Shown piece by piece: positions 1 through 64,000 of a stretch of DNA of 64,000 bases. Origin of the DNA: Candidatus Dojkabacteria bacterium (GTDB lineage Bacteria > Patescibacteriota > Dojkabacteria > GCA-002793355); contig CP129477.1 in the NCBI GenBank assembly GCA_030583825.1, forward strand, positions 10,259 through 74,258. The letters run 5' to 3'. How positions within the stretch are numbered: position 1 is the stretch's first letter; every line of letters begins with the position of its first letter. The position numbers were made by a program, and so were the translations under genes. The notes beneath the pieces are model-generated. The model did not search any database. It was not told where the DNA came from and was given only the letters and a program-made list of their open reading frames with translations.

Positions 1-1268
1 GAATTATCAGCTCTTAAATGCTTATATCTTCGATTTTTTAGAATTTGATCATTCTCACTTACCAAGTAATCATCAAAATCTTTAGGTTGATAATATTTTT
101 CATCCTGTAATATCGCTCTTGCTTGAATAAAGCCATATAATTCATTGTGAAACTCAACTGATAGTACTCCGAAAGCATAATAGTTAATTTCCCCCCACGT
201 TGGGCTAGAAACTCCAAACAAATCGAACTCTATACTTGAAGAGGTTTTATTAAAGCCTTTCTCTTTAGCAAATACATTCATAGAGTGCGTTGCTTTCTTG
301 TATTTCTTTAATAGATATGGAGAATGTGTAATCACAAAAATTTGTGAGTTCTCTGCAATCTTTTCAAGTGCATCAAGAAGCTTATTTTGTGCCCGTGGAT
401 GTAAGAATGTTTCAGGTTCATCGATAAAAAATATGATTGGCTTTGATATTCCCTCCTCATTTTGAGATGAAATATCAGCATATATCTGAATAATAGCTAA
501 TGCCAATGCCCGTTGCATACCTGTGCCTTTTTCAGCACTGGTGGTTGGAATACCACTGTCCGACAAGACAATATTTCCAGATTTCAAAAAATCAGTTATT
601 TCGGGAAGAGTAAAATTAAACTCTACTTGCGTCTCTCCATATTGATCAGATAATTTATTTTGGATCTGATCTTCAATCGGTTTTAGGTTATTCGCAATTT
701 CTTCAAATGTCTGTTTATGAGATTCTTCAAATCTTTGCCAGCTTTCAGCAACGGTCTTTCCTATAATTGTATTTATAATTTTCCCGCAAATTTTTGTTTT
801 TGAGAAATCCGTTATTTCTCCAGAGTCAGTATCCGCCCAGATAAATTGCGCATCAAATAGCGCTCCTATTGTTTTATCTGCACCGGTTAAATTGGTGTAC
901 CCCTTATCAGTAAAAAAATACACTTTACCAATATCTATTTCACTTGAACGCTTAATTTGTAAGATTTTCTCACCGTCCTTTTCAATAAGGGCTGATCTAT
1001 ACTTTTTCAATTCATCAGCCTCAAGCAACTCTTCGAGATCATCCCCCTTTAGCTCTATTTCAACCGAGACATAATCACCGGTATCAGCAGTTTTAGTAAT
1101 AACCTCGTCTCTATTTTTTTTTGTACGTATAAACTCAATTGCCTCAAAAACTGATGATTTTCCACAGTTGTTATCCCCAACAAAAAAATTAATCCCCTTA
1201 TCAAAAGAGATTTCATGATCTCCAGTGAATCCTTTAAAATTATGGAGTTTTATTTTTGATATATACAT
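1..1268 (-). CDS. RecF/ABC-like ATPase of the AAA_15 / OLD-family class (RloA-, GajA- or AriA-like), 5'-partial in the window. It lies directly downstream of hsdM on the same strand.
   Basis: My own minus-strand translation starts at ATG (complement of 1266..1268): MYISKIKLHNFKGFTGDHEISFDKGINFFVGDNNCGKSSVFEAIEFI (Walker A GDNNCGKSS). Later it has IIFFIDEPETFLHPRAQNKLLD...IFVITHSPYLL (Walker B / D-loop / H-loop of RecF/ABC-like ATPases). The ORF runs off the window start, which is why the ORF track did not list it. The gap to the hsdM stop is 24 bp. Confidence 0.6.
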   Translation of the reverse strand, partial: MYISKIKLHNFKGFTGDHEISFDKGINFFVGDNNCGKSSVFEAIEFIRTKKNRDEVITKTADTGDYVSVEIELKGDDLEELLEADELKKYRSALIEKDGEKILQIKRSSEIDIGKVYFFTDKGYTNLTGADKTIGALFDAQFIWADTDSGEITDFSKTKICGKIINTIIGKTVAESWQRFEESHKQTFEEIANNLKPIEDQIQNKLSDQYGETQVEFNFTLPEITDFLKSGNIVLSDSGIPTTSAEKGTGMQRALALAIIQIYADISSQNEEGISKPIIFFIDEPETFLHPRAQNKLLDALEKIAENSQIFVITHSPYLLKKYKKATHSMNVFAKEKGFNKTSSSIEFDLFGVSSPTWGEINYYAFGVLSVEFHNELYGFIQARAILQDEKYYQPKDFDDYLVSENDQILKNRRYKHLRADN

Positions 1269-1292
1269 TCCATTCTAGCTAAGCTTATATTC

Positions 1293-2864
1293 TCATTTCT
1301 TACCTTCAATATCTTTAACAATTTCCTCAATCGCAATTCTAAGTTTCTGCTGCTTTGCTACAATCCTTTCAATCTCCGCGTTCAATTCTTCAATATTAAT
1401 TTCTTCCTTTGTACTCTTCTGGTCAACATAACTTGATACCGACATATTGTAGTCATTTCCGGAAACCACTCTATTCTCTACTAGTTTTGAGAAGTACTCA
1501 CTATCTTCGCGAGAAGCATATGCCTCTAAAATCTTGGCTCTATTTTCTTCGGTTAACTTATTCTTATTTCCACCCCTTACAAACTCGGCACTGGCATCAA
1601 TAAAGAGGATTTTATTATCACTTTTACTTTTCTTTAATACCAGAATACACGTAGCAATCGTTGTTCCAAAGAAAAGATCAGAAGGAAGCTGTATAACAGT
1701 GTCGATATAATTATTTTCAATAAGATATTTTCTGATTTTCTGTTCTGCCCCGCCACGGTAAAGTACTCCAGGAAATTCAACAATAGCTGCAGTTCCACTG
1801 GTAGAAAGCCAGGATAGCATGTGCATAGTAAATGCAAGGTCTGCCTTGCTCTTGGGTGCAAGTACACCCGCGGGAGAAAATCGGGGATCATTTATCAAAA
1901 GTGGATTACTATCCCCCTCCCACTTAATCGAATATGGAGGATTAGAAACTATCGCATCGAAAGGTTCTTCGTCCCAATGCTTTGGATCAATAAGTGTATC
2001 TCCGTGAGCAATATTAAAGTGATTGAAATTGATATCATGTAAAAACATGTTAATACGGCAAAGGTTGTATGTTGTCAGGTTAATTTCCTGACCAAAGAAC
2101 CCTTGTCGGACATTTTCTTTCCCAAGTACTTTTGCAAACTTTAAGAGTAGAGAACCAGAACCACATGCTGGATCATAAACTTTGTTCACCTCTTTCTTTC
2201 CCACCGTAGTAATTTGTGCAAGAAGCTCACTTACCTCTTGTGGGGTATAATATTCTCCTCCTGACTTCCCTGCATTAGAAGCGTACATTGCCATTAGGTA
2301 TTCATATGCGTCACCGAAAGCATCAATTGTATTGTCTGTGTAGTCACCAAGTCTTAAATCACCAATAGCATCAAGAAGTTTTACTAGCTTTTGGTTTCTT
2401 TTTTCAACTGTATTACCAAGCTTATTTGAATTAACATCCAGGTCGTCAAAAAGTCCTCTTAGGTCATCTTCACTTTCAAATCCTTTGGCAGAATTCTCAA
2501 TGTTGGTAAAAACTTTTGAAAGCGTCTCATTCAGGTTATTGTCATTACGTGAATCTTTTCGAACATTAACAAAAAGCTCACTAGGCAAAATATAAAATCC
2601 TTTTTCATTAATCGTCTCCGCTCGTCCAAATTCAGCTTGTGTATCTGCAATTTTTGTATAATCGAAATCTTTATTTCCTGCTCTAATCTCCTGCCTATTG
2701 ATCTCTTTTGTAAGATTTTCACTGATAAATCTATAAAAGAGCATTCCGAGTACATATGATTTAAAATCCCACCCATCAACGCTTCCTCGTAGGTCATTTG
2801 CGATCTGCCATATAGCACGATGTAATTCTGCCCGTTCTTGTTCTTTTGTTCTTGTGTTACTCAT
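1293..2864 (-). CDS. hsdM: Type I restriction-modification system DNA methyltransferase subunit M (N6-adenine).
   Basis: 523 aa. It has an HsdM N-terminal region, motif I DPACGSGSLLL and motif IV NPPYSIKW. Confidence 0.85.
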   Translation of the reverse strand: MSNTRTKEQERAELHRAIWQIANDLRGSVDGWDFKSYVLGMLFYRFISENLTKEINRQEIRAGNKDFDYTKIADTQAEFGRAETINEKGFYILPSELFVNVRKDSRNDNNLNETLSKVFTNIENSAKGFESEDDLRGLFDDLDVNSNKLGNTVEKRNQKLVKLLDAIGDLRLGDYTDNTIDAFGDAYEYLMAMYASNAGKSGGEYYTPQEVSELLAQITTVGKKEVNKVYDPACGSGSLLLKFAKVLGKENVRQGFFGQEINLTTYNLCRINMFLHDINFNHFNIAHGDTLIDPKHWDEEPFDAIVSNPPYSIKWEGDSNPLLINDPRFSPAGVLAPKSKADLAFTMHMLSWLSTSGTAAIVEFPGVLYRGGAEQKIRKYLIENNYIDTVIQLPSDLFFGTTIATCILVLKKSKSDNKILFIDASAEFVRGGNKNKLTEENRAKILEAYASREDSEYFSKLVENRVVSGNDYNMSVSSYVDQKSTKEEINIEELNAEIERIVAKQQKLRIAIEEIVKDIEGKK

Positions 2865-2989
2865 ATTGCGTTTATTTTATTCGTTTCCAGTCAATAAATA
2901 AAGTAATTCGTTCATTTATTTATGGTATCATTACATGATACGTAAAAATCCTCAAGCTAAATAAAAAATACAGCCCCGCAAGATAAATA
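2865..2989. promoter_or_regulatory. Divergent intergenic region between hsdM and the Fic-like gene. It is AT-rich and contains a 7-bp inverted repeat (GTATCAT-TAC-ATGATAC), a candidate operator.
   Basis: Sequence ggtatcattacatgatacg at about 2925-2943. No ORFs. It is flanked by the divergent starts of two genes. Confidence 0.3.
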
Positions 2990-4090
2990 ATGTCGAGTCC
3001 ACCAGAAACAACCATGACCATCACAAAAGACATGCTCCACGATTTACTCCTTATCGAGCGATTCATCTCATCCATTCCGTCGTCGGAGCAGTATAAGCCG
3101 TTCATTACCGGTCAGCGTAAACGTACCCTACTCTCAGACCTACGCGCACTTTCTCTTTCAATGGAGCTGTCCTTTACCGATCGTGAGTTACGCAAGATTT
3201 ACATGGGGCAGGAAATTAACATGCATCAGCACCCAATCCGTGGCGTTCGCAACACAATCAGCGCGCTGCGCTATATAGATGCACAGAAAGATCTGCCCTT
3301 CACAATTTCGACAATTCAGCAGGTGAACAAGTTGCTCTGCGATGGATATACTGAGTTTTGGGAAGAAGGTAAGCTTCGTACGCCGAAAGAGTCTCCCTCA
3401 TTCGATAACGATGGATTTCGCAACCGCCCCACCACCTTTTCATTAGAGTCATTTAACTATGTAAAGTACATTCACGCATTGGAAGACATTGATCATCCGC
3501 TCTTGAAAGCTAGCTATTTTCTCTTTCACTTTCTTAAGGCGTATCCATATTCTCACTTTAACTTGCAAACTGCGCTTGTGGGCATTTATGCAATTATTAA
3601 AAATACTCCGTATGCGGCAAAGGGGTTAGTTTCTACGATGTCTGTGGCATGGGAATCGTTGTCAAAGCTGCAACTGTCTGAAAACAGCACTCAGAATGTC
3701 TCTGTAAGCTCCTGTGCGGCCGTATTTCTAAAGAGTTACGTGTCACATATGCAAAGTATAGATATGGCTCTTGAACAGCGCCACACGATCCCTGATGAGC
3801 TTCTATCAACCCTCAACGAACGCCAATTAAAGGCCCTAGGAGTCCTAAAACGCAAACGAAAACTCTCAAGGCGTAAATATGCCATTATGAACAATGTCGC
3901 TATTGCAACGGCCTTCCGTGACCTTAGAGACATGGTTGAGAAGGGGCTTGCGCTCTCTGTAGGCATTGGTCGAGGCACATATTACATGATTGCAGAGACC
4001 AAAAAGCTAGAATTGACCGAAGATACCGCCAATGATACAATGTCGTTCAGTGATGACTTTGAAGAAATTAATTCACTTGATGAGCTATAA
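2990..4090 (+). CDS. Fic/Doc-fold-like protein with a degenerate active-site motif and a C-terminal winged-HTH.
   Basis: FLFHFLKAYPYSHFNLQTALVGIYAI occupies the position and spacing of the Fic core iHPFxDGNGRxxR, but only the Asn is retained. The C-terminus KALGVLKRKRKLSRRKYAIMNNVAIATAFRDLRDMVEKGLAL...GRGTYY resembles the wHTH tail of Fic proteins. Confidence 0.35.
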   Translation: MSSPPETTMTITKDMLHDLLLIERFISSIPSSEQYKPFITGQRKRTLLSDLRALSLSMELSFTDRELRKIYMGQEINMHQHPIRGVRNTISALRYIDAQKDLPFTISTIQQVNKLLCDGYTEFWEEGKLRTPKESPSFDNDGFRNRPTTFSLESFNYVKYIHALEDIDHPLLKASYFLFHFLKAYPYSHFNLQTALVGIYAIIKNTPYAAKGLVSTMSVAWESLSKLQLSENSTQNVSVSSCAAVFLKSYVSHMQSIDMALEQRHTIPDELLSTLNERQLKALGVLKRKRKLSRRKYAIMNNVAIATAFRDLRDMVEKGLALSVGIGRGTYYMIAETKKLELTEDTANDTMSFSDDFEEINSLDEL

Positions 4091-4093
4091 AGC

Positions 4094-5557
4094 ATGAATC
4101 TTGCAAGAAAAACGATCCCAGAACTACGCACTATGCTCGACTCGAAAGAAATTTCCGTGCGCGAGCTAACCAATTCCATCTTGCAGCAAGTCCAACAAAA
4201 AGACGGTGATTTAAAGTCATTTTTAACAATTTTTTCCGAAAAAGAACTTTCTCCCGCAATTGACGCAGCACAAAAAGCGATTGATGAAGGTAAAGCCACA
4301 GATTTAACAGGTATTCCCTGCTCTGTAAAAGACATTTTCAACATGGTAGGAACACGAACAACCGCTTCTGCCAAAATTTTGGACAATTATATTGCTCCAT
4401 ACGAATCAACTGTTACTTCCCGATTAAAGAATGCAGGCGCAATTATCGTAGGAAAGGTAAATATGGATGCATGGGCACATGGATCATCGACAGAAACATC
4501 TGACTATGGCCCATCACATAATCCGTGGGATATTACCCGCCATCCTGGTGGATCTTCCGGTGGAAGCGCATCTTCGGTTGCAGGTGGACAGGTTCCCTAT
4601 TCGGTCGGAACAGAAACAGCAGGCTCAATTCGAGGCCCAGCAGCAGCAACCGGCATTACCGGCTTTAAAGGAACATACGGGCGCGTTTCTCGTTACGGAG
4701 TTATCGCAATGGGTTCAAGCTTGGATTCTCCAGGGCCATTAACACGAACCGTAGAAGATGCCGCAACAATTATGAAATATATTTCCGGGCACGACGCACA
4801 TGACGGCACCTCTATTCAAGAATCTGCACTAAACATTGATTTGTCAGCACGCAAAGACTTAAAAGGCCTCAAAATCGGTATTAGCAACGACTATTTTTCT
4901 GGTGCAATTCAGCCGGGAGTATCCGCACGAGTAAAAGAAGCACTTGAAGTAATGAAATCACTCGGTGCAGAAATCCGGGAAGTCGAAATGCTCAACCCTG
5001 AATATGCAGTTGCAGTATATACAATCGTCTGCCGATCGGAAGTTTCAAGCAATCTTGCTCGCTACACTGGCACACGATACGGAACATTCAAAAACGATCC
5101 AGTGCAAACAGTATATGACGTATTCATGAACAACCGCTCAATTTTTGGCTTTGAAGCAAAACGCCGAAGCATGACAGGCTCATACGTTCTTTCTAAAGGA
5201 TACTACGACAAATATTACCGAAAAGCACAGCAGGTTCGTACGCTTATTCGGCAAGATTACGACAAAATATTTCAAGATGTTGATGTCTTTATCTCTCCTA
5301 CCTTACCAAATATTGCGGAAGTCATTGGAGATGCATTAAACAATCCACTCTTTGGAGAAATGGCAGACTTGCTTATCTGCGCAAGCGCAATGGCAGGAAT
5401 TCCTGGTATTTCCGTTCCAGTTGGACTCACAGAAAATATGCCGGTTGGAATGCAGATTATCGGCCCTGCAAAAGCAGAAGAGCGAATTGCACAAGTCGCA
5501 CACGTATATCAAACAGCAACAGAATTTCATAAATTAGTTCCAGCGAACTATGAGTAA
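4094..5557 (+). CDS. gatA: Glu-tRNA(Gln)/Asp-tRNA(Asn) amidotransferase subunit A.
   Basis: 487 aa with the amidase signature GGSSGGSASSVA and a Ser-cisSer-Lys region. Confidence 0.9.
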   Translation: MNLARKTIPELRTMLDSKEISVRELTNSILQQVQQKDGDLKSFLTIFSEKELSPAIDAAQKAIDEGKATDLTGIPCSVKDIFNMVGTRTTASAKILDNYIAPYESTVTSRLKNAGAIIVGKVNMDAWAHGSSTETSDYGPSHNPWDITRHPGGSSGGSASSVAGGQVPYSVGTETAGSIRGPAAATGITGFKGTYGRVSRYGVIAMGSSLDSPGPLTRTVEDAATIMKYISGHDAHDGTSIQESALNIDLSARKDLKGLKIGISNDYFSGAIQPGVSARVKEALEVMKSLGAEIREVEMLNPEYAVAVYTIVCRSEVSSNLARYTGTRYGTFKNDPVQTVYDVFMNNRSIFGFEAKRRSMTGSYVLSKGYYDKYYRKAQQVRTLIRQDYDKIFQDVDVFISPTLPNIAEVIGDALNNPLFGEMADLLICASAMAGIPGISVPVGLTENMPVGMQIIGPAKAEERIAQVAHVYQTATEFHKLVPANYE

Positions 5558-7094
5558 CGCAATGAATGGAAAATCTTTAAAAATGGCAGAAGGCCACGAA
5601 AAATATGACTTAATTATTGGTCTGGAAATTCACGTCGAGCCAAAAACAAACTCAAAAATGTTTTGCTCATGCAGTGCAGATTTCTGGGAAAAAGAGCCAA
5701 ACACGCAAACATGTCCAGTATGTCTTGGATTGCCTGGAGCATTGCCATTAGTGAATAAGAAAGCCGTTGAATTAATGATTAAAACGGGTTTAGCGTTGCA
5801 CTCAGAAATCCGACGAAAAACAAAATTTGACCGAAAACACTACTTTTATCCAGACCTTCCAAAGGGATACCAGCTCAGCCAGTACGACGAGCCAATCTGC
5901 GAAGGCGGATATATTTCGGTTTCTGGCGTTGATGGTAGCGAGAAGCAAATTGCAATTACACGAATTCATATGGAAGAAGATGTTGCAAAAGCATTACACG
6001 CAAAAGATGCAACCGGAGAATACACATTAATTGACTACAACAAATCAGGAGTTCCATTGTTTGAGCTTGTCACAGAGCCGGTTATCAACAGCAGCGACGA
6101 AGCATGGGAATTTGCAAAGAAGTACCAGCAGATTTTACGGTACCTTGGCGTTTCTGATGCAGACATTGAAAAAGGTCAGATGCGCTGCGAGCCAAACATT
6201 TCTATTCAGAAGAAAGGTACATGGAAATATGAGAACGGTGAAATTATTCCAACGACTGATGCTCCACTTTTAGAGCGTGTCGAAGTAAAAAACATCGGGT
6301 CTATCCGCTTTATGAAGAACGCAATTGACTACGAATTTAACCGTCTTGTCGAGCTTGCAGAAGCAGGAGAAGAAATCCGTCAGCAAACACGAGGCTGGAA
6401 TCCAGCAAAAGGTAAAACAGAATTTCAGCGCTACAAAGAAACCGCGCAGGACTATCGTTATTTCCCTGATCCAGATATTCCACCGCTCGAAATTTCTGAA
6501 GAAATGATTGACTCTATTAAAAAAGAAGTGCCTGAGTTACCAGACGAGAAAATCTGGCGCTATGAAAAGGATTTTGGAATTTCAGCATATGATGCAGGAA
6601 TTCTTGTCGAAGATAAAGCAAAAGCCGAATATGTTGAGCAGATTTTTGCTGCGGCGAATAATACTACAGAAATTATTACTGACGCAGTAAAGTTCTTAAA
6701 TGGAATCGGTGCAAGCTGGAGCAACAACGCTGGCAAGTCAATCGTTGAATCTTCGCTGCAGCCAAAAGCACTTATTGAAGTCATTACACTGCTTCACAGC
6801 GGTGATATTACCCGCAATGCAGCATCACAACTTGTTGAAAAACTATTGAACGAAGGAGGCAATGTATCAGAACTCGTAGAAAAGCTAGGACTAAAAGTAC
6901 TTAATGATACTGGAGCACTCGAAAAGTTTGTTGACGAAGCAATTGCAGAAAATCCAAATGCCGTTGCAGATTATAAATCAGGAAAAATGAATGCAATCGG
7001 ATTTCTGATGGGTCAGGTTATGAGAAAATCAGGTGGGTCAGCAAAACCCGGCGACGTTCAGACATTACTCAAAGATAAACTTTCACAGTTATAA
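5550..7094 (+). CDS. gatB: Asp/Glu-tRNA amidotransferase subunit B.
   Basis: 514 aa. N-terminal IGLEIHVE...CSCSADFW...CPVCLGLPGALP and a C-terminal GatB/YqeY domain. Its start overlaps the gatA stop (ATGAGTAA), which indicates translational coupling. Confidence 0.9.
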   Translation: MSNAMNGKSLKMAEGHEKYDLIIGLEIHVEPKTNSKMFCSCSADFWEKEPNTQTCPVCLGLPGALPLVNKKAVELMIKTGLALHSEIRRKTKFDRKHYFYPDLPKGYQLSQYDEPICEGGYISVSGVDGSEKQIAITRIHMEEDVAKALHAKDATGEYTLIDYNKSGVPLFELVTEPVINSSDEAWEFAKKYQQILRYLGVSDADIEKGQMRCEPNISIQKKGTWKYENGEIIPTTDAPLLERVEVKNIGSIRFMKNAIDYEFNRLVELAEAGEEIRQQTRGWNPAKGKTEFQRYKETAQDYRYFPDPDIPPLEISEEMIDSIKKEVPELPDEKIWRYEKDFGISAYDAGILVEDKAKAEYVEQIFAAANNTTEIITDAVKFLNGIGASWSNNAGKSIVESSLQPKALIEVITLLHSGDITRNAASQLVEKLLNEGGNVSELVEKLGLKVLNDTGALEKFVDEAIAENPNAVADYKSGKMNAIGFLMGQVMRKSGGSAKPGDVQTLLKDKLSQL

Positions 7095-7096
7095 CA

Positions 7097-7408
7097 ATGA
7101 GCACAATTATCACACAGGACGACATTAAACACTTAGAGAAAATCTCAATGATTCGCCTTTCTGACGAAGAGCGAAATACGTTTACACCACAGCTTACCTC
7201 AATTCTTGAATATGTTGAAAAGCTTGGAGAAGTTGACACAAAAGACGTACCCGAAACAACCCAGGTAACAGGAATTGTGAACGTGTTACGCGAAGATGAA
7301 GTAAAACCAACATTTACACAGGAACAGGCATTAGCCAATGCCCCTGAACAAGAACGTGGATATTTCAAAATCCGCGGATCTTTGAAGAACATTGCGGCAG
7401 ATGCATAA
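7097..7408 (+). CDS. gatC: Glu-tRNA(Gln) amidotransferase subunit C.
   Basis: 103 aa, EKLGEVDTKDVPETTQVT, typical of GatC. It starts 3 bp after gatB. Confidence 0.8.
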   Translation: MSTIITQDDIKHLEKISMIRLSDEERNTFTPQLTSILEYVEKLGEVDTKDVPETTQVTGIVNVLREDEVKPTFTQEQALANAPEQERGYFKIRGSLKNIAADA

Positions 7409-7579
7409 AAAGCTTGCTGAAGGCTCCTAACCACAAGCAAAAATTGCAAACTCTTGATACAGAGCGAGACCGAATAAAAGTCACGCAGGTTTAGTGAGCT
7501 TTTGCATTTGTAAAAAGGAAAATCGTTAAAAGCTTGACATTAATAACCGAGTACTACTTTTGTGAGGTCGAGCGATGTC

Positions 7580-8398
7580 TTATTCGAGACCCAACTTCCT
7601 CAAAATCCTCTTCAAGTCCTCTTTGCTCTTAAAGGAAACGATTAATCGTCCTCCACGAATGAGTGGCTGAATATACACTTTTGTATCGAGCTCTGTTTCA
7701 AGAATTGAGGTCATTTGCTCAAATTCCGAGCTAAGTTTGTTCACAGTTTGTTTCAATCGCTTTGAACGTCCTTGCAAACGGCGAACTAATTCTTCAGTTT
7801 CACGAACAGAAAGCTCATCTTTCTTGATAATTTCAAATGCGTTAATAATCAAATCGTCTTTCTTGAGTCCAAGCAAGCTTCGGACGTGTCCTTCTGTGAC
7901 TTCTTCGTTTACCAGTCCTGACATAACTTCGTAAGGAAGTGCAAACAATCGAATTCTATTGGTAACAACTGTTCGGCTTAATCGGAATCGCAATGCAAGC
8001 TGCGCATGAGGAACTTTTTTCTCGTTTGAAAGATAATGCATGAGAACAATCTGCTCTGCAAGTGACATGAACTTTTCGTCAATATAGGCAAGAATGATAA
8101 GCTGTAGCATTTCTACTGGAATATCTTCGATATACACAATTGTGCATTTATCGAGAGATGCCATTTTGAGAACGCGCATATACATTTCGCCGAGAATCAC
8201 TTCTGGGCCGGTTGGTGTTCTGAAACACACAAGAGGCAATCGCTGTCCATCGCGGCGAACTTCTTCTGCCAATTCTAACATTTGGCTGACAGGAACATTC
8301 TTTACGGGAAGTTTCGCATAGACCCGAAGTGTTGAGAGAGCTTGGTCAACCGCATATTTTTTATCAAGTGTTTGTACTAACGAAATTTTTAACGCCAT
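7580..8398 (-). CDS. ParB/Spo0J-like DNA-binding protein, divergent.
   Basis: 272 aa. GEMYMRVLKMA is close to the ParB GERRxRA box. An HTH follows, then LSVRETEELVRRL, matching the ParB 'LSVRetEalV' motif. There is no adjacent parA. Confidence 0.55.
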   Translation of the reverse strand: MALKISLVQTLDKKYAVDQALSTLRVYAKLPVKNVPVSQMLELAEEVRRDGQRLPLVCFRTPTGPEVILGEMYMRVLKMASLDKCTIVYIEDIPVEMLQLIILAYIDEKFMSLAEQIVLMHYLSNEKKVPHAQLALRFRLSRTVVTNRIRLFALPYEVMSGLVNEEVTEGHVRSLLGLKKDDLIINAFEIIKKDELSVRETEELVRRLQGRSKRLKQTVNKLSSEFEQMTSILETELDTKVYIQPLIRGGRLIVSFKSKEDLKRILRKLGLE

Positions 8399-8407
8399 TT
8401 CAAAATT

Positions 8408-8953
8408 TTAATATGTAACACGCTGTATTAATTTCATGTTTTGGGGCGGAAACCAAAGTAGGACGGCTCGTCCTTCAATTGCATCTTTTTCAACTGCTCC
8501 GAATGCTCGGGAGTCAGTACTTCTTTCTCTGTTATCACCCATCAAAACGTACTTTCCATCTGGAACAACGTAAGGAATTCCTTCACGAACTGCGTCTGAA
8601 GGAAATGTTGTTACCGTATTTGCAAGATATTTACTCTCATCTAAAAGCTGTCCATTAATGTACACTTTCCCATCGCGAATCATCAGTGTTTCTCCTGGAA
8701 GTGCAATAATTCTTTTGATGTAATCTTGTGTCATCGAGTGTTTAAATACAACGACATCTCCACGTTTTGGCGTAGATGCAAGATACTCCAGCTTGTACAT
8801 GAGAATATAATCATTGTTGTGAAGGTACGGAAACATTGATATTCCATCAATCTTTCGGGGACTTAAAACAAAATACCAGATAACTATGAATAGTACTCCG
8901 GCAAGAACGTAAAACTCGATTGAATCGAGAATCTTTTTTAAGATATTTGTCAC
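8408..8953 (-). CDS. lepB: Signal peptidase I.
   Basis: 181 aa with an N-terminal TM, SMFP (catalytic Ser region), KRIIALPGE and GDNRERSTDSRAFG. Confidence 0.85.
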   Translation of the reverse strand: MTNILKKILDSIEFYVLAGVLFIVIWYFVLSPRKIDGISMFPYLHNNDYILMYKLEYLASTPKRGDVVVFKHSMTQDYIKRIIALPGETLMIRDGKVYINGQLLDESKYLANTVTTFPSDAVREGIPYVVPDGKYVLMGDNRERSTDSRAFGAVEKDAIEGRAVLLWFPPQNMKLIQRVTY

Positions 8954-9053
8954 TTATGAGGCAATTATTTATATGTACATCTGTGACGGTTGCCCGTTTC
9001 ACAGCTTAAGAATCTTTACGAATCCTTGCGAACTCACTTCTAAATTTTTAAAG

Positions 9054-9125
9054 TGCCGCTACGGGGAATCGAACCCCGCCTTGCGGACTGAAAACCCGCC
9101 GTCCTAACCGATAGACGATAGCGGC
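9054..9125 (-). tRNA. tRNA-Glu (anticodon UUC).
   Basis: Reverse complement GCCGCTATCGTCTATCGGTTAGGACGGCGGGTTTTCAGTCCGCAAGGCGGGGTTCGATTCCCCGTAGCGGCA. It has a 7-bp acceptor stem, U8, a T-loop TTCGATT, and anticodon loop TTTTCAG with anticodon TTC. Confidence 0.85.
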
Positions 9126-9171
9126 AAATACTTATGTATTTAACCAGAAAACGTGAAACTTTTCAACTGTT

Positions 9172-9981
9172 CTAAAGGCAACAACCAGAAAATATCTCAT
9201 TGTTTTTCTTGGCAATTGATGATATCTCACACTGACAATCTTCTATTTCTGCCAGAATATCGGCATTTCTATTAAGTGTTATTAACTTCTTATTCATTGC
9301 CAATACTTCCTCATACATGCTTAGATCTACACTTATTTCCTGATTTATTATTTTCGCAGCAGTTTTATGGCCGATCCTCTTTACCCCTTTAATATTATCA
9401 CTAGCGTCTCCAACAAGAGACTTATATAAAATATATTGACCAGGAGTAATCAAAAAATCTTCTTTTAGTTGTTTTTCTGTGTAAATAATTACTTCACCTT
9501 TCTTTATTTTCAATATCTGTACCTGCGGACATAACAACTGGTAAAAATCTGAATCAAGCGAAAAAATTGTTACTTTATTACGCCCTTGCTTATTTTTAGC
9601 TAAAAAAAGCTCTGTAAATGTAGCTATGGCATCATCTGCCTCAGTCCCGGAAAATTCAAAGTGCTTAATATTTAGAAAATCTAATACTTGGGTGATAATT
9701 CCCAAATGATGAAATGGCGAGTCTGCCTCTTGCGAATAGTCTTCCTTTCGATTTGCTTTATACTCAGCGCTTTGAGTATTTCTTATCGTTGGAGATTGTG
9801 AATCCCACACAACAGCGATATGCGACGGTTGCGTCAAATCCACTGACTTTCGTAACTGGCTTAGAAACGTCGTAACAACATGTAACGGATTTCCATTTGC
9901 GGAATAAAATTTGAAAGGCACAGCATATGAACGAAACAATAGATTATGCCCATCTATGAGTAGCAAAGAATTTCTCATCAT
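9172..9981 (-). CDS. Stand-alone 5'-3' exonuclease (FEN / Pol I N-terminal-domain-like).
   Basis: LLLIDGHNLLFRSY, VVWDS, DSDFYQLL and an H3TH motif GDASDNIKGVKRIGHKTAAKI. The longest ORF extends to 10032, but the start is probably an internal Met (MMRNS). Confidence 0.8.
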   Translation of the reverse strand: MMRNSLLLIDGHNLLFRSYAVPFKFYSANGNPLHVVTTFLSQLRKSVDLTQPSHIAVVWDSQSPTIRNTQSAEYKANRKEDYSQEADSPFHHLGIITQVLDFLNIKHFEFSGTEADDAIATFTELFLAKNKQGRNKVTIFSLDSDFYQLLCPQVQILKIKKGEVIIYTEKQLKEDFLITPGQYILYKSLVGDASDNIKGVKRIGHKTAAKIINQEISVDLSMYEEVLAMNKKLITLNRNADILAEIEDCQCEISSIAKKNNEIFSGCCL

Positions 9982-10124
9982 AAGAATAAAATTACAAATA
10001 ACTTTATCTCTTATGACAAGGTCATAGTTCACAGTGAAGTGATTAGAGGTATTTTAGTGTAACAAAAAACGTAGAAATTACCAATATTCCTTGCCGCCAC
10101 ATACAGGAAAAAGTATAATCTTCA

Positions 10125-11036
10125 ATGAACTGGTTTCTCATTTCTCTTCTTCCACCTGCTCTTTGGAGCATTACTAATCATATAGATAAATATTTGCTCT
10201 CTAAGTACTTTAAAGGAGGTGGAGTTGGCGCATTGATGATCTTTTCCTCACTTATTGGGGCATTCCTATTGCCAATTATTTATATTATCCATCCGGCAGT
10301 TTTTGAAAGTATCACAATTTCTCATCTTATTATTGTCGTAAATGGATTTTTATATGTTTTGGCAATTCTTCCTTACCTTTATGTACTACAAAAAGATGAA
10401 GCAACAATTGCAGTTCCATTGTTTCAGCTTATCCCGGTGTACTCTTTTATATTAGGATTTTTAATTCTTGGAGAAACACTTTCAGTTGCACAGTTAATTG
10501 GAGGTTTCATCATTGTTACAGCATCAGTATTTATTGCTCTTGATATTACAAACATTAAAAAGATCAAATTCAAGCTGAATGTTTTCTTGCTCATGGCTCT
10601 TTCATCACTGTTGTTCTCTTTGAATTTCATATTCTTTAAGCTTTTCGCTGTTGAAGCAAATTTCTTTGTTACTAGCTTCTGGGAGTACGTTGGATTTGTG
10701 TTATGCGCTCTCTGTTTATTACTGGTAAAGAAGTATAGGCAAGAGTTTTTAGACGTGTTGAAGACAAATAGCAAAGTTGTCTTAGCAACCAATGGTATAA
10801 ACGAAGTTATAAATATTCTCGCAAAAGTATCATTTAATATCGCTTCTTTGCTTGTTCCTGTTACACTTGTTTGGATAGTAAATGGCAGTCAGCCTATTTT
10901 CGTATTTATTTATGGAGTTATTATTACTCTGTTTTTTCCTAAGCTTGGAAAAGAAAATATTTCCAAACCTGCCTTGATACAGAAAGTTATTGGAATTCTC
11001 GTGATTTTCGTTGGAACAATCGTTGTGAACCTTTAA
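10125..11036 (+). CDS. DMT/EamA-family membrane transporter.
   Basis: 303 aa with about 10 predicted TM helices and a two-repeat EamA-like architecture. Confidence 0.5.
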   Translation: MNWFLISLLPPALWSITNHIDKYLLSKYFKGGGVGALMIFSSLIGAFLLPIIYIIHPAVFESITISHLIIVVNGFLYVLAILPYLYVLQKDEATIAVPLFQLIPVYSFILGFLILGETLSVAQLIGGFIIVTASVFIALDITNIKKIKFKLNVFLLMALSSLLFSLNFIFFKLFAVEANFFVTSFWEYVGFVLCALCLLLVKKYRQEFLDVLKTNSKVVLATNGINEVINILAKVSFNIASLLVPVTLVWIVNGSQPIFVFIYGVIITLFFPKLGKENISKPALIQKVIGILVIFVGTIVVNL

Positions 11037-11043
11037 CTGTACT

Positions 11044-11409
11044 ATGAACAGAGTTATTTTTTACCAACGTGCAGAAGGAATTGCTCTCTTTATTCTTGCA
11101 ACAGCAGTGTATTTTTACAGTGGATTAAACTGGCTCGCGTACCTATTGCTTCTTTTTTCATTTGATATCTCTATGCTCGGATATTTAGTGAACAAAAAAT
11201 TTGGAGCAGAAATATATAACTTCGTGCATAACTTGATATTGCCCTCTATTGTGGCATGTATCTTCCTACTATTTCCGCACAATATGTTGTTAGGACTAGC
11301 CTGTTTGTGGTTCGCTCACATTGGCCTTGACCGCGCCTTAGGGTATGGATTAAAGCTTTCGTCAGGGTTTAAAGATACTCATCTCGGAAAGATTGGGAAA
11401 GAAAAATAG
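11044..11409 (+). CDS. Small integral membrane protein (possibly DUF4260-like).
   Basis: 121 aa with three to four hydrophobic helices. There is no catalytic motif. Confidence 0.35.
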   Translation: MNRVIFYQRAEGIALFILATAVYFYSGLNWLAYLLLLFSFDISMLGYLVNKKFGAEIYNFVHNLILPSIVACIFLLFPHNMLLGLACLWFAHIGLDRALGYGLKLSSGFKDTHLGKIGKEK

Positions 11410-11442
11410 TAGTGTGGTAGATAAATTTGTAAAATCCAAAAT

Positions 11443-12093
11443 ATGATCGTTAACCCACAGGCAAAAGTAATTTTATGCTATGGAGATAGTAATACCCATG
11501 GTCAAAGTCCTGATAAAAGTATTCTTCCTAGATATGCCCGAGACATTCGTTGGCCTGGTAGGCTTCAAGAATTGCTTGGGAATGATTATTATATTATTGA
11601 AGAAGGTTTGGGTGGTAGAACAACCAATTTGGAACACTATAATCCAAACAAGCAATCGCGTAATGGTCTAACTTACTTTACTCCATGTTTGATCAGTCAT
11701 TCACCCATAGACATTGTTATTATAATGTTAGGGACTAATGACTTGAAGTTACAATATAATAGGACTACGGCAGATATCGCTAATACGCTAAAGCTATTTA
11801 TTGATGAGGTGAAAGTAAATACTCCTAGTGCAAGAGTATTATTAGTGAGCCCAATTCATATTAATGCAGCTGCTCCTAAGTTTTTAGACTATTATGAGGG
11901 GATTTATGATGTATTCTCTGCAGAGAAATCAAGGTTATTAGCAGAAGAAATTAAACGTATCTCAGAAGAAACGAATTCATTATTTTTTGATGCAAGCACT
12001 GTGGCAAAGGCCGGAACAGATGGTATACACTTTGACGAACAGTCACACCCTACGTTAGCGGAAGCTCTAGTAAGGATAATAAAGAATATTTAG
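11443..12093 (+). CDS. SGNH/GDSL-family hydrolase (esterase/lipase-like).
   Basis: Block I ILCYGDSNTHG (GDSxT with the Ser nucleophile), block III GTNDL, and a C-terminal DGIHF (Asp-x-x-His). Confidence 0.7.
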   Translation: MIVNPQAKVILCYGDSNTHGQSPDKSILPRYARDIRWPGRLQELLGNDYYIIEEGLGGRTTNLEHYNPNKQSRNGLTYFTPCLISHSPIDIVIIMLGTNDLKLQYNRTTADIANTLKLFIDEVKVNTPSARVLLVSPIHINAAAPKFLDYYEGIYDVFSAEKSRLLAEEIKRISEETNSLFFDASTVAKAGTDGIHFDEQSHPTLAEALVRIIKNI

Positions 12094-12178
12094 TGCCGAG
12101 AAGAGGACTCGAACCTCCACGTCCGTAATGGACACTAGTTCCTAAGACTAGCGCGTCTGCCAGTTCCGCCATCCCGGC
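12094..12178 (-). tRNA. tRNA-Leu (anticodon UAG).
   Basis: Reverse complement GCCGGGATGGCGGAACTGGCAGACGCGCTAGTCTTAGGAACTAGTGTCCATTACGGACGTGGAGGTTCGAGTCCTCTTCTCGGCA. It has a long variable arm and anticodon loop CTTAGGA with anticodon TAG. Confidence 0.85.
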
Positions 12179-12208
12179 GATTCTATGCGGTGTAAGAAAC
12201 TTGGAAAA

Positions 12209-12541
12209 TTACGCTTTTGCTGATTTTGCCTTTGTCACTTTCTTCTCAAAAGTCTTTGTTTCTTTCACTACTGCTGCTTCAGGAACAATGCTGACAACGG
12301 TCTTCAATCCGTTTGGACGTCGAATATATCCAAATCGTACTCTGCCTGTTACCAATGAGATAACTGAGTGATCACGTGAGAGTTTTGTGTTTTCTCCAGG
12401 ATGATACACAACACCGGTCTGTCGAACAAGAATCTGTCCGCCATTTACCATTTGTCCATCATTTACTTTGAGACCTCTTCTTTTTCCTACAACATTCGCT
12501 TTTTGGTTTGCACTGGACGACCCAGCTTTGACATGCGCCAT
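12209..12541 (-). CDS. rpmA: 50S ribosomal protein L27.
   Basis: MAHVKAGSSS...GKRRGLKV..GGQILVRQTGVVYHPGENT..RDHSV, with a C-terminal Lys-rich extension. Confidence 0.85.
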   Translation of the reverse strand: MAHVKAGSSSANQKANVVGKRRGLKVNDGQMVNGGQILVRQTGVVYHPGENTKLSRDHSVISLVTGRVRFGYIRRPNGLKTVVSIVPEAAVVKETKTFEKKVTKAKSAKA

Positions 12542-12558
12542 TGTGCGCTTCTTTCAAC

Positions 12559-13737
12559 TTATTTATGCTTCATAAGAAGCCCTAATTCTTTGAGGATTGT
12601 GCCCTCTTCATTATTCCAAATGTAAGATCCATCGGAAGGGATGAGCTGTTGCCATTTCTTAGCATCAAACTCAACTCTGGGATTGTACCATTTCACCCTT
12701 TTATTATCAATATACGAATACACAGGTTTTACATAGACCAGCATTCCACCTGCAGGAAGAACATGATACGCAGCTTGTAAAAGACTTTTTATAAGAGGTT
12801 TTACTTCTCTTTCCCATTCATGAATCGCGTCTCTCATGTTGTCGAAAGGTCGCGATCTCATTTTTCCCAAAAATGGCTCTGTCACAACGGCACTAATAGA
12901 CAAAGGACGTATTTCGTCAGGCAATCGAGGATACTTAATATCATATATGAAAGTTTCTGACTGTAACTCAGGTACAAGCCCTTTCTGCTGTAGCCATTGG
13001 AGATTTTCTTCAGTAAAAGTCATTGCCTGTCCGGAAACATCACTTCCAACAGACGGGATATTTAATAGTTCACATTGCATAAGTACAGTTCCAAGACCAC
13101 AAAACGGATCCCATATATACGTATTAGGCTGCGGATTTGAGATATTAACCATCATCCTTGCTAGCTTCGACGGTAACATTCCTACGTGCTTTTCTCTATG
13201 TGGCTTTTCAAAATCAACAAGCGTCCAATAATTGGCATCTTGCACTTGTGTTGTTTGCACAACTAATAATGAATTTCCTACTTCGATAACATTAATTTCT
13301 GCTCCACCTTTTTTCAAAAGATGAAATACGGTTGCCGGAGACTGCACTTTTTTATTGAACTTTCCCATAAATTTGGGACGATGCGCAACCTGCTTTAAAG
13401 AAACAATTAATCGTCCAATTTGTGGAAAAGAAAATCTATTCGTGTAAAACGAAAGAATATATTTTTTAGTTTGAGTATCTGCAAGTGTCTTTGCAATGAC
13501 TTTTTCCAACTCTTGAATATCGGTTGACTGAATATCTGCAATTACTTTACCGAATTTGGGGATGCCTCCTGATTTCTGAAATGCCTGCATTGCTGTTTTT
13601 TCATCACAGTTTGCGAGTGCACCAACATTGCCGATATATACAGAATCAGATACAAGAGAATCTACTTCAAGCTTTGAAAATTTCGGATGAGAACCGAAGA
13701 AAAACAAATGCATATTACTTAACAACGATATCTTCAA
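12559..13737 (-). CDS. SAM-dependent RNA methyltransferase of the UPF0020 / Trm11-RlmL-like family (N2-guanine type).
   Basis: Motif I DPFCGLGTVLM and a motif IV-like VVTEPFLG. The N-terminal domain could be THUMP-like. Confidence 0.55.
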   Translation of the reverse strand: MKISLLSNMHLFFFGSHPKFSKLEVDSLVSDSVYIGNVGALANCDEKTAMQAFQKSGGIPKFGKVIADIQSTDIQELEKVIAKTLADTQTKKYILSFYTNRFSFPQIGRLIVSLKQVAHRPKFMGKFNKKVQSPATVFHLLKKGGAEINVIEVGNSLLVVQTTQVQDANYWTLVDFEKPHREKHVGMLPSKLARMMVNISNPQPNTYIWDPFCGLGTVLMQCELLNIPSVGSDVSGQAMTFTEENLQWLQQKGLVPELQSETFIYDIKYPRLPDEIRPLSISAVVTEPFLGKMRSRPFDNMRDAIHEWEREVKPLIKSLLQAAYHVLPAGGMLVYVKPVYSYIDNKRVKWYNPRVEFDAKKWQQLIPSDGSYIWNNEEGTILKELGLLMKHK

Positions 13738-14035
13738 CCATCAATCTTGTCAATTGCTGGCGATATCCCCACTGTTTGCGGTAACGTGATTTTGCCTTAA
13801 ATTTGGAGGCTTCTTCTTTCTTTGATTTGAAGTGTTTTACAACTGTACAAACAACACTTGCGTTTTTTACATGTGGCTGTCCAATTTGTACGCTTTCTTT
13901 TACGTTAGTCAAAAGGACTTCTTCAAATGTATATTTTTCAGTTTTTTCTGCTTTAACTTTTGGAATATCAATATATTTTCCCTTCACAAGAAAATACTGA
14001 TGCTTTCCTCTGTTTACAATTGCGTAATCGGTCAT
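13715..14035 (-). CDS. rplU: 50S ribosomal protein L21.
   Basis: MTDYAIVNRGKHQYFLVKGKYIDIP; 106 aa. Confidence 0.8.
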   Translation of the reverse strand: MTDYAIVNRGKHQYFLVKGKYIDIPKVKAEKTEKYTFEEVLLTNVKESVQIGQPHVKNASVVCTVVKHFKSKKEEASKFKAKSRYRKQWGYRQQLTRLMVEDIVVK

Positions 14036-14066
14036 AAGTGGATTTTACAATGAGGTTGGGCTAATG

Positions 14067-14876
14067 TCAAACACCTGTTCTTCGTAAATTTAAGACAAGA
14101 GCTGTCGTATTTAAAAGTTTTCCAACATCTTCTGCAAGTGATCTCATATATCCACCTTTTGAAATTGTTACCGTGACAGTCAGTAGCCCAAATGTCGCAG
14201 AACTCTGCATAAAAGCTTCTGATTGCTTTTCGAGCATTACGGCAAGACGGTGACCAATATCTTCATATTTTGGAAATAGTGTTCTGTTAAAATTCTGCTG
14301 CCATTCGCTACTAAGATTTTGATAGTTTTGTGCAAGCGTTTCTTTCATTTCACCCACTTTGCCGGAGATCTCCTTTCCTGTGCATTGCGAGACTTCAGAA
14401 ATATCTTCAAACGTAATACTTACTTCTCGTGTTGGCAAAGCAACCTCCTCGCCAGCTCTGGCCGTATCATACAGCTTTTGCCCATCTTGTTTTACTGCAC
14501 TGTATTGAGGAACCTCTTGAACGTAATGTTGTTCTAATGTTTTAAGTGATTGTACAAGCTTAGATTGCTCAGGAAATACCATTTGTGCTTCTGCTATTTC
14601 AACCATTTGCTCAAGATCAGCTGAAGATGTCTCTGCTCCCAGCAGGATAGTCATTTCGTACTGCTTAGTATTATTTAAGAAGTCACTCGCCTGTTTTGTT
14701 GCATTGCCAGTTAAAATAACAAGCTTTCCAGTTGCGAGTGGATCAAGCGTTCCTCCGTGCCCAACTTTGCCGGGAAACACTTTTTTATACCAATCAACAA
14801 CCGCATAACTTGGTAAACCATATGGTTTATCTACAACGATAACATTAGCATTGAGTTTTTCTTCTTGCCAAATCAT
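14067..14876 (-). CDS. truB: tRNA pseudouridine(55) synthase.
   Basis: VIVVDKPYGLPS...KVGHGGTLDPLATGKLVIL carries the catalytic Asp motif. There is a C-terminal extension. Confidence 0.85.
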   Translation of the reverse strand: MIWQEEKLNANVIVVDKPYGLPSYAVVDWYKKVFPGKVGHGGTLDPLATGKLVILTGNATKQASDFLNNTKQYEMTILLGAETSSADLEQMVEIAEAQMVFPEQSKLVQSLKTLEQHYVQEVPQYSAVKQDGQKLYDTARAGEEVALPTREVSITFEDISEVSQCTGKEISGKVGEMKETLAQNYQNLSSEWQQNFNRTLFPKYEDIGHRLAVMLEKQSEAFMQSSATFGLLTVTVTISKGGYMRSLAEDVGKLLNTTALVLNLRRTGV

Positions 14877-14881
14877 AAATA

Positions 14882-15598
14882 CTAAACATAAGTAATGTTT
14901 TCGGACTTTTCGAATTCTGCAGTTCTCCAGGTTCCTTTAAATTGAACAAGTCCAAGCTGTTGCCATAAAAGCTCTTGTGAAATAGAGCGGTCGTCTACGA
15001 TATCTGGCACAAAATTGGGAGTTCGATTCGTTTTACACAGTAGAATAACTTCGTCCGTAATAACACCTGAAAATGTCGAATCTCCCATAATTAAGCTAAC
15101 TATATCTGTTCGCGAAAAATAATGATAATATCGCCGACCATCCTGATAATGAGGAGGATGTGTATGCAAGTTAAACAATGGTGAAATAGTGCTCTGATGA
15201 GGCACTTCACTTTCCTGTAAGGTTTTTTTGAAAATAGTCTTTCCGTCAACTTCGACTTGCTTTGTATAATTTGTATCATGTGTATGTGGAATATACTGAA
15301 CTTTTAAAGAATATTTTGAAGTTACCGATGATCTATCTCCACGAAGTGTGGGAGTAACACAAATATCACCATCTATCCACCATACACTGACAGCACGTTC
15401 ATGCTCATCTTGAAGTGTTAACTCATGCAAATCTTTTACACTTGACCAAAAAGAAGATGGAAGTGACATTTTGTCAGGCAGAGATGTTGGGTCAGGAAAA
15501 CCATGAGAAGAATTCCAACGGGTAATATTTTCGTAAAGGGTAAAGTAGTTCCAATGTCTTTTTCTATCTAAAAGCGATCCCAATAATTTTTTCAGCAT
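14882..15598 (-). CDS. Hypothetical protein with a possible JAMM/MPN-like metal-binding motif.
   Basis: LHELTLQDEHE ... HTHPPHYQDGRRYYHYFSRTD resembles E...HxH...SxxD. The spacing is longer than canonical, so this is uncertain. Confidence 0.25.
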   Translation of the reverse strand: MLKKLLGSLLDRKRHWNYFTLYENITRWNSSHGFPDPTSLPDKMSLPSSFWSSVKDLHELTLQDEHERAVSVWWIDGDICVTPTLRGDRSSVTSKYSLKVQYIPHTHDTNYTKQVEVDGKTIFKKTLQESEVPHQSTISPLFNLHTHPPHYQDGRRYYHYFSRTDIVSLIMGDSTFSGVITDEVILLCKTNRTPNFVPDIVDDRSISQELLWQQLGLVQFKGTWRTAEFEKSENITYV

Positions 15599-16167
15599 TA
15601 TAATCCAAGCGTATCTTTTATTCTGAGCAATGAGTTGAGTACATTTTCAACATGAGTTTCTATTGGTAACTCGATTTCTGCGAGTGATTCCGTAATATCT
15701 TCACGATTTACTCCGCGGGCAAAAGATTTATCTTTCAATCTTTTTACAACGCTCGAAACTTTTACTCCCGAAAGTTTTTCGGGATTCACTAATGCACAAG
15801 CCACCACAAATCCTGATAATTCATCGCAAGCATAGAGATAATGATCAAGCAAGGACTCTCGCTTTTCAAACCTGTCGTCTCCATTGCCATGAGAAGCAAT
15901 AGCATGAGCCATTTCTTCTATTTTGAGGTCATTTTCTGTTTTATTTCTTTCACGAAGCAATTGAACAATATGTTTTGGGTGAATATCTGGATATGCTTCC
16001 CAGTCTGCGTCGTGTAACAAGCCGGTGATACCCCATAATTCTTTGTCCTGACCAAGCCTCACTGCGTAATCTTCTAATGCTGCTTCAACCGTCAGCATGT
16101 GCTTTATTAAGTTCTGATTTTTTACTAAATCGGTTACGATTTTATACGCTTCATCTCGAGTCAACAT
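15598..16167 (-). CDS. HD-domain phosphohydrolase.
   Basis: An H...HD motif (LLHDADWEAYPDIHPKH); 189 aa. Confidence 0.65.
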   Translation of the reverse strand: MLTRDEAYKIVTDLVKNQNLIKHMLTVEAALEDYAVRLGQDKELWGITGLLHDADWEAYPDIHPKHIVQLLRERNKTENDLKIEEMAHAIASHGNGDDRFEKRESLLDHYLYACDELSGFVVACALVNPEKLSGVKVSSVVKRLKDKSFARGVNREDITESLAEIELPIETHVENVLNSLLRIKDTLGL

Positions 16168-16920
16168 TTACCAGCCTTTTAACATATTATTTAACATATC
16201 TGCCATTGTTTTTAGTGCAGGCACAGCAGATTTATAATTCAAATTGATATATCCGATTGTTCCTATGTATCCGTGAGCTGTATCGTTTTGCAATAGTTTA
16301 AATGGAGCAAACACTGCAATAAAGTTTTCGAGCTCTTCAAGTCCGAGCTCGGTACCGGAAAACAACCCAACTCCACCACGAGGATACTCTACCTGCGAAC
16401 CAAGAATTGATGAAAATACTTCTGGATCTTCAATAACATCCCAGAATTTTATAAGCCCTTTCAGATAGTCTGCCTGGATTTTCTTTGGAAAGTGCGTATA
16501 TGAGCTGAGCAATCGTGAAATCCTGTAAAACTGAATTACATTATTGTAAATAACAAAGACCGGCTCACCTGTAAGTTTGTGAACTGTTTTCATTGATTGT
16601 CGTAACAATGTTTGAATGTCAAAACGTTCATTGTAAAGCTCTTGGCCAATGCGGACAATTTCCAAAAAGTTAACCTGCTCCTCATTCATGAGGTTATTAA
16701 TATAGAAGTACAGTCCTTTAATTGTTGGAATACGCCCCGATGCAAAGTGGCTTTTTGTTAAATAGCCTGATTCTGTAAGTGAGAGAAATTCATTTCTGAG
16801 TGTTGCAGAACTGACATCAAATTCGTGGTTGCGAAGCAACTCGAATGAACTGACATCTTCACCACTCAAAATAAACGATTCGATGAGTGCTTTTAATATT
16901 TGTCGCTGTCGCTCTGTCAT
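16168..16920 (-). CDS. hrcA: Heat-inducible transcription repressor HrcA.
   Basis: N-terminal wHTH MTERQRQILKALIESF...SSATLRNEF..LTESGYL; 250 aa. There is no adjacent grpE/dnaK. Confidence 0.75.
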   Translation of the reverse strand: MTERQRQILKALIESFILSGEDVSSFELLRNHEFDVSSATLRNEFLSLTESGYLTKSHFASGRIPTIKGLYFYINNLMNEEQVNFLEIVRIGQELYNERFDIQTLLRQSMKTVHKLTGEPVFVIYNNVIQFYRISRLLSSYTHFPKKIQADYLKGLIKFWDVIEDPEVFSSILGSQVEYPRGGVGLFSGTELGLEELENFIAVFAPFKLLQNDTAHGYIGTIGYINLNYKSAVPALKTMADMLNNMLKGW

Positions 16921-16945
16921 ATGTAATTCTAAAGACTTTCCTAAT

Positions 16946-17632
16946 TTACGTCAATTTCTTCTTTTGTTTTGCTTTTTGCTCTTCTGCTTCAAGCTCTTGC
17001 TCTGCATTAAAAACTTCTCGATGCATTCTTCCGAATGTATAAATTCCAAATCCCATACCAAATAAAAAGCCAGTAGCAAACCTAAGTGCATTATTACTCT
17101 CATAAAATGGATCTTTGGGCGTTACCAGCGATGCAATGAGTTGTACTCCCCCATCAATTGCCATAGGAACAAGTAATATGCCAAATATCCATAGCGGAAT
17201 ATTTTTCTTATGAATCATCCAACCTGTTACTGATCCAGCCGCCATTCCGGTATATAGCCCGGTACATCTACTACATACACCGAATTTACAGCCGAGAGAA
17301 TCACTACAGGTATATCTATTCTGAATATTGACAGTAAACATGTTATTCCAGTTCATAACTTTTAAAAGCTCGTTTTGGGAATACATGAACTGTTCTCCAA
17401 ATAGAAAAAAGCTACGTTGCGGCATTTGATGGCAGAGAAAGCCCAGCACATTATACATTTGCTTTGAGAGCCACCCAAATCCTAGCTTATAGGTAATTGC
17501 CGGTAAAAACAGCATTGTATTTAATCCGGCGATCACAACATACACGCCAGCGATAATTCTTTTACTTACATTGATAGATTCTTGAATCATTTTTACTCCA
17601 AATAATTGAACAAAGATTATCATATACCGCAA
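16946..17632 (-). CDS. DUF2085-family membrane protein.
   Basis: CHQMPQRSFF motif with Cys-rich CxxC pairs and multiple TM helices. Confidence 0.45.
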   Translation of the reverse strand: MRYMIIFVQLFGVKMIQESINVSKRIIAGVYVVIAGLNTMLFLPAITYKLGFGWLSKQMYNVLGFLCHQMPQRSFFLFGEQFMYSQNELLKVMNWNNMFTVNIQNRYTCSDSLGCKFGVCSRCTGLYTGMAAGSVTGWMIHKKNIPLWIFGILLVPMAIDGGVQLIASLVTPKDPFYESNNALRFATGFLFGMGFGIYTFGRMHREVFNAEQELEAEEQKAKQKKKLT

Positions 17633-19646
17633 ATCTATTTGTTAGCTCTGCTTTTTCAGCAAAGGCTTTTTCGCGCTCACCAAAAACAACATACGTTACT
17701 CCATATTTTTTCAATAAGGATTCTACGGTACTCGCATCTGCGCTGCGATACATGGTGTCAATATCAGTAACTCGCTCTGCAATCGGCATTTTTGCCGATT
17801 TCCTTGTATGAACAAGCAACCCGCTAGAATCATACCCACCATACCACTGAACGTTATGGAGTGGCCACCCTTGAATGCTGGTATGACCTGTATACGCCGA
17901 GATTCTCGCGTTATATGAATATGATTCATAGTCGGAAAACTCTAAAATGACAGCATAGTCTTTTTGCAGTAAAACATTAATAATCTCGCGGTCATCGTCA
18001 CGTGCTGTGTCAATGTATTTGTATCCGTCTTGATATTGAGCGTTGAAAAATCTATCGAGAGACGCGCCTATGAATTTTGGAGCCAGAAACTGTCCAATCG
18101 CAATAGAAGAGTACGCAATCATTGAAACACTAAAAAATAGTAGTACATTCATGTAGCCAAACTTCAAAAGCAACGACTTAAAGTGCTTCTCAAGCAAGGA
18201 CATTGTCACAATAAGCATAGAAAATAGTCCTCCGGTAAAGAGAATCCACGCATGGTAGTAAAACTTGAATACGGTATTTGTCCTGTTATACGGAGGGTTA
18301 AGAATATGAAAGATATCTTTTGCGTAGAAAATTTCTACAGCGACAATAAGTATTACACTTACAATTACCAATGTGAGACCTACAAGATATTTTCTCTTAA
18401 TTTGAATTTTGCCAATATATTGCCTGACAAAAAACATACCGAACACAAGTATACATGCGGCAACCATAAAGTGTGCGAATAACTCAAAATACTTTTCTAA
18501 TGGAGTAAAGGCAGTATTTATACCAATTCCTGCAACGGGAGGAAGAAACATTGTCCTTGAATACAAAAATACAGCGAGCGCTGGGATCGCTGTGCCGATA
18601 ATAATTGCTCCATATTTTTTTGCTAGCAAAAGTAGCTTCTTTATTTCTGCGAGTGATTTTGTCTCTAGCATGACAAAACCGATAGTTAACACAGCTCCAA
18701 CGATTGCAAGCGTTATAACATCCCAGGAGTTGATCAGATATAAAAATCCCAAAATAGTGCCCAGCAACAAGCCACCTCTTGCGAGTGATACTATTTTTTT
18801 TCTCTTTACCCAACTCCACAATACCAGCATAAAGTACAGTGCTGTTATGAAAAACGGTAAGGATAGATAGTGTCCATGTAAATCTCCTAAGATGATGGAA
18901 TATGCGGGAAATTCGTTAATAGTATAAGGAATAACGCGGGTTGCACTCGCAAACCAAGCGAACTCTTTTTTCTGAATATACAGTTCGTAAAACATAAAAT
19001 AGTTTCCGCCAAATGTAGCAGTAAGTGCAAACAAATACGTCCAAAACACATGCCTTGATATTCTAAAGATCAGCATCCAAATTGTCTGAAAAATCCACAC
19101 ACCAACTAATCCGATTGCAAGGTTGTAGCCGATATGGGTCGGAACACTTGAAAGTTTCTGCAGCATCGCAAGCAAATAGTGGCCAAGGTAATAATAATTC
19201 ATTAAGAAGCCAGAGAGCCACGGATTTTCAATTGGGAGTTTATCTTGCTTTAATATAGTTGTAATGAGCGCGACATCCATAAGTTTTTCAGTACCGAGAA
19301 TATCGGTTTTGAATGTTCGAATATACGCCAAGAATAAATATAAAAATAGCGAAAAAAGCGAGATCGCCAGGTAAAAGCGAATAGATTTTGAAGAAATAGG
19401 CACAAGCTTTTTTTGCTTACGCAAAATAAGAAGCGGAATAACGCTGAGCAGTGTAAAACATATGCAAAAGCTGTATGTCGCAGAAATAGAAAAAAGTGAT
19501 GCTACACCCCAGGCAACAAGCATCGTCACAACCATTCCAAAGAATTTATAGAAGATCAAAGAAAACCGTCTTTGTGCGACTAATGAGGCAACAGCATACC
19601 CAGGAATCAAGAATATTTCAGATGCTAGATAGAATAAAAAAATCAT
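17562..19646 (-). CDS. Large polytopic membrane protein with a YYY motif (DUF2298 / Chlor_Arch_YYY-like); putative GT-C-type glycosyltransferase.
   Basis: 694 aa with more than 12 TM helices, NPWLSGFLMNYYYLGHY, and a soluble C-terminal domain. Confidence 0.4.
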   Translation of the reverse strand: MIFLFYLASEIFLIPGYAVASLVAQRRFSLIFYKFFGMVVTMLVAWGVASLFSISATYSFCICFTLLSVIPLLILRKQKKLVPISSKSIRFYLAISLFSLFLYLFLAYIRTFKTDILGTEKLMDVALITTILKQDKLPIENPWLSGFLMNYYYLGHYLLAMLQKLSSVPTHIGYNLAIGLVGVWIFQTIWMLIFRISRHVFWTYLFALTATFGGNYFMFYELYIQKKEFAWFASATRVIPYTINEFPAYSIILGDLHGHYLSLPFFITALYFMLVLWSWVKRKKIVSLARGGLLLGTILGFLYLINSWDVITLAIVGAVLTIGFVMLETKSLAEIKKLLLLAKKYGAIIIGTAIPALAVFLYSRTMFLPPVAGIGINTAFTPLEKYFELFAHFMVAACILVFGMFFVRQYIGKIQIKRKYLVGLTLVIVSVILIVAVEIFYAKDIFHILNPPYNRTNTVFKFYYHAWILFTGGLFSMLIVTMSLLEKHFKSLLLKFGYMNVLLFFSVSMIAYSSIAIGQFLAPKFIGASLDRFFNAQYQDGYKYIDTARDDDREIINVLLQKDYAVILEFSDYESYSYNARISAYTGHTSIQGWPLHNVQWYGGYDSSGLLVHTRKSAKMPIAERVTDIDTMYRSADASTVESLLKKYGVTYVVFGEREKAFAEKAELTNRFAVYDNLCSIIWSKNDSRIYQCK

Positions 19647-19708
19647 GCTACGATGTTATAAGTAACAACCTAATTATATAGTACTTTTTAACATATCTGA
19701 AATTCAGT

Positions 19709-21064
19709 ATGGATACACTGCTCCACCTGCTTCTTTCTATTTTTCTCGGGGTTATTGTCGGCATTGACCGCGATGAAAGCTGGAGAGAAAAGAAAACACT
19801 CGCCCATTCTCGATTCACTTTTATAAAGCCCGGAACACCTGCAAGAGGATTAGGTGGCGTACGAACATTCACGCTTATTTCCATTCTTGGATTTTTATCA
19901 GGATATAGTTTCTTTGTTGATAAAGGTTTTATTTATTTTGGTGTCGCAGCATTTGCCGCCATCATTTTACTTATTGTGTGCGCATACGCACTCAATTATT
20001 TGGGCAGCAACACACTTGGACTCACAACAGAAATCTCCATTTTTATCTTGTTCGTTCTCACATTTTTGATGGGAGCACACCTCATTGATATAAAAATCGC
20101 TCTGGGAATCGGCGTGATCATTTCTCTGATTCTTTCTTTGAAGATTGAACTACGCAAAGCAGTCGCGAGTTTTACAAAACGTGAGATTATCGAAAGCCTC
20201 GAGTTTGTATTAATGACAGCCGTTATTTTTCCGTGGCTGCCCGATGTAGACATTACGCTTTCCAGAATCTTCTCACTATTTGAGTACTCCAACCCCACAT
20301 ATAACGACATCATTTTGTTTAACCCGAAAAGCCTGTGGCTTGTTGTCATCTTTGTTACAACATTGAACTTTATTGGCTACTTCCTTGTAAAGATCTTTAA
20401 AAGCAGTAAAAGCCTTCTTCTCACCGGACTTCTTGGAGGAATTGTCTCTAGCACGACAGTTACACAGCTTATGGCAATGAAAAGTAAGGAAACAGAAAGC
20501 AAGGATACAAGAAATTTATTGGTTGCAACAGCGCTTCTTGCCAACTCGACAAGCTTCATTCGTATTCCTATTTTGACTTTGGCTCTAAATAAAGATCTTT
20601 TTGGCGTGATTCTCATTAGCATGGTTGCAATGACAATTATCGGCTTTGCTGTGAGCCTTATTTCAGTACGAAAGAATAATGACTCAGTCGAGGCAGGTAT
20701 TTTGTATAAGTCTCCGCTTGCTCTAAAGTCTGCACTTATTTTTGCTGCATTATTCGTTTCTGTCCAAATACTCACCCAGTTTGGATTAATTCTTTTTGGA
20801 AAAACCGGTTTTGTATTTAGCACGTTACTTGCTTCTGCGTCTGGTCTTGATGCTGTTGCAATTAACACGGCAAATGCCATTCCAGGACTTGTTGGGCTTG
20901 AATTTGGAGCTCTGACACTTATGGGAGCTGTTGTCGTCAACCTTATATTCAAGTTGATCATGACACTTTTCATCGGAAATGAGTATTTTAACAAGCGATT
21001 AAGCCTTTATTTTGCAGGAATAATCGCGGCAGGTATTTTCTCCCTCATCTTCATGATTGTATAA
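19709..21064 (+). CDS. MgtC/SapB-family N-terminal domain fused to a DUF4010-like membrane domain.
   Basis: LLSIFLGVIVGIDRDE...GGVRTFTLISILG is MgtC-like, followed by about 8 further TM helices. Confidence 0.5.
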   Translation: MDTLLHLLLSIFLGVIVGIDRDESWREKKTLAHSRFTFIKPGTPARGLGGVRTFTLISILGFLSGYSFFVDKGFIYFGVAAFAAIILLIVCAYALNYLGSNTLGLTTEISIFILFVLTFLMGAHLIDIKIALGIGVIISLILSLKIELRKAVASFTKREIIESLEFVLMTAVIFPWLPDVDITLSRIFSLFEYSNPTYNDIILFNPKSLWLVVIFVTTLNFIGYFLVKIFKSSKSLLLTGLLGGIVSSTTVTQLMAMKSKETESKDTRNLLVATALLANSTSFIRIPILTLALNKDLFGVILISMVAMTIIGFAVSLISVRKNNDSVEAGILYKSPLALKSALIFAALFVSVQILTQFGLILFGKTGFVFSTLLASASGLDAVAINTANAIPGLVGLEFGALTLMGAVVVNLIFKLIMTLFIGNEYFNKRLSLYFAGIIAAGIFSLIFMIV

Positions 21065-21071
21065 TACAGTC

Positions 21072-21917
21072 ATGATTGACTCTCACGCGCATATTAGCTT
21101 TGATTTTCCGCCCTCTTATACTGACGCAGTTATCGCAAGCTTTGTTAAACAGGGTGGGAAACACATTGTTGATATTGTTACCGAAATAAAAGAGCTGCAA
21201 TCAACATTAGATACATTCCAGCGTAATCCAGAGACAATGTCCTACTGTATCGGCATTCATCCTGAACGTGCGTACGCTGATACTTCGCGTTCTCTTAGCG
21301 AGCAATTAAAGACACTTAGCGTAGAACTTGCCCAGATGAAAGAACTCGCTAATAACGGTTTAAAAGGAATTGGGGAAGCAGGTTTTGATATATATCGTTG
21401 TGAAGAATCACAAATAAATAAAACCATTGAATTGCAGAAAGAACTACTCGACGCCCACATGGAGCTTGCAGAAAAATTTATGCTTCCGATCGTTATTCAC
21501 GCTCGAGGCCGAGATATTAGTGATATGACAATGCATGAATACACTGTTGAGTATTTTAGAAAAAGAGGAAACAAAGTCCCCATCTACTTTCACAGCTTTG
21601 GCGGCAGCAAAGAATTAATGGGAAAAATGCTCGATATCGGAGGGTACATTGGAATAAATGGCATTATTTCATATTCAGGAAGTACTCTCCTTAAAGAGGC
21701 ATTGCAATTTGTTCCAGCCGATAGATATGTGCTAGAAACAGATTCCCCATTTCTTATCCCAAGCAATGCAGATAGAAACCTCCTGCAAGATAAAACTAAA
21801 AACGAGCCGTTAAGCGTGTACTGGATTGCAAAGATAGTTGCCAAAATAACTGGTAAAGAATTTGACCAAGTAATTACTGAAACAACTAATAACGCAAAAC
21901 GGCTATTTTCTTTGTAA
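21072..21917 (+). CDS. tatD: TatD-family metal-dependent DNase/hydrolase.
   Basis: MIDSHAHISFDF (HxH), IGEAGFD, IVIHAR and a C-terminal ETDSPFL. The longest ORF starts at 21057; the likely start is the Met at 21072. Confidence 0.8.
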   Translation: MIDSHAHISFDFPPSYTDAVIASFVKQGGKHIVDIVTEIKELQSTLDTFQRNPETMSYCIGIHPERAYADTSRSLSEQLKTLSVELAQMKELANNGLKGIGEAGFDIYRCEESQINKTIELQKELLDAHMELAEKFMLPIVIHARGRDISDMTMHEYTVEYFRKRGNKVPIYFHSFGGSKELMGKMLDIGGYIGINGIISYSGSTLLKEALQFVPADRYVLETDSPFLIPSNADRNLLQDKTKNEPLSVYWIAKIVAKITGKEFDQVITETTNNAKRLFSL

Positions 21918-21951
21918 TTTTCTCTTCACAATTCATCATTAGAATTGTAGT

Positions 21952-22686
21952 ATGAGCAAACTAAAAGGCATTTCAAATATTACTCACCCTATCATTCAAA
22001 CAATGCTGCCGTTGCAGCTAAAACAGCATGATATTCATTTAGGATTTCATTCGTACATACAAGAAATTACCGCAGATGAAACAGACTTTCTTCTTATTGA
22101 TGGCGAACGATTACTTACAGCATCTACAGAAACATCCGCAATAAAATTGCTTATTGAAGAGAAGAAACCCGTGTATGCACTCATAATGCGCAAAGACTAC
22201 AAAACCAAATTAAAACTATTAAATGAAAAATGCTGTGATTGTTTTGAATTCCCTATTGTGTCAGATGTCATTGCTAAGACTCTTCGAAACCAACTATTAC
22301 TCTACTCTCAGCAAAAAGTAAGCTCAGGGTATCTTTCAGAGCCGGAAACGCTGTACCACGTTCATGGAGAACAGGGATTACGCAAATTTAATATAGAATT
22401 TCTTCCGGCACAAAAGAAGCGATGGTTTCTTCGTTACAAAGATCAGGCACACCATGTATCCGTATATGAAAAACGAATTATTAGCTATATGCTTGATAGC
22501 AACAAAGTTGCCTCAAAACGTGAACTGGCATTCATTGCGTGGAATACATTTGACGTTCGGGATAATACTATTGTTGCAGCAGTCATGAAAATTCGAATGC
22601 TATTTCATAGACTAAAAATTCCAATAGCGATTAAAAATCTTTATGGTTATGGGTATTCTATGCAGCCGACCGAGCCTTCGGAGTGA
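21952..22686 (+). CDS. Atypical OmpR/PhoB-type winged-helix transcriptional regulator with a degenerate receiver-like N-terminus.
   Basis: C-terminal RIISYMLDSNKVASKRELAFIAWN...DNTIVAAVMKIRMLFHRL...YGYGYSM matches the trans_reg_C pattern (LTxxE..L..vW......vdvhi.rLRkKl..i.tvrGvGY). The N-terminus is receiver-like without a clear phospho-Asp. Confidence 0.5.
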   Translation: MSKLKGISNITHPIIQTMLPLQLKQHDIHLGFHSYIQEITADETDFLLIDGERLLTASTETSAIKLLIEEKKPVYALIMRKDYKTKLKLLNEKCCDCFEFPIVSDVIAKTLRNQLLLYSQQKVSSGYLSEPETLYHVHGEQGLRKFNIEFLPAQKKRWFLRYKDQAHHVSVYEKRIISYMLDSNKVASKRELAFIAWNTFDVRDNTIVAAVMKIRMLFHRLKIPIAIKNLYGYGYSMQPTEPSE

Positions 22687-24268
22687 CCATATGCTCTTTT
22701 TTCATTTTACCCATCATCATTTCAAGCTGAGCTTGAATATATGGCAAAAAATTAAAAGTAAGCATAGTAATTGTCAACAGAATTTGCTCAAAGAAGTGCC
22801 AGAGGAAAAAGAAGAAACCTTTTTCTTTTGGAGGAGATCCATACAGTTCTTCAAGGATAAAGCGTGATGGGAATAAACCAACAAGTGAAAAAGTGAGAAG
22901 ATAACTGATTACTCGCGGCAAAACGTGCGCAATGCCGAGAAGTCCAAAATCTCGATTCATTAACGCAATTAATGGAATACCGAAGGTTAGCAAAAAGGCA
23001 ATTGTTACCCAAATATTATAAACCTGGAAAAGATTCATAATACTGCCTAATCTTTCAAGTGGAGGTATTCGATTGTTGCGCAATAATCCCTGCAAGGTCA
23101 TAGGAAAGACAATAACTCCCCATCCCCAACGGTGAAGCTGTTTATATTGAGCAACATGAGTTTTTACTAAATCACCGGCATGAACAGCATCCATATATGT
23201 TGGAACATAAAATTCTTCTCCACGGAAACGCCCATCTAAGTGTAAGTAAGCATTCCAATAAAACGACGTGTCATCAACACCGATTCGAGGATCCCAGTAG
23301 TCAATGCGGTCAAGAAGGTGGAGGTTAAAACTATAGCAGGAGAAGCTTTGCTTTGTATTTTTAGCTGTGATCCATTCAGACATTGTTGCAAGCGTAATTG
23401 AGCTTGAAATAACACGCATCAAAACAGGAACGCTCCAATAGTTATTCGAATACAACATTATTGCAGGAGAAAAGAAGCAGTGGTATCTATCTTGAGTTGC
23501 AAGATATTTAAATGTTAATGCTGACAAAAACTTAGGATGTACTTTTAGGTCTGAATCATACTTTGTAACGAGAAAGTTTTCAATTTCATATCCTTCCTTA
23601 GAGATTTCAGAAACAAAAGCACGTGCGGCAAAACGTAGGTTTGCTCCGGCAATTCCTTTAACTTCACCAGGAATATCTTTAGGGTGAATATAATATCGAA
23701 GAGACTTAAAAGACTTTCCAAATTCTGCCTGTAATTTCTTTGCATTTTCTTCGGCTTCCGGGCCACCACTTTCTTCTACAGCAAGAACTACAAATACTTT
23801 ATTTTTGTTATCGTATTCTGAGTCTGCAAGCGCTTTCACCGTTGCTGACAATGTTTCATAGTCTTCCTTGTAAAAAGGAATCATCACAACGTGAAAAAAG
23901 TCTTTATATGATTTTGGAAGATAGTCAGATGCGAGATCTTGCTCAAATGAAAGCTTTTCTATTTTATCGTTCCAATCGGTCGCAAGCGTTTTTTGCATGC
24001 GGGAAAATGCGATAAAATTGCCAACACTCGACATAACACTTTTAAAAACCCAAAAAACGGCAAGAAATGTGATGTAATACAATACTAATTGAGGAAATCC
24101 AAACAAAGACGCCCAAATAGGAGATGAAAGCAAGAATATTGTAATGACCCCAGGAACAATGCTTAACACTTTAAAGCTCCAAGAATTCAGGTCGTATACC
24201 TTTTTATATATATTTTCCGACATACCGCATGTAATTATACCTTGATTGACAAAAACTCTCAAATACAT
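22658..24268 (-). CDS. Family-2 glycosyltransferase, processive type (cellulose/chitin-synthase-like), membrane-integral.
   Basis: 536 aa with N- and C-terminal TM helices, DSD (DxD), and QLHRWGWG (the Q(Q/R)xRW motif). Confidence 0.6.
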   Translation of the reverse strand: MYLRVFVNQGIITCGMSENIYKKVYDLNSWSFKVLSIVPGVITIFLLSSPIWASLFGFPQLVLYYITFLAVFWVFKSVMSSVGNFIAFSRMQKTLATDWNDKIEKLSFEQDLASDYLPKSYKDFFHVVMIPFYKEDYETLSATVKALADSEYDNKNKVFVVLAVEESGGPEAEENAKKLQAEFGKSFKSLRYYIHPKDIPGEVKGIAGANLRFAARAFVSEISKEGYEIENFLVTKYDSDLKVHPKFLSALTFKYLATQDRYHCFFSPAIMLYSNNYWSVPVLMRVISSSITLATMSEWITAKNTKQSFSCYSFNLHLLDRIDYWDPRIGVDDTSFYWNAYLHLDGRFRGEEFYVPTYMDAVHAGDLVKTHVAQYKQLHRWGWGVIVFPMTLQGLLRNNRIPPLERLGSIMNLFQVYNIWVTIAFLLTFGIPLIALMNRDFGLLGIAHVLPRVISYLLTFSLVGLFPSRFILEELYGSPPKEKGFFFFLWHFFEQILLTITMLTFNFLPYIQAQLEMMMGKMKKEHMVTPKARSAA

Positions 24269-24318
24269 TAGATTTCCTTAAGGAAACCTACTTTAATTAT
24301 AAACAGCTGCCCGCTTTC

Positions 24319-26529
24319 ATGGAGAGTATTATTTTTTACCAAGATATTGGTGAAAATTCAGTGTCTTTTAGAGAGGAACATCTCGGTCGAAAAGGATTAA
24401 GTCTTGCATTGCTTACGAAGTTCAAATTACCCGTTCCTCCGTTTTTCATTATACCCACCGGGGTATTCAAAGACTACATTTCCCGTATATCAAAGAATGT
24501 AAATATTGGAACAATTGAAGAATTACGCAAAGAAGTTGTTTCTACCCCATTGCCACCAGAATATCACGATAGTATCGCAGATTCTTATCGCAAACTTTCA
24601 GGTTTTGGCAAAGCTTGGGTTGCTGTGCGTGGCTCAATTAGTGCTCCAAAGCATCCCAATATTTCTTTTTCAGGACAATTAGATACTTTTTTGAATATTC
24701 GTGACGTTAATGAAATTGAGCTTGCAATCAAAGAGATTTACGCATCGCTTTTTAATGAAAGTGTCTACGAATACTTGAGAAAGAATAATGTTCCTTATAG
24801 CGATGTTTCCGTCAGTATCATTGTGCAAAAAATGATTCAATCTGAAGTATCAGGAATCATGTATACATTTGATCCAATCACAATGAACCGAAATAATGTT
24901 TCGATTGAAGCAGTTTTCGGACTTGGAGACGTATTGAATGACGGAACAATTAATCCTGACATTTATGTTGTTTCAAAGAATTCATACGAAGTTGTTGAAA
25001 AGAAAATTGTGCCACAAGAATGGATGAAAGTTCGCCGTATTGGTGACATCTCTTCGCTAGAACATGTACAAAAAATTAAAATTTCGAAAGTTTGGCAATA
25101 TTCACAAAAACTTGATGAAAACCTTATTAAGGATCTTGCGAATGTTGGAAGCCGCGTAGAATCTATTATTGATCCTTTCCAAATTGTCGAATGGACAATG
25201 GAAGGTGGAAATATTTGGATATTACAAATTAAAGCAGTTTCTACGAAACTGCTTTCCGAAGACAAACTTCCGACTCAGGATCAGCGAATTTCTACAATGG
25301 AAGTTGAGCAAAAAAGTGCAAGAATTGACGAGTCATTACAAGAACCTGTACCGGAAATAAAAAAGAGGAAGAAGAGTGCCGAAATTCAGGAGACATTGCT
25401 CTTCCTTGGAAATGCAGCAAGTCCCGGAACCGCATATGGACGTGCACTTGTTCTTTCAGCAGAAGTATTAAAGCAGGATATGCTTTTAGAAGAATTACTC
25501 GCAGAAGCGACCAAGGAAACAATTCTTGTTACAGAAGAGTTTTCAAGCAAACTAGAGCCATTTTTCTACAAAATAGGTGGTGTTATCACAAACTACGGCG
25601 GAATCAATAGTGATGCTGCAATTACATCCCGCGAGCTGAATCTTCCGGCAATTGTAGGAACACGTATTGCAACTGTCTTTATTCAGAATGGCACATTATT
25701 AAAGATTGATGGAGCGTCCGGCACTGTATATAGAATTGACGCGCTTCCTGAAATTGAAGGAGACGGATCACATACAAAAAAGGCTCCTTCTTTATCAAAA
25801 GCATCACGAGAAGCGAGTCAGGTAACAACAAATGAATACTCGCTACCGACGAAAAGTAGGTTGAGTGATGCACCAGAAAATGACGTCTTTAAGCTTTTTG
25901 TACCAAACTATTTGGGTAACTCACACTACCTTCTCGTAGATGACCAGTCAAAGGCTGATCCGGATCTTGATTACTCTGGAGTTTTGGTAAACGTTAAAGA
26001 AATCACAGCAGCAAGTTCCAAGAAATTTAAAAAGTTAAAGCATAATATCTCCGGTGCACTATATCTTGTCTTAGAAGATAATGCATCAGTTGATTCAGTT
26101 ATGGAGAAAAAGAGAAAACTTTCTGCATATAACCTGCGACGCTCAAGAAAAATTAGAATCATTCTCGAAGTCGGTTCTTTCTTTACTCTTTTAAATCTTG
26201 AACGATTTATCGGCTTAAATATTGATGGATTTGTCTTTAATCTCGAAAAACTGAGTGCAACGTACGGTAATGGAGCAACAACAATTGATGACAATTTGCT
26301 GCTCTTGCTTCAATCAAATATTCAAAAAGTAAAGCAGCAACAACTTCACATTCTTGCTTGCGCAATTCCGTCCGAGTTTATTACAACACCATTATCAAAA
26401 GAGATTATCTCCATCGCCAAATCAGGATGTAATTCGATTATCGTCAATAGCGGCAAGAAATCCGTCTCCAACGATACAATAGTCGAATTCTCAAGCGCAT
26501 ACCAATCTGCAATTCTCACAAAAGAATAA
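24319..26529 (+). CDS. PEP synthase / pyruvate phosphate dikinase-like three-domain protein. The phospho-carrier His is replaced by Asp.
   Basis: A PPDK_N ATP-grasp domain (VAVRGSISAPKHPNISFSGQLDTFLNIRD...SEVSGIMYTFDP). A PEP-utilisers swivel domain GNAASPGTAYGRALV...TNYGGINSDAAITSRELNLPAIVGT (canonical GGRTSHAAIIARELGIPAVVG). A divergent C-terminal region of about 270 aa. Confidence 0.6.
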   Translation: MESIIFYQDIGENSVSFREEHLGRKGLSLALLTKFKLPVPPFFIIPTGVFKDYISRISKNVNIGTIEELRKEVVSTPLPPEYHDSIADSYRKLSGFGKAWVAVRGSISAPKHPNISFSGQLDTFLNIRDVNEIELAIKEIYASLFNESVYEYLRKNNVPYSDVSVSIIVQKMIQSEVSGIMYTFDPITMNRNNVSIEAVFGLGDVLNDGTINPDIYVVSKNSYEVVEKKIVPQEWMKVRRIGDISSLEHVQKIKISKVWQYSQKLDENLIKDLANVGSRVESIIDPFQIVEWTMEGGNIWILQIKAVSTKLLSEDKLPTQDQRISTMEVEQKSARIDESLQEPVPEIKKRKKSAEIQETLLFLGNAASPGTAYGRALVLSAEVLKQDMLLEELLAEATKETILVTEEFSSKLEPFFYKIGGVITNYGGINSDAAITSRELNLPAIVGTRIATVFIQNGTLLKIDGASGTVYRIDALPEIEGDGSHTKKAPSLSKASREASQVTTNEYSLPTKSRLSDAPENDVFKLFVPNYLGNSHYLLVDDQSKADPDLDYSGVLVNVKEITAASSKKFKKLKHNISGALYLVLEDNASVDSVMEKKRKLSAYNLRRSRKIRIILEVGSFFTLLNLERFIGLNIDGFVFNLEKLSATYGNGATTIDDNLLLLLQSNIQKVKQQQLHILACAIPSEFITTPLSKEIISIAKSGCNSIIVNSGKKSVSNDTIVEFSSAYQSAILTKE

Positions 26530-26605
26530 GGCTTTCGGACACTTGTAGTAGGCTCAAAATTTTGTACCTTGTTGTGTATGCATTCTTTGCGTAGTAAAAT
26601 CAGTC

Positions 26606-29215
26606 ATGCAGTCCACTACGCCATTAATGCAACAATATCAGGAAATTAAGAGTGCGTATTCAGACGCAATTCTTCTCTTCCAAATGGGTGACTTTTTCGA
26701 ATGTTTTGGTGAAGATGCTGTGACAATTTCTCAAGTACTTGGCATTGTCCTTACAAAAAGAGAGAAAAAAGCAGATGCTCCACAAATGGCAGGATTTCCG
26801 CAAAAAGCACTCGACGAGTATCTTCCAAAGCTTGTTCATGCTGGTTACAAAGTTGCAGTTGCAAGGCAAATGGAACCCCCGACCGGTGGTAAAGGCATTG
26901 TAAAACGCGCAGTAACAGAAGTAATTACTCAGGGAACAATTACACAGCAGGAATCTCTGTTATCACAAGATAAAAACTACCTTGCAGCAATTGTGGTAAA
27001 TAAAAATCTTTTTGGACTTGCAATTGTTGATGTTACAACAGGAGAGCTTAAAGTGTATGAAGATAGATACGCTCCAGATAAAACGGCTGCACTTATAGAT
27101 AAAATTGCTCCGAGAGAAATTCTGCACCAACACTCGTTTAATTTGCAGCTTTCGCCTCTTTCCACAACAGTAAAACAACCTCTTTCAGATGTTTTCTTTG
27201 ATGTAAAGAAGTCTATAGAAACTGTTACATCTCATTTTAATGTCCCCAACCTTGACCCTCTTGGATTGCACGATAAGATGCTTGCAGCAATAGCAACCGG
27301 AGTTCTAATCGCGTATGTCAGCGATACTAAAAAAGTTACCCCAAAGCATATTCAAAAGATTGAACTATGGAATCCCTATAATTACCTCCTTGTTGATTCT
27401 ATTACCCAAAAGAACTTAGATATCTTTTCTAACCAAAGAACACATTCACTCAGTGGATCTCTCTTCGGAGTTATTGACAAAACAATAACCCCAATGGGAC
27501 ATAGAAAGCTATTTGAGTGGATTTCATTTCCTTTAACTGAGCAGGAAGAGATTACAAAACGTTTTGATGTTGTTTCATTTTTTATTGAAAATCAGGAGCA
27601 GATTAACACTGCAATTAGCGAACTTGAGGAAATTCACGATATTGAGCGATACGCCGGATTACTCGGCCTTGGACGAATTCATCATAGACAGCTATCAGCT
27701 CTCGCGTATAGTATTTCCCATGTTTTGACATTAAAATCTCTTCTCTCTTCCGCACAAAACGATACGCTTATTCCCCTTTTACACAGTGCTCTTGAAACGA
27801 TCGAGGACTCACCACTTAAAGAGCTGCAGTCTAAAATTTCGACAGCTCTTCCCGGGCTGGATGAAACATCCTCAACACTGTTTAAGAAAGGATTTAATGC
27901 GGAGCTTGATGAGCTTATCACACTTTCTACAGATGGCAACAAGCTTATTAAAGATATTTTCACAAGAGAAAAAGAGCAATCAGGCATTACCAACTTAAAA
28001 CTTGGATTTAATAAAGTATTCGGCTACTATTTTGAGACTTCAAGAGCTAATGAAAAGCTTATTCCATCACACTTCATAAAGAAACAAACACTTGTAAATA
28101 CTGATCGTTTTATAACGCAGGAAGTAAAGGATCTGGAAGAAAAAGTACTCCACGCGCAGGATCGCCTTGCTACAAAAGAACAAGAAGTATATGCGGCATT
28201 GGTTGCAGAACTGCAAGGATTTATTGGAAACATTCAATCTACCGCGGCGGCTGTTTCTGCAATAGATGTGTTACTTAACTTTGCTCGTGTTGCGATCACC
28301 AAAGGATATGCCCGACCTTCCTTTGTAAAAGAAGGTGAATCAATCGTCTTTACTGACGCACGCCATCCAGTAGTTAATGAGTTTGTTCCCGACTTTGTTC
28401 CAAATAGTTTGACTATCAATAAAGATAAAAACTTTATTATTCTTACAGGCCCGAACATGGGAGGTAAATCTACGTTTGTTAGACAGATTGCACTGATTCA
28501 TATTTTGGCGCAAGCAGGATCTTTTGTTCCTGCACAAGCATGTAATATTTCGATTATTGATAAGCTCTTTGCACGAATTGGCGCATCTGATGATATTGCA
28601 TCGGGGCGAAGCACATTTATGGTTGAGTTAAGCGAAGTCGCAAATATCATTCGCCATGCAACTGAAAAAAGCTTCGTTATTCTCGACGAAGTTGGCAGAG
28701 GCACCAGCACTTACGAAGGAATTGCCCTTGCTTGGGGAATTTCAGAGTATATTGCAAAGCACATAAAATGTACCACAATATTTACAACACATTTCCGCGA
28801 AATCACATTGCTTGAAAAAGAAGATACTCCGTATATCAACTTTAAGGTAAATATTAAAGAAGAAAATAATGATGTTTACTTCTTACACACCATTTCTCCT
28901 GGAGTTAGTGACAAGAGTTACGGTATTCATGTTGCAAAGTTAGTTGACCTGCCGGGGGAGATTATTAAAACAGCGCAAAAAATGCTCGATCGTTTTGAGC
29001 ATGAAAGGCCTGTTCAGCAAAAGAATCAGCCACCGGCAGATCAATTGGGAATGTTTTCACTACAAGCTCCTGTAGAGCCGCAGGAAGTCATTCCTGACAA
29101 TGTTAAGGCCTTTATGAGCGAGGTGGCTTCTCTTCAGCTTGAGACAATGACTCCTCTTGAGGCGATAAGCGTTTTGGCGTCTCTCCAGCAAAAGTTGCCT
29201 GATGTGTCCGAGTAA
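26606..29215 (+). CDS. mutS: DNA mismatch repair protein MutS.
   Basis: 869 aa. N-terminal TPLMQQYQEIK...FQMGDFFE, Walker A GPNMGGKST, and DEVGRGTSTYEG. Confidence 0.9.
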   Translation: MQSTTPLMQQYQEIKSAYSDAILLFQMGDFFECFGEDAVTISQVLGIVLTKREKKADAPQMAGFPQKALDEYLPKLVHAGYKVAVARQMEPPTGGKGIVKRAVTEVITQGTITQQESLLSQDKNYLAAIVVNKNLFGLAIVDVTTGELKVYEDRYAPDKTAALIDKIAPREILHQHSFNLQLSPLSTTVKQPLSDVFFDVKKSIETVTSHFNVPNLDPLGLHDKMLAAIATGVLIAYVSDTKKVTPKHIQKIELWNPYNYLLVDSITQKNLDIFSNQRTHSLSGSLFGVIDKTITPMGHRKLFEWISFPLTEQEEITKRFDVVSFFIENQEQINTAISELEEIHDIERYAGLLGLGRIHHRQLSALAYSISHVLTLKSLLSSAQNDTLIPLLHSALETIEDSPLKELQSKISTALPGLDETSSTLFKKGFNAELDELITLSTDGNKLIKDIFTREKEQSGITNLKLGFNKVFGYYFETSRANEKLIPSHFIKKQTLVNTDRFITQEVKDLEEKVLHAQDRLATKEQEVYAALVAELQGFIGNIQSTAAAVSAIDVLLNFARVAITKGYARPSFVKEGESIVFTDARHPVVNEFVPDFVPNSLTINKDKNFIILTGPNMGGKSTFVRQIALIHILAQAGSFVPAQACNISIIDKLFARIGASDDIASGRSTFMVELSEVANIIRHATEKSFVILDEVGRGTSTYEGIALAWGISEYIAKHIKCTTIFTTHFREITLLEKEDTPYINFKVNIKEENNDVYFLHTISPGVSDKSYGIHVAKLVDLPGEIIKTAQKMLDRFEHERPVQQKNQPPADQLGMFSLQAPVEPQEVIPDNVKAFMSEVASLQLETMTPLEAISVLASLQQKLPDVSE

Positions 29216-29873
29216 GCATATATCCTCTGCCATAAGATGAACGGATCACAACAGAGGAGCATAATTGCTTAATCAGTTGGTTCAGCCGATATACGATAAC
29301 TGCCAATGCATTTGTATTAGAAATATCTGCTTTGAGCATTAAAGCATCCGATGGCAAAAGTCTATTTGACATGAGTTGCGACATTACAGCTTCCTGCTGC
29401 TTTGTTAGCATTAACCGAAAATGAGGTCGTGATTTTTCGTAGAGTTGGCTATTTGCTAAGCACAACATATTCTGCCAACACAGTATTTCCGACGCGACTT
29501 CCTTTAAAGAAAAGAATAACTCAGCATGGCGCGTAACCCTTACAAGTAATTCATAGTATGAAAAGGGTTTTACTAAAATATCATCCACCCCCATTTGAAA
29601 AAGACCAATTCGTTTTGATAACTTTCCAGAATCAACGATAACAATTATTTTCATATTGGGAACATGACGGCGACACTGAGACACAATCTCTATGCCGGAA
29701 GACTTTAGCAGCTCGCATTCTATAAGCATCGCTGCCGGACGATGTTTCTCAACATTGCTAAGAATGCTGTGTTTGCTATGAGCAAACGTACAATACAGCC
29801 CGCTGCTTTCGAAAAAGAGCGAACAGTTGTTTTGGATTATCTTGTCCCCCACCGCAACAAGAACACTGTTCAT
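29112..29873 (-). CDS. Atypical OmpR-family response-regulator-like protein. It has a pseudo-receiver (Glu at the phospho-site region) plus a C-terminal wHTH.
   Basis: The receiver-like part has AMLIECELL (in place of DLvLLDl) and MGVDDILVKPFSYYELLVRV (aGaDDYLtKPF..eEL.aRv). The C-terminus FRLMLTKQQEAVMSQLM...NALAVIVYRLNQLI...SYGRGYML is trans_reg_C-like. It overlaps the mutS 3' end by 104 nt (convergent). Confidence 0.5.
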   Translation of the reverse strand: MNSVLVAVGDKIIQNNCSLFFESSGLYCTFAHSKHSILSNVEKHRPAAMLIECELLKSSGIEIVSQCRRHVPNMKIIVIVDSGKLSKRIGLFQMGVDDILVKPFSYYELLVRVTRHAELFFSLKEVASEILCWQNMLCLANSQLYEKSRPHFRLMLTKQQEAVMSQLMSNRLLPSDALMLKADISNTNALAVIVYRLNQLIKQLCSSVVIRSSYGRGYMLTRTHQATFAGETPKRLSPQEESLSQAEEKPPRS

Positions 29874-29937
29874 GGTTAGAAAGAGTAAAATGATTTACTC
29901 CCCCTACGTATATTATCGCTGAAAAATTATTACCAAA

Positions 29938-31218
29938 TCATGACAACTCCTTTTTTGTGGAAAAGAGTCCATAAAATAGTATGAGAATCGAAACTAAAGT
30001 ACCTATGGCAAGAGAAACCGCTCCTTTTTGAAGTATAGGAAGCGGAAATACAAATCCTACTATCGTCACAATTGTTCCTGCAATATACGCAACAAGTACA
30101 AGATTGTTGCGACCACTTAGCACAATTCGCTGTAGTAAAAAATACATTGCAGCATAACATGGCACAGGCAACACATACCACCGAAGCATTTCGCTTGTCA
30201 TAGTAATTGCATTTGTATCAAAGCTTCCTCGCGCATATAAAACTTGGGTAATAGTTCCGGCAAAAAGCCAGACAAAGAACGAAAATACTATGCCACCAGC
30301 TGTTGCAAGAAGCAAAATAAGTGTTCCATATAAGTATGAGTCTGTGTACTGTTTTTTCTTTTCCAATTGCTGAAGTTTGGGAATGGCATATGTTGTTAAC
30401 GGAATAATGAAAATCGGATTAAAAACAGCAGTTACCTTTAATGCATAATTATATGCAGAAATAAAACCGATTCCTTCACGCTCAAAAAGGAATATAAGTA
30501 AAAATCCGGGGATATTAGACATGAAGAAACTAAGCAGCAAAGGCAATACGCCAATAAATAGTTCTTTACGACTCTCAATTTTCATTGGAATAAACTGACG
30601 GAATGAAATATCTCCAATAAGCTGTTTTAAATCCGGAATCAACAGACTAATTCGGATAAGCCCTGAAACAATGAGCGCCAACCCAAACCATTGAAGTCCA
30701 AGCATTGAGGAAATACCAATACCGACTGTCAGAATAATCTGAGAAAATAAATCTTGCAGTGATGCACGATAAAATTTTTGCCGGTAATACAAATAGCTTT
30801 GTATTACTCCAGACATTCCATACAAAATAGCGGCAAATCCGCTGAGCATAAGTAATGGCAACGATAACTGTGAGTAAAGAATCTCCATAGTAAGGATAAT
30901 TCCAACAGTTACTCCTGTGAGAACCATTTGATAGAAGTGAAGAATCTTCCAAAAAAGCGATGTCGTCTTGCTGTCATCAACATTTCCAAACATTGAAACA
31001 AGTGCAGTAATAATTGTATTGTTAACAACAAATGAAAGAATTAATTCTGTCGGATATGTCAGCAAATTATATTCATCTGCCACAGAGGTAGTACCAAAAA
31101 GGTACGCCAGTACCGCATTGCGGATAAATCCAAATAACTTTGATAAGATGGCGGCCGATACAAGAATAATGACTGCTCCGGCATTTTTTCTCGAGCTCTC
31201 CAATAACTTTTGTAACAT
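29938..31218 (-). CDS. MOP-superfamily flippase (MurJ/MviN- or Wzx-like).
   Basis: 426 aa and about 12 TM helices. The N-terminus ILSKLFGFIRNAVLAYLFGTTSVADEY resembles MurJ ilSRilGfvRd..iA..fGag..tDAf. Confidence 0.5.
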   Translation of the reverse strand: MLQKLLESSRKNAGAVIILVSAAILSKLFGFIRNAVLAYLFGTTSVADEYNLLTYPTELILSFVVNNTIITALVSMFGNVDDSKTTSLFWKILHFYQMVLTGVTVGIILTMEILYSQLSLPLLMLSGFAAILYGMSGVIQSYLYYRQKFYRASLQDLFSQIILTVGIGISSMLGLQWFGLALIVSGLIRISLLIPDLKQLIGDISFRQFIPMKIESRKELFIGVLPLLLSFFMSNIPGFLLIFLFEREGIGFISAYNYALKVTAVFNPIFIIPLTTYAIPKLQQLEKKKQYTDSYLYGTLILLLATAGGIVFSFFVWLFAGTITQVLYARGSFDTNAITMTSEMLRWYVLPVPCYAAMYFLLQRIVLSGRNNLVLVAYIAGTIVTIVGFVFPLPILQKGAVSLAIGTLVSILILFYGLFSTKKELS

Positions 31219-31220
31219 AT

Positions 31221-32822
31221 TTACATTAATAGCAGATTTTGGCCCGCCATGGACGACGCAGGCTTAATTTCCATAAGCCCAAGAAGTGACACAGCTACAT
31301 CAGCAAGGATACCAGATTTTTCCATATTTAGCGCGTCGAATGCTAAACGCTCAAAATTGAGGTTATCCGAGAACTGTCCGTCTTCAAAAATGTTGGGATT
31401 ATCAACATATATAAACGGCACAAGGTTAAGTGTATGGTTTTTATCAGGCTCGCCTGTAATAGGGTTAATCATAATATCTGAATTCCCGTGATCGGCAACA
31501 ATAATTGCCCGTCCACCGACAGCAAACAGCGCCTTTAAAACAAAATAAATACATCTATCTGTTACTTCGACTGCTTGAATTGTTTGTAAGAGTTTGCCGC
31601 TGTGGCCAACCATATCCGGATTCGCATAATTAATCAGGAAAAAGTCATGCTGACGCCCCATAATCTTTTCAATAAGCTTCTCAGTAATTTTGTATGCCGA
31701 CATTTCAGGCAGCTCTGAGTAATCAAAGACATCGGGAGATTCCACCGTTCCATACTCTTCGCCTGGCGCAGGGGCTTCACGTCCACCATTAAAAAAGTAA
31801 GTGACGTGAGGATATTTTTCCGTCTCAGCAATATGAAACTGCCTATACCCTGCTTCTGATACGAGATCTGACATCGTAGAATACACTTCCTGAGGCTCAA
31901 ATACTACTTCGACAGGCAGTCCTTCTTCATAACCTGACATTGTTATAAATTTTTCAATAAAAAAGTCTCGTTTGAAGTGGGTAAACTGACCATCAGGCAT
32001 AACGAATGCTTTTGTGAGCTGCCTTGCACGGTCTTCACGAAAGTTGTAAAAAACTGCGTAATCTCCGTCACGAATAGGAGCAACCGGAAGTCCTTTGTCA
32101 TCAATCATTATTGTAGGAGTAAAAGTTTCGTCATCTTCGCCTCGGTTATATGCCTTCTCAAGAGCCGTTTCAAAATCACTTTCCTTTAGTCCATCTATAC
32201 CAAGCATAGCGTTATATGCTTTCTGAATACGATCCCATTTATTGTTTCTATCCATGGCCCAGAATCGTCCTGAAATACTAGCAATTTTCTTAAAGCCATA
32301 GCGTTCCATTCTTGCCTTAAGCTTTGAGTAATAAAATTTTGCTTCGTAACGAGGCGTATCTCGACCGTCAGTAATAACATGAATAACAGGTTCAATGCCA
32401 TGTTGCGAGCATAGCTCCATAAGTGAAAACAAATGACGAATATCGGCGTGAACGCCTGCCGCACTTAGTAGTCCAATAATATGAAGATTCTTCCCTGCTG
32501 ATTTTGCACCTTTTACAAGACGAGTTAATACATCATTTTGAAAAAATGATTTGTCAATAATTGCATCGTTAATTGTGGAAATCATCTGATAAACAATCGT
32601 GCCGGCTCCTAAGTTCAAGTGACCGACTTCGCTATTTCCTGGAACTCCCTGTGGAAGGCCGACATCTGGGCCACAAGCGCCGAGTAACATCTTTTTTTGT
32701 GCTCTTGTCCACAGACGATCAAGCGTTGGAGTTTTAGCTCGAAGTATGGCATTACCTTCATAATCTTTGCCTACAGCGAGTCCATCCATTATAATTAGGG
32801 CAGTTGGTCTCATCAAAGACAT
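31221..32822 (-). CDS. gpmI: 2,3-bisphosphoglycerate-independent phosphoglycerate mutase.
   Basis: 533 aa. N-terminal LIIMDGLAVG, metal-binding DHGN and HSGK motifs. Confidence 0.85.
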   Translation of the reverse strand: MSLMRPTALIIMDGLAVGKDYEGNAILRAKTPTLDRLWTRAQKKMLLGACGPDVGLPQGVPGNSEVGHLNLGAGTIVYQMISTINDAIIDKSFFQNDVLTRLVKGAKSAGKNLHIIGLLSAAGVHADIRHLFSLMELCSQHGIEPVIHVITDGRDTPRYEAKFYYSKLKARMERYGFKKIASISGRFWAMDRNNKWDRIQKAYNAMLGIDGLKESDFETALEKAYNRGEDDETFTPTIMIDDKGLPVAPIRDGDYAVFYNFREDRARQLTKAFVMPDGQFTHFKRDFFIEKFITMSGYEEGLPVEVVFEPQEVYSTMSDLVSEAGYRQFHIAETEKYPHVTYFFNGGREAPAPGEEYGTVESPDVFDYSELPEMSAYKITEKLIEKIMGRQHDFFLINYANPDMVGHSGKLLQTIQAVEVTDRCIYFVLKALFAVGGRAIIVADHGNSDIMINPITGEPDKNHTLNLVPFIYVDNPNIFEDGQFSDNLNFERLAFDALNMEKSGILADVAVSLLGLMEIKPASSMAGQNLLLM

Positions 32823-32831
32823 TATAACGCA

Positions 32832-33758
32832 ATGACAATACTCTCACAAATAATACAATCACTCGAGAATCGAGATACAGAAACATTGATTCAATCTGAT
32901 TTGCCAGCATTTGAAGCAGAAAAAGGCAAAGAGCTAAAAGAAATGTACGATTTATTCGCTGATAGCGACTCAGATCAAGCTATTCAAGAAGTAAAAAATC
33001 AGTTACCTGTAATTATTAAATCGCAAAGTAAACAGAAATATGGTGAAAGATCATGTATTCTCAGCTTACGACCCGGCCAAGGAGGCTTAGATGCACAGGA
33101 TTGGACAGATATACTTTTCTCAATGTATACAAAGTTTCTGCAGAAATTAGGTATTTCCTTTACCGTCCTGGAATATGTTCCCGATGATGTCGCCGGAATT
33201 ACTCATGCAGCAATACAAATAAATGGTAATGGTGCATACGAAGTATTTGCTCACGAAGAAGGTCAGCATCGTCTTGAAAGAAAATCTCCGTTTAATAACA
33301 AAGGGAAAATGCAGACTTCACATGCAATTGTAACAGTCACTCCGCTTATTCAATCACAGGACAAAATCATAGTCGCCGAAAAAGACATTGAAATAAAAAT
33401 GGCAAGATCCAGCGGGCCAGGAGGGCAAAATGTTAACAAAACTGAGACAACTGTGATACTTCGGCATACCCCCACGGGTATAGTTGTACGCAACTCTCAA
33501 ACAAGAAGCCAATTGCAAAACCGCCAGTATGCTATGATCATGCTGCAATCAGAACTTCTCAAACTGGAAGAAAAGAAGCGGGCAAATGAAATGTCCTCTT
33601 TTGCAGTGAATACAAATGAACAAACTATCCGAACATACGACTTTGAGTTGCAGCAGGTAAAAGATCACCTCTCACAATATAAGACATCAAAGCTTTCTGC
33701 TATTCTTAATGGAGAACTTGGATTTCTGCTGGTACGCAGGTTACTTTCAGCGAAATAG
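32832..33758 (+). CDS. prfB: Peptide chain release factor 2. It is contiguous, with no programmed frameshift, and has a short N-terminus.
   Basis: SPF tripeptide (ERKSPFNNKG) and GGQ (SSGPGGQNVNKTET). There is no in-frame UGA or CUU-UGA-C shift site. Confidence 0.8.
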   Translation: MTILSQIIQSLENRDTETLIQSDLPAFEAEKGKELKEMYDLFADSDSDQAIQEVKNQLPVIIKSQSKQKYGERSCILSLRPGQGGLDAQDWTDILFSMYTKFLQKLGISFTVLEYVPDDVAGITHAAIQINGNGAYEVFAHEEGQHRLERKSPFNNKGKMQTSHAIVTVTPLIQSQDKIIVAEKDIEIKMARSSGPGGQNVNKTETTVILRHTPTGIVVRNSQTRSQLQNRQYAMIMLQSELLKLEEKKRANEMSSFAVNTNEQTIRTYDFELQQVKDHLSQYKTSKLSAILNGELGFLLVRRLLSAK

Positions 33759-33788
33759 GTTGACCTTTCCCTACAGAGCTTATAGAAT

Positions 33789-34670
33789 GTGGGTATGCTT
33801 ACTGCCGAAAAAGTGTCAAAGTTATACAATGTGGGGGATGCAACAGTTCCAGTCCTCAAAAATATAAACTTTTCTCTTAATCAAGGAGATTTTGTATTTT
33901 TAACTGGGCCATCGGGTGCAGGAAAGACCACATTGATTAAACTTTTAATCTTACAAGAGTATCCAACTAAAGGAAAAATTGTATTTGAAAATGTCCCTAT
34001 TGAGAATCTGCCTAAAAAGCTTATTCCAATGTACCGTAGAACAGTTGGTGTTGTCTTTCAAGATTATAAACTTCTAGAGCATAAAACAGTTTTTGAAAAT
34101 ATTGCATTTGTACTTGAAATTCTCGACAAAAAGCAAAAAGAAGTTGCGGACACTGTTTATAAACTACTTGAACTTGTAAATTTGGACAACAAGGCTTCCC
34201 TTTTTCCAAAACAGCTTTCTGGCGGTGAAAAGCGCCGTGTGGTTATTGCACGAGCGATTGCAAATGCACCAAAACTCCTCATTGCTGACGAGCCTACCGG
34301 TGACCTCGACGACGACAATACTTATAGAATTATCGAAATTCTTCGCCGTATTAACCAGGCAGGAACAAGTATTATTATGACAACTCACAATATGGAATTA
34401 CTTGAGCGTTACCCAGATCATAAACGTTGGAGAATTGTTGCGGGAGAACTGAATACAGGAGCTTCTCAGACAGGTCACACAAGGTTTATTAGCAAATTAC
34501 AAAACCTTTTGTCAGAAGATGTCTTTAAAAAGATTTCTCTTCTCTCTCCTGACAGCGAGGCAGATATTCTCTCGCTTACTCCGTCATTTTTGAGGGATAG
34601 CTTAAAAATGAATGATAACGAAATTCATGAACTTATTGGAAAAATGAAATTACTACAATCAGAAGCATGA
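33789..34670 (+). CDS. ftsE: Cell-division ABC ATPase FtsE, with a C-terminal extension of about 65 aa.
   Basis: Walker A GPSGAGKTT, signature LSGGEKRR, Walker B LLIADEPTGDLD. Confidence 0.85.
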   Translation: MGMLTAEKVSKLYNVGDATVPVLKNINFSLNQGDFVFLTGPSGAGKTTLIKLLILQEYPTKGKIVFENVPIENLPKKLIPMYRRTVGVVFQDYKLLEHKTVFENIAFVLEILDKKQKEVADTVYKLLELVNLDNKASLFPKQLSGGEKRRVVIARAIANAPKLLIADEPTGDLDDDNTYRIIEILRRINQAGTSIIMTTHNMELLERYPDHKRWRIVAGELNTGASQTGHTRFISKLQNLLSEDVFKKISLLSPDSEADILSLTPSFLRDSLKMNDNEIHELIGKMKLLQSEA

Positions 34671-35587
34671 AATTATTAATTTCAACTACGTGGAAATATA
34701 TTCGTCGTAACCCAGGGCTTTCGCTTGCAACTATCGTTATTATTACGATTACGTTTGCAATGGGAACTCTATTGTTTATGCTTAATATGTTTGCTTCGGC
34801 AACGGTGGATTATTTACAAAGTCAACCCACAATTTCTGTGTTATACGACCCCAAAGAAAAAGAAGAAAATATTTCGGAATTCAAATCATATTTAGAGAAT
34901 CAGCCTGGTGTTGTGAATGTTGTATACAATAATTCTTCTGAAATTCAGCGTGAATATTTAAATAGCATTGGAATACCTCCAGAACAGCAAAATCAATATG
35001 CGTTCGATGGAAATCAGATGCATGTGCTCAGGTTACAACTTGAGCCGAATCAGGATTATCAAAAGTTTATTGCGCTCGTCAATGAAGAAAAAAATAACGG
35101 AGCGCTCATTGTGGACATAATTTTTGTCCAGCAGATCGTAGACAGAATTAGAGAGTTTAGCAATACAGTTCGTATTGGTGGCGGAATCATTACTCTCTTT
35201 TTAATTGTTATTTCACTGGTACTTATTTACTTAACGATTGGCTTTACAATTAATCGTTTTGCTCAAGAGATTGATATTATGCAATTGGTTGGTGCAGAAT
35301 CAAAGCTTATTATGACACCATTTATCCTGCAGGGAGCTTTCTATGGCGCAATTGCTGCACTGATTTCATATATTACGCTTGTTGTGTTCTGGGCAGCAGC
35401 TATTGCAGTACTACAAAGCAATATTCTCTTTGAATTTATACGCAATATCGTCACGGAAGTTGGACTCGGGGCTCTTTTTACTATCACTCCTTTATACTTC
35501 GTTTTTGGAGCCATTTTGGAGCTCATAGGTATATTCATAGGTGTCGTCTGTTCCTATTTTGCGACAAAGAGATATATTAAAATATAA
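34667..35587 (+). CDS. ftsX: Cell-division permease FtsX.
   Basis: 306 aa. N-terminal TM, a periplasmic domain, three C-terminal TM helices, and the motif QLVGAESKLIMTPF. It overlaps ftsE by 4 nt. Confidence 0.8.
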   Translation: MKLLISTTWKYIRRNPGLSLATIVIITITFAMGTLLFMLNMFASATVDYLQSQPTISVLYDPKEKEENISEFKSYLENQPGVVNVVYNNSSEIQREYLNSIGIPPEQQNQYAFDGNQMHVLRLQLEPNQDYQKFIALVNEEKNNGALIVDIIFVQQIVDRIREFSNTVRIGGGIITLFLIVISLVLIYLTIGFTINRFAQEIDIMQLVGAESKLIMTPFILQGAFYGAIAALISYITLVVFWAAAIAVLQSNILFEFIRNIVTEVGLGALFTITPLYFVFGAILELIGIFIGVVCSYFATKRYIKI

Positions 35588-35590
35588 TTA

Positions 35591-36904
35591 ATGCATATGA
35601 CACAGAAAAAAAGCCTCTATTTTTCTATTGCCGTTGCACTCTCAATTCTTTTTATTGCCCTCATGCCTGCAGTCTCTGCAAGCCTTTGTCCGTCAGGATA
35701 CACCGACAAGCAATGTTACGACTATTTATTGAAAAAACAGAACGATCTCAATAGCCAAAAGAAAAATGTTGATAATTCTTTAAAGAATGTTCGTATTCAG
35801 GAAGGAGATATTCAAGCACAGATTAATCAGCTGGAAGCACAAATCAAACAGCGTGAAATCGAAATCACCGAAAAGCAGGTTCAAATGGAACTTACTAATA
35901 TCGAAATTCGAAACGTTGGTAATGAGATTACCTCCACCCAAACAAGAATTGATACACTGAAGCAAGAAGCACAAAAATCAGTTGAACAAATCAACACAAC
36001 TTCGATGCTAACTTATAAGGTCAGCGCTGTGCCGACATGGTACTTCTTTGCAAATAATGATCTTATTACAGCACTCGAAATGATGCGGTACATGGACTAC
36101 ATTATTAAAGAAGAAAAATCCCGCTTGAATCACTTTAACCAATTGCAATCTCAACTTGCTTCTCAGGAGCAAATTCTAACAACAGCACAAAGTGAAATTA
36201 TTGATAAGCGTAACGAACTTGAAAAGGCAAACTTGGAACTATTGAAGCTAAATAATGAATTAAAAGCTGATTCAGAAAAGAAAGCAAAACTTCTTGCAGA
36301 GCTTGAAGCAATGGAAAGACAATTAGAAGCACAAAAAGCTGAGCTTCAGAAAAAGCAAAACCAGTATGATGCTGAATCTACAGCAATTGCCATTCGGTTA
36401 TTCCAAGAAGGTCGTCTTGGTGCAGGTGCACCGGTCAGCAAGGGTGATATCATTGGATTTCAAGGACACACAGGCTGTGCGTTCGGATCTCACCTTCACT
36501 TTGGAATCATTAAAGGAAAAGGATTTACCTATATTCGAGCAAATGTTAATCCGTTTACCGCCGGATATCTTAGTCAAAGCGGCAGCTATATTTCGTCTGG
36601 GTCAGGACAAGCACCTGTTGCAGGCGCGCTTATGACACAAAGCTTCCACGAAGGATACGCACTCGATATGTTAAGCACAACACAAGGAAATCAAACCGGC
36701 CAACGATATTTGATCCGACCGGGTGATGTAAAATGTTCTCCATCGTATGGCCCTGCATATCATGGACTGAGAGGAGAAGGCGCACCAGTACGCGCAATGC
36801 TTTCTGGTACAATATATAGAGGCAATGTAGATAAGTGGGGATCAAACTATATCATTATTGATCATGGGAACGATCTGCTAACATTCTACTTCCACCTAAA
36901 ATAA
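35591..36904 (+). CDS. Coiled-coil plus M23 (LytM) metallopeptidase, EnvC/PcsB-like partner of FtsEX. The M23 motif order appears circularly permuted.
   Basis: A signal/TM region, about 250 aa of coiled coil, then GDIIGFQGHTGCAFGSHLHFGI (the HxH motif normally last). After that come FHEGYALDM and NYIIIDHGNDLLTFYFHL (motifs normally first and middle). Confidence 0.7.
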   Translation: MHMTQKKSLYFSIAVALSILFIALMPAVSASLCPSGYTDKQCYDYLLKKQNDLNSQKKNVDNSLKNVRIQEGDIQAQINQLEAQIKQREIEITEKQVQMELTNIEIRNVGNEITSTQTRIDTLKQEAQKSVEQINTTSMLTYKVSAVPTWYFFANNDLITALEMMRYMDYIIKEEKSRLNHFNQLQSQLASQEQILTTAQSEIIDKRNELEKANLELLKLNNELKADSEKKAKLLAELEAMERQLEAQKAELQKKQNQYDAESTAIAIRLFQEGRLGAGAPVSKGDIIGFQGHTGCAFGSHLHFGIIKGKGFTYIRANVNPFTAGYLSQSGSYISSGSGQAPVAGALMTQSFHEGYALDMLSTTQGNQTGQRYLIRPGDVKCSPSYGPAYHGLRGEGAPVRAMLSGTIYRGNVDKWGSNYIIIDHGNDLLTFYFHLK

Positions 36905-36922
36905 TTTTAATTCTTCGTTCCA

Positions 36923-37702
36923 ATGGCAAAAAAACCATCGAAGCCACAAAAGAAAGCCGTGGCTCAGGCACCCGCCAAAAAGGAAGCAGTTGTAGAAGCC
37001 GCATCGGCAACTAAAAAAGCTCCTGTGAAGATTGCGTTCAAAAAGACCAATCTGACAAAAATCCTGATCGTAGCAATTGCATTGCTCGTTCTTATTCCTT
37101 TGCTCGACCTTTTAATTCAGTTCTCGATTATCGGCAGATATGCTGCATTTGTAGGTCAAACACAAGTGACACGTAACTCCTATGAAAAAGAATTAGAAAG
37201 ACGATATGGACAAGCAATTATTCAGGATCTTATTGTTGAAAAGATTATCGCAAATGAAGTTAAAACTCAGAATATCGCTGTTAACGAAGAGCGCGTAACA
37301 CAAGAGCTCGACGGTATTAAATCTCAGTTTTCAGGCGAAGAGGAATTTCAGGAAATTTTGAAAGCAGAAAACCTGACTGAAGAAGAAGTCAAAGCACGAA
37401 TTCGCCTACAACTTGGATTGCAGGAAATTGTCCGAGCTTCAATGACTCCAATCACAGACGAAAGTATTCAGTCATATTATGACCAAAATAAACAGCTTTA
37501 CGAAGGTCAGACATTTGAAGAGTCAAAAGAATCAATTCGTAAAAGTCTTGAAGATGCAGAACTCAGCACTAAAGGTGATGAGTGGCTCAACGGAAAGTTA
37601 ACAGCATTGAGTGCTGATAACAATCTTACCCTTACTGCAAACAAGCAGTACAAATTCTTCCAGAGTATCAACCTTATCGGTAAATTATTCGGCAGGAATT
37701 AA
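36923..37702 (+). CDS. SurA N-terminal-domain chaperone-like protein (PrsA/PpiD-like, with no obvious PPIase domain).
   Basis: A Lys/Ala-rich N-terminus, one TM helix, then a SurA_N-like helical domain (YEKELERRYGQAIIQDLIVEKII...). Confidence 0.45.
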   Translation: MAKKPSKPQKKAVAQAPAKKEAVVEAASATKKAPVKIAFKKTNLTKILIVAIALLVLIPLLDLLIQFSIIGRYAAFVGQTQVTRNSYEKELERRYGQAIIQDLIVEKIIANEVKTQNIAVNEERVTQELDGIKSQFSGEEEFQEILKAENLTEEEVKARIRLQLGLQEIVRASMTPITDESIQSYYDQNKQLYEGQTFEESKESIRKSLEDAELSTKGDEWLNGKLTALSADNNLTLTANKQYKFFQSINLIGKLFGRN

Positions 37703-38254
37703 TAGTGTATAGCCGGCGTCATCTTTATAGATGACGCTGAGCTTACCTGTTTCAATATCTTTAAACAAGTAAAACATTTTCCCCAACAATTCTAAATGCT
37801 CAATAGCCTGAGAAACAGTTATTGGTGCGAGTTCTGATATAACCTTTTTTCGAACAGCTGGTGTGTATGTTGCGTATTTACTTGCTTCGATGCTTTCATC
37901 ATCTACAATCTCATCAACAAGATCATACTTTGGCCAATTTTCCTGTCCTTCCCATTTTCGTTTTCCATCGTGGTACTGATTTACCTTTTTCTGTAATGCC
38001 TCTGCAATCATATCCATGATTGGATAGATGTCGTTACCCTCTTTCTTCACACGAATAACTGCTTTTGGATAAGAAACAAGTACTTTTATATAGAAGTCAC
38101 TGTCTGAGCCTCTGTGACTGACAGTTTTACCAACTTCGCAACTTACTGAGAGTGCGTCATCAATGTAAGTGATTTTCTCAAGCTTTTCGGTAATATGCGC
38201 CTTCATGCCCTCTGTAATAGACATTCCTCGTGCTGAAAATTGGACTTGGTTCAT
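37685..38254 (-). CDS. hpf: Ribosome hibernation promoting factor, long form.
   Basis: 189 aa. N-terminal RaiA/YfiA fold (MSITEGMKAHITEKLEKI) and a C-terminal dimerisation domain (FYLFKDIETGKLSVIYKDDAGYTLLIP). Confidence 0.75.
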   Translation of the reverse strand: MNQVQFSARGMSITEGMKAHITEKLEKITYIDDALSVSCEVGKTVSHRGSDSDFYIKVLVSYPKAVIRVKKEGNDIYPIMDMIAEALQKKVNQYHDGKRKWEGQENWPKYDLVDEIVDDESIEASKYATYTPAVRKKVISELAPITVSQAIEHLELLGKMFYLFKDIETGKLSVIYKDDAGYTLLIPAE

Positions 38255-38301
38255 AAAAATGGAGCAATTAATTTATGTTTACCTATATTATAGCGTACTC
38301 T

Positions 38302-38862
38302 TTATGCAAGAATAAAATCTTGCACATCAGAAAGCTTTGACTCTATACTCTTTTTCAATTGAATAACTTCATCCTGGGTAAGCATCATCAAAACAAATGC
38401 ATCGCCCGGAATCTTTCGCTGTGTAGGAGCTTCAATACCAAGGCGTAAAAACGTACACCCTTTACCGATTGTTGATAAGACAGAAGTTACCCCATTATGA
38501 GTTTTTGAGTACTTTTCTTTTGTTACTTTTGCCTTACCAATAAGCAAATCAAGCTCGTCGCATACAAGTAGTACATCTTCGTTTGAAGTAACTGAAAAAT
38601 CGTGTTTTGCCTGAGCTGCAGCTTTCCCAGAGAGATTCATATACGTTAATGGCCGAACAAGAATAATTCGCCTATCGTTTTTACGGAACTCACGATACTC
38701 GTAAGTAGATCGCTTAGAAAGCTGCCAATCAGATGACCATTCGTCGTACTTTTCAGGTAACCACTCCGCAATTCTATCTAACGCAATAAAACCAGCGTTA
38801 TGACGAGTATTTTTATATCTATCACCTGGATTGCCCAGCCCGATAATTAGTTTGGTAGTCAT
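38302..38862 (-). CDS. pth: Peptidyl-tRNA hydrolase.
   Basis: MTTKLIIGLGNPGDRYKNTRHNAGF. The ORF extends to 38943, but the likely start is the Met at 38862. Confidence 0.85.
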   Translation of the reverse strand: MTTKLIIGLGNPGDRYKNTRHNAGFIALDRIAEWLPEKYDEWSSDWQLSKRSTYEYREFRKNDRRIILVRPLTYMNLSGKAAAQAKHDFSVTSNEDVLLVCDELDLLIGKAKVTKEKYSKTHNGVTSVLSTIGKGCTFLRLGIEAPTQRKIPGDAFVLMMLTQDEVIQLKKSIESKLSDVQDFILA

Positions 38863-39277
38863 TCCACAGTTGAGCAGTGATTTTATCCTGTATTGCAAAC
38901 ATAGTATCCGAATGATCATAACCAAGCAAATGCAACATTCCATGCACGATAATCATGATACATTCTTTTTCTGGATTATTATTGAAATATGACGCGTTCG
39001 CGCGTATTTCATCTTCTGAAATGTACAATTCTCCCAACAACGTTTCTTCCTGAATTTCAAACGAAAGGACATCGGTCGGCTTATCAATCTGTCTGTAAAG
39101 GTTATTGAATGTTTGACTTTCTGAAGGAGTTACAAAAGAAAAGTGAACATCTGTAAACTTTTGTAATGACTGAGGAATATGCGGAAGCAACAAATCAATA
39201 AGCTTCGATTCGGCAATGAAATCAATAACAGAAGAAAACTCTGTGCTAAGAATATCTTTACCGGATATTTCAAACAT
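38822..39277 (-). CDS. ybeY: Endoribonuclease YbeY (rRNA maturation).
   Basis: HGMLHLLGYDH zinc motif; 151 aa. Confidence 0.85.
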   Translation of the reverse strand: MFEISGKDILSTEFSSVIDFIAESKLIDLLLPHIPQSLQKFTDVHFSFVTPSESQTFNNLYRQIDKPTDVLSFEIQEETLLGELYISEDEIRANASYFNNNPEKECIMIIVHGMLHLLGYDHSDTMFAIQDKITAQLWNDYQTNYRAGQSR

Positions 39278-39286
39278 AATGGAAGA

Positions 39287-39523
39287 CTAGAAGATCTTCG
39301 CTTTTAGCTTTGGTGATGTCTTTGGTTTCTTTGCCATTCGTGCTCGCTTGCGGCTTCGGGAGCGTGCTAATTCACGCTTCTTTGTTCGCTTTGCTTCGCT
39401 CTTTGATACAAAGAATCTTTTTTCCAAAACATCAGAAATAATTCCTTCTTTAATAACTTGACGCTGAAAACGTCGAAGCACTGAATCAATAGATTCGTTT
39501 TTGTGTACAACAATAACTGCCAT
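39287..39523 (-). CDS. rpsU: 30S ribosomal protein S21.
   Basis: 78 aa; VLRRFQRQV...ARSRSRKRAR. Confidence 0.8.
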   Translation of the reverse strand: MAVIVVHKNESIDSVLRRFQRQVIKEGIISDVLEKRFFVSKSEAKRTKKRELARSRSRKRARMAKKPKTSPKLKAKIF

Positions 39524-39540
39524 GCTGAATTATATCCTAA

Positions 39541-40968
39541 TTAATATGCTTTTGCAAAGTAAGTCAGTTTTCCTTCTTTGCCGGTAAATATATCTTTTCC
39601 AATTTCATTTTCTGTTGCAAGCGGAATGACTCGTGGAGTAATTTTATATTTCTCCTGCAAGATATCTGCTTGCTTTTTGTCATCATTAAAGAAGAATACG
39701 ACAAATCCCATGCCTTCATCAAGAGCTTGTACCAGTTCAGCTTCTGAATTCACCTGTCTGGTATGCTCATTTAGGAACTCCTCTGCTCGCCTGAATAACA
39801 TTGCTTGCGATTCATCTAACAACTCTTGCAACTGTTTATGAATATCATTTGCATACTGCAGTACAACACTACTGCCATCAACACGACGAACAACCTTTAA
39901 TTTTTCTTCTGCAAGTTCGCGCTCACCAATTTCTATTCGAAGCGGTACGCCACGAAGCTCCCATTCGTTGAACTTCCAACCAGCTGTATTTTCTGACCAG
40001 TCAGCTTGCATACGAATTCCAACAGATTTTCCTTTTTCAATTAACTTGTCTGCCATGTCTTTAATTTTTGCAGCACCTTCTGGAGTTTTAAAAATCGGAA
40101 TAATTACAATCTGAACAGCTGCCATACGTGGTGGCAATTGTAGTCCCTTATCATCACCGTGAACACCGATCATGCCTCCTAAGCTTCTTGTACTGAATCC
40201 CCAACTTGTTTGCCATGCATATTGCTGCTGATTATTTTCATCAACAAACTTTACATCGAATGCTTTTGCAAAGTTTTGCCCAAGCTGGTGCGATGTTCCA
40301 ATTTGCAAAGCTTTGTTACTTCGTAAAAGAACTTCTAATGTTGTAGTATAGTCAGCGCCTGCAAATTTTTCGCCTGAGGTTTTATATCCTTTAATAGACG
40401 GAATTGCCATGTATGTACGAAGGAAGTCATCATAACGATGAAGAGCTTCAAATACATCCGCATCTGCGCTTTCCTTTGTTGCATGAGCAGTATGACCTTC
40501 CTGCCATAAAAACTCTGAAGTTCGCATAAATAGTGTCGTTCTCTTTTCCCAACGAACAACATTCGCCCATTGGTTGATTTTCAACGGAAGATCACGATAC
40601 GATTGAATCCAGTTTGCAAACGTCTTATACATTATGGTTTCAGATGTCGGGCGAATCACGAGCGGCTCTTCGAGTTTTTCGCCCCCTGCATGAGTTACAA
40701 CTGCAACTTCAGGAGCAAAACCTTCAACATGTTCTTTTTCTTTTGAAAGATACGATTGTGGAATAAACATCGGGAAGTAGACATCTTCAACACCATCCTT
40801 TTCGATCATCTCGCCTAAGTATTTTTGTACATTTTTCCAAAGGGTGTAGCCGTATCCTTTAAAAATCATTGTCCCTTTTACGGGGCCGTAGTCAGCAAGC
40901 CCTGCTCGAAGAATCACCTGCTGATACCATTCTCCGAAGTTTTCTGACATAGATGGAAGTCCATTCAT
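39541..40968 (-). CDS. proS: Prolyl-tRNA synthetase, archaeal/eukaryotic-type class II.
   Basis: 475 aa. Class II motifs, a C-terminal ProRS-C domain ending in a Tyr, and no bacterial-type editing insertion. Confidence 0.85.
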   Translation of the reverse strand: MNGLPSMSENFGEWYQQVILRAGLADYGPVKGTMIFKGYGYTLWKNVQKYLGEMIEKDGVEDVYFPMFIPQSYLSKEKEHVEGFAPEVAVVTHAGGEKLEEPLVIRPTSETIMYKTFANWIQSYRDLPLKINQWANVVRWEKRTTLFMRTSEFLWQEGHTAHATKESADADVFEALHRYDDFLRTYMAIPSIKGYKTSGEKFAGADYTTTLEVLLRSNKALQIGTSHQLGQNFAKAFDVKFVDENNQQQYAWQTSWGFSTRSLGGMIGVHGDDKGLQLPPRMAAVQIVIIPIFKTPEGAAKIKDMADKLIEKGKSVGIRMQADWSENTAGWKFNEWELRGVPLRIEIGERELAEEKLKVVRRVDGSSVVLQYANDIHKQLQELLDESQAMLFRRAEEFLNEHTRQVNSEAELVQALDEGMGFVVFFFNDDKKQADILQEKYKITPRVIPLATENEIGKDIFTGKEGKLTYFAKAY

Positions 40969-40979
40969 AACCCCGACAA

Positions 40980-42110
40980 TTATTTTATTATATAAAGAAA
41001 TACGTCTTTAATCGTAATTAAAAATGAAAACGCAAGCAAGAGTCCTAAGCCAATGAGAGAAATTATTCCTAAAGTATTTTCATTAAACTTCTTTTTGCGG
41101 ACTTTTTCCAGCGCAACAATAAGAATATGCCATCCGTCCAAGCCTGGAAAAGGAAGCAGGTTAAAAATAGCAAGGTTTAAGCTGATAAGTCCTGTCAAAT
41201 GACCTAAGTCGCGTAACATTGCACCCGAAGAAGCAACAATGTCATCAACAACAGCATATACTCCAACAGGGCCAGACACTGTTTGCGAAACCGGTGAAAA
41301 ATCCTTTGTTGTATTTACATATGCAACCATTCGATAAAAAAATGTTCCTGTAACTTTTACAATATTTATTGAATGAGAGAAGCCACTGAATGCTTTAGTT
41401 GCAAGATTCTCACCATAGTCAATTGCATATGTATCTTGTGTATCGGCAATCGTGATTCCAATTTTGTTAGAGTCAAAATAGCTTGCGGTATATGATTTTA
41501 CTTCCTGAGAATTAAGATCTCGTAATTCAAGCTCCACCGATGTATTTCCTTCCTTTGCGTGACTTGTAATTTTTACAATAGCATCTTCTGTTGAGCTTAC
41601 TTTTTCACCACTAACAGAGACTAATTCAACAGGAAATGTAATGCTTTCATTTTTCAGTGAAGAATTATCTGAAACTTCATAAATGATTGGGCCTTCAGTT
41701 AGCTTTCCAACAGTTGTTAGTTTTCCTCCAACTGGTTGAAACTCAATCATTGCTGGAACTTGCCAATTGAAAAATGGCATCATTATATAGAATGCTACAA
41801 TTGCCAAAAGAAAATTCATAAGAGATCCGGCAAACAATACTTGCAACTTATCTCGCTTGCGTGCTGTTGCAAAGTTTCCTTTTCCACCCTCTGATTCGCT
41901 TTCTCCTTTTAATGCGTTATATCCACCAATCGGGAATATATTAATTTTCCAAACAGTATTATTCCATTCTTTTTGAAAAATTGCTGGGCCAAGACCAATG
42001 GCAAACTCTTTCACCTCGACTCCGACTCGTTTCGCAAGAATATAGTGTCCAAGCTCGTGGACAATAATCAAGACATTAAGAATCAGCAGAAAAATAATGA
42101 TAGCTATCAT
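40980..42110 (-). CDS. rseP: RIP zinc metalloprotease RseP (site-2 protease).
   Basis: HELGHYILAK (HExxH in TM1), a PDZ region, and LLPFPGLDGWH. Confidence 0.85.
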   Translation of the reverse strand: MIAIIIFLLILNVLIIVHELGHYILAKRVGVEVKEFAIGLGPAIFQKEWNNTVWKINIFPIGGYNALKGESESEGGKGNFATARKRDKLQVLFAGSLMNFLLAIVAFYIMMPFFNWQVPAMIEFQPVGGKLTTVGKLTEGPIIYEVSDNSSLKNESITFPVELVSVSGEKVSSTEDAIVKITSHAKEGNTSVELELRDLNSQEVKSYTASYFDSNKIGITIADTQDTYAIDYGENLATKAFSGFSHSINIVKVTGTFFYRMVAYVNTTKDFSPVSQTVSGPVGVYAVVDDIVASSGAMLRDLGHLTGLISLNLAIFNLLPFPGLDGWHILIVALEKVRKKKFNENTLGIISLIGLGLLLAFSFLITIKDVFLYIIK

Positions 42111-42112
42111 AG

Positions 42113-42676
42113 TTATTTGAGCAATTGCTCCTTCTTATTTTCGTAAATTTCCGAAATTTGCTCAGTGAACTTTTTTGTTGTTTCATCAAGTGCTTCCAAT
42201 GCTTTAAACACTACATCTTCAGGAGCTTCTCCGTTAGTCTTTAGTGCTTCAATATCAGACTTAATCTCTTGACGAACATCTCGAAGTCTCTGACGGAACT
42301 GTTCACCTTTTTCTTTTATAACTTTTACGAATTCTTCTTTCTTTTCCTGCGTAAGCGGTGGGAAATTAATAAAGACGCTATTATCTTTAATATTCGGGTT
42401 AATTTCCTTTTTGAACTCTTCGCCAATTGCAGAAGCAATATTGTTTAACAAGCCTTTATCCCATGGTGTAATAACCATAGACGCAGCAGATGGCGATGTA
42501 ATAGTCGCGACCTGATACATTGGCATATATGAGCCATATGCTTCGACAGAAATATTCTTTACAACTTCAATGTTTACTGAACCAATACGGATTTTTTGCA
42601 TCTCAGTTTTAAATGACTCGATAACCTCGGTCATTTCCTGAGTTGTTTGCTGTTGCAATGTGGCTATATCTGCCAT
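42113..42676 (-). CDS. frr: Ribosome recycling factor.
   Basis: 187 aa; an RRF-like coiled L-shaped protein signature. Confidence 0.8.
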   Translation of the reverse strand: MADIATLQQQTTQEMTEVIESFKTEMQKIRIGSVNIEVVKNISVEAYGSYMPMYQVATITSPSAASMVITPWDKGLLNNIASAIGEEFKKEINPNIKDNSVFINFPPLTQEKKEEFVKVIKEKGEQFRQRLRDVRQEIKSDIEALKTNGEAPEDVVFKALEALDETTKKFTEQISEIYENKKEQLLK

Positions 42677-43251
42677 CGTGAAAATTTGCTAATTTTAATA
42701 TTTTCTCCGAGCTTTCCTGTAACTTCTTTCAAAAGATCTCTCATTTTCATTGTATCATTTTTGAAAGAAAGTTGCTCGAGTAAGCAAATTTCCTGCAGAT
42801 ATTTATTAAGTTTTCCTTCAACGATTTTATCAACAATTTGTTGAGGTTTTCCTTCTGCCGCAACTTCTGCTGCCCATTGTGCTGTAAGTTTATCCAACTC
42901 TTCCTGAGGAATAGATTCACGGTCAACATATAGAGGATTCATTGCAACAATCTGTAATGCAATTTCTCTTGCAAACTTGTGAAGCTCTTCATTTTTTGCA
43001 ACAAAGTCTGTTTCACAAAGAATTTCTACCATACATGCAACATTTTTCATTGGAGCATGTGAATATACTTCAATAATACCGTTTTTGGTTTCTTTTTCTC
43101 CACGGCTTGATACTGTATTTCGAAGTTTTTCCATTAAGAATTCACGAGCCTTTGCCATATCTTCTGGATGAGCTTCAACTGCTTCTTTAACCAAACCAAA
43201 GCTTGCGCCAGTCTCCTTGCGGAGTTCTACAATCATTTGTGCATTAGTCAT
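42664..43251 (-). CDS. tsf: Elongation factor Ts (short form).
   Basis: [20 protein letters not shown] is the UBA-like N-terminus; 195 aa. Confidence 0.8.
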
Positions 43252-44308
43252 TCTTCTTTACCAATGAAATTATTCTCTTTGCTGTTTTCTCTCCAATTCC
43301 TTTAATAACTTTAAGCTCTTCGAGTGATTTCTGTTCTAGCAATTCAACAGAAGTGATACCTGCTGCAACAAGCTTTTCTTCCACTGTTTTTGCAAGCTTT
43401 AAGTCGCTAATTGGGCGATATGAAGATACTCGAACAACACGTGTTCCATCTGCAGTGCTTGTTGGAGCCTCTTGAATAACTGCTCGCTGTTTCTGTGCTG
43501 CCATTGAACCAAGCTGTGCTGCCTGTTTAATACGATACTCTTCTTCAATTTCTGCTTCCAATCCTGCGATTCGTTTTACAAACTGCTCACGCATTGTCAA
43601 AATTCTCTTTGAGCCATGTGCTGCGAATAATTCGCTGAATACTTCAAAGAATAAACGAATTGATTTGATTGCATCATCGTTTGCTGGGATTGAGTAATCA
43701 ATTAATCGTGGATCTGAGTTAGAGTCTACAATTCCAATAATAGGGATCTTCAATGCGCGTGCTTCTTTTACTGCAATTCGTTCGAACTTAGTATCAACAA
43801 CAATCATTGCTGTTGGAACTTTATCCATAAACATAACACCTTTGAATCGCTTTTCGAGTGATTCAATTTCGCGTGACATCGAAAGTAATTCTTTTTTCGT
43901 CAAGATATGTCGCTTTTTAATGTGTGCTTCTTTCAATTTGACCAATTTTGAGATTGATTGAGATACAACTTTAAAGTTGGTCAATAATCCTGATGGCCAT
44001 TTATCACTTACGTAGAATATTCCATACTTTTCTCCAACTTCGGAAACAATAGGTGCGGCCTGTTTTTTAGTTCCAACAATGATAATTCTTGCTGATTCTG
44101 ATTTCAATTGAGAAGCAAGAAACTCAACAGCTTTTTCCAATGCTGGAACGGTTTTACGAACATCAATAATGTGAATACCTTTGCTTGTTTTGTAAATATA
44201 TTGAGCAAAGGACGGGTGCCATCGTTGAACTGAGTGTCCAAACTGTGCTCCGACTTTTAATAAATCGTCGGTTGTAGGCAGAACAATAGAATTTGTTGAT
44301 TCTTTCAT
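43244..44308 (-). CDS. rpsB: 30S ribosomal protein S2 with a C-terminal helix-hairpin-helix extension of about 90 aa.
   Basis: [24 protein letters not shown]...IIVGTKK. The extra C-terminus has [13 protein letters not shown] (HhH). Confidence 0.85.
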
Positions 44309-44400
44309 AATAACTCCTTTTACCTAAGCTTCCGACCTTTCGGCAGGAGGAACAGGAAGCCTGATAATTCATAACTAAAATATATACTTGATGATTGTAA
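44309..44400 (-). promoter_or_regulatory. rpsB 5' leader with a stem-loop immediately upstream of the SD (AAAGGAG); a candidate S2 autoregulatory leader.
   Basis: Minus-strand sequence ...GCTTCCTGTTCCTCCTGCCGAAAGGTCGGAAGCTTAGGTAAAAGGAGTTATT-ATG. A 6-bp stem GCTTCC/GGAAGC encloses an inner CCG/CGG pair. Confidence 0.3.
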
Positions 44401-44415
44401 CACACTCGTTATCCC

Positions 44416-45159
44416 TCAATCAAGCGATAAAGCACCTTTTTCTCGAAAGCTATAGTAGCCCGCATTCGCAATAATTATATGATCAAGTAAAGGAATACCA
44501 AGCAAATTGCTAATTTCAAAAAGCTTTTGTGTTTCTTTCATATCCTGCGGACTTGGGTCACTGTTTCCAGATGGATGGTTATGTGCAATAACAATATTTG
44601 ATGTTTTGTATCGCAATGCTTCAATAAATAGTTCCCGCGGAGAAAATAATACACTCCTAGAAGTTCCGAGAAATGTTGTTTTCTTCGCTATCATTCGCAA
44701 AGAGGCGTCAAGAAAAAAGCACACTATTCTTTCCTGCTTAGAAGAAAGCATGTCCTGACATTGCGCAATAATCTTTTGAGGCGAGTTTAAGGTCAATCGT
44801 TTTGTTGAAACGTACCGGGAAAGCAACATAACAACCGCAAGTATTGCTTTGATTTTTACGTCTCCCATTCCCTTTATATGAGACAACTCTCTTTCGAATT
44901 CAGCGAAAGAGAGTTGCCCTTCAATGTGAGCAGTAATTTTTTTGTTGACCTTTCGAGCGACATCAAGCACATTTGCGCCTTTCACTCCATATCCTAAAAT
45001 CAATGCAACAAGCTCAGTCTGCGAAAGTGCGTCAAATCCAAAAGAATCACTTTTTTCTCGTACGAGTAGTGACCTTTTTAGTTTTGGCTCCTTTACGTAT
45101 TCTGCCATTATTTGCATTGGCGATATATTTACAATTAGGATATCCTGAGCATCCGACAA
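44416..45159 (-). CDS. radC: RadC-family JAB/MPN protein (UPF0758).
   Basis: HNHPSGNSDPSPQD (JAMM motif), with an N-terminal HhH (IKGMGDVKIKAIL). Confidence 0.8.
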   Translation of the reverse strand: MSDAQDILIVNISPMQIMAEYVKEPKLKRSLLVREKSDSFGFDALSQTELVALILGYGVKGANVLDVARKVNKKITAHIEGQLSFAEFERELSHIKGMGDVKIKAILAVVMLLSRYVSTKRLTLNSPQKIIAQCQDMLSSKQERIVCFFLDASLRMIAKKTTFLGTSRSVLFSPRELFIEALRYKTSNIVIAHNHPSGNSDPSPQDMKETQKLFEISNLLGIPLLDHIIIANAGYYSFREKGALSLD

Positions 45160-47215
45160 AATATCTACCAGTCTTTGCTCGTCTTTCTACTAAATGCTTT
45201 CCACATTCTGGACAAACATCTTTTAGTAACAATGGCAGAGTCTTTTTGATTTCCGGGTAACCCGGGTGTGCCCAAAATGATCCGAATCGGCTCTTTTTAA
45301 GAACATATCCTTCTTTGGTAACTTCCTCTGGAATGTGATACTTTTCTTCATCAATAAACGGCTCTGTGTGACCACAATCTGGAGTAAAACATGCGTAATA
45401 TTTGCCATACGGCCCAATTTTCATGTGAAGGAGTTTTTCACATTTTGGACAAGGCTTTTCTGTTTCTCCAAGATCTGTAAGCTTGTCTTTTGAAATTGTT
45501 TTCTCTTTCTGTGCAATATCTTTAATAAATGCCGGGTAAAAATCATCAAGCATCTTTTCCTTCTCAATCTTGTCGCTGACTATTTTATCAAGCTCATCTT
45601 CCATCTTTGCAGTAAAATCATAGTCAACAATTTGTGGGAAAAATTCTATTAAAAACTTTGCGACAAGCATTCCCGTATCTGTTGGCCATAGCGACTTTTC
45701 TTCTCGCTTTACGTACTCACGTGTAACCAACGTTGAAATAATAGATGCATATGTCGAAGGCCTTCCGATCCCTCTTTTTTCAAGTTCTTTTACCAAAGAA
45801 GCGTCATTATATCTACTCTTTGGCGTTGTCATTAATTCCTGAACTTTATATTCTTCAACAGTAAGCGAGTCACCCGATTTTAATTGTGGAATAACAAGTA
45901 CCGGTTTGTCACTTGAGTACTTTTCAACAAGGGAATATCCTTTAAAGATAATTTCTTCCGCGCTTACCTGGTATTGTATTTTTTCTTTGGAAAAGACTTC
46001 ATTTAACTTCTTATCTTGCGGAACTGTTATTAGTTTCTTCTCACGAATGACTGCAGGCTTCATTTGTGTTGCAACTGCTCTCTGCCAAATCATTGTGTAT
46101 AACTTTAACTGCTGTGGGGTAAGAAACTTTGCAATCTTTTCAGGAGCATATTCTATGTGAGTCGGTCGAATAGCCTCATGCGCTTCCTGAGCGACTTTCG
46201 CTTTTGTTTTATATCGTCGAACGGTATCATTCAAATATTCTTTTCCGTATTCTTTAGTTACCCACTTTCTAATTTGCTCAATTGCAACTTCGCTAAAAGT
46301 TGTAGAATCTGTTCTCATATAGGTAATCAATCCCTGCATACCAGAATCGCCAATGTTGATTCCCTGGTACAGTTCTTGTGCGATAGACATTGTTTGTTTT
46401 GCTGTAAAACCAAATCTTCTGTTAGCATTCTGTTGTAACTTTGAAGTAGTAAAAGGAGCGGACGGAGTCGAAGATTTATCTTTTTCAAAGTAACCCACAA
46501 CTGTATGTTTATCCTGGCTCTGCAAGTGCTCGCCTACTTCTTTCTGGAATTCTGGCGTCATCTTATAAAGATCTCCCTTTTTCGTAGATAGCCTGAAAAT
46601 TAATTCCTCGCCTGTTTCAGTGTAGGTAACATCGTGAAGAAGATATGGTTGGGGAATAAATGCTTTTATTTCATCTTCTCGCTCTGCAATTAAACGTAAC
46701 GCAACAGACTGCACTCGTCCAGCAGATAATCCGTATTTAACTTTTTTCCAGAGTAACTGAGACAGTGGATATCCTACCAAGCGGTCAAGAATTCTTCGCC
46801 CCTGTTGTGCCTGAACTAAGTCTTCATCAATTTTTCTTGCATGATCAATAGCATCCTGGATTGCAGGCTTAGTTACTTCGTGAAAAACGACTCTTTCGTA
46901 ACTTTTAGGTTTCAAATCACATACTCTCACAACTTGCCATGCAATGGATTCTCCTTCACGGTCAGGGTCAGGAGAAAGATAAATCTTTCCTTCTGTCTTT
47001 TTAACTTCCTGTTTTAATTCTTTTATAACCTTATCCTTTCCTTTGATAACAGTATATTCAGGCTCATAGTTATTTTCGACATCCACACCCAATTTACTTG
47101 TTGGTAAATCAATAATGTGACCAACAGTTGCGATGACTTTATAGTCTTTGCCTAAATAAGACTGAATTGTTTTTGCCTTTGATGGTGACTCTACAATCAT
47201 TAAATGTTTTGCCAT
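45047..47215 (-). CDS. topA: DNA topoisomerase I.
   Basis: 722 aa. Toprim N-terminus LMIVESPSKAKTI, an active-site Tyr region, and C-terminal Zn-ribbons (CPKCEK..., CPECGK...). Confidence 0.9.
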   Translation of the reverse strand: MAKHLMIVESPSKAKTIQSYLGKDYKVIATVGHIIDLPTSKLGVDVENNYEPEYTVIKGKDKVIKELKQEVKKTEGKIYLSPDPDREGESIAWQVVRVCDLKPKSYERVVFHEVTKPAIQDAIDHARKIDEDLVQAQQGRRILDRLVGYPLSQLLWKKVKYGLSAGRVQSVALRLIAEREDEIKAFIPQPYLLHDVTYTETGEELIFRLSTKKGDLYKMTPEFQKEVGEHLQSQDKHTVVGYFEKDKSSTPSAPFTTSKLQQNANRRFGFTAKQTMSIAQELYQGINIGDSGMQGLITYMRTDSTTFSEVAIEQIRKWVTKEYGKEYLNDTVRRYKTKAKVAQEAHEAIRPTHIEYAPEKIAKFLTPQQLKLYTMIWQRAVATQMKPAVIREKKLITVPQDKKLNEVFSKEKIQYQVSAEEIIFKGYSLVEKYSSDKPVLVIPQLKSGDSLTVEEYKVQELMTTPKSRYNDASLVKELEKRGIGRPSTYASIISTLVTREYVKREEKSLWPTDTGMLVAKFLIEFFPQIVDYDFTAKMEDELDKIVSDKIEKEKMLDDFYPAFIKDIAQKEKTISKDKLTDLGETEKPCPKCEKLLHMKIGPYGKYYACFTPDCGHTEPFIDEEKYHIPEEVTKEGYVLKKSRFGSFWAHPGYPEIKKTLPLLLKDVCPECGKHLVERRAKTGRYFVGCSGYPNCKYIANANNGRIRKGAKTKKVTTRTRKK

Positions 47216-48393
47216 GAGTCGGGAACATATAATAAGTTAGGTAATAATACACTTCGCCATTCTTGAATGACATTAAGACGTTTTAATTCTATCACACACG
47301 AAGAGAACTCTTTCACATCTTTGTTACAAGCATGCCATAGAAACTCCGAAAAGTCTGTAAAGAACAGTTTATACAATCCTGGCAATTTTAATCCTTTTCC
47401 TGACATTGTTCGTCCCAATAACGAGCCTATATGCTTTAAGTAACTCTTTATGATAGTTATTGCAATACGTTCTTTATGCCTTAATATCGCGTCGGTAAGT
47501 GTGGTGATATACGGATTGTACGGTATATCTGGAGGATGCAGTACATTACCGCGAGCTCTTCGGTTCGCTAGGTTATGAACAAGATAGTAGACTTCCCTAT
47601 TGTAGCTTTCTGCAAATGCAGCCGTTATTAATGCACCACTTTTTACAGGCGCTTCAGCAACGATACAAAACTCTGATAATCCGGCAATTATTCTATTCCG
47701 CGCGACATAACACCATTTTACATTTCCACTTATTGGCTTAGAAGGATATTCTGAAATAATTAATTGATTTTCTGCTCGCTTTGAAAACACTGTCTGCTTC
47801 CAAAAGGGAACTACTGCAATCGTATTTACATTATGTTTTGCGGCACTTTTCCAAACCTCTTCATCTATACCACTGGCTAAGCCACTGACACAAGTAATTG
47901 TTTTTGATAAAGATGCCTCCCACACCATACGCTTAGTCATTGCCTGGGCATAGTAGGATGAGTGGCGCGTACCGACAATACCAATAGTCATGTCAGTTGA
48001 AGATAATAAATTAATATTTCCGCTGTAAAATAAGATAAAAGGAGGATCATTGATAACTTGCAACGCTTTAGGGTATTTTTCATCCGTTATATGAATATAC
48101 CCAACCTGCTTTTTAATAAAGTAATCGTAAATTGCATCTGCTTTGTGCTTCCATATGCTGGCCGAGTGCAAAAGTACTATTACAGAGTCCGGTAAATCGT
48201 GAATTCTTACTTTTTCTCTGAATATCGTCCGACTTTCTAATGAGTAAGGATCCCGAAGTAATACTTCCTGCTCTCTTTGAGAAAGCGATTTCCACCATTT
48301 GGTGATAGAAGAGGATTTTACGTCACCATACATCAGAATGTATGTGAAAAAAGAAAAAAATTGTTTGTTCATTGCTCCTAGTATACGGGACAT
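47200..48393 (-). CDS. dprA: DNA processing protein DprA/Smf.
   Basis: Rossmann-like core IGIVGTRHSSYYAQ...SGLASGIDEE. This is the conserved dprA-topA pair, overlapping by 16 nt. Confidence 0.8.
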   Translation of the reverse strand: MSRILGAMNKQFFSFFTYILMYGDVKSSSITKWWKSLSQREQEVLLRDPYSLESRTIFREKVRIHDLPDSVIVLLHSASIWKHKADAIYDYFIKKQVGYIHITDEKYPKALQVINDPPFILFYSGNINLLSSTDMTIGIVGTRHSSYYAQAMTKRMVWEASLSKTITCVSGLASGIDEEVWKSAAKHNVNTIAVVPFWKQTVFSKRAENQLIISEYPSKPISGNVKWCYVARNRIIAGLSEFCIVAEAPVKSGALITAAFAESYNREVYYLVHNLANRRARGNVLHPPDIPYNPYITTLTDAILRHKERIAITIIKSYLKHIGSLLGRTMSGKGLKLPGLYKLFFTDFSEFLWHACNKDVKEFSSCVIELKRLNVIQEWRSVLLPNLLYVPDSWQNI

Positions 48394-48461
48394 ATTATTG
48401 AGTAAAGTTCAAGGCAAAATAACCATGCCTCCGTACAAAATATGACAGATTGTGATTTTAT

Positions 48462-49136
48462 GTGTTAGGATCATTCATGCAATTACCTATCATTCGACAA
48501 GAGCTTCAAGACGAAGCATATCGCCTCCACAAAATATATGGAAATAGCAGTTTAGAACCTATTATTGGAGGAGGACAAATTCAGAATCCTGACATGATGT
48601 TTATATTTATGAATCCTACTGCAAAAAATATTGCATCTTTTCCCTCATGGACAGGAATACGAACCCCTTGGCTTGGAACAAAGCATGTATGGAAAATCTT
48701 TCACAGTATAGGGAAACTAAGCACGAATATTTACGAAATAATCGCTAAAATTCGCCCTGAAGAATGGACAACTTTATTTGCTGAAGAAGTATATCGTCAT
48801 GTAGCAGAAAATAATATGTACATCACAAATTTAGCGAAATGCACACAAGAAGATGCAAGACCTCTCTCAAATAATATTTTTAAAGATTACCTTGCATTGA
48901 TGTACCGAGAAATTGAATTAGTTAAACCAAAATACATTATTTCATTTGGTAATCAGGTCAGTAGCATTTTGCTGCAAAAAAGCATTTCTGTAAGTACATA
49001 CGATCATTTAGATAAAGAAATACTGACAATAGAAAATCAGAATTATGATGTTTTTCCTACATACTATCCTGTTGGGCAAGGCATGCGAAATTTGCCAATG
49101 GCAATAGAGAGAATAAAAATGATTACTCAGAATTAG
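48462..49136 (+). CDS. Uracil-DNA glycosylase superfamily protein, divergent from families 4 to 6.
   Basis: 224 aa. IIGGGQIQNPDMMFIFMNPTAKN occupies the motif-A position (canonical GEAPG), and the C-terminus has YYPVGQGMRN. Confidence 0.4.
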   Translation: MLGSFMQLPIIRQELQDEAYRLHKIYGNSSLEPIIGGGQIQNPDMMFIFMNPTAKNIASFPSWTGIRTPWLGTKHVWKIFHSIGKLSTNIYEIIAKIRPEEWTTLFAEEVYRHVAENNMYITNLAKCTQEDARPLSNNIFKDYLALMYREIELVKPKYIISFGNQVSSILLQKSISVSTYDHLDKEILTIENQNYDVFPTYYPVGQGMRNLPMAIERIKMITQN

Positions 49137-49301
49137 GGAGTTGAAGGGCAACTAGGCTCCATAAAATATGGGCTTGGATGGTGCTTTCGTTTAGTTACAA
49201 CCGTAAAGAGGCAAAACTCAAGAGCGAACCTTGCTGACAGCAGGTTGAATCATATAGACACAAATGTTGCTTACCACCTTTTCAAGGTAGCATGCAACAA
49301 A

Positions 49302-49372
49302 TTGCGGGGCTTGGATTCGAACCAAGACTAACGGTTCCAGAGACCGCCGTCCTACCGTTAGACGACCCCGCA
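49302..49372 (-). tRNA. tRNA-Gln (anticodon CUG).
   Basis: Reverse complement TGCGGGGTCGTCTAACGGTAGGACGGCGGTCTCTGGAACCGTTAGTCTTGGTTCGAATCCAAGCCCCGCAA. It has a U1:A72 pair (a Gln hallmark), U8, a T-loop TTCGAAT, and anticodon loop CTCTGGA with anticodon CTG. Confidence 0.75.
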
Positions 49373-49384
49373 ATGCTAGGTGAA

Positions 49385-50944
49385 TTATACGATACTTAGA
49401 AGAGTTTGAAAACGGGTAGTAACAAAATCCTTTCCGAGAAGAACCATAAGCTCCCTTAGCGGTGGAGAAACTTTTCGTCCCGTCACAATAACGCGCAAAA
49501 TCATAAAGAGATCCCCGTGTTTCATTTCTAAAGAATCGGCATAGCTACGAATAGCAGCTTCCCATGGTTCTTGATCCCATGAGGAAAGGCCCATGATAGT
49601 TGTTTGAAGCTGCGTAATAAGATTTTTTATATCCTTGTCGCCAACAACGCTCTTTATAGCATCTACGCCGAATGTTGGCTCCTCTAATATAAAACGGTAC
49701 CAATCCCAAATGTCAGATAACTTTTTTATACGCGGTTGTACGAGGGTAAGTAGATCTTCCGCAATGGCAGGATTTTTTTCTAAATAAGTGGTTAATAATT
49801 CTGTTGCTTTTTTCTGTTCAGCAAGCTCTTCTGAAACGCCAAGTACGTCATCAATAACATATTTTTTAGCGACTTCGTCTTTCCAAACCATCACCTTTTC
49901 AAATAGCTGTGCCGGAGTTAACGATTGCAACCACATAGTATTTATTGCATCCAGCTTACGCATATCTAATGCTCCACCAGACCTTTTAATACGATTAATA
50001 TCAAAATGCTCAGTAAGAAATTCCTGTGAATAGAATTCATCTTGGTGAGCAACTTTAGGATCCGGATTCCACCCAACAAGACATAAGAAATTAAATAATG
50101 CCTCACGAATATAGCCTTGGCGAATAAAGTCAATTGCTGCAACTGCTCCCTTCCTCTTACTTAACTTCCCTTTTCTATCTGCATTTAATACGTTTGGAAC
50201 ATGAACAAATCGAGGAACTTCCCAACCTAAATACTCATACAGAAGTAACTGTTTTGGAGTACTTGATAGCCAATCTTCTCCTCTCATTATATGAGAGATT
50301 TCCATTAGGTGGTCATCAATAACGACCGCAAATTGATATGTTGGGAATCCATCTGATTTAATCAGTACCTGCTCATCAACATCGTTTGTATTAAAAGAAA
50401 TCTTTCCATACACGACATCTTCGAATTCTACAATTCTTCCTTTTGGAATAATCATGCGGACAACATGAGATTCACCTGCATCTAACTTTGCTGTAACTTC
50501 CTCTGAAGTAAGCTTCTTACAGTGGCCGTCATACATAGGACGAACGCCAGCAGCTTTTTGTTGCTCACGTAATTCTGTAAGCCTTTCTGCGCTACAGAAA
50601 CAGTAATAGGCCTGGCCTTTCTCAATAAGTTCTTGGCTATACTTCTTGTAAATATCCAATCTTTCGGACTGAACGTATGGGCCGAATTTACCACCAAATC
50701 CTGGGCCCTCATCAGGGGTCATGCCCATAACTTCAAGTGTTTCGACTATTCCTTTTATGCCATTTGGAACTTTACGCTTTTGATCAGTATCTTCGATACG
50801 TAAAATAAATTGTCCCTGCTCTTTTTTAGCAAATAAATATCCGAACAATACGGTTCGCATATTTCCAATATGAATCCAGCCAGTTGGGCTGGGAGCAAAT
50901 CTCACTCTTACTGCCATAATTCCTAGAAAATAAATTACATTCAT
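49385..50944 (-). CDS. gltX: Glutamyl-tRNA synthetase. It is probably non-discriminating, given that gatCAB is present and no GlnRS is seen.
   Basis: VRFAPSPTGWIHIGNMRT (HIGH) and KLSKRKG (KMSKS); 519 aa. Confidence 0.85.
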   Translation of the reverse strand: MNVIYFLGIMAVRVRFAPSPTGWIHIGNMRTVLFGYLFAKKEQGQFILRIEDTDQKRKVPNGIKGIVETLEVMGMTPDEGPGFGGKFGPYVQSERLDIYKKYSQELIEKGQAYYCFCSAERLTELREQQKAAGVRPMYDGHCKKLTSEEVTAKLDAGESHVVRMIIPKGRIVEFEDVVYGKISFNTNDVDEQVLIKSDGFPTYQFAVVIDDHLMEISHIMRGEDWLSSTPKQLLLYEYLGWEVPRFVHVPNVLNADRKGKLSKRKGAVAAIDFIRQGYIREALFNFLCLVGWNPDPKVAHQDEFYSQEFLTEHFDINRIKRSGGALDMRKLDAINTMWLQSLTPAQLFEKVMVWKDEVAKKYVIDDVLGVSEELAEQKKATELLTTYLEKNPAIAEDLLTLVQPRIKKLSDIWDWYRFILEEPTFGVDAIKSVVGDKDIKNLITQLQTTIMGLSSWDQEPWEAAIRSYADSLEMKHGDLFMILRVIVTGRKVSPPLRELMVLLGKDFVTTRFQTLLSIV

Positions 50945-50961
50945 ATTATACTACTACCATT

Positions 50962-52218
50962 ATGTCACTCATAGATGCTGCTTTCTGGACAAAAATTGTC
51001 ATGAGAATCGCGATAATCGCGGTTGTATTTGTTGTTGGCGGTTACTATGGATATGTTTTGATTACTTGGACAAATCCCGACCCTAAGAAGATTTTCGAAC
51101 CTGCATATGGATGCGAAGCTGTACTTCCAGAACCTGCAATAACTGATTTTTATGATGTTGACCTCACTTCAATTGAAGTAGCCGTAGAAACAGCGACTTC
51201 TGCGTTACAAACAACAACTGGTGGCATACCAAAATTCCCACCGATTGTATACGTGTATAGACTCGATATTTCAGGTCAGAACTTTGGAACAGCACGACAG
51301 GCGACAGAGCTTGCAGATGCTCTACGCTTTAGAAATGTTTCTCCTGATCGTCCGGCACCAACACAGTATCGCTGGAGAGATGATTTGCTTGGTAGAACTC
51401 TTGTTGTTGATACAGCAACACTCAACTTCGACTATGGATACGATATTACTCGAGCACCAGTTATTCCTAACTTAAACTTACCATCATTGCCACTGGCGCC
51501 GTCAATTGCATCTGATGTACTAAGCGCTGTTGGGCTATACTCCCGAGAGTTTCGCGAAGGAAAGACTTTTGCATATCCTGTAAACATTACAAGGCAAGGA
51601 AATACAGAGACCATTGCAGAAGCTCGCTCATTGCAGGAAGCATCTTTAGTACGAGTAGATTTTCAAAAAGCGACTGTAGCATTGCAATATGATAAGACAA
51701 AAATTAACCAATTTGGCCAACAGGGACGAGTTAATTTTATTGATTTTCTAGACTCAACAAAATTTAATATCCAAGATGAAAACCTTGTTCGATATACATT
51801 CCCCCGAGTTGCCCAAACACCGGTTGTTGGAAATGTACAAGTGTACGTTCAATCTTTAAAACGAGCCGACGGTCAGGAACAAGCTTTTAGAATCGTTGTT
51901 CGAAATTGGGTAACAGAGACATTCCCATGTGGAACATATCCAATTATCGAAGCCGCTGATGCTCTTCGGTTGATCAAAGAGGGTCAAGGTAAGGTTGTCT
52001 ATCTTACAGAAAGAGGTGGTGACCGTATTCAAAAGTTACAGATGCCTCCGATTACTGAAGTCAACATATTTACTGTAGAGCTTGCATACTTAGAAACATT
52101 CCAAAGACAGGATTATCTTCAACCAATTTATGTTGCCGAGGGCGAAGTAACATTTAATAACGGAAAAGTCGGAAATATTGGAGTATATATCCCTGCTATT
52201 GCTTCCTTTGGACAATAA
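50962..52218 (+). CDS. Hypothetical membrane-anchored or secreted protein.
   Basis: 418 aa with an N-terminal TM/signal anchor. I recognise no motifs. It is slightly GC-richer by eye. Confidence 0.3.
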   Translation: MSLIDAAFWTKIVMRIAIIAVVFVVGGYYGYVLITWTNPDPKKIFEPAYGCEAVLPEPAITDFYDVDLTSIEVAVETATSALQTTTGGIPKFPPIVYVYRLDISGQNFGTARQATELADALRFRNVSPDRPAPTQYRWRDDLLGRTLVVDTATLNFDYGYDITRAPVIPNLNLPSLPLAPSIASDVLSAVGLYSREFREGKTFAYPVNITRQGNTETIAEARSLQEASLVRVDFQKATVALQYDKTKINQFGQQGRVNFIDFLDSTKFNIQDENLVRYTFPRVAQTPVVGNVQVYVQSLKRADGQEQAFRIVVRNWVTETFPCGTYPIIEAADALRLIKEGQGKVVYLTERGGDRIQKLQMPPITEVNIFTVELAYLETFQRQDYLQPIYVAEGEVTFNNGKVGNIGVYIPAIASFGQ

Positions 52219-52247
52219 AACTTGTTGTATTCACTTTCAAACAGAAG

Positions 52248-53954
52248 CTAGAATCCGTCTTTTTCAGAAGGAGAATAATCAATAACGTCGTCAATATAAA
52301 ACTGTATTTCTGTATTGCCTCTAAATGTATTTCGTTTTACTTTACCTACAAATGTTACTGTATCTCCTTGTAAAAATTTCCCAACCACTGATTTTGCATT
52401 AAAGAATACACAGGTAACAACGGCATCTCCACTTGAAAGATGGATGCGTGCATGTTCTCCCATTGCTCCCATCATATTAATTTGATGAATTTGCCCCTTA
52501 ATTGCAACCAATGGAGCAAAATTTCCTTGACCATATGGTTCAAGCAATTCAATTCCTTTCATAAGATCTTCTGATACATCCCTTGGAGCTATCGAAATAT
52601 CTATTGTTCGAGTGTTTTCAGGAACGTAGTTTGTATATTGCTCTGCTAAGTGCTTTTCTAATGCAGCAATGAAGTTTTCAAAAGATTCATCTTTTACAGT
52701 AAATCCCGCAGCGGCATGATGTCCGCCATATTTCGCAAGATTTTCTTTAATACCTTCCAATACTTCTGTAATATTAAGATTTGTAATACTTCTTGCTGAG
52801 CCTTTCAGTAGACCGGAATTCTTCTCTTTTGTCATAACAATTGCTGGCATATCGTAACGTTGTAATAGCCTCCCTGCAACAAGACCAATCACGCCATCTT
52901 CCCACCCTTCGCCATAGGCAACAATAAGGCTTTCCCGCACAAGCGTTTTTGCCTGATCCGCCTCTTCAAATACGCGCTTCATAATTGACTGTCGCTGTAT
53001 ATTCGTCGTCTCAATCTCTCGTAGTAGCGATAATGCAAACTCCTCCTTATCCGTAGCCAAAAGCCTTACTGTCTGATACGCATTTCCCACCCTTCCAGTC
53101 GAATTCAATCTTGGCCCGATGATAAAGCCAAAATGATAAATATCACATTGCTCAGGCTGAATTTGCTGCGAGAGTAATATCAATTTTATCGGTAATGAGG
53201 GATCAGTACGTGCCTTTTCAAGCGCTTTTATAATAATTGCCCTATTTTCTTCAAGTAACGGCATAATATCTGTGACAAGAGAGAGTCCGACAAGATCAAC
53301 AACTGAATCAGAGAATGTATGTTCTGTTTTTCTCAACTCTTCAATAGTGCGAATAAGTTTCCATGCAACAACTGTTCCCGACGTATATTTATTTGCAGCT
53401 TCTTTGTCTGGATATAACGGATGTACAATTGGGCACTCAGGAATTTTCTCACCAGGTTGGTGATGATCAGTGACAATTATTTCAAGCTTCTTACTTTGCC
53501 ACTGCGCAATAAGGTCTGCATCTCTGACACCACAGTCAACAGTAATAACAACATCGTACCCTTGGGATGCAATATCTTCGAGAGCCTCATTATTCAGCCC
53601 ATACCCTTCTTCTTGTCTGTTAGGAATATATATTGTTGACTTCGCACCAAGTTCTTTCGAAAGATACCTCCACAAAATACTGGCAGCAACCATTCCATCG
53701 ACATCGTAATCTCCATATACACAGATTTTTTTGCCTTCAGAAACATATTTTAAAATAAGTTCGCCAACTTTTTCTATTTCCCAGATATCTTTATGATTAA
53801 TTGATTCAGCTCCTTTTTGAAACCGTTGCAGCTCTTCAACAGAAGTAATACCTCTGCGAACAAGAAACTGAACAATTGCGGCTGATTGTGTAAACTCAAG
53901 AAGATCTGGAAAAGAATCCGCACTAATATGTTCAGGTAAAACGTATTTTCTCAT
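52248..53954 (-). CDS. recJ: Single-stranded-DNA-specific exonuclease RecJ.
   Basis: DHH motifs (VYGDYDVDG, ITVDCG, VTDHHQPG), a DHHA1 domain GGHHAAAGF, and a C-terminal OB fold. Confidence 0.85.
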   Translation of the reverse strand: MRKYVLPEHISADSFPDLLEFTQSAAIVQFLVRRGITSVEELQRFQKGAESINHKDIWEIEKVGELILKYVSEGKKICVYGDYDVDGMVAASILWRYLSKELGAKSTIYIPNRQEEGYGLNNEALEDIASQGYDVVITVDCGVRDADLIAQWQSKKLEIIVTDHHQPGEKIPECPIVHPLYPDKEAANKYTSGTVVAWKLIRTIEELRKTEHTFSDSVVDLVGLSLVTDIMPLLEENRAIIIKALEKARTDPSLPIKLILLSQQIQPEQCDIYHFGFIIGPRLNSTGRVGNAYQTVRLLATDKEEFALSLLREIETTNIQRQSIMKRVFEEADQAKTLVRESLIVAYGEGWEDGVIGLVAGRLLQRYDMPAIVMTKEKNSGLLKGSARSITNLNITEVLEGIKENLAKYGGHHAAAGFTVKDESFENFIAALEKHLAEQYTNYVPENTRTIDISIAPRDVSEDLMKGIELLEPYGQGNFAPLVAIKGQIHQINMMGAMGEHARIHLSSGDAVVTCVFFNAKSVVGKFLQGDTVTFVGKVKRNTFRGNTEIQFYIDDVIDYSPSEKDGF

Positions 53955-53956
53955 GA

Positions 53957-54991
53957 CTACTGAATTTTCTGAAGAACAAGCTCCTTAATCTTTGCTTGGA
54001 GCTTTTCATCACCTTTTAATACTTCAATTGATGCTTCTTTTCCTTGACCAAGTTTTGTTTCTCCAAAGCTATACCATGCACCGGCTTTATCAATAATTCC
54101 ATACTTTACGCCAGCCTCAAAGACGCTTCCAACTCTATCAATACCGGTTTTTAAGAGAATATCGAATGTTGCAGAACGAAATGGTGGAGCAACTTTATTT
54201 TTCACAATTTTGACTTCTCGGGCGTGTCCAAGAACTTCACCATCCTTGGCAATTTCTTCACGACGACGAATATCTAATCGTAAGCTCGCATAAAACTTTA
54301 AGGCATTTCCACCTGTTGTTGTTTCTGGGTTTCCAAACATTACGCCAATTTTCATACGAATTTGGTTTAAGAAAATAACTACTGTATTTGATTTTGCTGC
54401 AACTGGTGTAATCTTTCTAAGTGCTTGAGACATCAAACGTGCCTGTAATCCCATATGAACATCGCCCATTTCACCATCTACTTCGGCTTTTGGAACAAGT
54501 GCTGCGACTGAGTCAACAACAATTACATCAAACGCTCCTGACCGTACTAATGTTTCAAGAATATCCAATGCCTGCTCACCAAAATCTGGCTGAGAAATAT
54601 ACAGATCATTAATGTCTACACCGATAACCTTTGCACGGGCTGGATCTAGTGCATGCTCAGCGTCAATAAATGCCGCTTTTCCTCCCATTCTTTGGGCTTC
54701 TGCAATGACGTGCAATGCTAATGTCGTTTTTCCCGAAGCTTCTGGCCCAAAGATCTCTACAACGCGTCCTCTTGGAACCCCACCCACGCCAAGTGCGGCA
54801 TCCAATGTTAATGCACCTGTTGGGATTGCTTCAATTTTAAGCTTCTTTCGTGATCCTAAGCGCATAATACTTCCTTCTCCGAATCGCTTTTCAATTAAAG
54901 AAACGGCAGAATCAATAATCTTTTGCTTTTCCTCTGTTGGAACGGCAGATGCATCAATAACTTCGTCTGTTAGCTGCTTACTTTTTGCCAT
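53957..54991 (-). CDS. recA: Recombinase RecA.
   Basis: [28 protein letters not shown]; 344 aa. Confidence 0.95.
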
Positions 54992-55095
54992 GTATCACTA
55001 AAAATGAACTTATATTACCTCTATTATAGTACACCATAGAGCAACGAAACTAATAATAAATCATAATGTGATAACTTGTACAGGGAAACTAGGCT

Positions 55096-56232
55096 TTAGA
55101 CATTAAAAACTTTAGCAATAATCTTTCCAAAAAGGTCATTGCTGCTGCGTCGAACACTCAAGCGCTCTCTAAAAATAAGGTCAAGCGTAAATGTTGTGAT
55201 ACTTGTTACAGCCATGGAGAGGAGTTTTAGCTTTGGGAAAAGAAGGAATACTCCAATGAGTACCGTTAAATAAGTAATAAATTTGATAATATCGTCTTTG
55301 CTTGAATCAAAACTTTGTCGTAATGCATGTTTAATTTGTTTTGATGGCCCAAACTGCGGATTATCGCTTCCCATATACTGATTAATCTCTCTATAGAAGT
55401 AAACACCTCCCCATACAATTCTCATGCCAAAGCGTAGAATCTCAAGTCCTACTGTTAGCATAATCAGTGTCATGGTAATATCAAAGCCTGCTTGAATATT
55501 AAATCCACGTTCCATCAAGTTATATCCAAAAAGAGACGCGTGAAGCTCCACATTTAAACTTTTAGGAAGAAAAAAGAGGTTTGTACTATCCATTGTCAGG
55601 AAGAAAATAAAAATCACAACTTCCATGGCATCACCAAACACATCTTTGAATCGTCGTCCAAGCTTTTTACCCCATTTTTCTTCGGTAGAAGGGTCTTCTT
55701 TTCCAGGACGGTTAAGTAGCCCAATTGCAACCATTAATGCTGCTGTTAAGATGATTGTAATAACAGTTACATCAGAAAAACTTCCTACCCATTTAAAGAG
55801 TAATAGCAATGCAATATAAATGAGAAATGCTAGCACATACGAGAAAAATGGAACCAGGAAGTAAATAAGGTCTTTTACTATTTGGACAAAATTTTTCGCA
55901 ACAAGCTTAAGAAAATCAAAGAAATCAACGACACTGAGTGTTCCTTCCATGAATACATCAAGGATGCCTTTTGCCTCATTTTTAAGGCCAAGCATAACCA
56001 TTCCACCAAGCACCAAGAACAATATAACAATGAATAAGGTCAGGATCCACAAGAAATTAAGAAATATCAAGAGAAGCTGCGGTGCCAAAATACCGGTAAT
56101 AACGCAGGCTACAATAATCAAAAACAATATAACTTGAATACCAAAGATAAAGCTCTTATAACGGTCAACTCCTTCTTTAATGACTGACACTTTCGGTTGT
56201 TCTTGCTGTTTTTCTGTCTGCTCTTCAGGCAT
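55096..56232 (-). CDS. Hypothetical polytopic membrane protein.
   Basis: 378 aa with about 8 TM helices and no recognisable motif. Confidence 0.3.
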   Translation of the reverse strand: MPEEQTEKQQEQPKVSVIKEGVDRYKSFIFGIQVILFLIIVACVITGILAPQLLLIFLNFLWILTLFIVILFLVLGGMVMLGLKNEAKGILDVFMEGTLSVVDFFDFLKLVAKNFVQIVKDLIYFLVPFFSYVLAFLIYIALLLLFKWVGSFSDVTVITIILTAALMVAIGLLNRPGKEDPSTEEKWGKKLGRRFKDVFGDAMEVVIFIFFLTMDSTNLFFLPKSLNVELHASLFGYNLMERGFNIQAGFDITMTLIMLTVGLEILRFGMRIVWGGVYFYREINQYMGSDNPQFGPSKQIKHALRQSFDSSKDDIIKFITYLTVLIGVFLLFPKLKLLSMAVTSITTFTLDLIFRERLSVRRSSNDLFGKIIAKVFNV

Positions 56233-56298
56233 ACGTAGTATATAAATAATTAACTCAGTATTATACTACTTTTTAGACAAAATTTCATCCTATAGTGT

Positions 56299-57765
56299 TT
56301 ATACACCCTCGTGTCCCTTGATTCTGTGTGCCTGGGTTCCATGCGCATTATAGAAATCAACGGCAACTTTCAGTTCTTCGTGGTCTTTTGCATATTCTTC
56401 GAGAGAAACTCCCTGTTTCCATGCTTCATATGACTGAACAACCGCAGTTGTACCCGATTGTGTTCCCATTGGATGAGAATGAACTCCACCACCCATTGTC
56501 ACAATGAAATCAATTGTTCCCATTACTTCAATAAATTCCGGAAGCAAGACTGGATTAAGTCCGCCAGAAATAATTGGTGCCATTTTTCGGACAACTCTCC
56601 AATCATGTTCCATGGTGTCAAGGTGGGTAACATCAGCTTGAGATTTTACAAATGATCGTAGATTCATTGCAGCCTTTGTTTCTTCATCTTTGATCATCTT
56701 CTGTAGATCACTGTCAGCATGAGGAATTTTGCTCCAAATCTGCGTAAAGAACTGGCCTTCCGCCCGAACATTTAATGCCTGCTTTGCGGCCATCATGTCA
56801 ATATCTGGTGTTCCTGCCATTTTCCCAACACCCGCAGTACCTGTGTGCATTCCTGAAGCACCTGCAAGACGTCCAAACATTGTAAGAACAGGAACTGTCA
56901 TTCCAAATGGATTTTCTTCGCGGGTAATTGCTCCGTGACCTGCGCGGTGGAAATGTAAGAATACATCTGGATATCGTCGGCGAATTGTTTGAATAGCTGT
57001 CCATCCGGCTGTAATACCATCAACAAGGAAAGCATAGCTACCTGGCTTCATTTTGCTGACAACATACTCTGCTCGACGAATCATTGTGTCGAAGTCAACA
57101 GCAGAAATATTAAATGAGTGAACTTTTGTTCTTCCAGTTTTATCTTCTGCACGATCCATTGCCATTCTTACGGCATCTACCATATGTGTAAACGGTGAAA
57201 AATGCTGGTTCGCCTGCGGTTCATCATTTTTAACGAACATTCCACCACCAACCCAGAAGTCATAACAAAGTTCTGCATATTCATTTGGTGTTAAACCAAT
57301 CTTTGGCTTAATAATTGTTCCAAGAATTGGGCTATCAAAAACTTCGAGATAGTTTCGCATATCGTCGATCGTTGTTCTTGGACCATCGTAATGTACAAGC
57401 ATTGATGGTGGGAAATATACGTCTAACAGTCGGCATCCTTTTGATTCGCCGACACCCATAATGTTTCCTACAATAAATGTGAGGATATTTTGAACATTTC
57501 CATCACTATCGAAGATTTCCCATGGAAATGCTATCCAAATCAGGTGATTCTTTTCGTCCACTTTGTAAACGCGAGCATTGAGCTCAAGTGAATAATTAGT
57601 TGCAGATCCAACTTTCAGGTTTGAGCCTGTTGAAGCCTCTGCCGCGATTTCTGTTGCAAGATCGTCTAACGCAATTCCATCCTGTGGGATAGCACGATAG
57701 ACAGCTAACAGATATCGGTCGTTGTGTACGGATTCGTCTCCGAGAAAAAGGTACTCTTTTTGCAT
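56299..57765 (-). CDS. rbcL: Ribulose-1,5-bisphosphate carboxylase large subunit, form II/III (archaeal/CPR type).
   Basis: TIIKPKIGL (KPKxG), GGGMFVKNDE (carbamyl-Lys with D/E metal ligands), HFHRAGHG, GMHTGTAGVGKMAG, SGGLNP and GGGVHSHPMG. There is no small-subunit gene. Confidence 0.8.
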   Translation of the reverse strand: MQKEYLFLGDESVHNDRYLLAVYRAIPQDGIALDDLATEIAAEASTGSNLKVGSATNYSLELNARVYKVDEKNHLIWIAFPWEIFDSDGNVQNILTFIVGNIMGVGESKGCRLLDVYFPPSMLVHYDGPRTTIDDMRNYLEVFDSPILGTIIKPKIGLTPNEYAELCYDFWVGGGMFVKNDEPQANQHFSPFTHMVDAVRMAMDRAEDKTGRTKVHSFNISAVDFDTMIRRAEYVVSKMKPGSYAFLVDGITAGWTAIQTIRRRYPDVFLHFHRAGHGAITREENPFGMTVPVLTMFGRLAGASGMHTGTAGVGKMAGTPDIDMMAAKQALNVRAEGQFFTQIWSKIPHADSDLQKMIKDEETKAAMNLRSFVKSQADVTHLDTMEHDWRVVRKMAPIISGGLNPVLLPEFIEVMGTIDFIVTMGGGVHSHPMGTQSGTTAVVQSYEAWKQGVSLEEYAKDHEELKVAVDFYNAHGTQAHRIKGHEGV

Positions 57766-57827
57766 GAGGGCAGTTTGAGAAATTATTTAGTCTACTTTAG
57801 TTTAGCGCGGAAAAAGTGATCTGGCAA

Positions 57828-59018
57828 CTATTGAGATTGTTTCGCTTCTTTTGTAACCTTCTCCACAACAGGATTCTTTTTACCAACCATTGCAATACCG
57901 ATAAAGCCTGCAACAACTAATCCTATCAATACAAAAGAAAGTAACGGTCTTGCAACTATCCAGGCAATTGCAATAACAACAGTTCCAGTAGTGAGAGTAA
58001 ATATAGTAGCTATAATAGAATTCCCGAAGCCGACAATTCTGCCAAATAATGGAATTACACTTACAAATACTCTCAATGGCTGCAATATCATATTAAACCC
58101 AATAAAAATCACAAGAAATCCAATTATTCTAAAGATAAAAGTCAATATTTTATTACCTTCAATCGCACCTTCAAACATGCTCTCTGCAGAGATATTCCCT
58201 ACGTTTATCATTGAAATTGTTTGATTATTTTTAGTCTTAAAAGGAATTACTGTATTACCACTTTGTGCGCCCATAACGCTTACTTCTTGAACAGGGATTA
58301 CTTCATATCGAATACGGGTATCGCCTATTTCTGGCTTTGTTGGATCTACAACGCTGTAATAGATTGTATTAGAAACAACATTAATTTTTTCTTGCTCTTC
58401 ATAAGAGAGCGCATTAAACATTTCTTGTGTTAAAGGAAGTTGAGTCCAGCCAGATAGGTTTTTAATCATATCCTCAGGAATTGAAAACGCACCGACCGTA
58501 ACACTTTGAGCAACGATATCTTTATTTTCAAACAACTTCTCATTTGGATTTTGATGTGTTTCTGCTTCTTTAAAATTCGCCGAGCTAATAACTTGGTCAG
58601 ACCATTTTTTCTCATATGAATATGTTGTCGTTGTTTCTGTTCCGCCACCAAGTTTCTCCGTTGTTTTGCTTGATGATTTCTCTGACCACTGATATACCTC
58701 TACAATTCGTCTCAATCGTAAAGATTCAGAGGATATTAGAAATTCAGCGTCAGAAATGACTCCTGAAGTTGTAGTATTGCCTGAAAAATGAACAAGTTTT
58801 CCTTCGTTTGCTGAGTTTATATTTTCTGCCGAGACAGAATTCACTACGGAAGATCCCTCTATTAGGCTTTCGTATGTCTGTACAGCTCTTCCTTCGTTCC
58901 AGAAGATAAAAATGATAGCTCCAATAATGAAGAGCACTCCGAGAATAACCCCCTTTACTGAGGATCCTATTCTAGAAAACCATGAAGTATTTGTTGTGAC
59001 AGTGCTCATAGGAGACAA
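57828..59018 (-). CDS. Membrane protein with a TMEM43/DUF1625-like architecture.
   Basis: 396 aa. An N-terminal TM, a large extracytoplasmic domain of about 250 aa, and 3 C-terminal TM helices. Confidence 0.3.
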   Translation of the reverse strand: MSPMSTVTTNTSWFSRIGSSVKGVILGVLFIIGAIIFIFWNEGRAVQTYESLIEGSSVVNSVSAENINSANEGKLVHFSGNTTTSGVISDAEFLISSESLRLRRIVEVYQWSEKSSSKTTEKLGGGTETTTTYSYEKKWSDQVISSANFKEAETHQNPNEKLFENKDIVAQSVTVGAFSIPEDMIKNLSGWTQLPLTQEMFNALSYEEQEKINVVSNTIYYSVVDPTKPEIGDTRIRYEVIPVQEVSVMGAQSGNTVIPFKTKNNQTISMINVGNISAESMFEGAIEGNKILTFIFRIIGFLVIFIGFNMILQPLRVFVSVIPLFGRIVGFGNSIIATIFTLTTGTVVIAIAWIVARPLLSFVLIGLVVAGFIGIAMVGKKNPVVEKVTKEAKQSQ

Positions 59019-59387
59019 TATTTAGCTTATTCACTAATAGTATAAGAATCTATCTAATGAATCAAACTGTTCTTGCTCAGGCTTCTTCGTCTCGTTAATC
59101 AAAATCGGGGCGATCGTACTATGTACGAACGACTACTTCCTTCTATTGATAAGATTATCTCATGTTTTAAAGAGTTTGAGTATAAGTGGAAGTTCTTATT
59201 AGAGCTTCCTACCTTGGATTTAAATTGTTAGGGCGATTGTTATGATTTATAAAAGAGGGAAAGGTGCTAGTGTTTATTATAGTTCTGGGTTTAGGAATTA
59301 TGGGTGCTTAACGAGTATGATTTTCTTACCGTTTCAGATAATTCTATATGCGTTGCTTTATGTTATAAAACCTCACAGGAAAAATCC

Positions 59388-60749
59388 TCAATGAGTTATT
59401 CTTTCTTTAGCAAATTTTTCAAGTAATACACCGCTTGGATGATATGCAAGCGATACTAATTTATTCGCAAGTGCTATTGGTAAAAGTGAATTGTCAAACA
59501 TATCGCATTTAAGCTTATCTATAGTACTCAATATTGACTTAAGATTTTTAAAATCATTTTCCTGAGGGTCTAGCACAATACGTTCATTTTTGACTGGTAT
59601 TGTAACCACATATACACGACCTGATTGAGATTTATAAATAACCTTACCTCCGTAATATGATGTTCTAGCATATGGTTCAATACTATCACCACTTTTAGGA
59701 AGTATATATTTGTAAATATATTTATTACTTAAAAGTAAACATTGACCATTTTTCAATAACGAATTGTAATCCTGAATATCTTTTGTAATTTCTAAGGCAT
59801 GTTCTACAAATGCTCCACTTTTCTCTAAACCTGCAATAAACAAGTTATGCTTATCTGCAAGATAATTACACAAAGATCGGAATGGTTTATGCATATTGGC
59901 TGTTTGCCCGAAAAAAGCGAGAGGCCCATCTTTTAAGAAGAATAGCTTGTTCAATAAGGAGGGTTGTTGCTCCAAAATATATTTTATATAGTGAGCCATC
60001 ACTATTTGTTCAATTAGTGTGGTTACATAGCCTAATATTCCGCCAGCACCTATTTCATCATCAACTGCCTCATGTAATCTAAATATATCGATTAAGAATA
60101 GCTCGTTATCACAATTGTTGCATTTAAAAGAAAAATCATCTCCGATTTTTTCTCGTTCAATTTTAATGTTTCTAGTCGAACAATGAGGGCAATTAGCAAG
60201 AACATAATTCGATTTTGGTTCTTCAAGGAATTCTTCAAATACAAGCCATTTTAATGTCGTATAAAAATCACGCTTATCCCGTTTGAGAAGAAAGAACTGA
60301 TGAATTGTTTTTCTGATAGAATCAGTTAGAGAACCTGCATCAGAATAAACCATATTCTTAATAGGTAAGACCAATTTGAACCGTTCTAACTGCTTAAATT
60401 TCGCCATATCTTCTGGGAATATGAATTCAGAATCGCTTATCTCTTGAAGATGCTCCAAATCAAAAAACAACGCCCCGAATTGAAAAAAAGCTATTTTAGA
60501 AGAAGGAAACTTTTTCTTTACAATTGCTTCTGTGTATCCTCCATCAATTGCAATTACATGTTGCAGATCACTTGCAACTCCCCCAATGTCAATTAGAGGA
60601 GTAACATCGGTTTCGAGAACCTCAGTTTGCTCTTTTGGCAAAGCACAAGTTGATAAATAATCTGAAACTGTAGGATCATTTATCACATGTGAGTGTGAAC
60701 TTTTACTCGCATATTCATTTGGTCTGTTAGAGTTTGATGTGTATGACAT
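59388..60749 (-). CDS. NurA-like (RNase H-fold) nuclease candidate with an inserted Zn-ribbon.
   Basis: 453 aa. HVIAIDGGYTEA (NurA motif I hhhaiDGS), CPHCS...CNNCD (four Cys), and later KDGPLAF (DG.L motif II-like). It lies 2 bp downstream of the HerA-like gene. Confidence 0.35.
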   Translation of the reverse strand: MSYTSNSNRPNEYASKSSHSHVINDPTVSDYLSTCALPKEQTEVLETDVTPLIDIGGVASDLQHVIAIDGGYTEAIVKKKFPSSKIAFFQFGALFFDLEHLQEISDSEFIFPEDMAKFKQLERFKLVLPIKNMVYSDAGSLTDSIRKTIHQFFLLKRDKRDFYTTLKWLVFEEFLEEPKSNYVLANCPHCSTRNIKIEREKIGDDFSFKCNNCDNELFLIDIFRLHEAVDDEIGAGGILGYVTTLIEQIVMAHYIKYILEQQPSLLNKLFFLKDGPLAFFGQTANMHKPFRSLCNYLADKHNLFIAGLEKSGAFVEHALEITKDIQDYNSLLKNGQCLLLSNKYIYKYILPKSGDSIEPYARTSYYGGKVIYKSQSGRVYVVTIPVKNERIVLDPQENDFKNLKSILSTIDKLKCDMFDNSLLPIALANKLVSLAYHPSGVLLEKFAKERITH

Positions 60750-60750
60750 A

Positions 60751-62766
60751 TTACTTATCTGCTAAAAACCTATCAATCTGGACAGGAACAACAAATGGAT
60801 TAGTATATGTTTTTACTCTTACAAAGCCCTTATCACTATCTGAACTAAATCTTACAAGAGAATCAGCAAAATCCGAGAAATCATAATATTTTCTCAACTC
60901 CCTTATTTCTTCCTCATTGTTAAGATGTGCGATAAACCAATTTTGAGTATTTTTCAAAATATTTGCACTAATAGAGCTGACCTCTTGGGTAGCATATATT
61001 AAACCTAAGTTAAGTTTTGCACCTTCTTTAGCAATTCTATTGTAGATTTGGCTAAGATCTTTCTCGTCTTTTTTAGGGAATAGATTATGTGCTTCTTCAA
61101 AATAGAACTGGATAAAATTCGTTAGTTTGCTTTCAATGAATTTATTCATTGAATCCTCAAAGATCTTCCTACATATTCTTTCTGAATAAAGATTTTGTAT
61201 TTCTGGATCTCCCTGCGACAGATCAACAATGACGATCTCACCCTTTCGCAGGCTTTCTATTACTTTATCCTCGAAAGGTTTATCTGCAACACTCGTATGT
61301 AATTTAATTAGTGGTTTTAGTTTATGATATCCACTTACAAAACTGGATGAGCCAGCCTGTTTTTTACGTGTGAGAAATATGATTATCGACTTCAATTCTT
61401 CATCTGCCCATTCTTTCCCTTTTTCAGTCTTATATTTTTTTAGGTAATCAATCTCGTCATATTTATCCCAAAGTTGACTAAACCAAATAACTGCATCATC
61501 AAGTGAGATTCCTTTTGATGGATCAATAGGACTAGATTCCCTAACAGCTTTATTTATATCCGCTTGTCCACTAAAGGAGACTTTGAAATTAGATGGTAAA
61601 GAAAATCCCGCTTGAAACAAGCAACATTGATATGCAGCAACTTTTCTATCATACCTTACCTTCACGCTCATATCTTGATCATAATCCTCTGGCTTTTCCA
61701 AGTTAATAGATAGAAAACCGTTAAGATAATCCGAACTTTCACCAATTTCTTTGAAATGCCTTTGAATTAAAGAAAATCCTGATAAAACTTCTGTATAAAA
61801 ATTGACTTTCATTACATTAAAGCCTTCTTTCTCTAATACGCTGTACCTAGTTACTTGTTCCTTATAAAGTTCATAAATGGCAGTACCTTCATCCTGTTGA
61901 TTAGCATTTGCATACTCCCCATTAATGTCAAAAATAATCTGCCCGACTTTTTGTCGTGGAGCTGACCCCTCAAAATTATCTGTACCAGAATCACTATCAT
62001 CTTGAGTATTTTTAGCTTTTGATGATATTTCCTGTGTTGCTTCAATTATCTTCTTAAGGGTATTAGATTTTCCTGTTCTAGTCATACCGAATAATGCAGT
62101 TCTCTTGCCTAAGAAGTCCTTTGGGTTAATATAGACTTCAACATCTTCTTGATCATATTGAAATCTTCTACTAGAACTATATCTTACCTTTCCAATTGGA
62201 AAGTCATATTGACTTCCGACAATATCATCCTTGCTTCTTAGGTTGACGATATATCGAAGCACGTCACCACTTGCCTTATAAACAACATAGTTGTTCGCTG
62301 AATAGAAGTTCTCAACATCTGCACCAAACTCTATTCGTTCTTTACCCTCTTCACCAATTTTATAAAATGTACCTAAAATCCTACACTCAAGACCTGAAAA
62401 ACTAAATTCATATCGTGTAAAAGTATCTAATTTGCTCTGTTGTCCATTCGTAATATCAACGTTATCTTTGTAATACTCAATCATTGAACTAACGACATCA
62501 TTATCTGTTGGTAGCTTAGATGGAGCTATTGCTCTTAAAAGTAAAGCTTCTTTCCTGTCAGGATCAGAATCACCTGTATAAAAAGCTAATAAAAAAGAAC
62601 CATGAGGAATACCACCTGCTCTATGCTTCCAAGCATCTGAGATTAATATTTGAGCCTTTGAATAATCTAAATAATATGGTTTCCCAACTAAAAAATTCTC
62701 GTTTATTCCTTTCTTTAGAATATCTATTGATAATATTTGATCAATTTTGTCTTCGATTAATGCCAT
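60751..62766 (-). CDS. HerA/FtsK-superfamily ATPase (HerA-like helicase or translocase).
   Basis: 671 aa. N-terminal barrel region, Walker A ALFGMTRTGKSNTL, IIFDINGEY (HerA vLifDpHGEY), Walker B FYFEEAHNLFP (DEAH-like), and LGLIYATQEVSSI. Confidence 0.65.
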   Translation of the reverse strand: MALIEDKIDQILSIDILKKGINENFLVGKPYYLDYSKAQILISDAWKHRAGGIPHGSFLLAFYTGDSDPDRKEALLLRAIAPSKLPTDNDVVSSMIEYYKDNVDITNGQQSKLDTFTRYEFSFSGLECRILGTFYKIGEEGKERIEFGADVENFYSANNYVVYKASGDVLRYIVNLRSKDDIVGSQYDFPIGKVRYSSSRRFQYDQEDVEVYINPKDFLGKRTALFGMTRTGKSNTLKKIIEATQEISSKAKNTQDDSDSGTDNFEGSAPRQKVGQIIFDINGEYANANQQDEGTAIYELYKEQVTRYSVLEKEGFNVMKVNFYTEVLSGFSLIQRHFKEIGESSDYLNGFLSINLEKPEDYDQDMSVKVRYDRKVAAYQCCLFQAGFSLPSNFKVSFSGQADINKAVRESSPIDPSKGISLDDAVIWFSQLWDKYDEIDYLKKYKTEKGKEWADEELKSIIIFLTRKKQAGSSSFVSGYHKLKPLIKLHTSVADKPFEDKVIESLRKGEIVIVDLSQGDPEIQNLYSERICRKIFEDSMNKFIESKLTNFIQFYFEEAHNLFPKKDEKDLSQIYNRIAKEGAKLNLGLIYATQEVSSISANILKNTQNWFIAHLNNEEEIRELRKYYDFSDFADSLVRFSSDSDKGFVRVKTYTNPFVVPVQIDRFLADK

Positions 62767-62771
62767 GCTTT

Positions 62772-63752
62772 TTAATTTAATAATTTAAGTTTTGTTGTTT
62801 TTAACTCTGGATCTTGCAATCTAATTTTGGCTTGTTCACTATATTCATCTGAGATATCGATGCTAACCCATTTTCGATTCAATCTCTCAGCACAATAACC
62901 AGTAGTATTACTACCTGCAAAGGGATCAAAAACAAGATCATTTTTATCAGTTAAGAACTCTATAAAAAATGAAGCCAGTTGTGATGACATTCTCGCAGGA
63001 TGGGGTTTAATTTCTTTTTGCCTACATGCCTTTAAAAAGTAATCATTTGAACTAGTATTAGCAAAACTCATAATATTTTGAGGTAGTCTTAAATCCCTCT
63101 CAGGATCAATTTGTTCAAATTCTAGCAAATTATGCATTATGCTTCCTCCGTTATCAGAAAGAAAACTCTTTTCTCCAATAACATGTTCTGATGGTCTTTT
63201 CCCAGAGTTATACTTCTTTTTTTTCAACAGTCGTTTCATGCTTTGACTATATGGTCTCAATATCTTAGTATTATCTGCCTTGGGAAAATCCGATTTTGAC
63301 ATCCACCAAACATGAGTATAACTATCAACTGTCCTAATTCTATTAACTGTGACCCATTGTGCTGGGGAAGGTAATCTGGAAGGGTTATAACAAATGAATT
63401 CTTGACACAATCTTAGGTCTGCATCTTTACTTCCAACAAAAGCTAGTAAGGACTCAAGGTGTAACAATGACTGTACAGGTCGCCCAGGCTCCCAAGCATT
63501 ACCTAATTCTATTATGATCGATCCGTTTGGAGCTAAAAGATCAGCAAAAAGAGGTGAAAGTTCTGCAAACCATTTTTTATATTCTTCGCCCTGTTTATTC
63601 CCATACTTCTTTTTACTATTCAACGGAAAAGGAGGTGAGGTAAGTATAAGTTGTACCTTGCCTTTAAACTTTTTCCCAAAAGCCCCTTTAATGTTTTTTA
63701 TGGAATCACCAATATAATATTCTCCTAGTTTTGTTTTATATAGTTTATTCAT
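62772..63752 (-). CDS. Beta-class DNA methyltransferase (N4-cytosine or N6-adenine; the SPPF motif favours m4C).
   Basis: Motif IV LILTSPPFPL is N-terminal, and motif I VFDPFAGSNTTG is C-terminal. This order is typical of beta-group amino-MTases. It is 6 bp upstream of the HerA-like gene. Confidence 0.7.
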   Translation of the reverse strand: MNKLYKTKLGEYYIGDSIKNIKGAFGKKFKGKVQLILTSPPFPLNSKKKYGNKQGEEYKKWFAELSPLFADLLAPNGSIIIELGNAWEPGRPVQSLLHLESLLAFVGSKDADLRLCQEFICYNPSRLPSPAQWVTVNRIRTVDSYTHVWWMSKSDFPKADNTKILRPYSQSMKRLLKKKKYNSGKRPSEHVIGEKSFLSDNGGSIMHNLLEFEQIDPERDLRLPQNIMSFANTSSNDYFLKACRQKEIKPHPARMSSQLASFFIEFLTDKNDLVFDPFAGSNTTGYCAERLNRKWVSIDISDEYSEQAKIRLQDPELKTTKLKLLN

Positions 63753-63801
63753 TTTTTATCCTCAAGTCTTTTTAGTAGAAGGCTAATTAAAGATAAATAA
63801 T

Positions 63802-64000
63802 CTAATGCTTTTTGCATATCCCGTAAGCTACAATATCATGTCCTTTGGGATTTCTAACTCCCTGCATCACTCCCATAAAAATATGCATAAATCCTTCTTG
63901 TTCATCAATATCAGATTGAGATTTAAGGTCATTCAGCTTAATTTTAGGATTAGTCTGATTAAAAGCACTCGACATTAATGACTTACCATCCAATTCCAAT
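63802..64000 (-). CDS. 3' end of a gene running off the window. The encoded C-terminus carries an Rx4H (HEPN-like) motif.
   Basis: ...GVMQGVRNPKGHDIVAYGICKKH*. The Met shown in the ORF track is probably internal. The frame is open to the window edge. Confidence 0.25.
   Translation of the reverse strand, partial: LELDGKSLMSSAFNQTNPKIKLNDLKSQSDIDEQEGFMHIFMGVMQGVRNPKGHDIVAYGICKKH

Follow-up and report, generated by a model that had tools for sequence, protein, structure and literature searches.

What does an ABC-type ATPase do when its gene lies inside a restriction-modification (RM) operon, between the genes of the methyltransferase and the specificity subunit? This locus raises the question at the left end of the stretch of DNA analysed here (64,000 nucleotides, hereafter the window), which covers the first one and a half genes of the operon and the region before it, as follows:

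1293..2864, minus strand: hsdM, opening the operon and encoding the type I RM methyltransferase subunit (523 aa)
1269..1292, minus strand: spacer between hsdM and the ATPase gene, 24 nt, sequence GAATATAAGCTTAGCTAGAATGGA
1..1268, minus strand: ATPase gene (OLD-type ABC), residues 1-422 of 466, the remaining 44 C-terminal residues lying past the window edge
2865..2989, no strand: intergenic region upstream of hsdM, between hsdM and a divergent Fic-like ORF (ORF map)

An earlier sequence-only reading had recognised hsdM by its NPPY and DPACGSG motifs, and rightly so: the protein contains both and reaches 754 bits against TIGR00497 (hsdM, cut-off 243), with further matches to Pfam N6_Mtase (4e-115) and HsdM_N and to PADLOC MTase_I (2.6e-132), and the hsdM of related operons is 78-87% identical to that of the window. 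The ATPase ORF begins with an ATG at 1268-1266, 24 nt past the hsdM stop as had been reported, and exits the window's left end on the minus strand. It had been described as 5'-partial, which was an error: start codon and N-terminus are present, and the truncation in the window is therefore at the 3' (C-terminal) end. We recovered the missing part from the public contig L001, which matches the window over 11,268 nt with 0 mismatches and reaches past its left edge, yielding a full-length protein (P0001, 466 aa) to which the 422 in-window residues are 100% identical.

On L001 the gene order is hsdM, ATPase, hsdS, hsdR and then tRNA-Ser, with gaps of 24 nt (hsdM-ATPase), 1 nt (ATPase-hsdS) and 55 nt (hsdS-hsdR). 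The statement that hsdS and hsdR were lacking thus held inside the window and failed for the locus, where both follow directly past the left edge on the identical contig. The hsdS product is half-size (220 aa, Methylase_S 6e-13), and the 1021-aa hsdR product carries HSDR_N, ResIII, T1R_D3 and EcoR124_C (1e-66) and scores 1183 bits against PADLOC REase_I; because hsdR carries EcoR124_C, we assigned the RM system to type IC. The locus is a complete type IC RM operon of four genes, hsdM, ATPase, hsdS and hsdR. A consensus scan of L001 8200-15316 returned no terminator-like site on the + strand between the operon genes and no promoter-like site on the + strand upstream of hsdM; a putative operon promoter is presumed to lie in 2865..2989. 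An ATPase unrelated to the operon and set off by a terminator, which had been named as a refuting case, is not what we found after hsdM. The idea of a defence module embedded in the RM operon was borne out by the tight spacing of the first three genes and by the lack of a terminator-like site between the genes. The same family occurs at type I, II, IIG and III RM systems elsewhere.

An OLD-type (AAA_15) ABC ATPase head makes up the N-terminal ~340 aa of the protein and retains every catalytic motif. Walker A reads GDNNCGKSS in the ORF, Walker B with the D-loop reads IFFIDEPETFLHP and the H-loop reads ITHSPYLL, in full agreement with the first reading, and a comparison of 40 homologues gave the following motifs:

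1155..1178, minus strand: Walker A, G31-D-N-N-C-G-K-S38, with G31, N33, N34, G36 and K37 invariant
510..539, minus strand: ABC signature-like motif, S244-A-E-K-G-T-G-M-Q-R253, with S244, E246, T249, M251, Q252 and R253 invariant
411..437, minus strand: Walker B, I278-I-F-F-I-D-E-P-E286, followed by the D-loop, with D283, E284, P285 and E286 invariant
318..332, minus strand: H-loop, I313-T-H-S-P317, with T314, H315, S316 and P317 invariant

Profile searches agreed with the AAA_15/OLD class proposed earlier: Pfam AAA_15 matched at 1.9e-34 and AAA_21 at 6.9e-24, and the best PADLOC match was Old (1.2e-48), over profile positions 2-346 of 578 only. The PADLOC AriA models matched at 1.6e-32 and 3.4e-25 and the GajA models at ~1e-23, and tblastn found P2 old at 3e-14. 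With the full-length model as a query, Foldseek retrieved SMC/Rad50 heads at 1e-12 as well as PtuA/GajA heads, and was uninformative for the tail.

The tail, by which we mean the last ~120 residues, is where the protein departs from known families. A Toprim or DUF4435 tail had been anticipated and is absent, since only 44 residues lie past the window: the protein ends at residue 466. Its C-terminal features are:

3..233, minus strand: in-window part of the unannotated C-terminal domain, residues 346-422, unmatched in Pfam, in PADLOC, among PDB sequences and by Foldseek
132..149, minus strand: motif 1 of this domain, H374-N-E-L-Y-G379, within a long predicted helix (371-388)
42-68 nt past the window's left edge, minus strand: motif 2, R436-N-I-I-H-H-P-E-N444, from the full-length protein

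Residues 335-466 had no Pfam match at E-values up to 10 and no PADLOC model match, and a profile search against PDB sequences was likewise empty. When 59 tails were searched against Pfam with the same E-value limit, we obtained one marginal match to HEPN_RiboL-PSP (E 0.031). The sequence is nonetheless strongly constrained: among 135 diverse representatives that otherwise share little identity, H374, E376, R436, H440, H441, P442, E443, N444 and S457 are 96-100% conserved, with R436 and H441 at 100% and N437 at 80%, and motif 1 is kept at H (96%), E (97%), L (99%), Y (93%) and G (95%). A divergent subclade retains R-N-x-x-D-H-P, with Asp for H440 and Gly-Asp/Glu for E443-N444, leaving R436, N437 and H441 unchanged.

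AlphaFold2 (AF2) modelled the tail alone with a pLDDT of 89, predicting helix 371-388 (with E376), then short helices and a beta-hairpin that form an insert, helix 431-440 with H440/H441 at its end, a loop, and helix 451-465. Searching this model with Foldseek gave a best E-value of 0.5 and TM-scores of at most 0.30 against PDB, and a best E-value of 0.04 against BFVD. HEPN domains are defined by an Rx4-6H motif in which the R is followed by a polar residue, N, D or H (PMC3710099). The tail has this feature as R436-N437-x-x-x-H441, which becomes RNxxDH in the divergent subclade, and its predicted helix layout agrees with the HEPN description, including the position of the motif, at the level of topology rather than of 3-D superposition. 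Judged by sequence pattern and predicted model, the universally conserved residues (H374-x-E376 and R436-N437-x-x-x-H441) resemble the metal-independent RNase site of the HEPN type, so that the tail may be a HEPN domain with RNase activity. The KEN RNase domain of human IRE1 has a similar string, RNKKHH; aligning the tail to that domain with hhalign gave a probability of 0.5%. Since a plain four-helix bundle normally gives many helical Foldseek neighbours, the tail model may instead represent a non-HEPN fold.

Searches with the tail profile retrieved 934 clusters at 50% identity and found the tail solely behind AAA_15 ATPases. A word-indexed search with the same profile yielded mainly short fragments, with no new architecture among them; longer tail-bearing proteins (553-769 aa) were considered as new fusions and rejected as such, being the same ATPase with larger inserts. 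The family occurs in bacteria of the candidate phyla radiation (CPR), oral streptococci, Streptococcus suis, Gardnerella, Neisseria and Klebsiella plasmids. The only annotations of its members are "AAA family ATPase" and the misleading "OLD family endonuclease". An RM gene lies within 100 bp of the ATPase-tail gene in 38 of 79 genomes and within 6 kb in 48 of 79, and the linked systems are of types I, II, IIG and III, with the gene either embedded or appended. Solo copies without an RM or nuclease partner are found between IS elements on plasmids, so that sensor and effector are probably contained within one protein. Our literature search found no paper on the family, with an earlier description possible in the ABC-ATPase classification of Krishnan et al. 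2020.

We tentatively propose, at somewhat under an even chance, that the protein is a PrrC-like single-protein back-up effector in the type IC operon, made of an OLD-type ABC head and a HEPN-type RNase tail. By analogy with PrrC and RloC, the head would act as sensor and switch, and its ATP-dependent dimerisation would join two tails into an active nuclease. Inhibition or overloading of the co-encoded restriction enzyme, or the sensing of phage DNA or protein, would license this step, after which the nuclease would cut RNA, possibly tRNA, and abort the infection. Loss of restriction may accordingly be among the triggers, and the protein may physically contact the RM enzyme; PrrC-style masking by contact with one enzyme is hard to generalise here, because the family is linked to four kinds of RM system. 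Published precedents favour this reading: in RM-like systems, OLD-type ABC ATPases paired with nucleases serve as a back-up layer (PMC12839542; bioRxiv 10.1101/2024.01.29.577857). Against it, the C-terminal extensions of the related ATPases NsnB, PtuA and AriA are adaptors that dock a separate effector and are not nucleases (PMC12065111).

The same RM-linked back-up or abortive role could be served by a tail that is not HEPN: a new-fold hydrolase such as a metal-dependent nuclease with a His/Glu cluster (H374, E376, H440, H441 and E443), perhaps acting on DNA or another substrate. The confident AF2 tail model, which nevertheless has no PDB or BFVD neighbour and no link to a HEPN profile, favours this, as do the five conserved His/Glu residues, which exceed the needs of a HEPN site, and the pairing of most published OLD-type ABC ATPases with DNases (Toprim, HNH, PD-(D/E)xK; PMC12839542). 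We consider it unlikely, given a subclade that loses H440 and E443-N444 and keeps R436, N437 and H441, a pattern that Rx4H fits better than a metal site built on a His cluster. About equally improbable in our judgement is a tail that docks or regulates, making the protein an RM accessory subunit (for ATP-coupled control of restriction, recruitment of the RM nuclease or sensing of anti-restriction proteins) whose effector is the RM enzyme or an unlinked protein. NsnB (through DUF3696), PtuA and AriA do bind partner effectors through such extensions without cutting (PMC12065111), the 1-nt gap to hsdS suggests co-translation with RM subunits, and RM adjacency is the dominant context of the family. 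Against it stand the solo plasmid copies, and also the mutually unrelated nature of the partners (HsdS, HsdR, Res, a GmrSD_N/HNH REase, DUF2130), across which the tail keeps its conserved polar residues unchanged; invariant residues of a buried, catalytic-looking type would moreover be unusual on a docking surface.

Two further explanations give the protein no direct role in phage defence. It might be a selfish addiction or stabilisation module that accompanies mobile RM islands and acts by post-segregational killing, for which one can cite the G+C content of the operon (32-38%, flanks 40-47%), the tRNA-Ser gene at its end, a near-identical operon architecture in unrelated phyla, and copies that adjoin an AbiEii toxin, recombinases or IS elements. 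No conserved antitoxin-like partner gene accompanies the family, however, and tested ATPase-effector fusions of the same class act in phage defence (PMC12839542; bioRxiv 10.1101/2024.01.29.577857), so that we rate addiction as very unlikely. Finally, weak N-terminal matches to SMC_N, recF and Rad50 might point to a housekeeping ATPase, either for DNA repair (RecF/RecN/SMC-like) or of an ABC transporter, that is no more than a neighbour of hsdM. The scores fall far under the cut-offs (NCBIfam recF 42 bits against 172, Rad50 37 bits against 847), a coiled coil and a transporter partner are both absent, and the gene is translationally coupled within the hsd operon and patchily distributed in a way that tracks RM genes. 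Scores and context together effectively refute this explanation, the other of the refuting cases named in the sequence-only reading, and leave it the slightest of chances.

Restriction systems are already known to harbour nested ABC-ATPase defence modules (PrrC, PARIS, the HEC candidates, and pairs of an OLD-type ATPase with a nuclease), and the RM-embedded ATPase-tail protein is probably a back-up anti-phage module of this general kind, from an uncharacterised family. What distinguishes the family is its size at 50% identity, its strong conservation, its being missed by the PADLOC models, its presence in genera of medical relevance as well as in CPR bacteria of tiny genome size, and a tail that lacks both a Pfam family and a structural neighbour. 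If the tail is an ATPase-gated RNase, the protein would be a fused, one-gene counterpart of PrrC serving several restriction types, offering a testable handle on how cells notice failed restriction and a new effector domain for annotation pipelines. A bolder claim is possible but doubtful: that the tail represents a novel nuclease fold, or else a HEPN divergent enough to found a new family, and that the protein is a portable single-gene "restriction guard" for type I, II, IIG and III RM systems or acting alone, and hence a new, widespread anti-phage system missing from current defence catalogues.

The ATPase-tail protein lacks the defining features of OLD, GajA, AriA/AriB and PrrC, and it falls outside PrrC, OLD, PARIS, Gabija, Septu and Menshen alike. 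It resembles the OLD nucleases (P2 Old, classes 1-4) and GajA in the ATPase head only: positions 347-578 of the Old profile are unmatched, the tail is not Toprim, and the protein ends 120 residues past the head. Unlike Gabija, the locus has neither a Toprim nor a UvrD-like GajB, the sole helicase of the operon being hsdR. PARIS shares the OLD-type ABC ATPase and a conceptual tie to the sensing of anti-restriction proteins, but here the neighbours are hsdM and hsdS instead of an AriB/DUF4435/Toprim gene, and the putative effector is fused; DUF4435 and Toprim were not among the 25 most frequent Pfam families of 58 upstream or 65 downstream neighbours. Septu differs by the NCBIfam PtuA score (64 bits against a cut-off of 500) and by the lack of an HNH PtuB at the locus, and Menshen by the lack of DUF3696 in P0001 and of NsnA/NsnC neighbours; the 25 Pfam families listed for 59 tails did not include DUF3696 either. 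With HEC-01 to HEC-04 (Payne et al. 2024) and the OLD-ATPase modules of BREX and RM-like systems the protein has in common a nested defence gene and a presumed ABC ATPase sensor, whereas those are paired with Toprim, NERD, PIN, HNH or PD-(D/E)xK domains, none of which the tail matches. TgvAB, embedded in a type I system of V. cholerae, was considered as well and is unrelated, being GmrSD-like.

The closest parallels are RloC and PrrC. RloC likewise combines an ABC ATPase and a C-terminal HEPN-type effector (putative here) in one protein and can work without RM linkage, as the solo plasmid copies may; it differs by a long coiled-coil and zinc-hook insert, while the AF2 model here has no long coiled coil, the longest helix of the insert region being 186-210. 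The best 25 PADLOC models for our protein, the last of them at 2.4e-16, do not include PrrC, and AAA_13, which we take to be the Pfam family holding PrrC, did not match P0001 even at E-values up to 10, the head here being of OLD/AAA_15 type. Whereas prrC is located between hsdS and hsdR and encodes a protein of about 400 aa, the ATPase gene here lies between hsdM and hsdS, and the ATPase-tail proteins measure 466-490 aa and belong to a family found also on type II and type III systems and solo. PrrC cleaves tRNA-Lys at its anticodon; the RM enzyme keeps it masked, and the phage Stp peptide releases it. In both cases, an ABC ATPase at the N-terminus and a short effector (putative here) at the C-terminus form a single polypeptide that is encoded within a type IC hsd operon (EcoprrI for PrrC) with the logic of a second line behind restriction (PMC3710099), and the PrrC effector carries a HEPN-type R...H motif such as we find in the tail, whose fold is here a predicted one.

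At the left edge of the window we found the two genes described in the sequence-only reading, hsdM and, 24 nt past its stop codon, an ATPase ORF matching AAA_15 (1.9e-34) and AAA_21 (6.9e-24) in Pfam, in which the motifs GDNNCGKSS, IFFIDEPETFLHP and ITHSPYLL were all read, which confirms the observation made there. The ATPase had been called 5'-partial; its N-terminus is present and the gene is cut at its 3' (C-terminal) end. Extending the locus leftwards, as had been proposed, was possible on L001, a public contig identical to the window along 11,268 nt with zero mismatch and reaching 4,048 nt further, where the remaining 44 residues of the ATPase are followed by hsdS and hsdR. Listed in operon order after the divergent ORF, the features are:

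Window 2990-4090, plus strand: divergent ORF of 366 aa, transcribed away from hsdM
Window 1293-2864, minus strand: hsdM, 523 aa, DPACGSG and NPPY present; 24-nt gap after it on L001
Window 1268-1266 (ATG) and off the left window end, minus strand: ATPase ORF, 422 aa in the window and 466 aa on L001, where it ends in TAA and hsdS opens with GTG one base further on
L001 11403-12065, directly beyond the left window end: hsdS of half size, 220 aa with one target-recognition domain; 55-nt gap after it
L001, next in order: hsdR, 1021 aa, with HSDR_N, ResIII, T1R_D3 and EcoR124_C
L001 15232-15317: tRNA-Ser(CGA), directly after hsdR, the operon ending 45 nt before the tRNA gene

The hsdM product scored 754 bits against TIGR00497 (cut-off 243) and matched Pfam N6_Mtase (4e-115) as well as HsdM_N, and hsdR is classed as type IC from its EcoR124_C domain. 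Insulation of the ATPase gene from hsdM and its partners would have spoken against a module embedded in the restriction-modification (RM) locus, and it was not seen: a consensus scan for + strand terminator-like sites gave none between the operon genes, the sole + strand site lying inside hsdM. The proximity of tRNA-Ser(CGA) and the lower G+C of the operon (32-38%, vs 40-47% in the flanks and neighbouring gatCAB region) suggest that the operon is an island gained by horizontal transfer at a tRNA gene. The hsdS genes of related operons encode about 400 aa, vs 220 aa here; the mere 55 nt between hsdS and hsdR hold no trace of a second domain, and a half-size HsdS would have to work as a homodimer on a symmetric target site. 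The divergent ORF has a G+C of 44-47%, above that of the RM operon, lacks the HxFx(D/E)GNGR motif, matches Fic below threshold only (E 0.004) and has no counterpart in any of the 79 related loci described below; as Fic/Doc-like genes are reported beside PrrC-like RM loci (PMC3710099), it might be a degenerate relative.

A protein search retrieved the full-length ATPase (P0001, 466 aa, 100% identical) from a Candidatus Dojkabacteria genome under the mere name "AAA family ATPase". Old was the best PADLOC model (1.2e-48), matched at profile positions 2-346 of 578 only, and was followed by AriA and GajA. All NCBIfam scores fell far below the family cut-offs: PtuA (64 bits, cut-off 500), MAD3 (43 bits, cut-off 420), recF (42 bits, cut-off 172) and restrict_AAA_1 (24 bits, cut-off 300). 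The sequence-only reading had allowed for a transporter or a RecF/RecN-like protein, and these scores, with the locus context, effectively exclude a housekeeping role in repair or transport. The whole-protein AF2 model can be superposed on SMC/Rad50 heads, with PtuA and GajA as weaker matches. Walker A, a signature-like motif, Walker B and the H-loop were invariant among 40 homologues; the head is an OLD-type ABC ATPase and, judged from sequence, looks catalytically competent.

The remaining C-terminal ~120 residues (~346-466, hereafter the tail) gave no match to Pfam at E-values up to 10 or to PADLOC models, and a tail profile gave none against PDB sequences. Modelled alone, the tail has a confident fold (pLDDT 89), predicted to begin with a short helix and a long one (371-388), followed by two more short helices, a beta-hairpin, a helix (431-440), a loop and a last helix (451-465); Foldseek gave no neighbour in PDB (best E 0.5, TM <=0.30) or BFVD (best E 0.04). 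The profile retrieved 934 clusters (50% identity) among 1.84 billion representatives, nearly always at the extreme C-terminus of proteins of 450-530 aa, and all longer proteins checked were the same AAA_15 ATPase with larger inserts, so the tail seems, by these matches, to be always fused to this ATPase. Among 135 diverse and otherwise low-identity representatives, 12 residues were 93-100% conserved: H374, E376, L377, Y378, G379, R436, H440, H441, P442, E443, N444 and S457. One subclade, with members in Gemella, Streptococcus caprae, Actinomyces and Lactobacillus helsingborgensis (loci L049, L051, L052, L059, L063 and L067), is divergent and carries RNxIDHPG/E in place of RNxIHHPEN, leaving R, N and the second His as the only universal residues of this motif and R-N-x-x-x-H with an upstream H-x-E/D as the universal core. 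Neighbours of these copies are mostly housekeeping genes (HAD hydrolase, IGPD) and not RM genes.

A scan for further loci of this ATPase family, keeping one genome per species, yielded 79 distinct loci. Hosts include lineages of the candidate phyla radiation (CPR; Saccharibacteria, Moranbacteria, Paceibacterota, Peribacteria, Uhrbacteria, Yanofskybacteria, Daviesbacteria), streptococci (Streptococcus mitis, oralis, infantis, pseudopneumoniae, gordonii, suis) and Gardnerella, Bifidobacterium, Campylobacter, Neisseria, Enterococcus, Lactobacillus, Verrucomicrobium and others. An RM gene lay within 100 bp in 38/79 loci and within 6 kb in 48/79, a lower bound given the many short contigs and the detection of RM genes with our own seed proteins only. 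Where the ATPase was at least 60% identical, type I RM genes were found within 6 kb in 17 of 22 loci, and the complete ones (L004, L006, L012, L017, L023) kept the order hsdM, ATPase, hsdS, hsdR (hsdM 66-83% and hsdR 75-82% identical), mostly with 0-3 nt between the ATPase gene and hsdS. Elsewhere the ATPase gene lies 18-28 nt after type III mod-res (streptococci), with an EcoRI-like methylase on one side and either a GmrSD_N/HNH type II endonuclease (L015) or a DUF2130 gene (L008) on the other, before a DUF2130 gene (L010), after a type IIG/ISP-like enzyme (L056, L060) or, in some Saccharibacteria, after AbiEii or an orphan methylase beside a recombinase. Individual genes in these loci are:

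L008 9451-10887 and L010 9466-10749: DUF2130 genes, directly after the ATPase gene
L024 6983-7987, L026 1141-2127 and L027 692-1696, Saccharibacteria: AbiEii nucleotidyltransferase toxin genes
L045 3945-9452, Candidatus Enterococcus wittei: uninterrupted ORF, 1835 aa
L083 7001-8464, Klebsiella quasipneumoniae plasmid pA2508-emrE (conjugative IncFIB): solo family member

DUF2130 genes also occur in L005, L006 and L028, past hsdR and about 4.3-5.9 kb downstream of the ATPase gene; they had no PADLOC match and may represent a further uncharacterised defence partner. The AbiEii genes stand where an RM gene would be, preceding the ATPase gene by 14-33 nt. One of 58 upstream neighbours was a RhuM-family protein (3.9e-96), and in L011, L013, L016 and L031 hsdM ends 1.1-1.6 kb upstream, leaving room for an extra gene; both situations resemble the RhuM, PrrC-like and RM neighbourhoods described in PMC3710099. 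The 1835-aa ORF joins an N-terminal HTH_3, about 1280 residues without Pfam match and the ATPase with its tail; it is a giant fusion unless the reading frame has been mis-joined.

The solo Klebsiella copy (34% identical, motifs intact) has an ISNCY transposase gene on each side and a TIR-domain gene ~2 kb away, and a second solo copy is found on Lactobacillus helveticus pLH1. A protein that can do without fixed neighbours most likely carries an effector of its own. The tail may instead be an adaptor that makes the protein an accessory RM subunit, by analogy with DUF3696 of NsnB and the C-terminal regions of PtuA and AriA (PMC12065111), or the gene may act selfishly by stabilising a mobile RM island.

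For a tail that is the effector, a HEPN RNase is our leading hypothesis. The superfamily is defined by four features, among them Rx4-6H with N, D or H after R, an acidic position conserved in helix 2 and a variable insert separating this helix from helix 3 (PMC3710099), and as far as sequence and predicted secondary structure go, the tail has all four; the KEN RNase of IRE1, a HEPN member, has a string of like type, RNKKHH (checked on PDB sequences). Fusions of ABC ATPases to HEPN domains are documented in PrrC, RloC, APECO1_4465 and ERFG_01251, often within RM operons (PMC3710099). Comparison by structure or profile (Foldseek PDB/BFVD, Pfam, hhalign) did not recognise the tail as HEPN, and even generic helical-bundle neighbours were absent, which suggests that the AF2 tail model is other than a plain four-helix bundle; the tail may instead be a hydrolase of new fold.

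ABC/SMC-type heads all bind ATP and dimerise, and HEPN RNases need pairing to form a composite site (IRE1, RNase L, Csm6, Cas13). Under the HEPN hypothesis, ATP binding by the ABC head would dimerise the heads and bring two tails together as a pair, which would be restrained in normal cells and released on infection, a step of which the tight genomic coupling is the only part seen directly. Activated tails would cleave RNA, possibly tRNA, halting translation and phage growth. Precedents for such control are PrrC, whose nuclease is masked by a type IC enzyme and freed by the phage Stp peptide (bioRxiv 10.1101/2024.01.29.577857; PMC3710099), and PARIS, in which an OLD-type ATPase senses the anti-restriction protein Ocr (bioRxiv 10.1101/2024.01.29.577857; PMC12839542). 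As members of the family go with four RM types and others stand alone, a signal independent of any single RM enzyme (e.g. phage DNA ends, DNA mimics or nucleotide pools) would be more plausible than strict PrrC-style masking.

The embedded ATPase is a real, well-defined feature belonging to a large, uncharacterised family, of which an earlier in-silico description may exist. Its ATPase clade is common to OLD, GajA and AriA, but it has neither a Toprim domain nor the partner genes by which OLD, Gabija, PARIS, Septu and Menshen are defined. In its presumed working, as an ABC ATPase with a short, putatively RNase-type C-terminal effector and a link to type IC restriction, it comes closest to PrrC and RloC, although P0001 is a member of neither. 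It fits the concept of "embedded" defence (bioRxiv 10.1101/2024.01.29.577857) and that of back-up modules with an OLD-type ATPase in RM-like systems (PMC12839542), while the effector domains listed in these studies do not include its tail. The general principle of a defence ATPase within an RM system is already known, and the family itself is uncharacterised.

Follow-up and report, generated by a model that had tools for sequence, protein, structure and literature searches.

The closest described relatives of the protein studied here are the archaeal-type PEP synthases (PpsA; PDB 8a8e, 9dae, 2ols), which consist of an ATP-grasp domain, a swivel domain and a C-terminal barrel, in this order. 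They keep the catalytic His and the PEP/pyruvate/Mg ligands (in the barrel of canonical PEP synthases Arg, Arg, Glu, Asn-Asp, Arg and Cys), and in the canonical reaction the beta-phosphate is transferred via a pyrophosphoryl-His. Rifampin phosphotransferase (RPH; PDB 5fbs/5hv1) is an example of the reuse of the ATP-grasp and swivel domains on a non-PEP substrate. It keeps the catalytic His825, has its swivel domain at the C-terminus and contains a dedicated rifampin-binding domain; mutagenesis showed that its residues K22, R117, T136 and E297 serve ATP binding (PMC4844700). The homologous swivel domain of Enzyme I offers a further comparison, because there the residue at the position of the catalytic His tunes docking, with about 0% of the closed form in H189E and about 76% in H189A (PMC13598208). 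In these mutants (H189E/Q/A and others) a non-phosphorylatable residue moves the docking, and Glu acts like the phospho-form.

We analysed a stretch of 64,000 nucleotides from Candidatus Dojkabacteria (the window), in which the initial annotation had placed an open reading frame at 24319..26529. The frame was found exactly there, on the + strand, and encodes WKZ30183.1 (736 aa), a protein that derives from PpsA but has Asp where the phospho-carrier His should be. Its ATP-grasp (PPDK_N) domain comprises aa 20-311 (24376..25251, +; PF01326, E 1.5e-54) and is followed by a charged linker, aa 312-353, which is predicted to be disordered (25252..25377, +; pLDDT below 50). The swivel (PEP-utilizers mobile) domain was delimited to aa 355-476 (25381..25746, +) from Pfam, the alignments and the predicted model, the Pfam match itself covering aa 399-468 (PF00391, E 2.6e-16). 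A second linker of low confidence in the model, aa 477-520 (25747..25878, +), leads to a reduced C-terminal domain, aa 521-736 (25879..26526, +), a remnant of the PEP/pyruvate TIM barrel. Among the orthologous loci available as DNA, the closest was only 60% identical to the gene in the window, a distance at which synonymous sites would be saturated.

The motif GGINSDAAITSRELNLPAIVGT spans aa 427-448. HMMER aligned GGINSDAAITSREL to GGRTSHAAIVSREL and GGMTSHAAIVSREL of the solved PEP synthases 8a8e and 9dae, and also to the His825 loop of the rifampin phosphotransferase 5fbs. Since the MAFFT and HMM alignments agreed with it, Asp432 (codon GAT, 25612..25614, +) can be assigned to the column of the catalytic phospho-His. 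Among 85 distinct orthologues from species-level genomes, read at their genome loci, the column holds Asp in 83, Glu in one and Ala in one, and in the alignment Asp was present in all of P0001-P0043 and in P0047. Asp is encoded by GAT 60 times and by GAC 10 times across the clade. The substitution of Asp for the catalytic His, which the initial annotation had proposed, therefore withstood both the alignment against PEP synthases and rifampin phosphotransferase and the comparison with relatives, and it is not an error of one genome. Nor does a conserved His lie elsewhere to take its place, as no other column of the swivel domain carries one across the Asp clade. The surrounding loop, GGxxSDxA[IL]xxRExxIPAxVGT, is conserved throughout. 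Asp and Glu interchange in one lineage (L082), and rare Ala and Asn variants occur in reading frames that are still intact, as are those of the whole clade (685-950 aa). It is clear that Asp432 is a selected carboxylate at a position where a phospho-His is expected.

The ATP-grasp motifs had been described as well conserved, which the Pfam match and the ATP-site residues bear out. Of the 85 orthologues, 84-85 keep K25, R104, S106, T/S123, Q170, D214, E291 and Q303, and equivalents of K22, R117, T136 and E297 of RPH exist among the ATP-site residues of WKZ30183.1. The residues of a nucleotide site of the PPDK/PpsA/RPH type are thus present and clade-invariant: K25 of the G-x-K-G loop, R104 of VRSS, T123 of DT-LN, E291 of xEW and Q303 of LQ-x-[RK]. 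K22, R92, D321, E323 and R337 have reportedly been the subject of ATP-site mutagenesis in PPDK; the roles that we assign to these residues follow general knowledge of PPDK and the titles of PDB mutant entries. Clade-specific changes in this domain are G24R, N28S, E110P, D289I and R305K. Residues invariant (100%) in PpsA are altered in the clade at G24R, E110P, D111, R148, R153, D289 and R305K, and G24R, E110P, D111, D289 and R305K are near the phosphate site. Arg24 belongs to a GRKG motif (aa 23-26; 24385..24396, +), the counterpart of the canonical GGKG, and is carried by 83 out of 84 members of the clade, where canonical enzymes have Gly. At D289, the Asp that binds Mg in canonical enzymes, the clade tolerates other residues, and some members keep the Asp. 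Over 73 genome pairs the median identity was 39.6% for the ATP-grasp domain and 37.9% for the swivel domain, equal in conservation to MutS (37.6%), the barrel being the fastest-evolving domain. The nucleotide/phosphate site is under strict purifying selection, and WKZ30183.1 is predicted, from residue conservation alone, to bind ATP.

The C-terminal region, called strongly divergent in the initial annotation, turned out to be decayed. PEP-utilizers_C (PF02896) has no Pfam match anywhere in WKZ30183.1, and in profile-profile alignment the match of this short form to the PpsA barrel was confined to the second half (95.7% probability, E 9.5e-9, 157 columns). The C-terminal domain of the long-form orthologues matched the PpsA barrel with 99.9% probability (hhalign); compared with them, WKZ30183.1 has lost the first half of its barrel. 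Structural matches of the remnant were PpsA C-terminal domains and HpaI/HpcH barrels. In 76 His proteins the 11 columns of PEP/pyruvate/Mg ligands show 74-97% conservation, whereas not one of 76 Asp proteins retains them. Nor has the barrel acquired a conserved polar cluster, only K598, R608 and D636-G637 being conserved in it.

Because the His-to-Asp change is conserved and the barrel decayed, with the ATP-grasp motifs retained, WKZ30183.1 is no canonical PEP synthase or PPDK, as had been suspected. To judge from its sequence, it descends from a PEP synthase of the archaeal type, has been neofunctionalised and can no longer interconvert pyruvate and PEP. We regard it as almost certain that we are dealing not with a PEP synthase but with a selected, putatively ATP-binding protein. 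The loss of the His and the barrel ligands, with domain identities equal to that of MutS over the genome pairs, places it among the pseudoenzymes. In the literature searched, which lay largely outside subscription journals, we found no description of a His-less PEP synthase or pseudoenzyme in Patescibacteria or Dojkabacteria, or beside mutS.

A sister family (P0260, P0274 and P0150 among others, labelled Dojkabacteria/Patescibacteria) shares the archaeal-type PpsA origin. As in the Asp clade, the His and most barrel ligands are lost and the ATP-site residues are kept. However, the swivel loop of this family is fully degenerate, with S, Y, F, E, K or R at the His column, whereas that of the Asp clade is conserved, and PF02896 is still detectable, unlike in WKZ30183.1. 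Its neighbourhood consists of GluRS and a Na+/H+ exchanger, without mutS. Two of the loci of this family, from the metagenome scan, end at contig edges.

Downstream of the Asp-clade gene in the window lies mutS (26606..29215, +), which encodes 869 aa with all five MutS domains. On the + strand, the spacer of 76 bp (26530..26605) lacks a convincing intrinsic terminator. Of 77 informative Asp-clade loci, 76 have mutS downstream on the same strand, as against none of the 78 canonical His-PpsA loci from the metagenome scan that served as the negative control, so a fixed position upstream of mutS distinguishes the clade from PpsA. The pairing persists across five different upstream contexts, and the Asp-clade gene and mutS form a deeply conserved pair. 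Part of this may be inherited synteny: an AI-2E-type upstream neighbour is conserved in 61 of 78 loci, and unrelated genes are inserted between the Asp-clade gene and mutS in 20 loci.

On the other side, the initial annotation had noted a divergent processive GT2 glycosyltransferase. A divergent gene for a membrane protein of 536 aa is indeed present (22658..24268, -), but its GT2 identity is below threshold (Chitin_synth_2 at 20.8 bits, cut-off 27, plus a QxxRW-like motif in the sequence), and a conserved link is absent, as a GT2-like gene is the upstream neighbour in only 9 of 78 loci, all in the short-form sublineage. We therefore rejected a functional link to it. A promoter-like site, TTGACA-17-TAGATT (24246..24274, +), about 45 bp 5' of the start codon, is a consensus match only, such matches in the region being no commoner than in shuffled sequence. 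An Rfam scan of the window gave three tRNAs only, all away from the gene, and no structured RNA in the region. PADLOC had no match for WKZ30183.1 or three of its neighbours, and a role as an anti-phage defence component was discarded.

How the protein works can be addressed by weighing the conserved loop and ATP site against the lost barrel. We lean, tentatively and at somewhat less than even chances, towards a 'non-transferring Asp / switch' mechanism, in which the protein would bind ATP, and perhaps hydrolyse it, as a conformational switch or accessory factor and not as a phosphate shuttle. The ATP-grasp domain would bind Mg-ATP, and the swivel loop would probably dock onto the ATP-grasp site, which is the sole conserved docking partner left to it because the barrel site is gone. 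Asp432 would set the domain position, either as a permanent substitute for phospho-His that cannot be passed on or as a ligand of Mg or phosphate. The barrel remnant may provide a scaffold or a dimerisation module. The protein would exert its effect on a partner, and the genomic evidence offers MutS as the sole candidate. The sister family keeps the ATP site although its loop is degenerate; a covalent phospho-carrier is therefore dispensable for the present role of the ATP-grasp domain. As weak evidence, the global TM-scores of the AF2 model (pTM 0.47) were 0.40-0.41 against PPDK 1dik/1kbl, in which the swivel domain presumably is positioned at the nucleotide domain, versus 0.25-0.28 against 2r82, 1vbg and 5jvl. 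The docking behaviour of Enzyme I also speaks for such a switch; its mutants are laboratory-made and have an intact PEP site, whereas the carboxylate of the Asp clade is natural and selected and the barrel site is gone. Two points speak against it: the altered residues near the phosphate site would fit a retuning towards acyl-phosphate chemistry just as well, and a single carboxylate that hardly ever varies is what one expects of a catalytic residue more than of a mimic.

A true aspartyl-phosphate carrier, one of the two alternatives raised in the initial annotation, is a possible but doubtful reading, in which the ATP-grasp domain would phosphorylate Asp432 and the swivel domain would deliver the phosphoryl group to some acceptor or cycle as an ATP-driven switch. 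It would account for a carboxylate that is almost invariant (83 D and 1 E among 85) with two codons, and for a swivel loop and an ATP site that are both strictly conserved. The phosphate site has also become less acidic and more basic, with G24R gained and E110, D111 and often D289 lost, as would be expected because a negatively charged nucleophile would have to approach the phosphates. ATP-grasp enzymes typically make acyl-phosphates from carboxylates; this chemistry, ancestral in the superfamily, counts in favour of this reading. Against it stands the canonical route through pyrophosphoryl-His, and we know of no precedent for Asp as a carrier of the pyrophosphoryl type. No acceptor site is evident either, the barrel being ligand-less, without a new polar cluster, the fastest to evolve and half deleted in the short form. 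The sister family, moreover, dispenses with the loop yet retains the ATP site, and there are the rare Ala/Asn variants with intact frames. Receiver domains, HAD proteins and P-type ATPases carry their phospho-Asp in a CheY-like or HAD fold, surrounded by an acidic Mg pocket, whereas Asp432 sits in the PEP-utilizers swivel fold, so that any aspartyl-phosphate on it would mean a new context for phospho-Asp. A more specific version, which we hold to be rather unlikely, is that Asp432 became a phospho-acceptor by reversion to the ancestral carboxylate chemistry, the first swivelling phospho-aspartate carrier, with its cycle coupled to MutS. If true, it might for example regulate or energise mismatch repair in the ultra-small Dojkabacteria.

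It is unlikely that the protein is a direct kinase or ATPase, the repurposed kinase-like alternative of the initial annotation, in which a substrate or water would be phosphorylated at the ATP-grasp site with Asp432 as general base or Mg ligand and no covalent intermediate. The conserved ATP site would suit this, and so would the interchange of Asp and Glu in L082; D289 is free to vary in the clade, so another carboxylate could replace it, although D289 is also present in some members. A substrate-binding domain or pocket could not be identified, and there is no similarity to the substrate domain of RPH.

Still less probable is an inert relic, left over for structure or scaffolding and independent of nucleotides, in which Asp would be kept merely as the N-terminal residue of a helix. 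Dead homologues typically show just such a loss as that of the His and every barrel ligand, and Asp is a good helix-capping residue. However, an inert scaffold would not keep eight ATP-site residues invariant where MutS itself is about 37% identical, and the drift of the loop seen in the sister family did not occur in the Asp clade.

A working PEP synthase or PPDK using Asp for His is hardly credible. The three-domain order is that of PpsA, which also gave the best sequence and structure matches and shares the ATP-site residues and swivel fold, and the best NCBIfam matches are PEP synthases (NF005057 / TIGR01418). The scores, however, were far under the equivalog cut-offs (244.3 bits versus 598, and 226.3 versus 739.75). 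PPDK_N and the swivel domain are present, but the His of the GGxTSH loop and the ligand-bearing barrel are not, with all 11 ligand positions (11/11) and half the barrel missing, and sequence effectively refutes this reading. PPDK (TIGR01828) scored 60.5 bits versus a cut-off of 843, the His and ligands being absent. The likeness to antibiotic phosphotransferases raised in the initial annotation did not hold, and an RPH-like antibiotic kinase was ruled out: the RPH family (NF041857) scored 180.8 bits versus 999, the His and a substrate domain are lacking, the swivel domain is central as in PpsA, and the degraded barrel has no new conserved polar site. A sequencing or assembly error or recent pseudogene, although one base separates His (CAT) from Asp (GAT), is ruled out by Asp in 83 of 85 independent assemblies, the two codons and the intact frames.

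For enzymology, a carboxylate selected throughout a clade, beside an ATP-grasp site that is still intact, amounts to a natural experiment that bears on an acyl-phosphate on a swivel domain, or on a permanent 'phospho-mimic' turning a dikinase into a switch. Pairing with mutS, where MutS is only about 37% identical across lineages, points to an unrecognised mismatch-repair accessory factor or a co-regulated function in these minimal genomes. There is also a consequence for annotation. CPR reconstructions take PEP synthase as a possible replacement for the missing pyruvate kinase (PMC7304191), which may be counted in favour of a working PEP synthase, but for this Dojkabacteria gene the assignment would be wrong, and it would also fail for the second, His-less sister family. 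The public labels of Asp-clade proteins are 'PEP/pyruvate-binding', 'pyruvate,water dikinase' or 'phosphoenolpyruvate synthase'.

The open reading frame at 24319..26529 (+ strand) encodes a protein of 736 aa that is 100% identical to WKZ30183.1, listed by NCBI as 'PEP/pyruvate-binding domain-containing protein [Candidatus Dojkabacteria bacterium]'. Two domains were recognised by Pfam, PPDK_N (ATP-grasp; aa 20-311, E 1.5e-54) and the mobile 'swivel' domain PEP-utilizers (aa 399-468, E 2.6e-16), and there was no match to the PEP-utilizers_C barrel. The top NCBIfam matches were PEP synthase equivalogs, at 244 bits against a cut-off of 598 and 226 against 740; the rifampin phosphotransferase (RPH) model gave 181 bits against 999. 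The closest known family is archaeal-type PEP synthase (PpsA), although three of its defining features are absent: a catalytic His, ligand residues in the barrel and a score at the equivalog level. Filing the protein as PpsA, PPDK or RPH was rejected; it is neither a PEP synthase nor a PPDK.

In a HMMER comparison with PDB sequences, the segment GGINSDAAITSREL paired with the His825 loop of RPH and, in PEP synthases of solved structure, with GGRTSHAAIVSREL and GGMTSHAAIVSREL; therefore Asp432 (codon GAT, 25612-25614) occupies the column of the catalytic phospho-His, and the His-to-Asp replacement proposed in the initial annotation was borne out. In the first homology search, Asp was present in this column in all 43 closest clusters and in the homologue P0047, and every match with a recognisable PF02896 barrel carried His. 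When 1.84 billion representatives were searched exhaustively with a profile, the top ~40 matches had Asp, with one Asn and one Ala. Scanning of species-representative genomes showed that 116 encode a relative; 80 loci were kept, nearly all labelled Dojkabacteria, and with loci fetched by protein look-up they yielded 85 distinct orthologues. The column contained Asp in 83 of these, Glu in one (locus L082) and Ala in one (L083). Both Asp codons were used (GAT 60, GAC 10) and no other swivel-domain column held a conserved His, so the substitution stands and a sequencing error, the other possibility raised at the outset, is excluded. In this group, here called the Asp clade, Asp is a fixed, selected state. 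The sole non-Asp orthologues among the genome loci carry Glu at aa ~463 (L082) and Ala at aa ~477 (L083) of their own sequences, and both retain the ATP-site residues.

The C-terminal domain of the Asp clade is a decayed PEP/pyruvate barrel. In long-form orthologues (about 845-950 aa) the C-terminus aligned with canonical PpsA C-terminal domains over 291 columns (99.9% probability, E 7e-37); the short form in the window aligned with the second half of the PpsA barrel only (157 columns, 95.7% probability, E 9.5e-9), with about 130 residues missing from the first half. A Foldseek search with an AF2 model (mean pLDDT 81) matched PpsA and RPH overall, and its C-terminal part matched PpsA C-terminal domains (8a8e_A, 9dae_A) and HpaI/HpcH-type barrels. 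Eleven canonical PEP/pyruvate/Mg ligand columns are 74-97% conserved in 76 His-bearing proteins and conserved in 0/76 Asp-bearing ones. The strong divergence of this region noticed earlier is confirmed; with all 11 ligand columns lost, the PEP/pyruvate half-reaction is gone.

The ATP site, whose motifs had initially been described as well conserved, is by its residues preserved: K25, R104, S106, T/S123, Q170, D214, E291 and Q303 each occur unchanged in 84-85 of the 85 orthologues. K25, R104, T123 and E291 are the counterparts of RPH K22, R117, T136 and E297, which have been probed by mutagenesis (PMC4844700). Around the site we found a coupled, clade-specific set of changes: G24R (giving GRKG and not GGKG), N28S, E110P, R305K, the loss of D111, R148 and R153, and a variable D289. 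Their net effect is fewer acidic groups and one more basic group. Median identity over 73 genome pairs was 39.6% for the ATP-grasp domain, 37.9% for the swivel domain and 37.6% for MutS, and the barrel remnant evolved faster. The protein is under strong purifying selection, and both its ATP-grasp site and the carboxylate on its conserved swivel loop are selected.

Downstream lies mutS (26606..29215, +), with all five MutS domains, after a 76-bp spacer in which no convincing terminator was found. In 76 of the 77 informative loci (among L001-L088) mutS is downstream on the same strand, 56 loci having a gap of <=150 bp, 12 a gap of 151-1200 bp and 8 one of >1200 bp; genes lying between the two are unrelated singletons. 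The pairing holds across five upstream contexts, each with an unrelated family. It is seen with short and long forms alike, which makes the two positional orthologues, and also with P0047, the most divergent member. In the control set, no mutS was found within ±5 kb of canonical His-bearing PpsA genes in 78 metagenome loci. Part of the pairing may be inherited synteny, because an AI-2E-type upstream neighbour is also common to 61 loci. L083 (Ala) is the sole locus without mutS downstream (none within 3.1 kb), and L082 (Glu) has the widest gap, 5.3 kb; these two cases are suggestive of a weak mutS linkage where Asp is lost. The initial annotation had pointed to a divergent processive GT2 gene. 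A divergent gene is indeed present (22658..24268, - strand), encoding a 536-aa membrane protein with a QxxRW-like motif (QYKQLHRWGWG), but its Chitin_synth_2 match is sub-threshold (20.8 bits vs 27), its orthologues in L001-L003 had no precomputed Pfam match, and it occurs upstream in 9/78 loci only. The conserved neighbour is mutS, not the GT2-like gene.

A rough neighbour-joining tree built on the ATP-grasp domain recovered the Asp clade as monophyletic. Its sister is a second PpsA-like family that lacks the His, made up of Dojkabacteria/Patescibacteria-labelled proteins with a degenerate loop (S/Y/F/E/I/K/R at the His column), in which the ATP-site residues are kept and PF02896 is still detectable (P0260 and P0274, for L169 7001-9478 and L170 7001-9469; further members P0148, P0150, P0156 and P0160). 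Their genes are always preceded by GluRS, a large protein and a Na+/H+ exchanger, and no mutS was seen in the neighbourhoods examined. His-bearing P0147 and P0166 branch more distantly, and among canonical relatives the nearest are mostly PpsA of archaea. His was probably lost at the base of the wider group; one lineage would then have fixed and retained Asp with the swivel loop intact, and in the other the loop would have drifted. As the sister family demonstrates, these ATP-grasp domains stay under selection even where a phospho-carrier loop is lacking.

The barrel active site is lost and the gene is paired with mutS. With that site gone, the ATP-grasp site would therefore be the only conserved surface left for docking of the swivel loop. 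Swivel docking in Enzyme I is governed by which residue stands at the catalytic His position, the barrel-docked state being ~0% with Glu and ~76% with Ala (PMC13598208). Because of the lost barrel site, this docking behaviour and the selection on the loop-less sister family, we tentatively favour an ATP-binding or -hydrolysing switch or accessory protein, in which Asp432 would not shuttle phosphate but would permanently mimic phospho-His or bind Mg or phosphate, with MutS as the candidate partner. The main rival, a true aspartyl-phosphate formed at Asp432 by ATP-grasp chemistry, would fit the almost absolutely conserved carboxylate and the remodelled, charge-compensating phosphate site, but there is no plausible acceptor site and we consider it rather unlikely. 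A direct kinase or ATPase using Asp432 as general base is improbable, an inert relic more so, and a functional PEP synthase can effectively be discarded.

In the searchable literature, coverage of which is incomplete, we found no description of the Asp clade, its Asp or the mutS pairing. The finding corrects a likely metabolic mis-annotation in CPR genomes (PMC7304191) and poses a directly testable question: whether acyl-phosphates can be carried by swivel domains, or whether this is a dikinase turned into a switch with a link to mismatch repair.

The profile search also returned many long proteins (1000-2600 aa) of unusual architecture, with an ATP-grasp match and 2-6 tandem swivel domains, each with its His intact (P0157, 2648 aa; P0159, 2309 aa; P0164, P0167, P0170-P0177 and others). 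In the window, a 253-aa response-regulator receiver protein (29112-29873, - strand; PF00072, E 6.7e-13) is, as called, convergent with mutS, overlapping its 3' end (29215) by ~100 bp; a similar opposite-strand gene follows mutS in L001, L005 and L086. A second orphan (21952-22686, +) has a weak Trans_reg_C match only. No mutL was seen in the 64 kb; other DNA-metabolism genes are topA, dprA, recJ and a HerA/DUF87-like ATPase (45047-48393, 52248-53954 and 60751-62766, - strand), and a type I R-M methylase gene (hsdM) lies at 1293-2864. A RuBisCO large-subunit homologue is encoded at 56299-57765 (- strand), and in L004 and L088 a RuBisCO gene likewise lies close to that of the Asp clade, in agreement with reports of a RuBisCO for nucleoside salvage in Dojkabacteria/WS6 (PMC5113843).

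Follow-up and report, generated by a model that had tools for sequence, protein, structure and literature searches.

In the 64,000-nucleotide window of contig CP129477.1 from a Candidatus Dojkabacteria bacterium, which is the whole stretch of DNA analysed here, three minus-strand genes at positions 59388-63752 encode a DNA methyltransferase (MTase, 326 aa), a HerA/DUF87 ATPase (671 aa) and a NurA-fold nuclease (453 aa). The original prediction, made from the sequence alone, had proposed this trio as an uncharacterised methylation-linked defence system. The positions it gave for the three open reading frames (ORFs) held, but its gaps of 6 and 2 bp did not: the genes are separated by 5 bp (MTase/HerA) and 1 bp (HerA/NurA). 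All of the motifs it quoted (SPPF, FDPFAGS, GMTRTGKS, EEAH, IAIDGG, KDGPL, a zinc ribbon and R-x4-H) were located by translation. The ORF list of the window contains no other ORF inside the module, and the neighbours of the trio in the window are a Ymh gene, membrane protein genes and RuBisCO. The GC content is 33.4% in the island and 38.5% in the remaining window, and none of 217 equal-sized windows had a GC content as low as that of the island. The claim, made by eye, that this segment is AT-richer is thus borne out by computation.

The non-coding junction reported at 59019..59387 was also confirmed, with a size of 369 bp, and it contains the border of the mobile segment, at approximately 59102. 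Nucleotide comparison with ten other contigs revealed 97-99.6% identity that ends at positions 59098-59184, beyond which the flanks differ, and defined a conserved non-coding tail (59102..59387, no strand assigned) that travels with the module. In two related loci (L001 and L002), a second copy of this tail, 236 bp long, lies 1.8 kb downstream. An Rfam search of the tail gave no match. No integrase was found in the segment within the window, and the upstream end of the segment lies past position 64000. The nucleotide identity of at least 97% in differing flanks, together with the low GC content, shows that the module is horizontally mobile.

The methyltransferase gene (62772..63752, minus strand) encodes the predicted self-marking component. 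Its product matches Pfam PF01555 (N6_N4_Mtase; 1.3e-30, 107.5 bits, cut-off 26.7) and the PADLOC model MTase_II PDLC03323 (3e-83), aligns over its full length (residues 4-321) with M.PvuII (PDB 1boo; 8.9e-68) and shares 38.8% identity with the pPvu1 gene. The catalytic motif IV, SPPF (residues 39-42; 63627..63638, minus strand), lies ahead of the AdoMet-binding motif I, FDPFAGS (residues 275-281; 62910..62930, minus strand), which is the beta-class order, and FDPFAGS aligns with the same motif in M.PvuII. The enzyme is thus a full-length M.PvuII homologue of the beta class of N4/N6 DNA methyltransferases. M.PvuII is itself an m4C (N4-cytosine) enzyme, and the S-P-P-[FY] pattern is characteristic of such enzymes. 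Based on the SPPF motif and the 39% identity to M.PvuII, the product may be N4-methylcytosine and the site CAGCTG or one near it; this remains an inferred possibility. The observed/expected ratio of CAGCTG is 0.52 in the flanks of trio loci as against 0.75 in loci without a PvuII-family MTase, which is only a weak hint, and the host window shows no depletion, with 8 CAGCTG sites against 9.1 expected. True PvuII-family plasmid systems do carry an R.PvuII-like endonuclease. However, tblastn searches of the window with R.PvuII, the Apilactobacillus restriction endonuclease and C.PvuII gave no match, nor did a search of the fetched trio loci with R.PvuII.

The second gene (60751..62766, minus strand) encodes a HerA/FtsK-superfamily ATPase, a predicted hexameric dsDNA translocase, which matches the DUF87 family (Pfam PF01935; 2.4e-15, 57.7 bits, cut-off 23.2). 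Its Walker A motif GMTRTGKS (62065..62088, minus strand) falls in the stretch G227 to N235, which does not vary among 31 homologues; similarly, E557, E558, A559 and H560 of the Walker B/catalytic glutamate segment EEAH (61087..61098, minus strand) are invariant in HerA homologues. PADLOC HerA models were matched with E-values down to 2.3e-23, and the PADLOC matches (HerA models and mad8) are partial, spanning only part of the protein. The top match among PDB sequences is TdpA (8wet; 1.7e-18). A Foldseek search also placed TdpA first (5e-15), followed by HerA from HerA-NurA, DUF4297-HerA and Sir2-HerA complexes; all leading matches are HerA-type proteins. The monomer model used is mediocre (pLDDT 67). 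Taken together, the Pfam score, the Walker motifs and the HerA fold establish the identity of this protein as a HerA/FtsK ATPase, and the family retains 61-78% identity across phyla.

The third gene (59388..60749, minus strand) encodes the predicted DNA-degrading effector, a NurA-fold (RNase-H-like) nuclease with an inserted zinc ribbon. A Pfam search of the 453-aa protein itself returned no NurA match at E<=1; Pfam NurA is matched by 17 of 40 close homologues (51-60% identical), with a best E-value of 2.1e-8. The AlphaFold model (pLDDT 83) shows the NurA fold, and the closest solved structure is TdpB. This likeness exists at the fold level only, as a profile search of PDB sequences found nothing. 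A NurA-type RNase-H-like fold, as predicted by the model, is therefore established. Seven residues (D69, E227, D230, D274, E309, H317 and D416) show no variation across 40 sequences. Translation and homologue alignment place D69 in the IAIDGG segment (60537..60554, minus strand) and D274 in the KDGPL segment (59919..59933, minus strand). D69, on strand 1 of the RNase-H fold, may be the first of the catalytic aspartates, an inference that has not been mapped onto a solved active site. The Cys4 zinc-ribbon insertion CPHC...CNNC (60111..60191, minus strand) was located by translation and has weak zinc-ribbon profile matches; its cysteines are almost invariant and are missing in a few homologues. 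Members of the NurA family carry the NCBI label 'DNA double-strand break repair nuclease NurA'. The nuclease profile matched 305 or more protein clusters, formed at 50% identity, with E<=1e-30, and a strict pattern scan yielded 169 species-representative genomes.

Upstream of the trio, a gene of the HEPN-like Ymh family runs off the window, which contains only its 3' part (63802..64000, minus strand); this part matches Pfam PF09509 (Hypoth_Ymh; 8.7e-16) and TIGR02391 (8.5e-12). The R-x4-H motif that had been reported for this ORF is present in its translation as RNPKGH, with the correction that the ORF is frameshifted in the window: compared with every close relative, it has lost 1 bp, which truncates its C-terminus. 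Full-length relatives are 249-264 aa long, and their stop codon overlaps the MTase start as ATGA. With the exception of L024, distant trio loci do not contain this gene. The Ymh/HEPN gene is a lineage-specific accessory that, as inferred from the sequence, is translationally coupled upstream of the trio in Dojkabacteria.

Conservation of the trio was assessed in 80 loci from species-representative genomes; five of these loci are truncated by a contig end, so that 75 are informative. A PvuII-family methylase adjoins HerA-NurA in 66 of these 75 genomes, which span many phyla, and the order MTase-HerA-NurA on one strand is kept in 64. The PvuII-family MTase is divergently oriented in L020, where another PvuII-family enzyme has taken the place of the usual one, and lies downstream of HerA-NurA in L050; in L087 and L065, the adjacent MTase is of a different class. 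Overall, some kind of MTase is adjacent in about 90% of informative loci. HerA adjoins NurA in nearly all loci, and the HerA gene is repeatedly disrupted among them. A Nostocales clade (five chromosomal loci and three plasmids) contains XRE-HTH, HerA and NurA without an adjacent MTase; the pair is therefore able to persist without a linked methylase. Distant relatives, in which the nuclease is only 24-32% identical, retain the trio with other methylase classes. These include locus L090 (MTase-DUF87-NurA), the Deferribacter megaplasmid pDF308, a haloarchaeal (Halorarius) plasmid with the order DUF87-NurA-MTase, and a Vibrio prophage in which a trio with a D12-class MTase lies between integrase and excisionase (a moron position). 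Divergent clades also contain PF01555 methylases of 404-425 aa.

Median pairwise identity of the MTase is 61% across 53 trio loci. Pairwise identities are correlated between MTase and NurA (Spearman 0.41; Mantel 0/500) and between HerA and NurA (0.69). The three proteins are thus strongly co-conserved and co-evolve. Carriers include bacteria, archaea, plasmids and one prophage, as well as tiny Patescibacteria genomes, and are not confined to thermophiles. They are scattered in a patchy pattern that is at odds with phylogeny, and identity across phyla and domains is 46-61%.

Several defence genes surround these loci. In close relatives, Type III R-M, Type I R-M, GmrSD and Ymh lie upstream, while distant relatives are accompanied by Septu (14 loci), Type III R-M (nine loci), AbiE, GajB-like and HNH genes and recombinases. 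No Mre11/Rad50 was found nearby in the window or among recurrent neighbours in the 80 loci, although not every neighbouring ORF was profiled. Conjugation, relaxase and integrase genes are not consistently linked to the trio. The trio loci thus occupy a defence-island context.

Two known systems come closest to the trio. TdpAB (PDB 8wet and 8wfd; An et al., Nat Chem Biol 2025) consists, according to the PDB titles, of a HerA-type hexamer and a NurA-type dimer on DNA, and is the restriction half of TdpABC, which is referred to in the literature as an R-M system based on phosphorothioate. TdpA and TdpB are the best PDB matches for the trio ATPase and nuclease. However, the trio modifier is an AdoMet-dependent M.PvuII-like base methylase, and the TdpC phosphorothioation enzyme is absent from the operon. 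The trio proteins are also larger: the ATPase (671 vs 586 aa) has an additional helical region, and the nuclease (453 vs 358 aa) contains a zinc ribbon. The second system is the Thermus thermophilus ICEth1 operon, comprising Tth111II, NurA-like TTC1878, TdtA (TTC1879) and an N4-N6 methylase (TTC1880). Like the trio, it brings together on a mobile element a NurA-like nuclease, a PF01555 methylase and a hexameric ATPase of HerA type, but its order is NurA-HerA-MTase, a Type IIG enzyme is added, the proteins are 377 and 410 aa, and the role published for it is in transjugation, as machinery for DNA donation, rather than in immunity.

Other systems share single components. The trio methylase is a full-length homologue of M.PvuII from the PvuII Type IIP system (R.PvuII, C.PvuII and M.PvuII on pPvu1), but the trio lacks an R.PvuII-like endonuclease and a C-protein, and ATP-dependent HerA-NurA presumably restricts instead. 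Archaeal and Deinococcus HerA-NurA share the two-protein architecture and folds, whereas the trio pair is a distinct, highly conserved subfamily that is methylase-linked, mobile and found in defence islands without Mre11/Rad50. In Sir2-HerA (Nezha), DUF4297-HerA and MADS (mad8), a HerA-family ATPase likewise partners an effector in anti-phage immunity. Unlike Sir2-HerA and DUF4297-HerA, which have no methylase, the trio has a NurA nuclease as effector; Pfam and PADLOC detected no Sir2, DUF4297 effector or other seven MADS genes in the module.

The trio is likely to be a self-contained, mobile three-gene restriction-modification-like immunity module, a function inferred from sequence and context and not demonstrated. 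In the proposed mechanism, the M.PvuII-like MTase would place an N4-methylcytosine mark on host DNA at a fixed, short sequence that may be CAGCTG or close to it. The HerA-like ATPase would form a ring translocase and dock the NurA-like nuclease, as in archaeal HerA6-NurA2 and TdpA6-TdpB2. This ATP-driven complex would thread DNA and degrade that without the methyl mark, whereas methylated self DNA would block its loading, translocation or cleavage; the motor-nuclease complex would thus take the place of the usual restriction enzyme. Complex formation, protection by methylation, the recognition sequence and restriction of phages or plasmids are all inferred only, while the protein identities and folds, the intact catalytic motifs and the operon packing are shown.

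The original prediction had named four results that would refute it, and none was obtained. The 453-aa protein proved NurA-like at the fold level, without a Pfam NurA match of its own; locus counts, divergent trios and identity correlations argue against a trio that is not co-conserved; the neighbours are defence genes and recombinases and not the Mre11/Rad50 of a canonical repair HerA-NurA; and no R.PvuII-like gene that could serve as an ordinary cognate endonuclease was found in the window or trio loci. The defence interpretation is thus supported, with function still inferred, and the claim of novelty is narrowed by TdpAB and the ICEth1 operon. No paper describing an MTase-HerA-NurA trio as a defence system was found in the literature searched. 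PADLOC 2.0 has no model for the 453-aa nuclease and does not include the trio among its systems, which speaks for novelty yet also means that there is no independent support. Against the R-M reading, experimental data are lacking for the whole trio family, no methylation-reading domain was identified in HerA or NurA, and the sole genetically studied NurA-HerA-methylase cluster, that of ICEth1, is tied to DNA donation. What we consider real is a widespread, uncharacterised R-M-like system, whose defence role itself is inferred from context.

A bolder reading, which the present evidence does not quite favour, is that the trio represents a distinct ATP-dependent R-M class in which a ring translocase-nuclease (HerA6-NurA2) reads base methylation. 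Under this joint claim, the MTase might be the specificity subunit, unmethylated DNA would be processively destroyed, methylated sites would act as stop or 'self' signals, and the HerA-NurA chassis would be coupled to interchangeable markers (PvuII-like m4C, permuted N4/N6 and Dam-like methylases, and TdpC).

Among the alternatives, a DNA-mobilization or 'transjugation' module as proposed for ICEth1, in which the NurA-like nuclease and the HerA-like pump (TdtA) process and extrude donor DNA and the methylase is a passenger or protects transferred DNA, is unlikely. In its favour, the ICEth1 operon is needed for DNA donation, with transfer falling by 4-5 orders of magnitude when nurA is deleted, the mobility of the window module is clear, and the divergent-clade PF01555 methylases are near the size of TTC1880 (410 aa). 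However, the trio has no consistent link to transfer genes and occurs in tiny Patescibacteria genomes, archaea and a prophage moron position. Further, its neighbours are defence systems, the closest solved complex comes from a defence system, and the ICEth1 likeness is drawn from gene content and methylase size alone.

Similarly, there is little to favour HerA-NurA as a stand-alone defence or DNA-degradation module blind to methylation, with the methylase a functionally separate co-traveller (an orphan, anti-restriction or epigenetic MTase, or a Type II remnant without its endonuclease). The Nostocales variant and the differing class of MTase partner among clades would fit this view, and Sir2-HerA and DUF4297-HerA, for which PDB entries exist, work without modification. 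Against it are the prevalence of an adjacent MTase, with conserved order and tight spacing, the co-variation of MTase and NurA identities, and the L020 swap within the PvuII family. The linkage also survives deep nuclease divergence across different MTase families and gene orders, a pattern of functional requirement for 'some methylase'. A housekeeping HerA-NurA for double-strand-break end resection, as in archaea and Deinococcus, lying by chance beside a methylase would suit the NCBI name and the match to canonical NurA and HerA folds, but is very unlikely given the lack of Mre11/Rad50 among the neighbours examined, the patchy, incongruent distribution on plasmids, in a prophage and in a low-GC island, and the repeated HerA disruption, which would be unexpected of a core repair gene.

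If the R-M-like reading is confirmed, the trio would represent a widespread R-M architecture with a HerA-NurA motor-nuclease as the 'restriction enzyme'. It would extend the recent TdpAB finding from an exotic backbone modification in thermophiles to ordinary base methylation across prokaryotes, and would provide a concrete system in which to study the sensing of an epigenetic mark by a ring translocase. The NurA-TdtA-methylase operon of Thermus ICEth1 would then call for re-reading, and a new model would have to be added to current defence-finder HMM sets. In addition, proteins automatically annotated as 'DNA double-strand break repair nuclease NurA' would often be immunity genes.

The methyltransferase (MTase)-HerA-NurA trio at window positions 59388-63752 is best read as a likely restriction-modification (R-M)-like system, a reading inferred from sequence and context. 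An ORF scan confirmed the three co-directional minus-strand genes claimed in the original prediction: an MTase of 326 amino acids (62772..63752), a HerA/DUF87 ATPase of 671 amino acids (60751..62766) and a NurA-like nuclease of 453 amino acids (59388..60749). The predicted gaps of 6 and 2 bp failed in detail, measuring 5 and 1 bp; every protein motif quoted in that prediction translates where it was placed, and an AT-richness judged by eye was upheld by windowed GC. GC content is 33.4% in 59102..64000 versus 38.5% in the remaining window, and each of 217 windows of the same size lies higher; GC3 is approximately 24% in the island versus 28-34% in neighbouring genes. The deposited annotation of the trio reads only NurA-domain protein, DUF87 protein and site-specific DNA methyltransferase. 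Neither the junction nor the island gave a match in Rfam or tRNA scans, promoter and terminator scans gave background levels only, and the sole repeats recovered from the junction were short ones, probably due to chance. Approximately 1.6 kb from the island lies a RuBisCO large-subunit-like gene (488 amino acids, 56299-57765, minus strand), flanked by two multi-pass membrane protein genes; its identity was read from the translation only and fits a Patescibacteria origin.

The MTase matched Pfam N6_N4_Mtase (1.3e-30) and aligned over its whole length with the crystal-structure sequence of M.PvuII (8.9e-68), with 38.8% identity to the pPvu1 gene. Its motif order is that of the beta class, and the catalytic motif S-P-P-F is present. 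This motif is typical of m4C enzymes, and M.PvuII is the N4-cytosine methylase of the CAGCTG system.

The ATPase matched Pfam DUF87/HerA (2.4e-15), and its Walker A and Walker B motifs are invariant in the family. Its nearest solved relative is TdpA (sequence 1.7e-18, fold 5e-15), followed by HerA proteins from HerA-NurA, DUF4297-HerA and Sir2-HerA complexes; the monomer model was merely moderate (pLDDT 67). About nine genome loci (L017, L033, L043, L046, L049, L053, L057, L062 and L084) have a split or interrupted HerA gene; in Deferribacter pDF308 (L094:3126-6924) the gene is broken by an IS200/IS605 element, and in a Vibrio prophage (L096:1309-3502) it forms two ORFs. The NurA gene is split in no locus and the methylase in only two. 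This HerA-biased disruption resembles restriction-gene decay, but assembly errors in metagenome-derived genomes are not excluded.

Profile searches with the 453-aa protein itself (Pfam, NCBIfam, PADLOC and PDB sequences) returned nothing useful, and it was identified solely through homologue scanning and fold comparison. The profile-HMM check proposed in the original prediction matched the MTase and HerA directly, and NurA only through homologues (17 of 40 aligned sequences matched Pfam NurA). The nuclease family is large and strongly conserved: more than 2,100 90%-clusters were scored, with the best 120 all more than 50% identical, and in a 50%-identity library 952 representatives matched at E<=1e-3, of which 305 reached E<=1e-30. 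An AlphaFold model built from the alignment was confident (pLDDT 83, pTM 0.85). Residues D69, E227, D230, D274, E309, H317 and D416 are invariant and may form the catalytic centre, an inference from sequence alone; residues 187-213 are an inserted Cys4 zinc ribbon.

A pattern scan restricted to a single genome for each species gave 169 relatives. Cultured carriers include Paenibacillus ottowii MS2379, Pedobacter alluvionis DSM 19624 and Chishuiella changwenlii DSM 27989. Eighty were fetched, from Patescibacteria, Bacteroidota, Bacillota, Chloroflexota, Cyanobacteriota, Planctomycetota, Pseudomonadota, Deinococcota, Methanosarcinales and others; five loci were cut at contig ends, leaving 75 informative ones, and ORFs were searched with the window proteins. 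The collinear order MTase-HerA-NurA was found in 64 loci. Elsewhere, a PvuII-family MTase lies in divergent orientation (L020), the MTase lies downstream (L050), another N6_N4 methylase lies directly upstream (L087) or a D12-class methylase directly downstream (L065). A Nostocales clade (L022, L029, L030, L035, L039 and L097, the last being Tolypothrix plasmid NZ_CP050441.1 52067-55429) keeps HerA and NurA and carries an XRE-type HTH gene in the methylase's position, with no methylase adjacent. These loci are often plasmid-borne, and in L029 a CBASS pair (cyclase and SAVED) directly follows XRE-HerA-NurA. The association is retained by more distant relatives of the nuclease. L090 combines a 412-aa MTase with DUF87 and NurA; the Deferribacter desulfuricans megaplasmid carries MTase-DUF87-NurA, its DUF87 gene broken by an IS200/IS605 insertion; a Halorarius plasmid carries the genes in the order DUF87-NurA-MTase; and in a Vibrio cyclitrophicus temperate phage the genes for HerA, NurA and a D12 methylase sit between those for integrase and excisionase. 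Contigs of the divergent nuclease homologues P0329 and P0389 were too short for inclusion in the context comparison. Over 53 intact loci, pairwise identities of MTase and NurA were correlated (Spearman 0.41; none of 500 permutations as high), as were those of HerA and NurA (Spearman 0.69). Co-occurrence of the trio, a check proposed in the original prediction, was borne out, with co-conservation and correlated identity matrices. No fourth gene is generally conserved around trio loci.

The module shares 97-99.6% nucleotide identity with ten other contigs. This identity stops at approximately 59102, and the sequences on the far side are unrelated to one another: the window has RuBisCO and membrane proteins, the close relative L001 has peptidase S51 and thioredoxin, and L003 has type II secretion/pilus genes. 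A non-coding tail of approximately 285 bp after the NurA stop (59102-59387; L001:11316-11598) accompanies the module in every close relative. In L001 and L002 the tail recurs 1.8 kb further downstream as a 236-bp copy with 88.6% identity (L001:13171-13406), so that the two copies bracket the peptidase-S51 segment. The tail had no Rfam match and could be a recombination site, a small RNA or a small ORF.

Upstream context was taken from contigs encoding the identical 453-aa protein. One context reads HTH, Type III Mod, Type III Res, Ymh, MTase, HerA and NurA; the other reads Type I R-M, GmrSD, Ymh, MTase, HerA and NurA. Close relatives (L001:1701-6954, L004:1-7001 and L007:1-6998) carry upstream either a complete Type III R-M system with an HTH gene, or Type I R-M with a GmrSD-type Type IV enzyme; the defence island thus extends past the end of the window. 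Recurrent neighbours of trio loci matching PADLOC include Septu PtuA/PtuB (14 loci), Type III Mod/Res (nine loci), AbiEi/AbiEii, GajB-like helicases and HNH nucleases, and serine recombinases recur without a PADLOC match. The partial upstream ORF, predicted to be HEPN-like, is indeed a Hypoth_Ymh protein (Pfam 8.7e-16) with an RNPKGH motif; Hypoth_Ymh is a HEPN-type family. In the window (63802-64000, minus strand) this gene has a 1-bp deletion just past RNPKGH relative to L001, L004 and L011 (reference L001:6702-7010). The resulting frameshift removes roughly 24 residues from the C-terminus and abolishes the ATGA in which the stop codon overlaps the methylase start. Either the gene is a pseudogene or the deletion is a sequencing error. 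Ymh was rejected as a core fourth component, being linked only in the Dojkabacteria/Saccharibacteria lineage and L024.

True PvuII-family plasmid systems (pPvu1 and an Apilactobacillus plasmid, the latter 62% identical to PvuII in M and 50% in R) have a small endonuclease beside the methylase. The original prediction held that an ordinary cognate endonuclease would refute it; none was found by tblastn with R.PvuII-type queries. R.PvuII, the Apilactobacillus endonuclease and C.PvuII had no match in the window, and R.PvuII had none in the fetched trio loci. The target may possibly be CAGCTG-like, as inferred from M.PvuII homology, the replacement in L020, whose MTase is closer still to M.PvuII (48.5% identity), and weak flank depletion. 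With the flanks of 66 trio loci and window 1-59100 pooled, CAGCTG had an observed/expected ratio of 0.52, the fifth most under-represented of 64 six-base palindromes, versus 0.75 (rank 35) in loci without a PvuII-like MTase. This is only a weak hint, as the effect is small (p ~0.04) and confounded by taxonomy. The host window itself showed no CAGCTG avoidance (8 observed versus 9.1 expected).

In the proposed R-M mechanism, the methylase would mark self DNA, and an ATP-driven complex of HerA ring and NurA nuclease, expected at HerA6:NurA2, would destroy unmarked DNA. The mark may be read through the MTase, serving as specificity subunit in the manner of Type III systems; alternatively, the ATPase may contribute through its conserved helical insert, or the nuclease through its zinc ribbon. 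The closest precedent is the phosphorothioate-based defence TdpABC, whose TdpA and TdpB are seen together on DNA (PDB 8wet and 8wfd). Later papers count tdpABC as the third R-M system based on phosphorothioate, one whose only modification gene is tdpC, and phosphorothioate on self DNA reportedly inhibits TdpAB translocation and nuclease activity (An et al., 2025). The marking enzyme differs, being a base methylase in the trio and a phosphorothioate modification in TdpABC. A search with an aligned TdpA fragment for gene contexts of TdpAB and of ICEth1, a Thermus thermophilus mobile element, gave only gene fragments on short or IS-disrupted contigs, so any evolutionary link between TdpAB, ICEth1 and the trio is conjectural.

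Among rival readings, DNA donation, the published role of the NurA-like/TdtA/N4-N6 methylase operon of ICEth1, fits the observed contexts poorly and is unlikely, but cannot be excluded. A HerA-NurA defence that works independently of modification, the methylase being a mere passenger, is supported by the Nostocales variant without an adjacent MTase; however, the depth and co-evolution of the MTase association make it improbable. Housekeeping end resection by HerA-NurA is very unlikely given the module's mobility, patchy distribution, repeatedly disrupted ATPase gene and lack of Mre11/Rad50 in the window and among recurrent neighbours of the 80 loci, and the clustering with repair HerA-NurA beside Mre11/Rad50 that would have refuted the original prediction failed to appear.

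PADLOC 2.0, proposed as a defence-finder check, gave no nuclease model and only partial HerA matches, and in the Vibrio prophage as deposited only the methylase is annotated as an R-M component. No description of MTase-HerA-NurA defence was found in the full-text literature searched, with most subscription journals outside its scope; the original prediction, which knew of no such described trio, held within these limits, and an existing description is not excluded. Two surveys of HerA/FtsK 'capture' systems from the Aravind laboratory describe other architectures. Deinococcus m4C R-M papers were considered as precedent and set aside as irrelevant, HerA-NurA being merely cited. The trio is probably not categorically new, because its R-M logic and its TdpAB effector type are both already known.

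A PvuII-like methylase with 51% identity to that of the window is also encoded on the Aurantiacibacter plasmid NZ_CP015441.1 (38331-49152), where a DEAD/DEAH helicase, a 'DNA modification system-associated small protein' and an AAA/ABC ATPase come after it. From sequence alone, this set is inferred to be a further restriction partner, again non-classical, of this methylase lineage, which would then be a module shared among several ATP-dependent restriction systems. In the trio family at large, the marking enzyme is likewise inferred to be interchangeable, as would be expected if the chassis needs 'a mark' rather than one particular enzyme.
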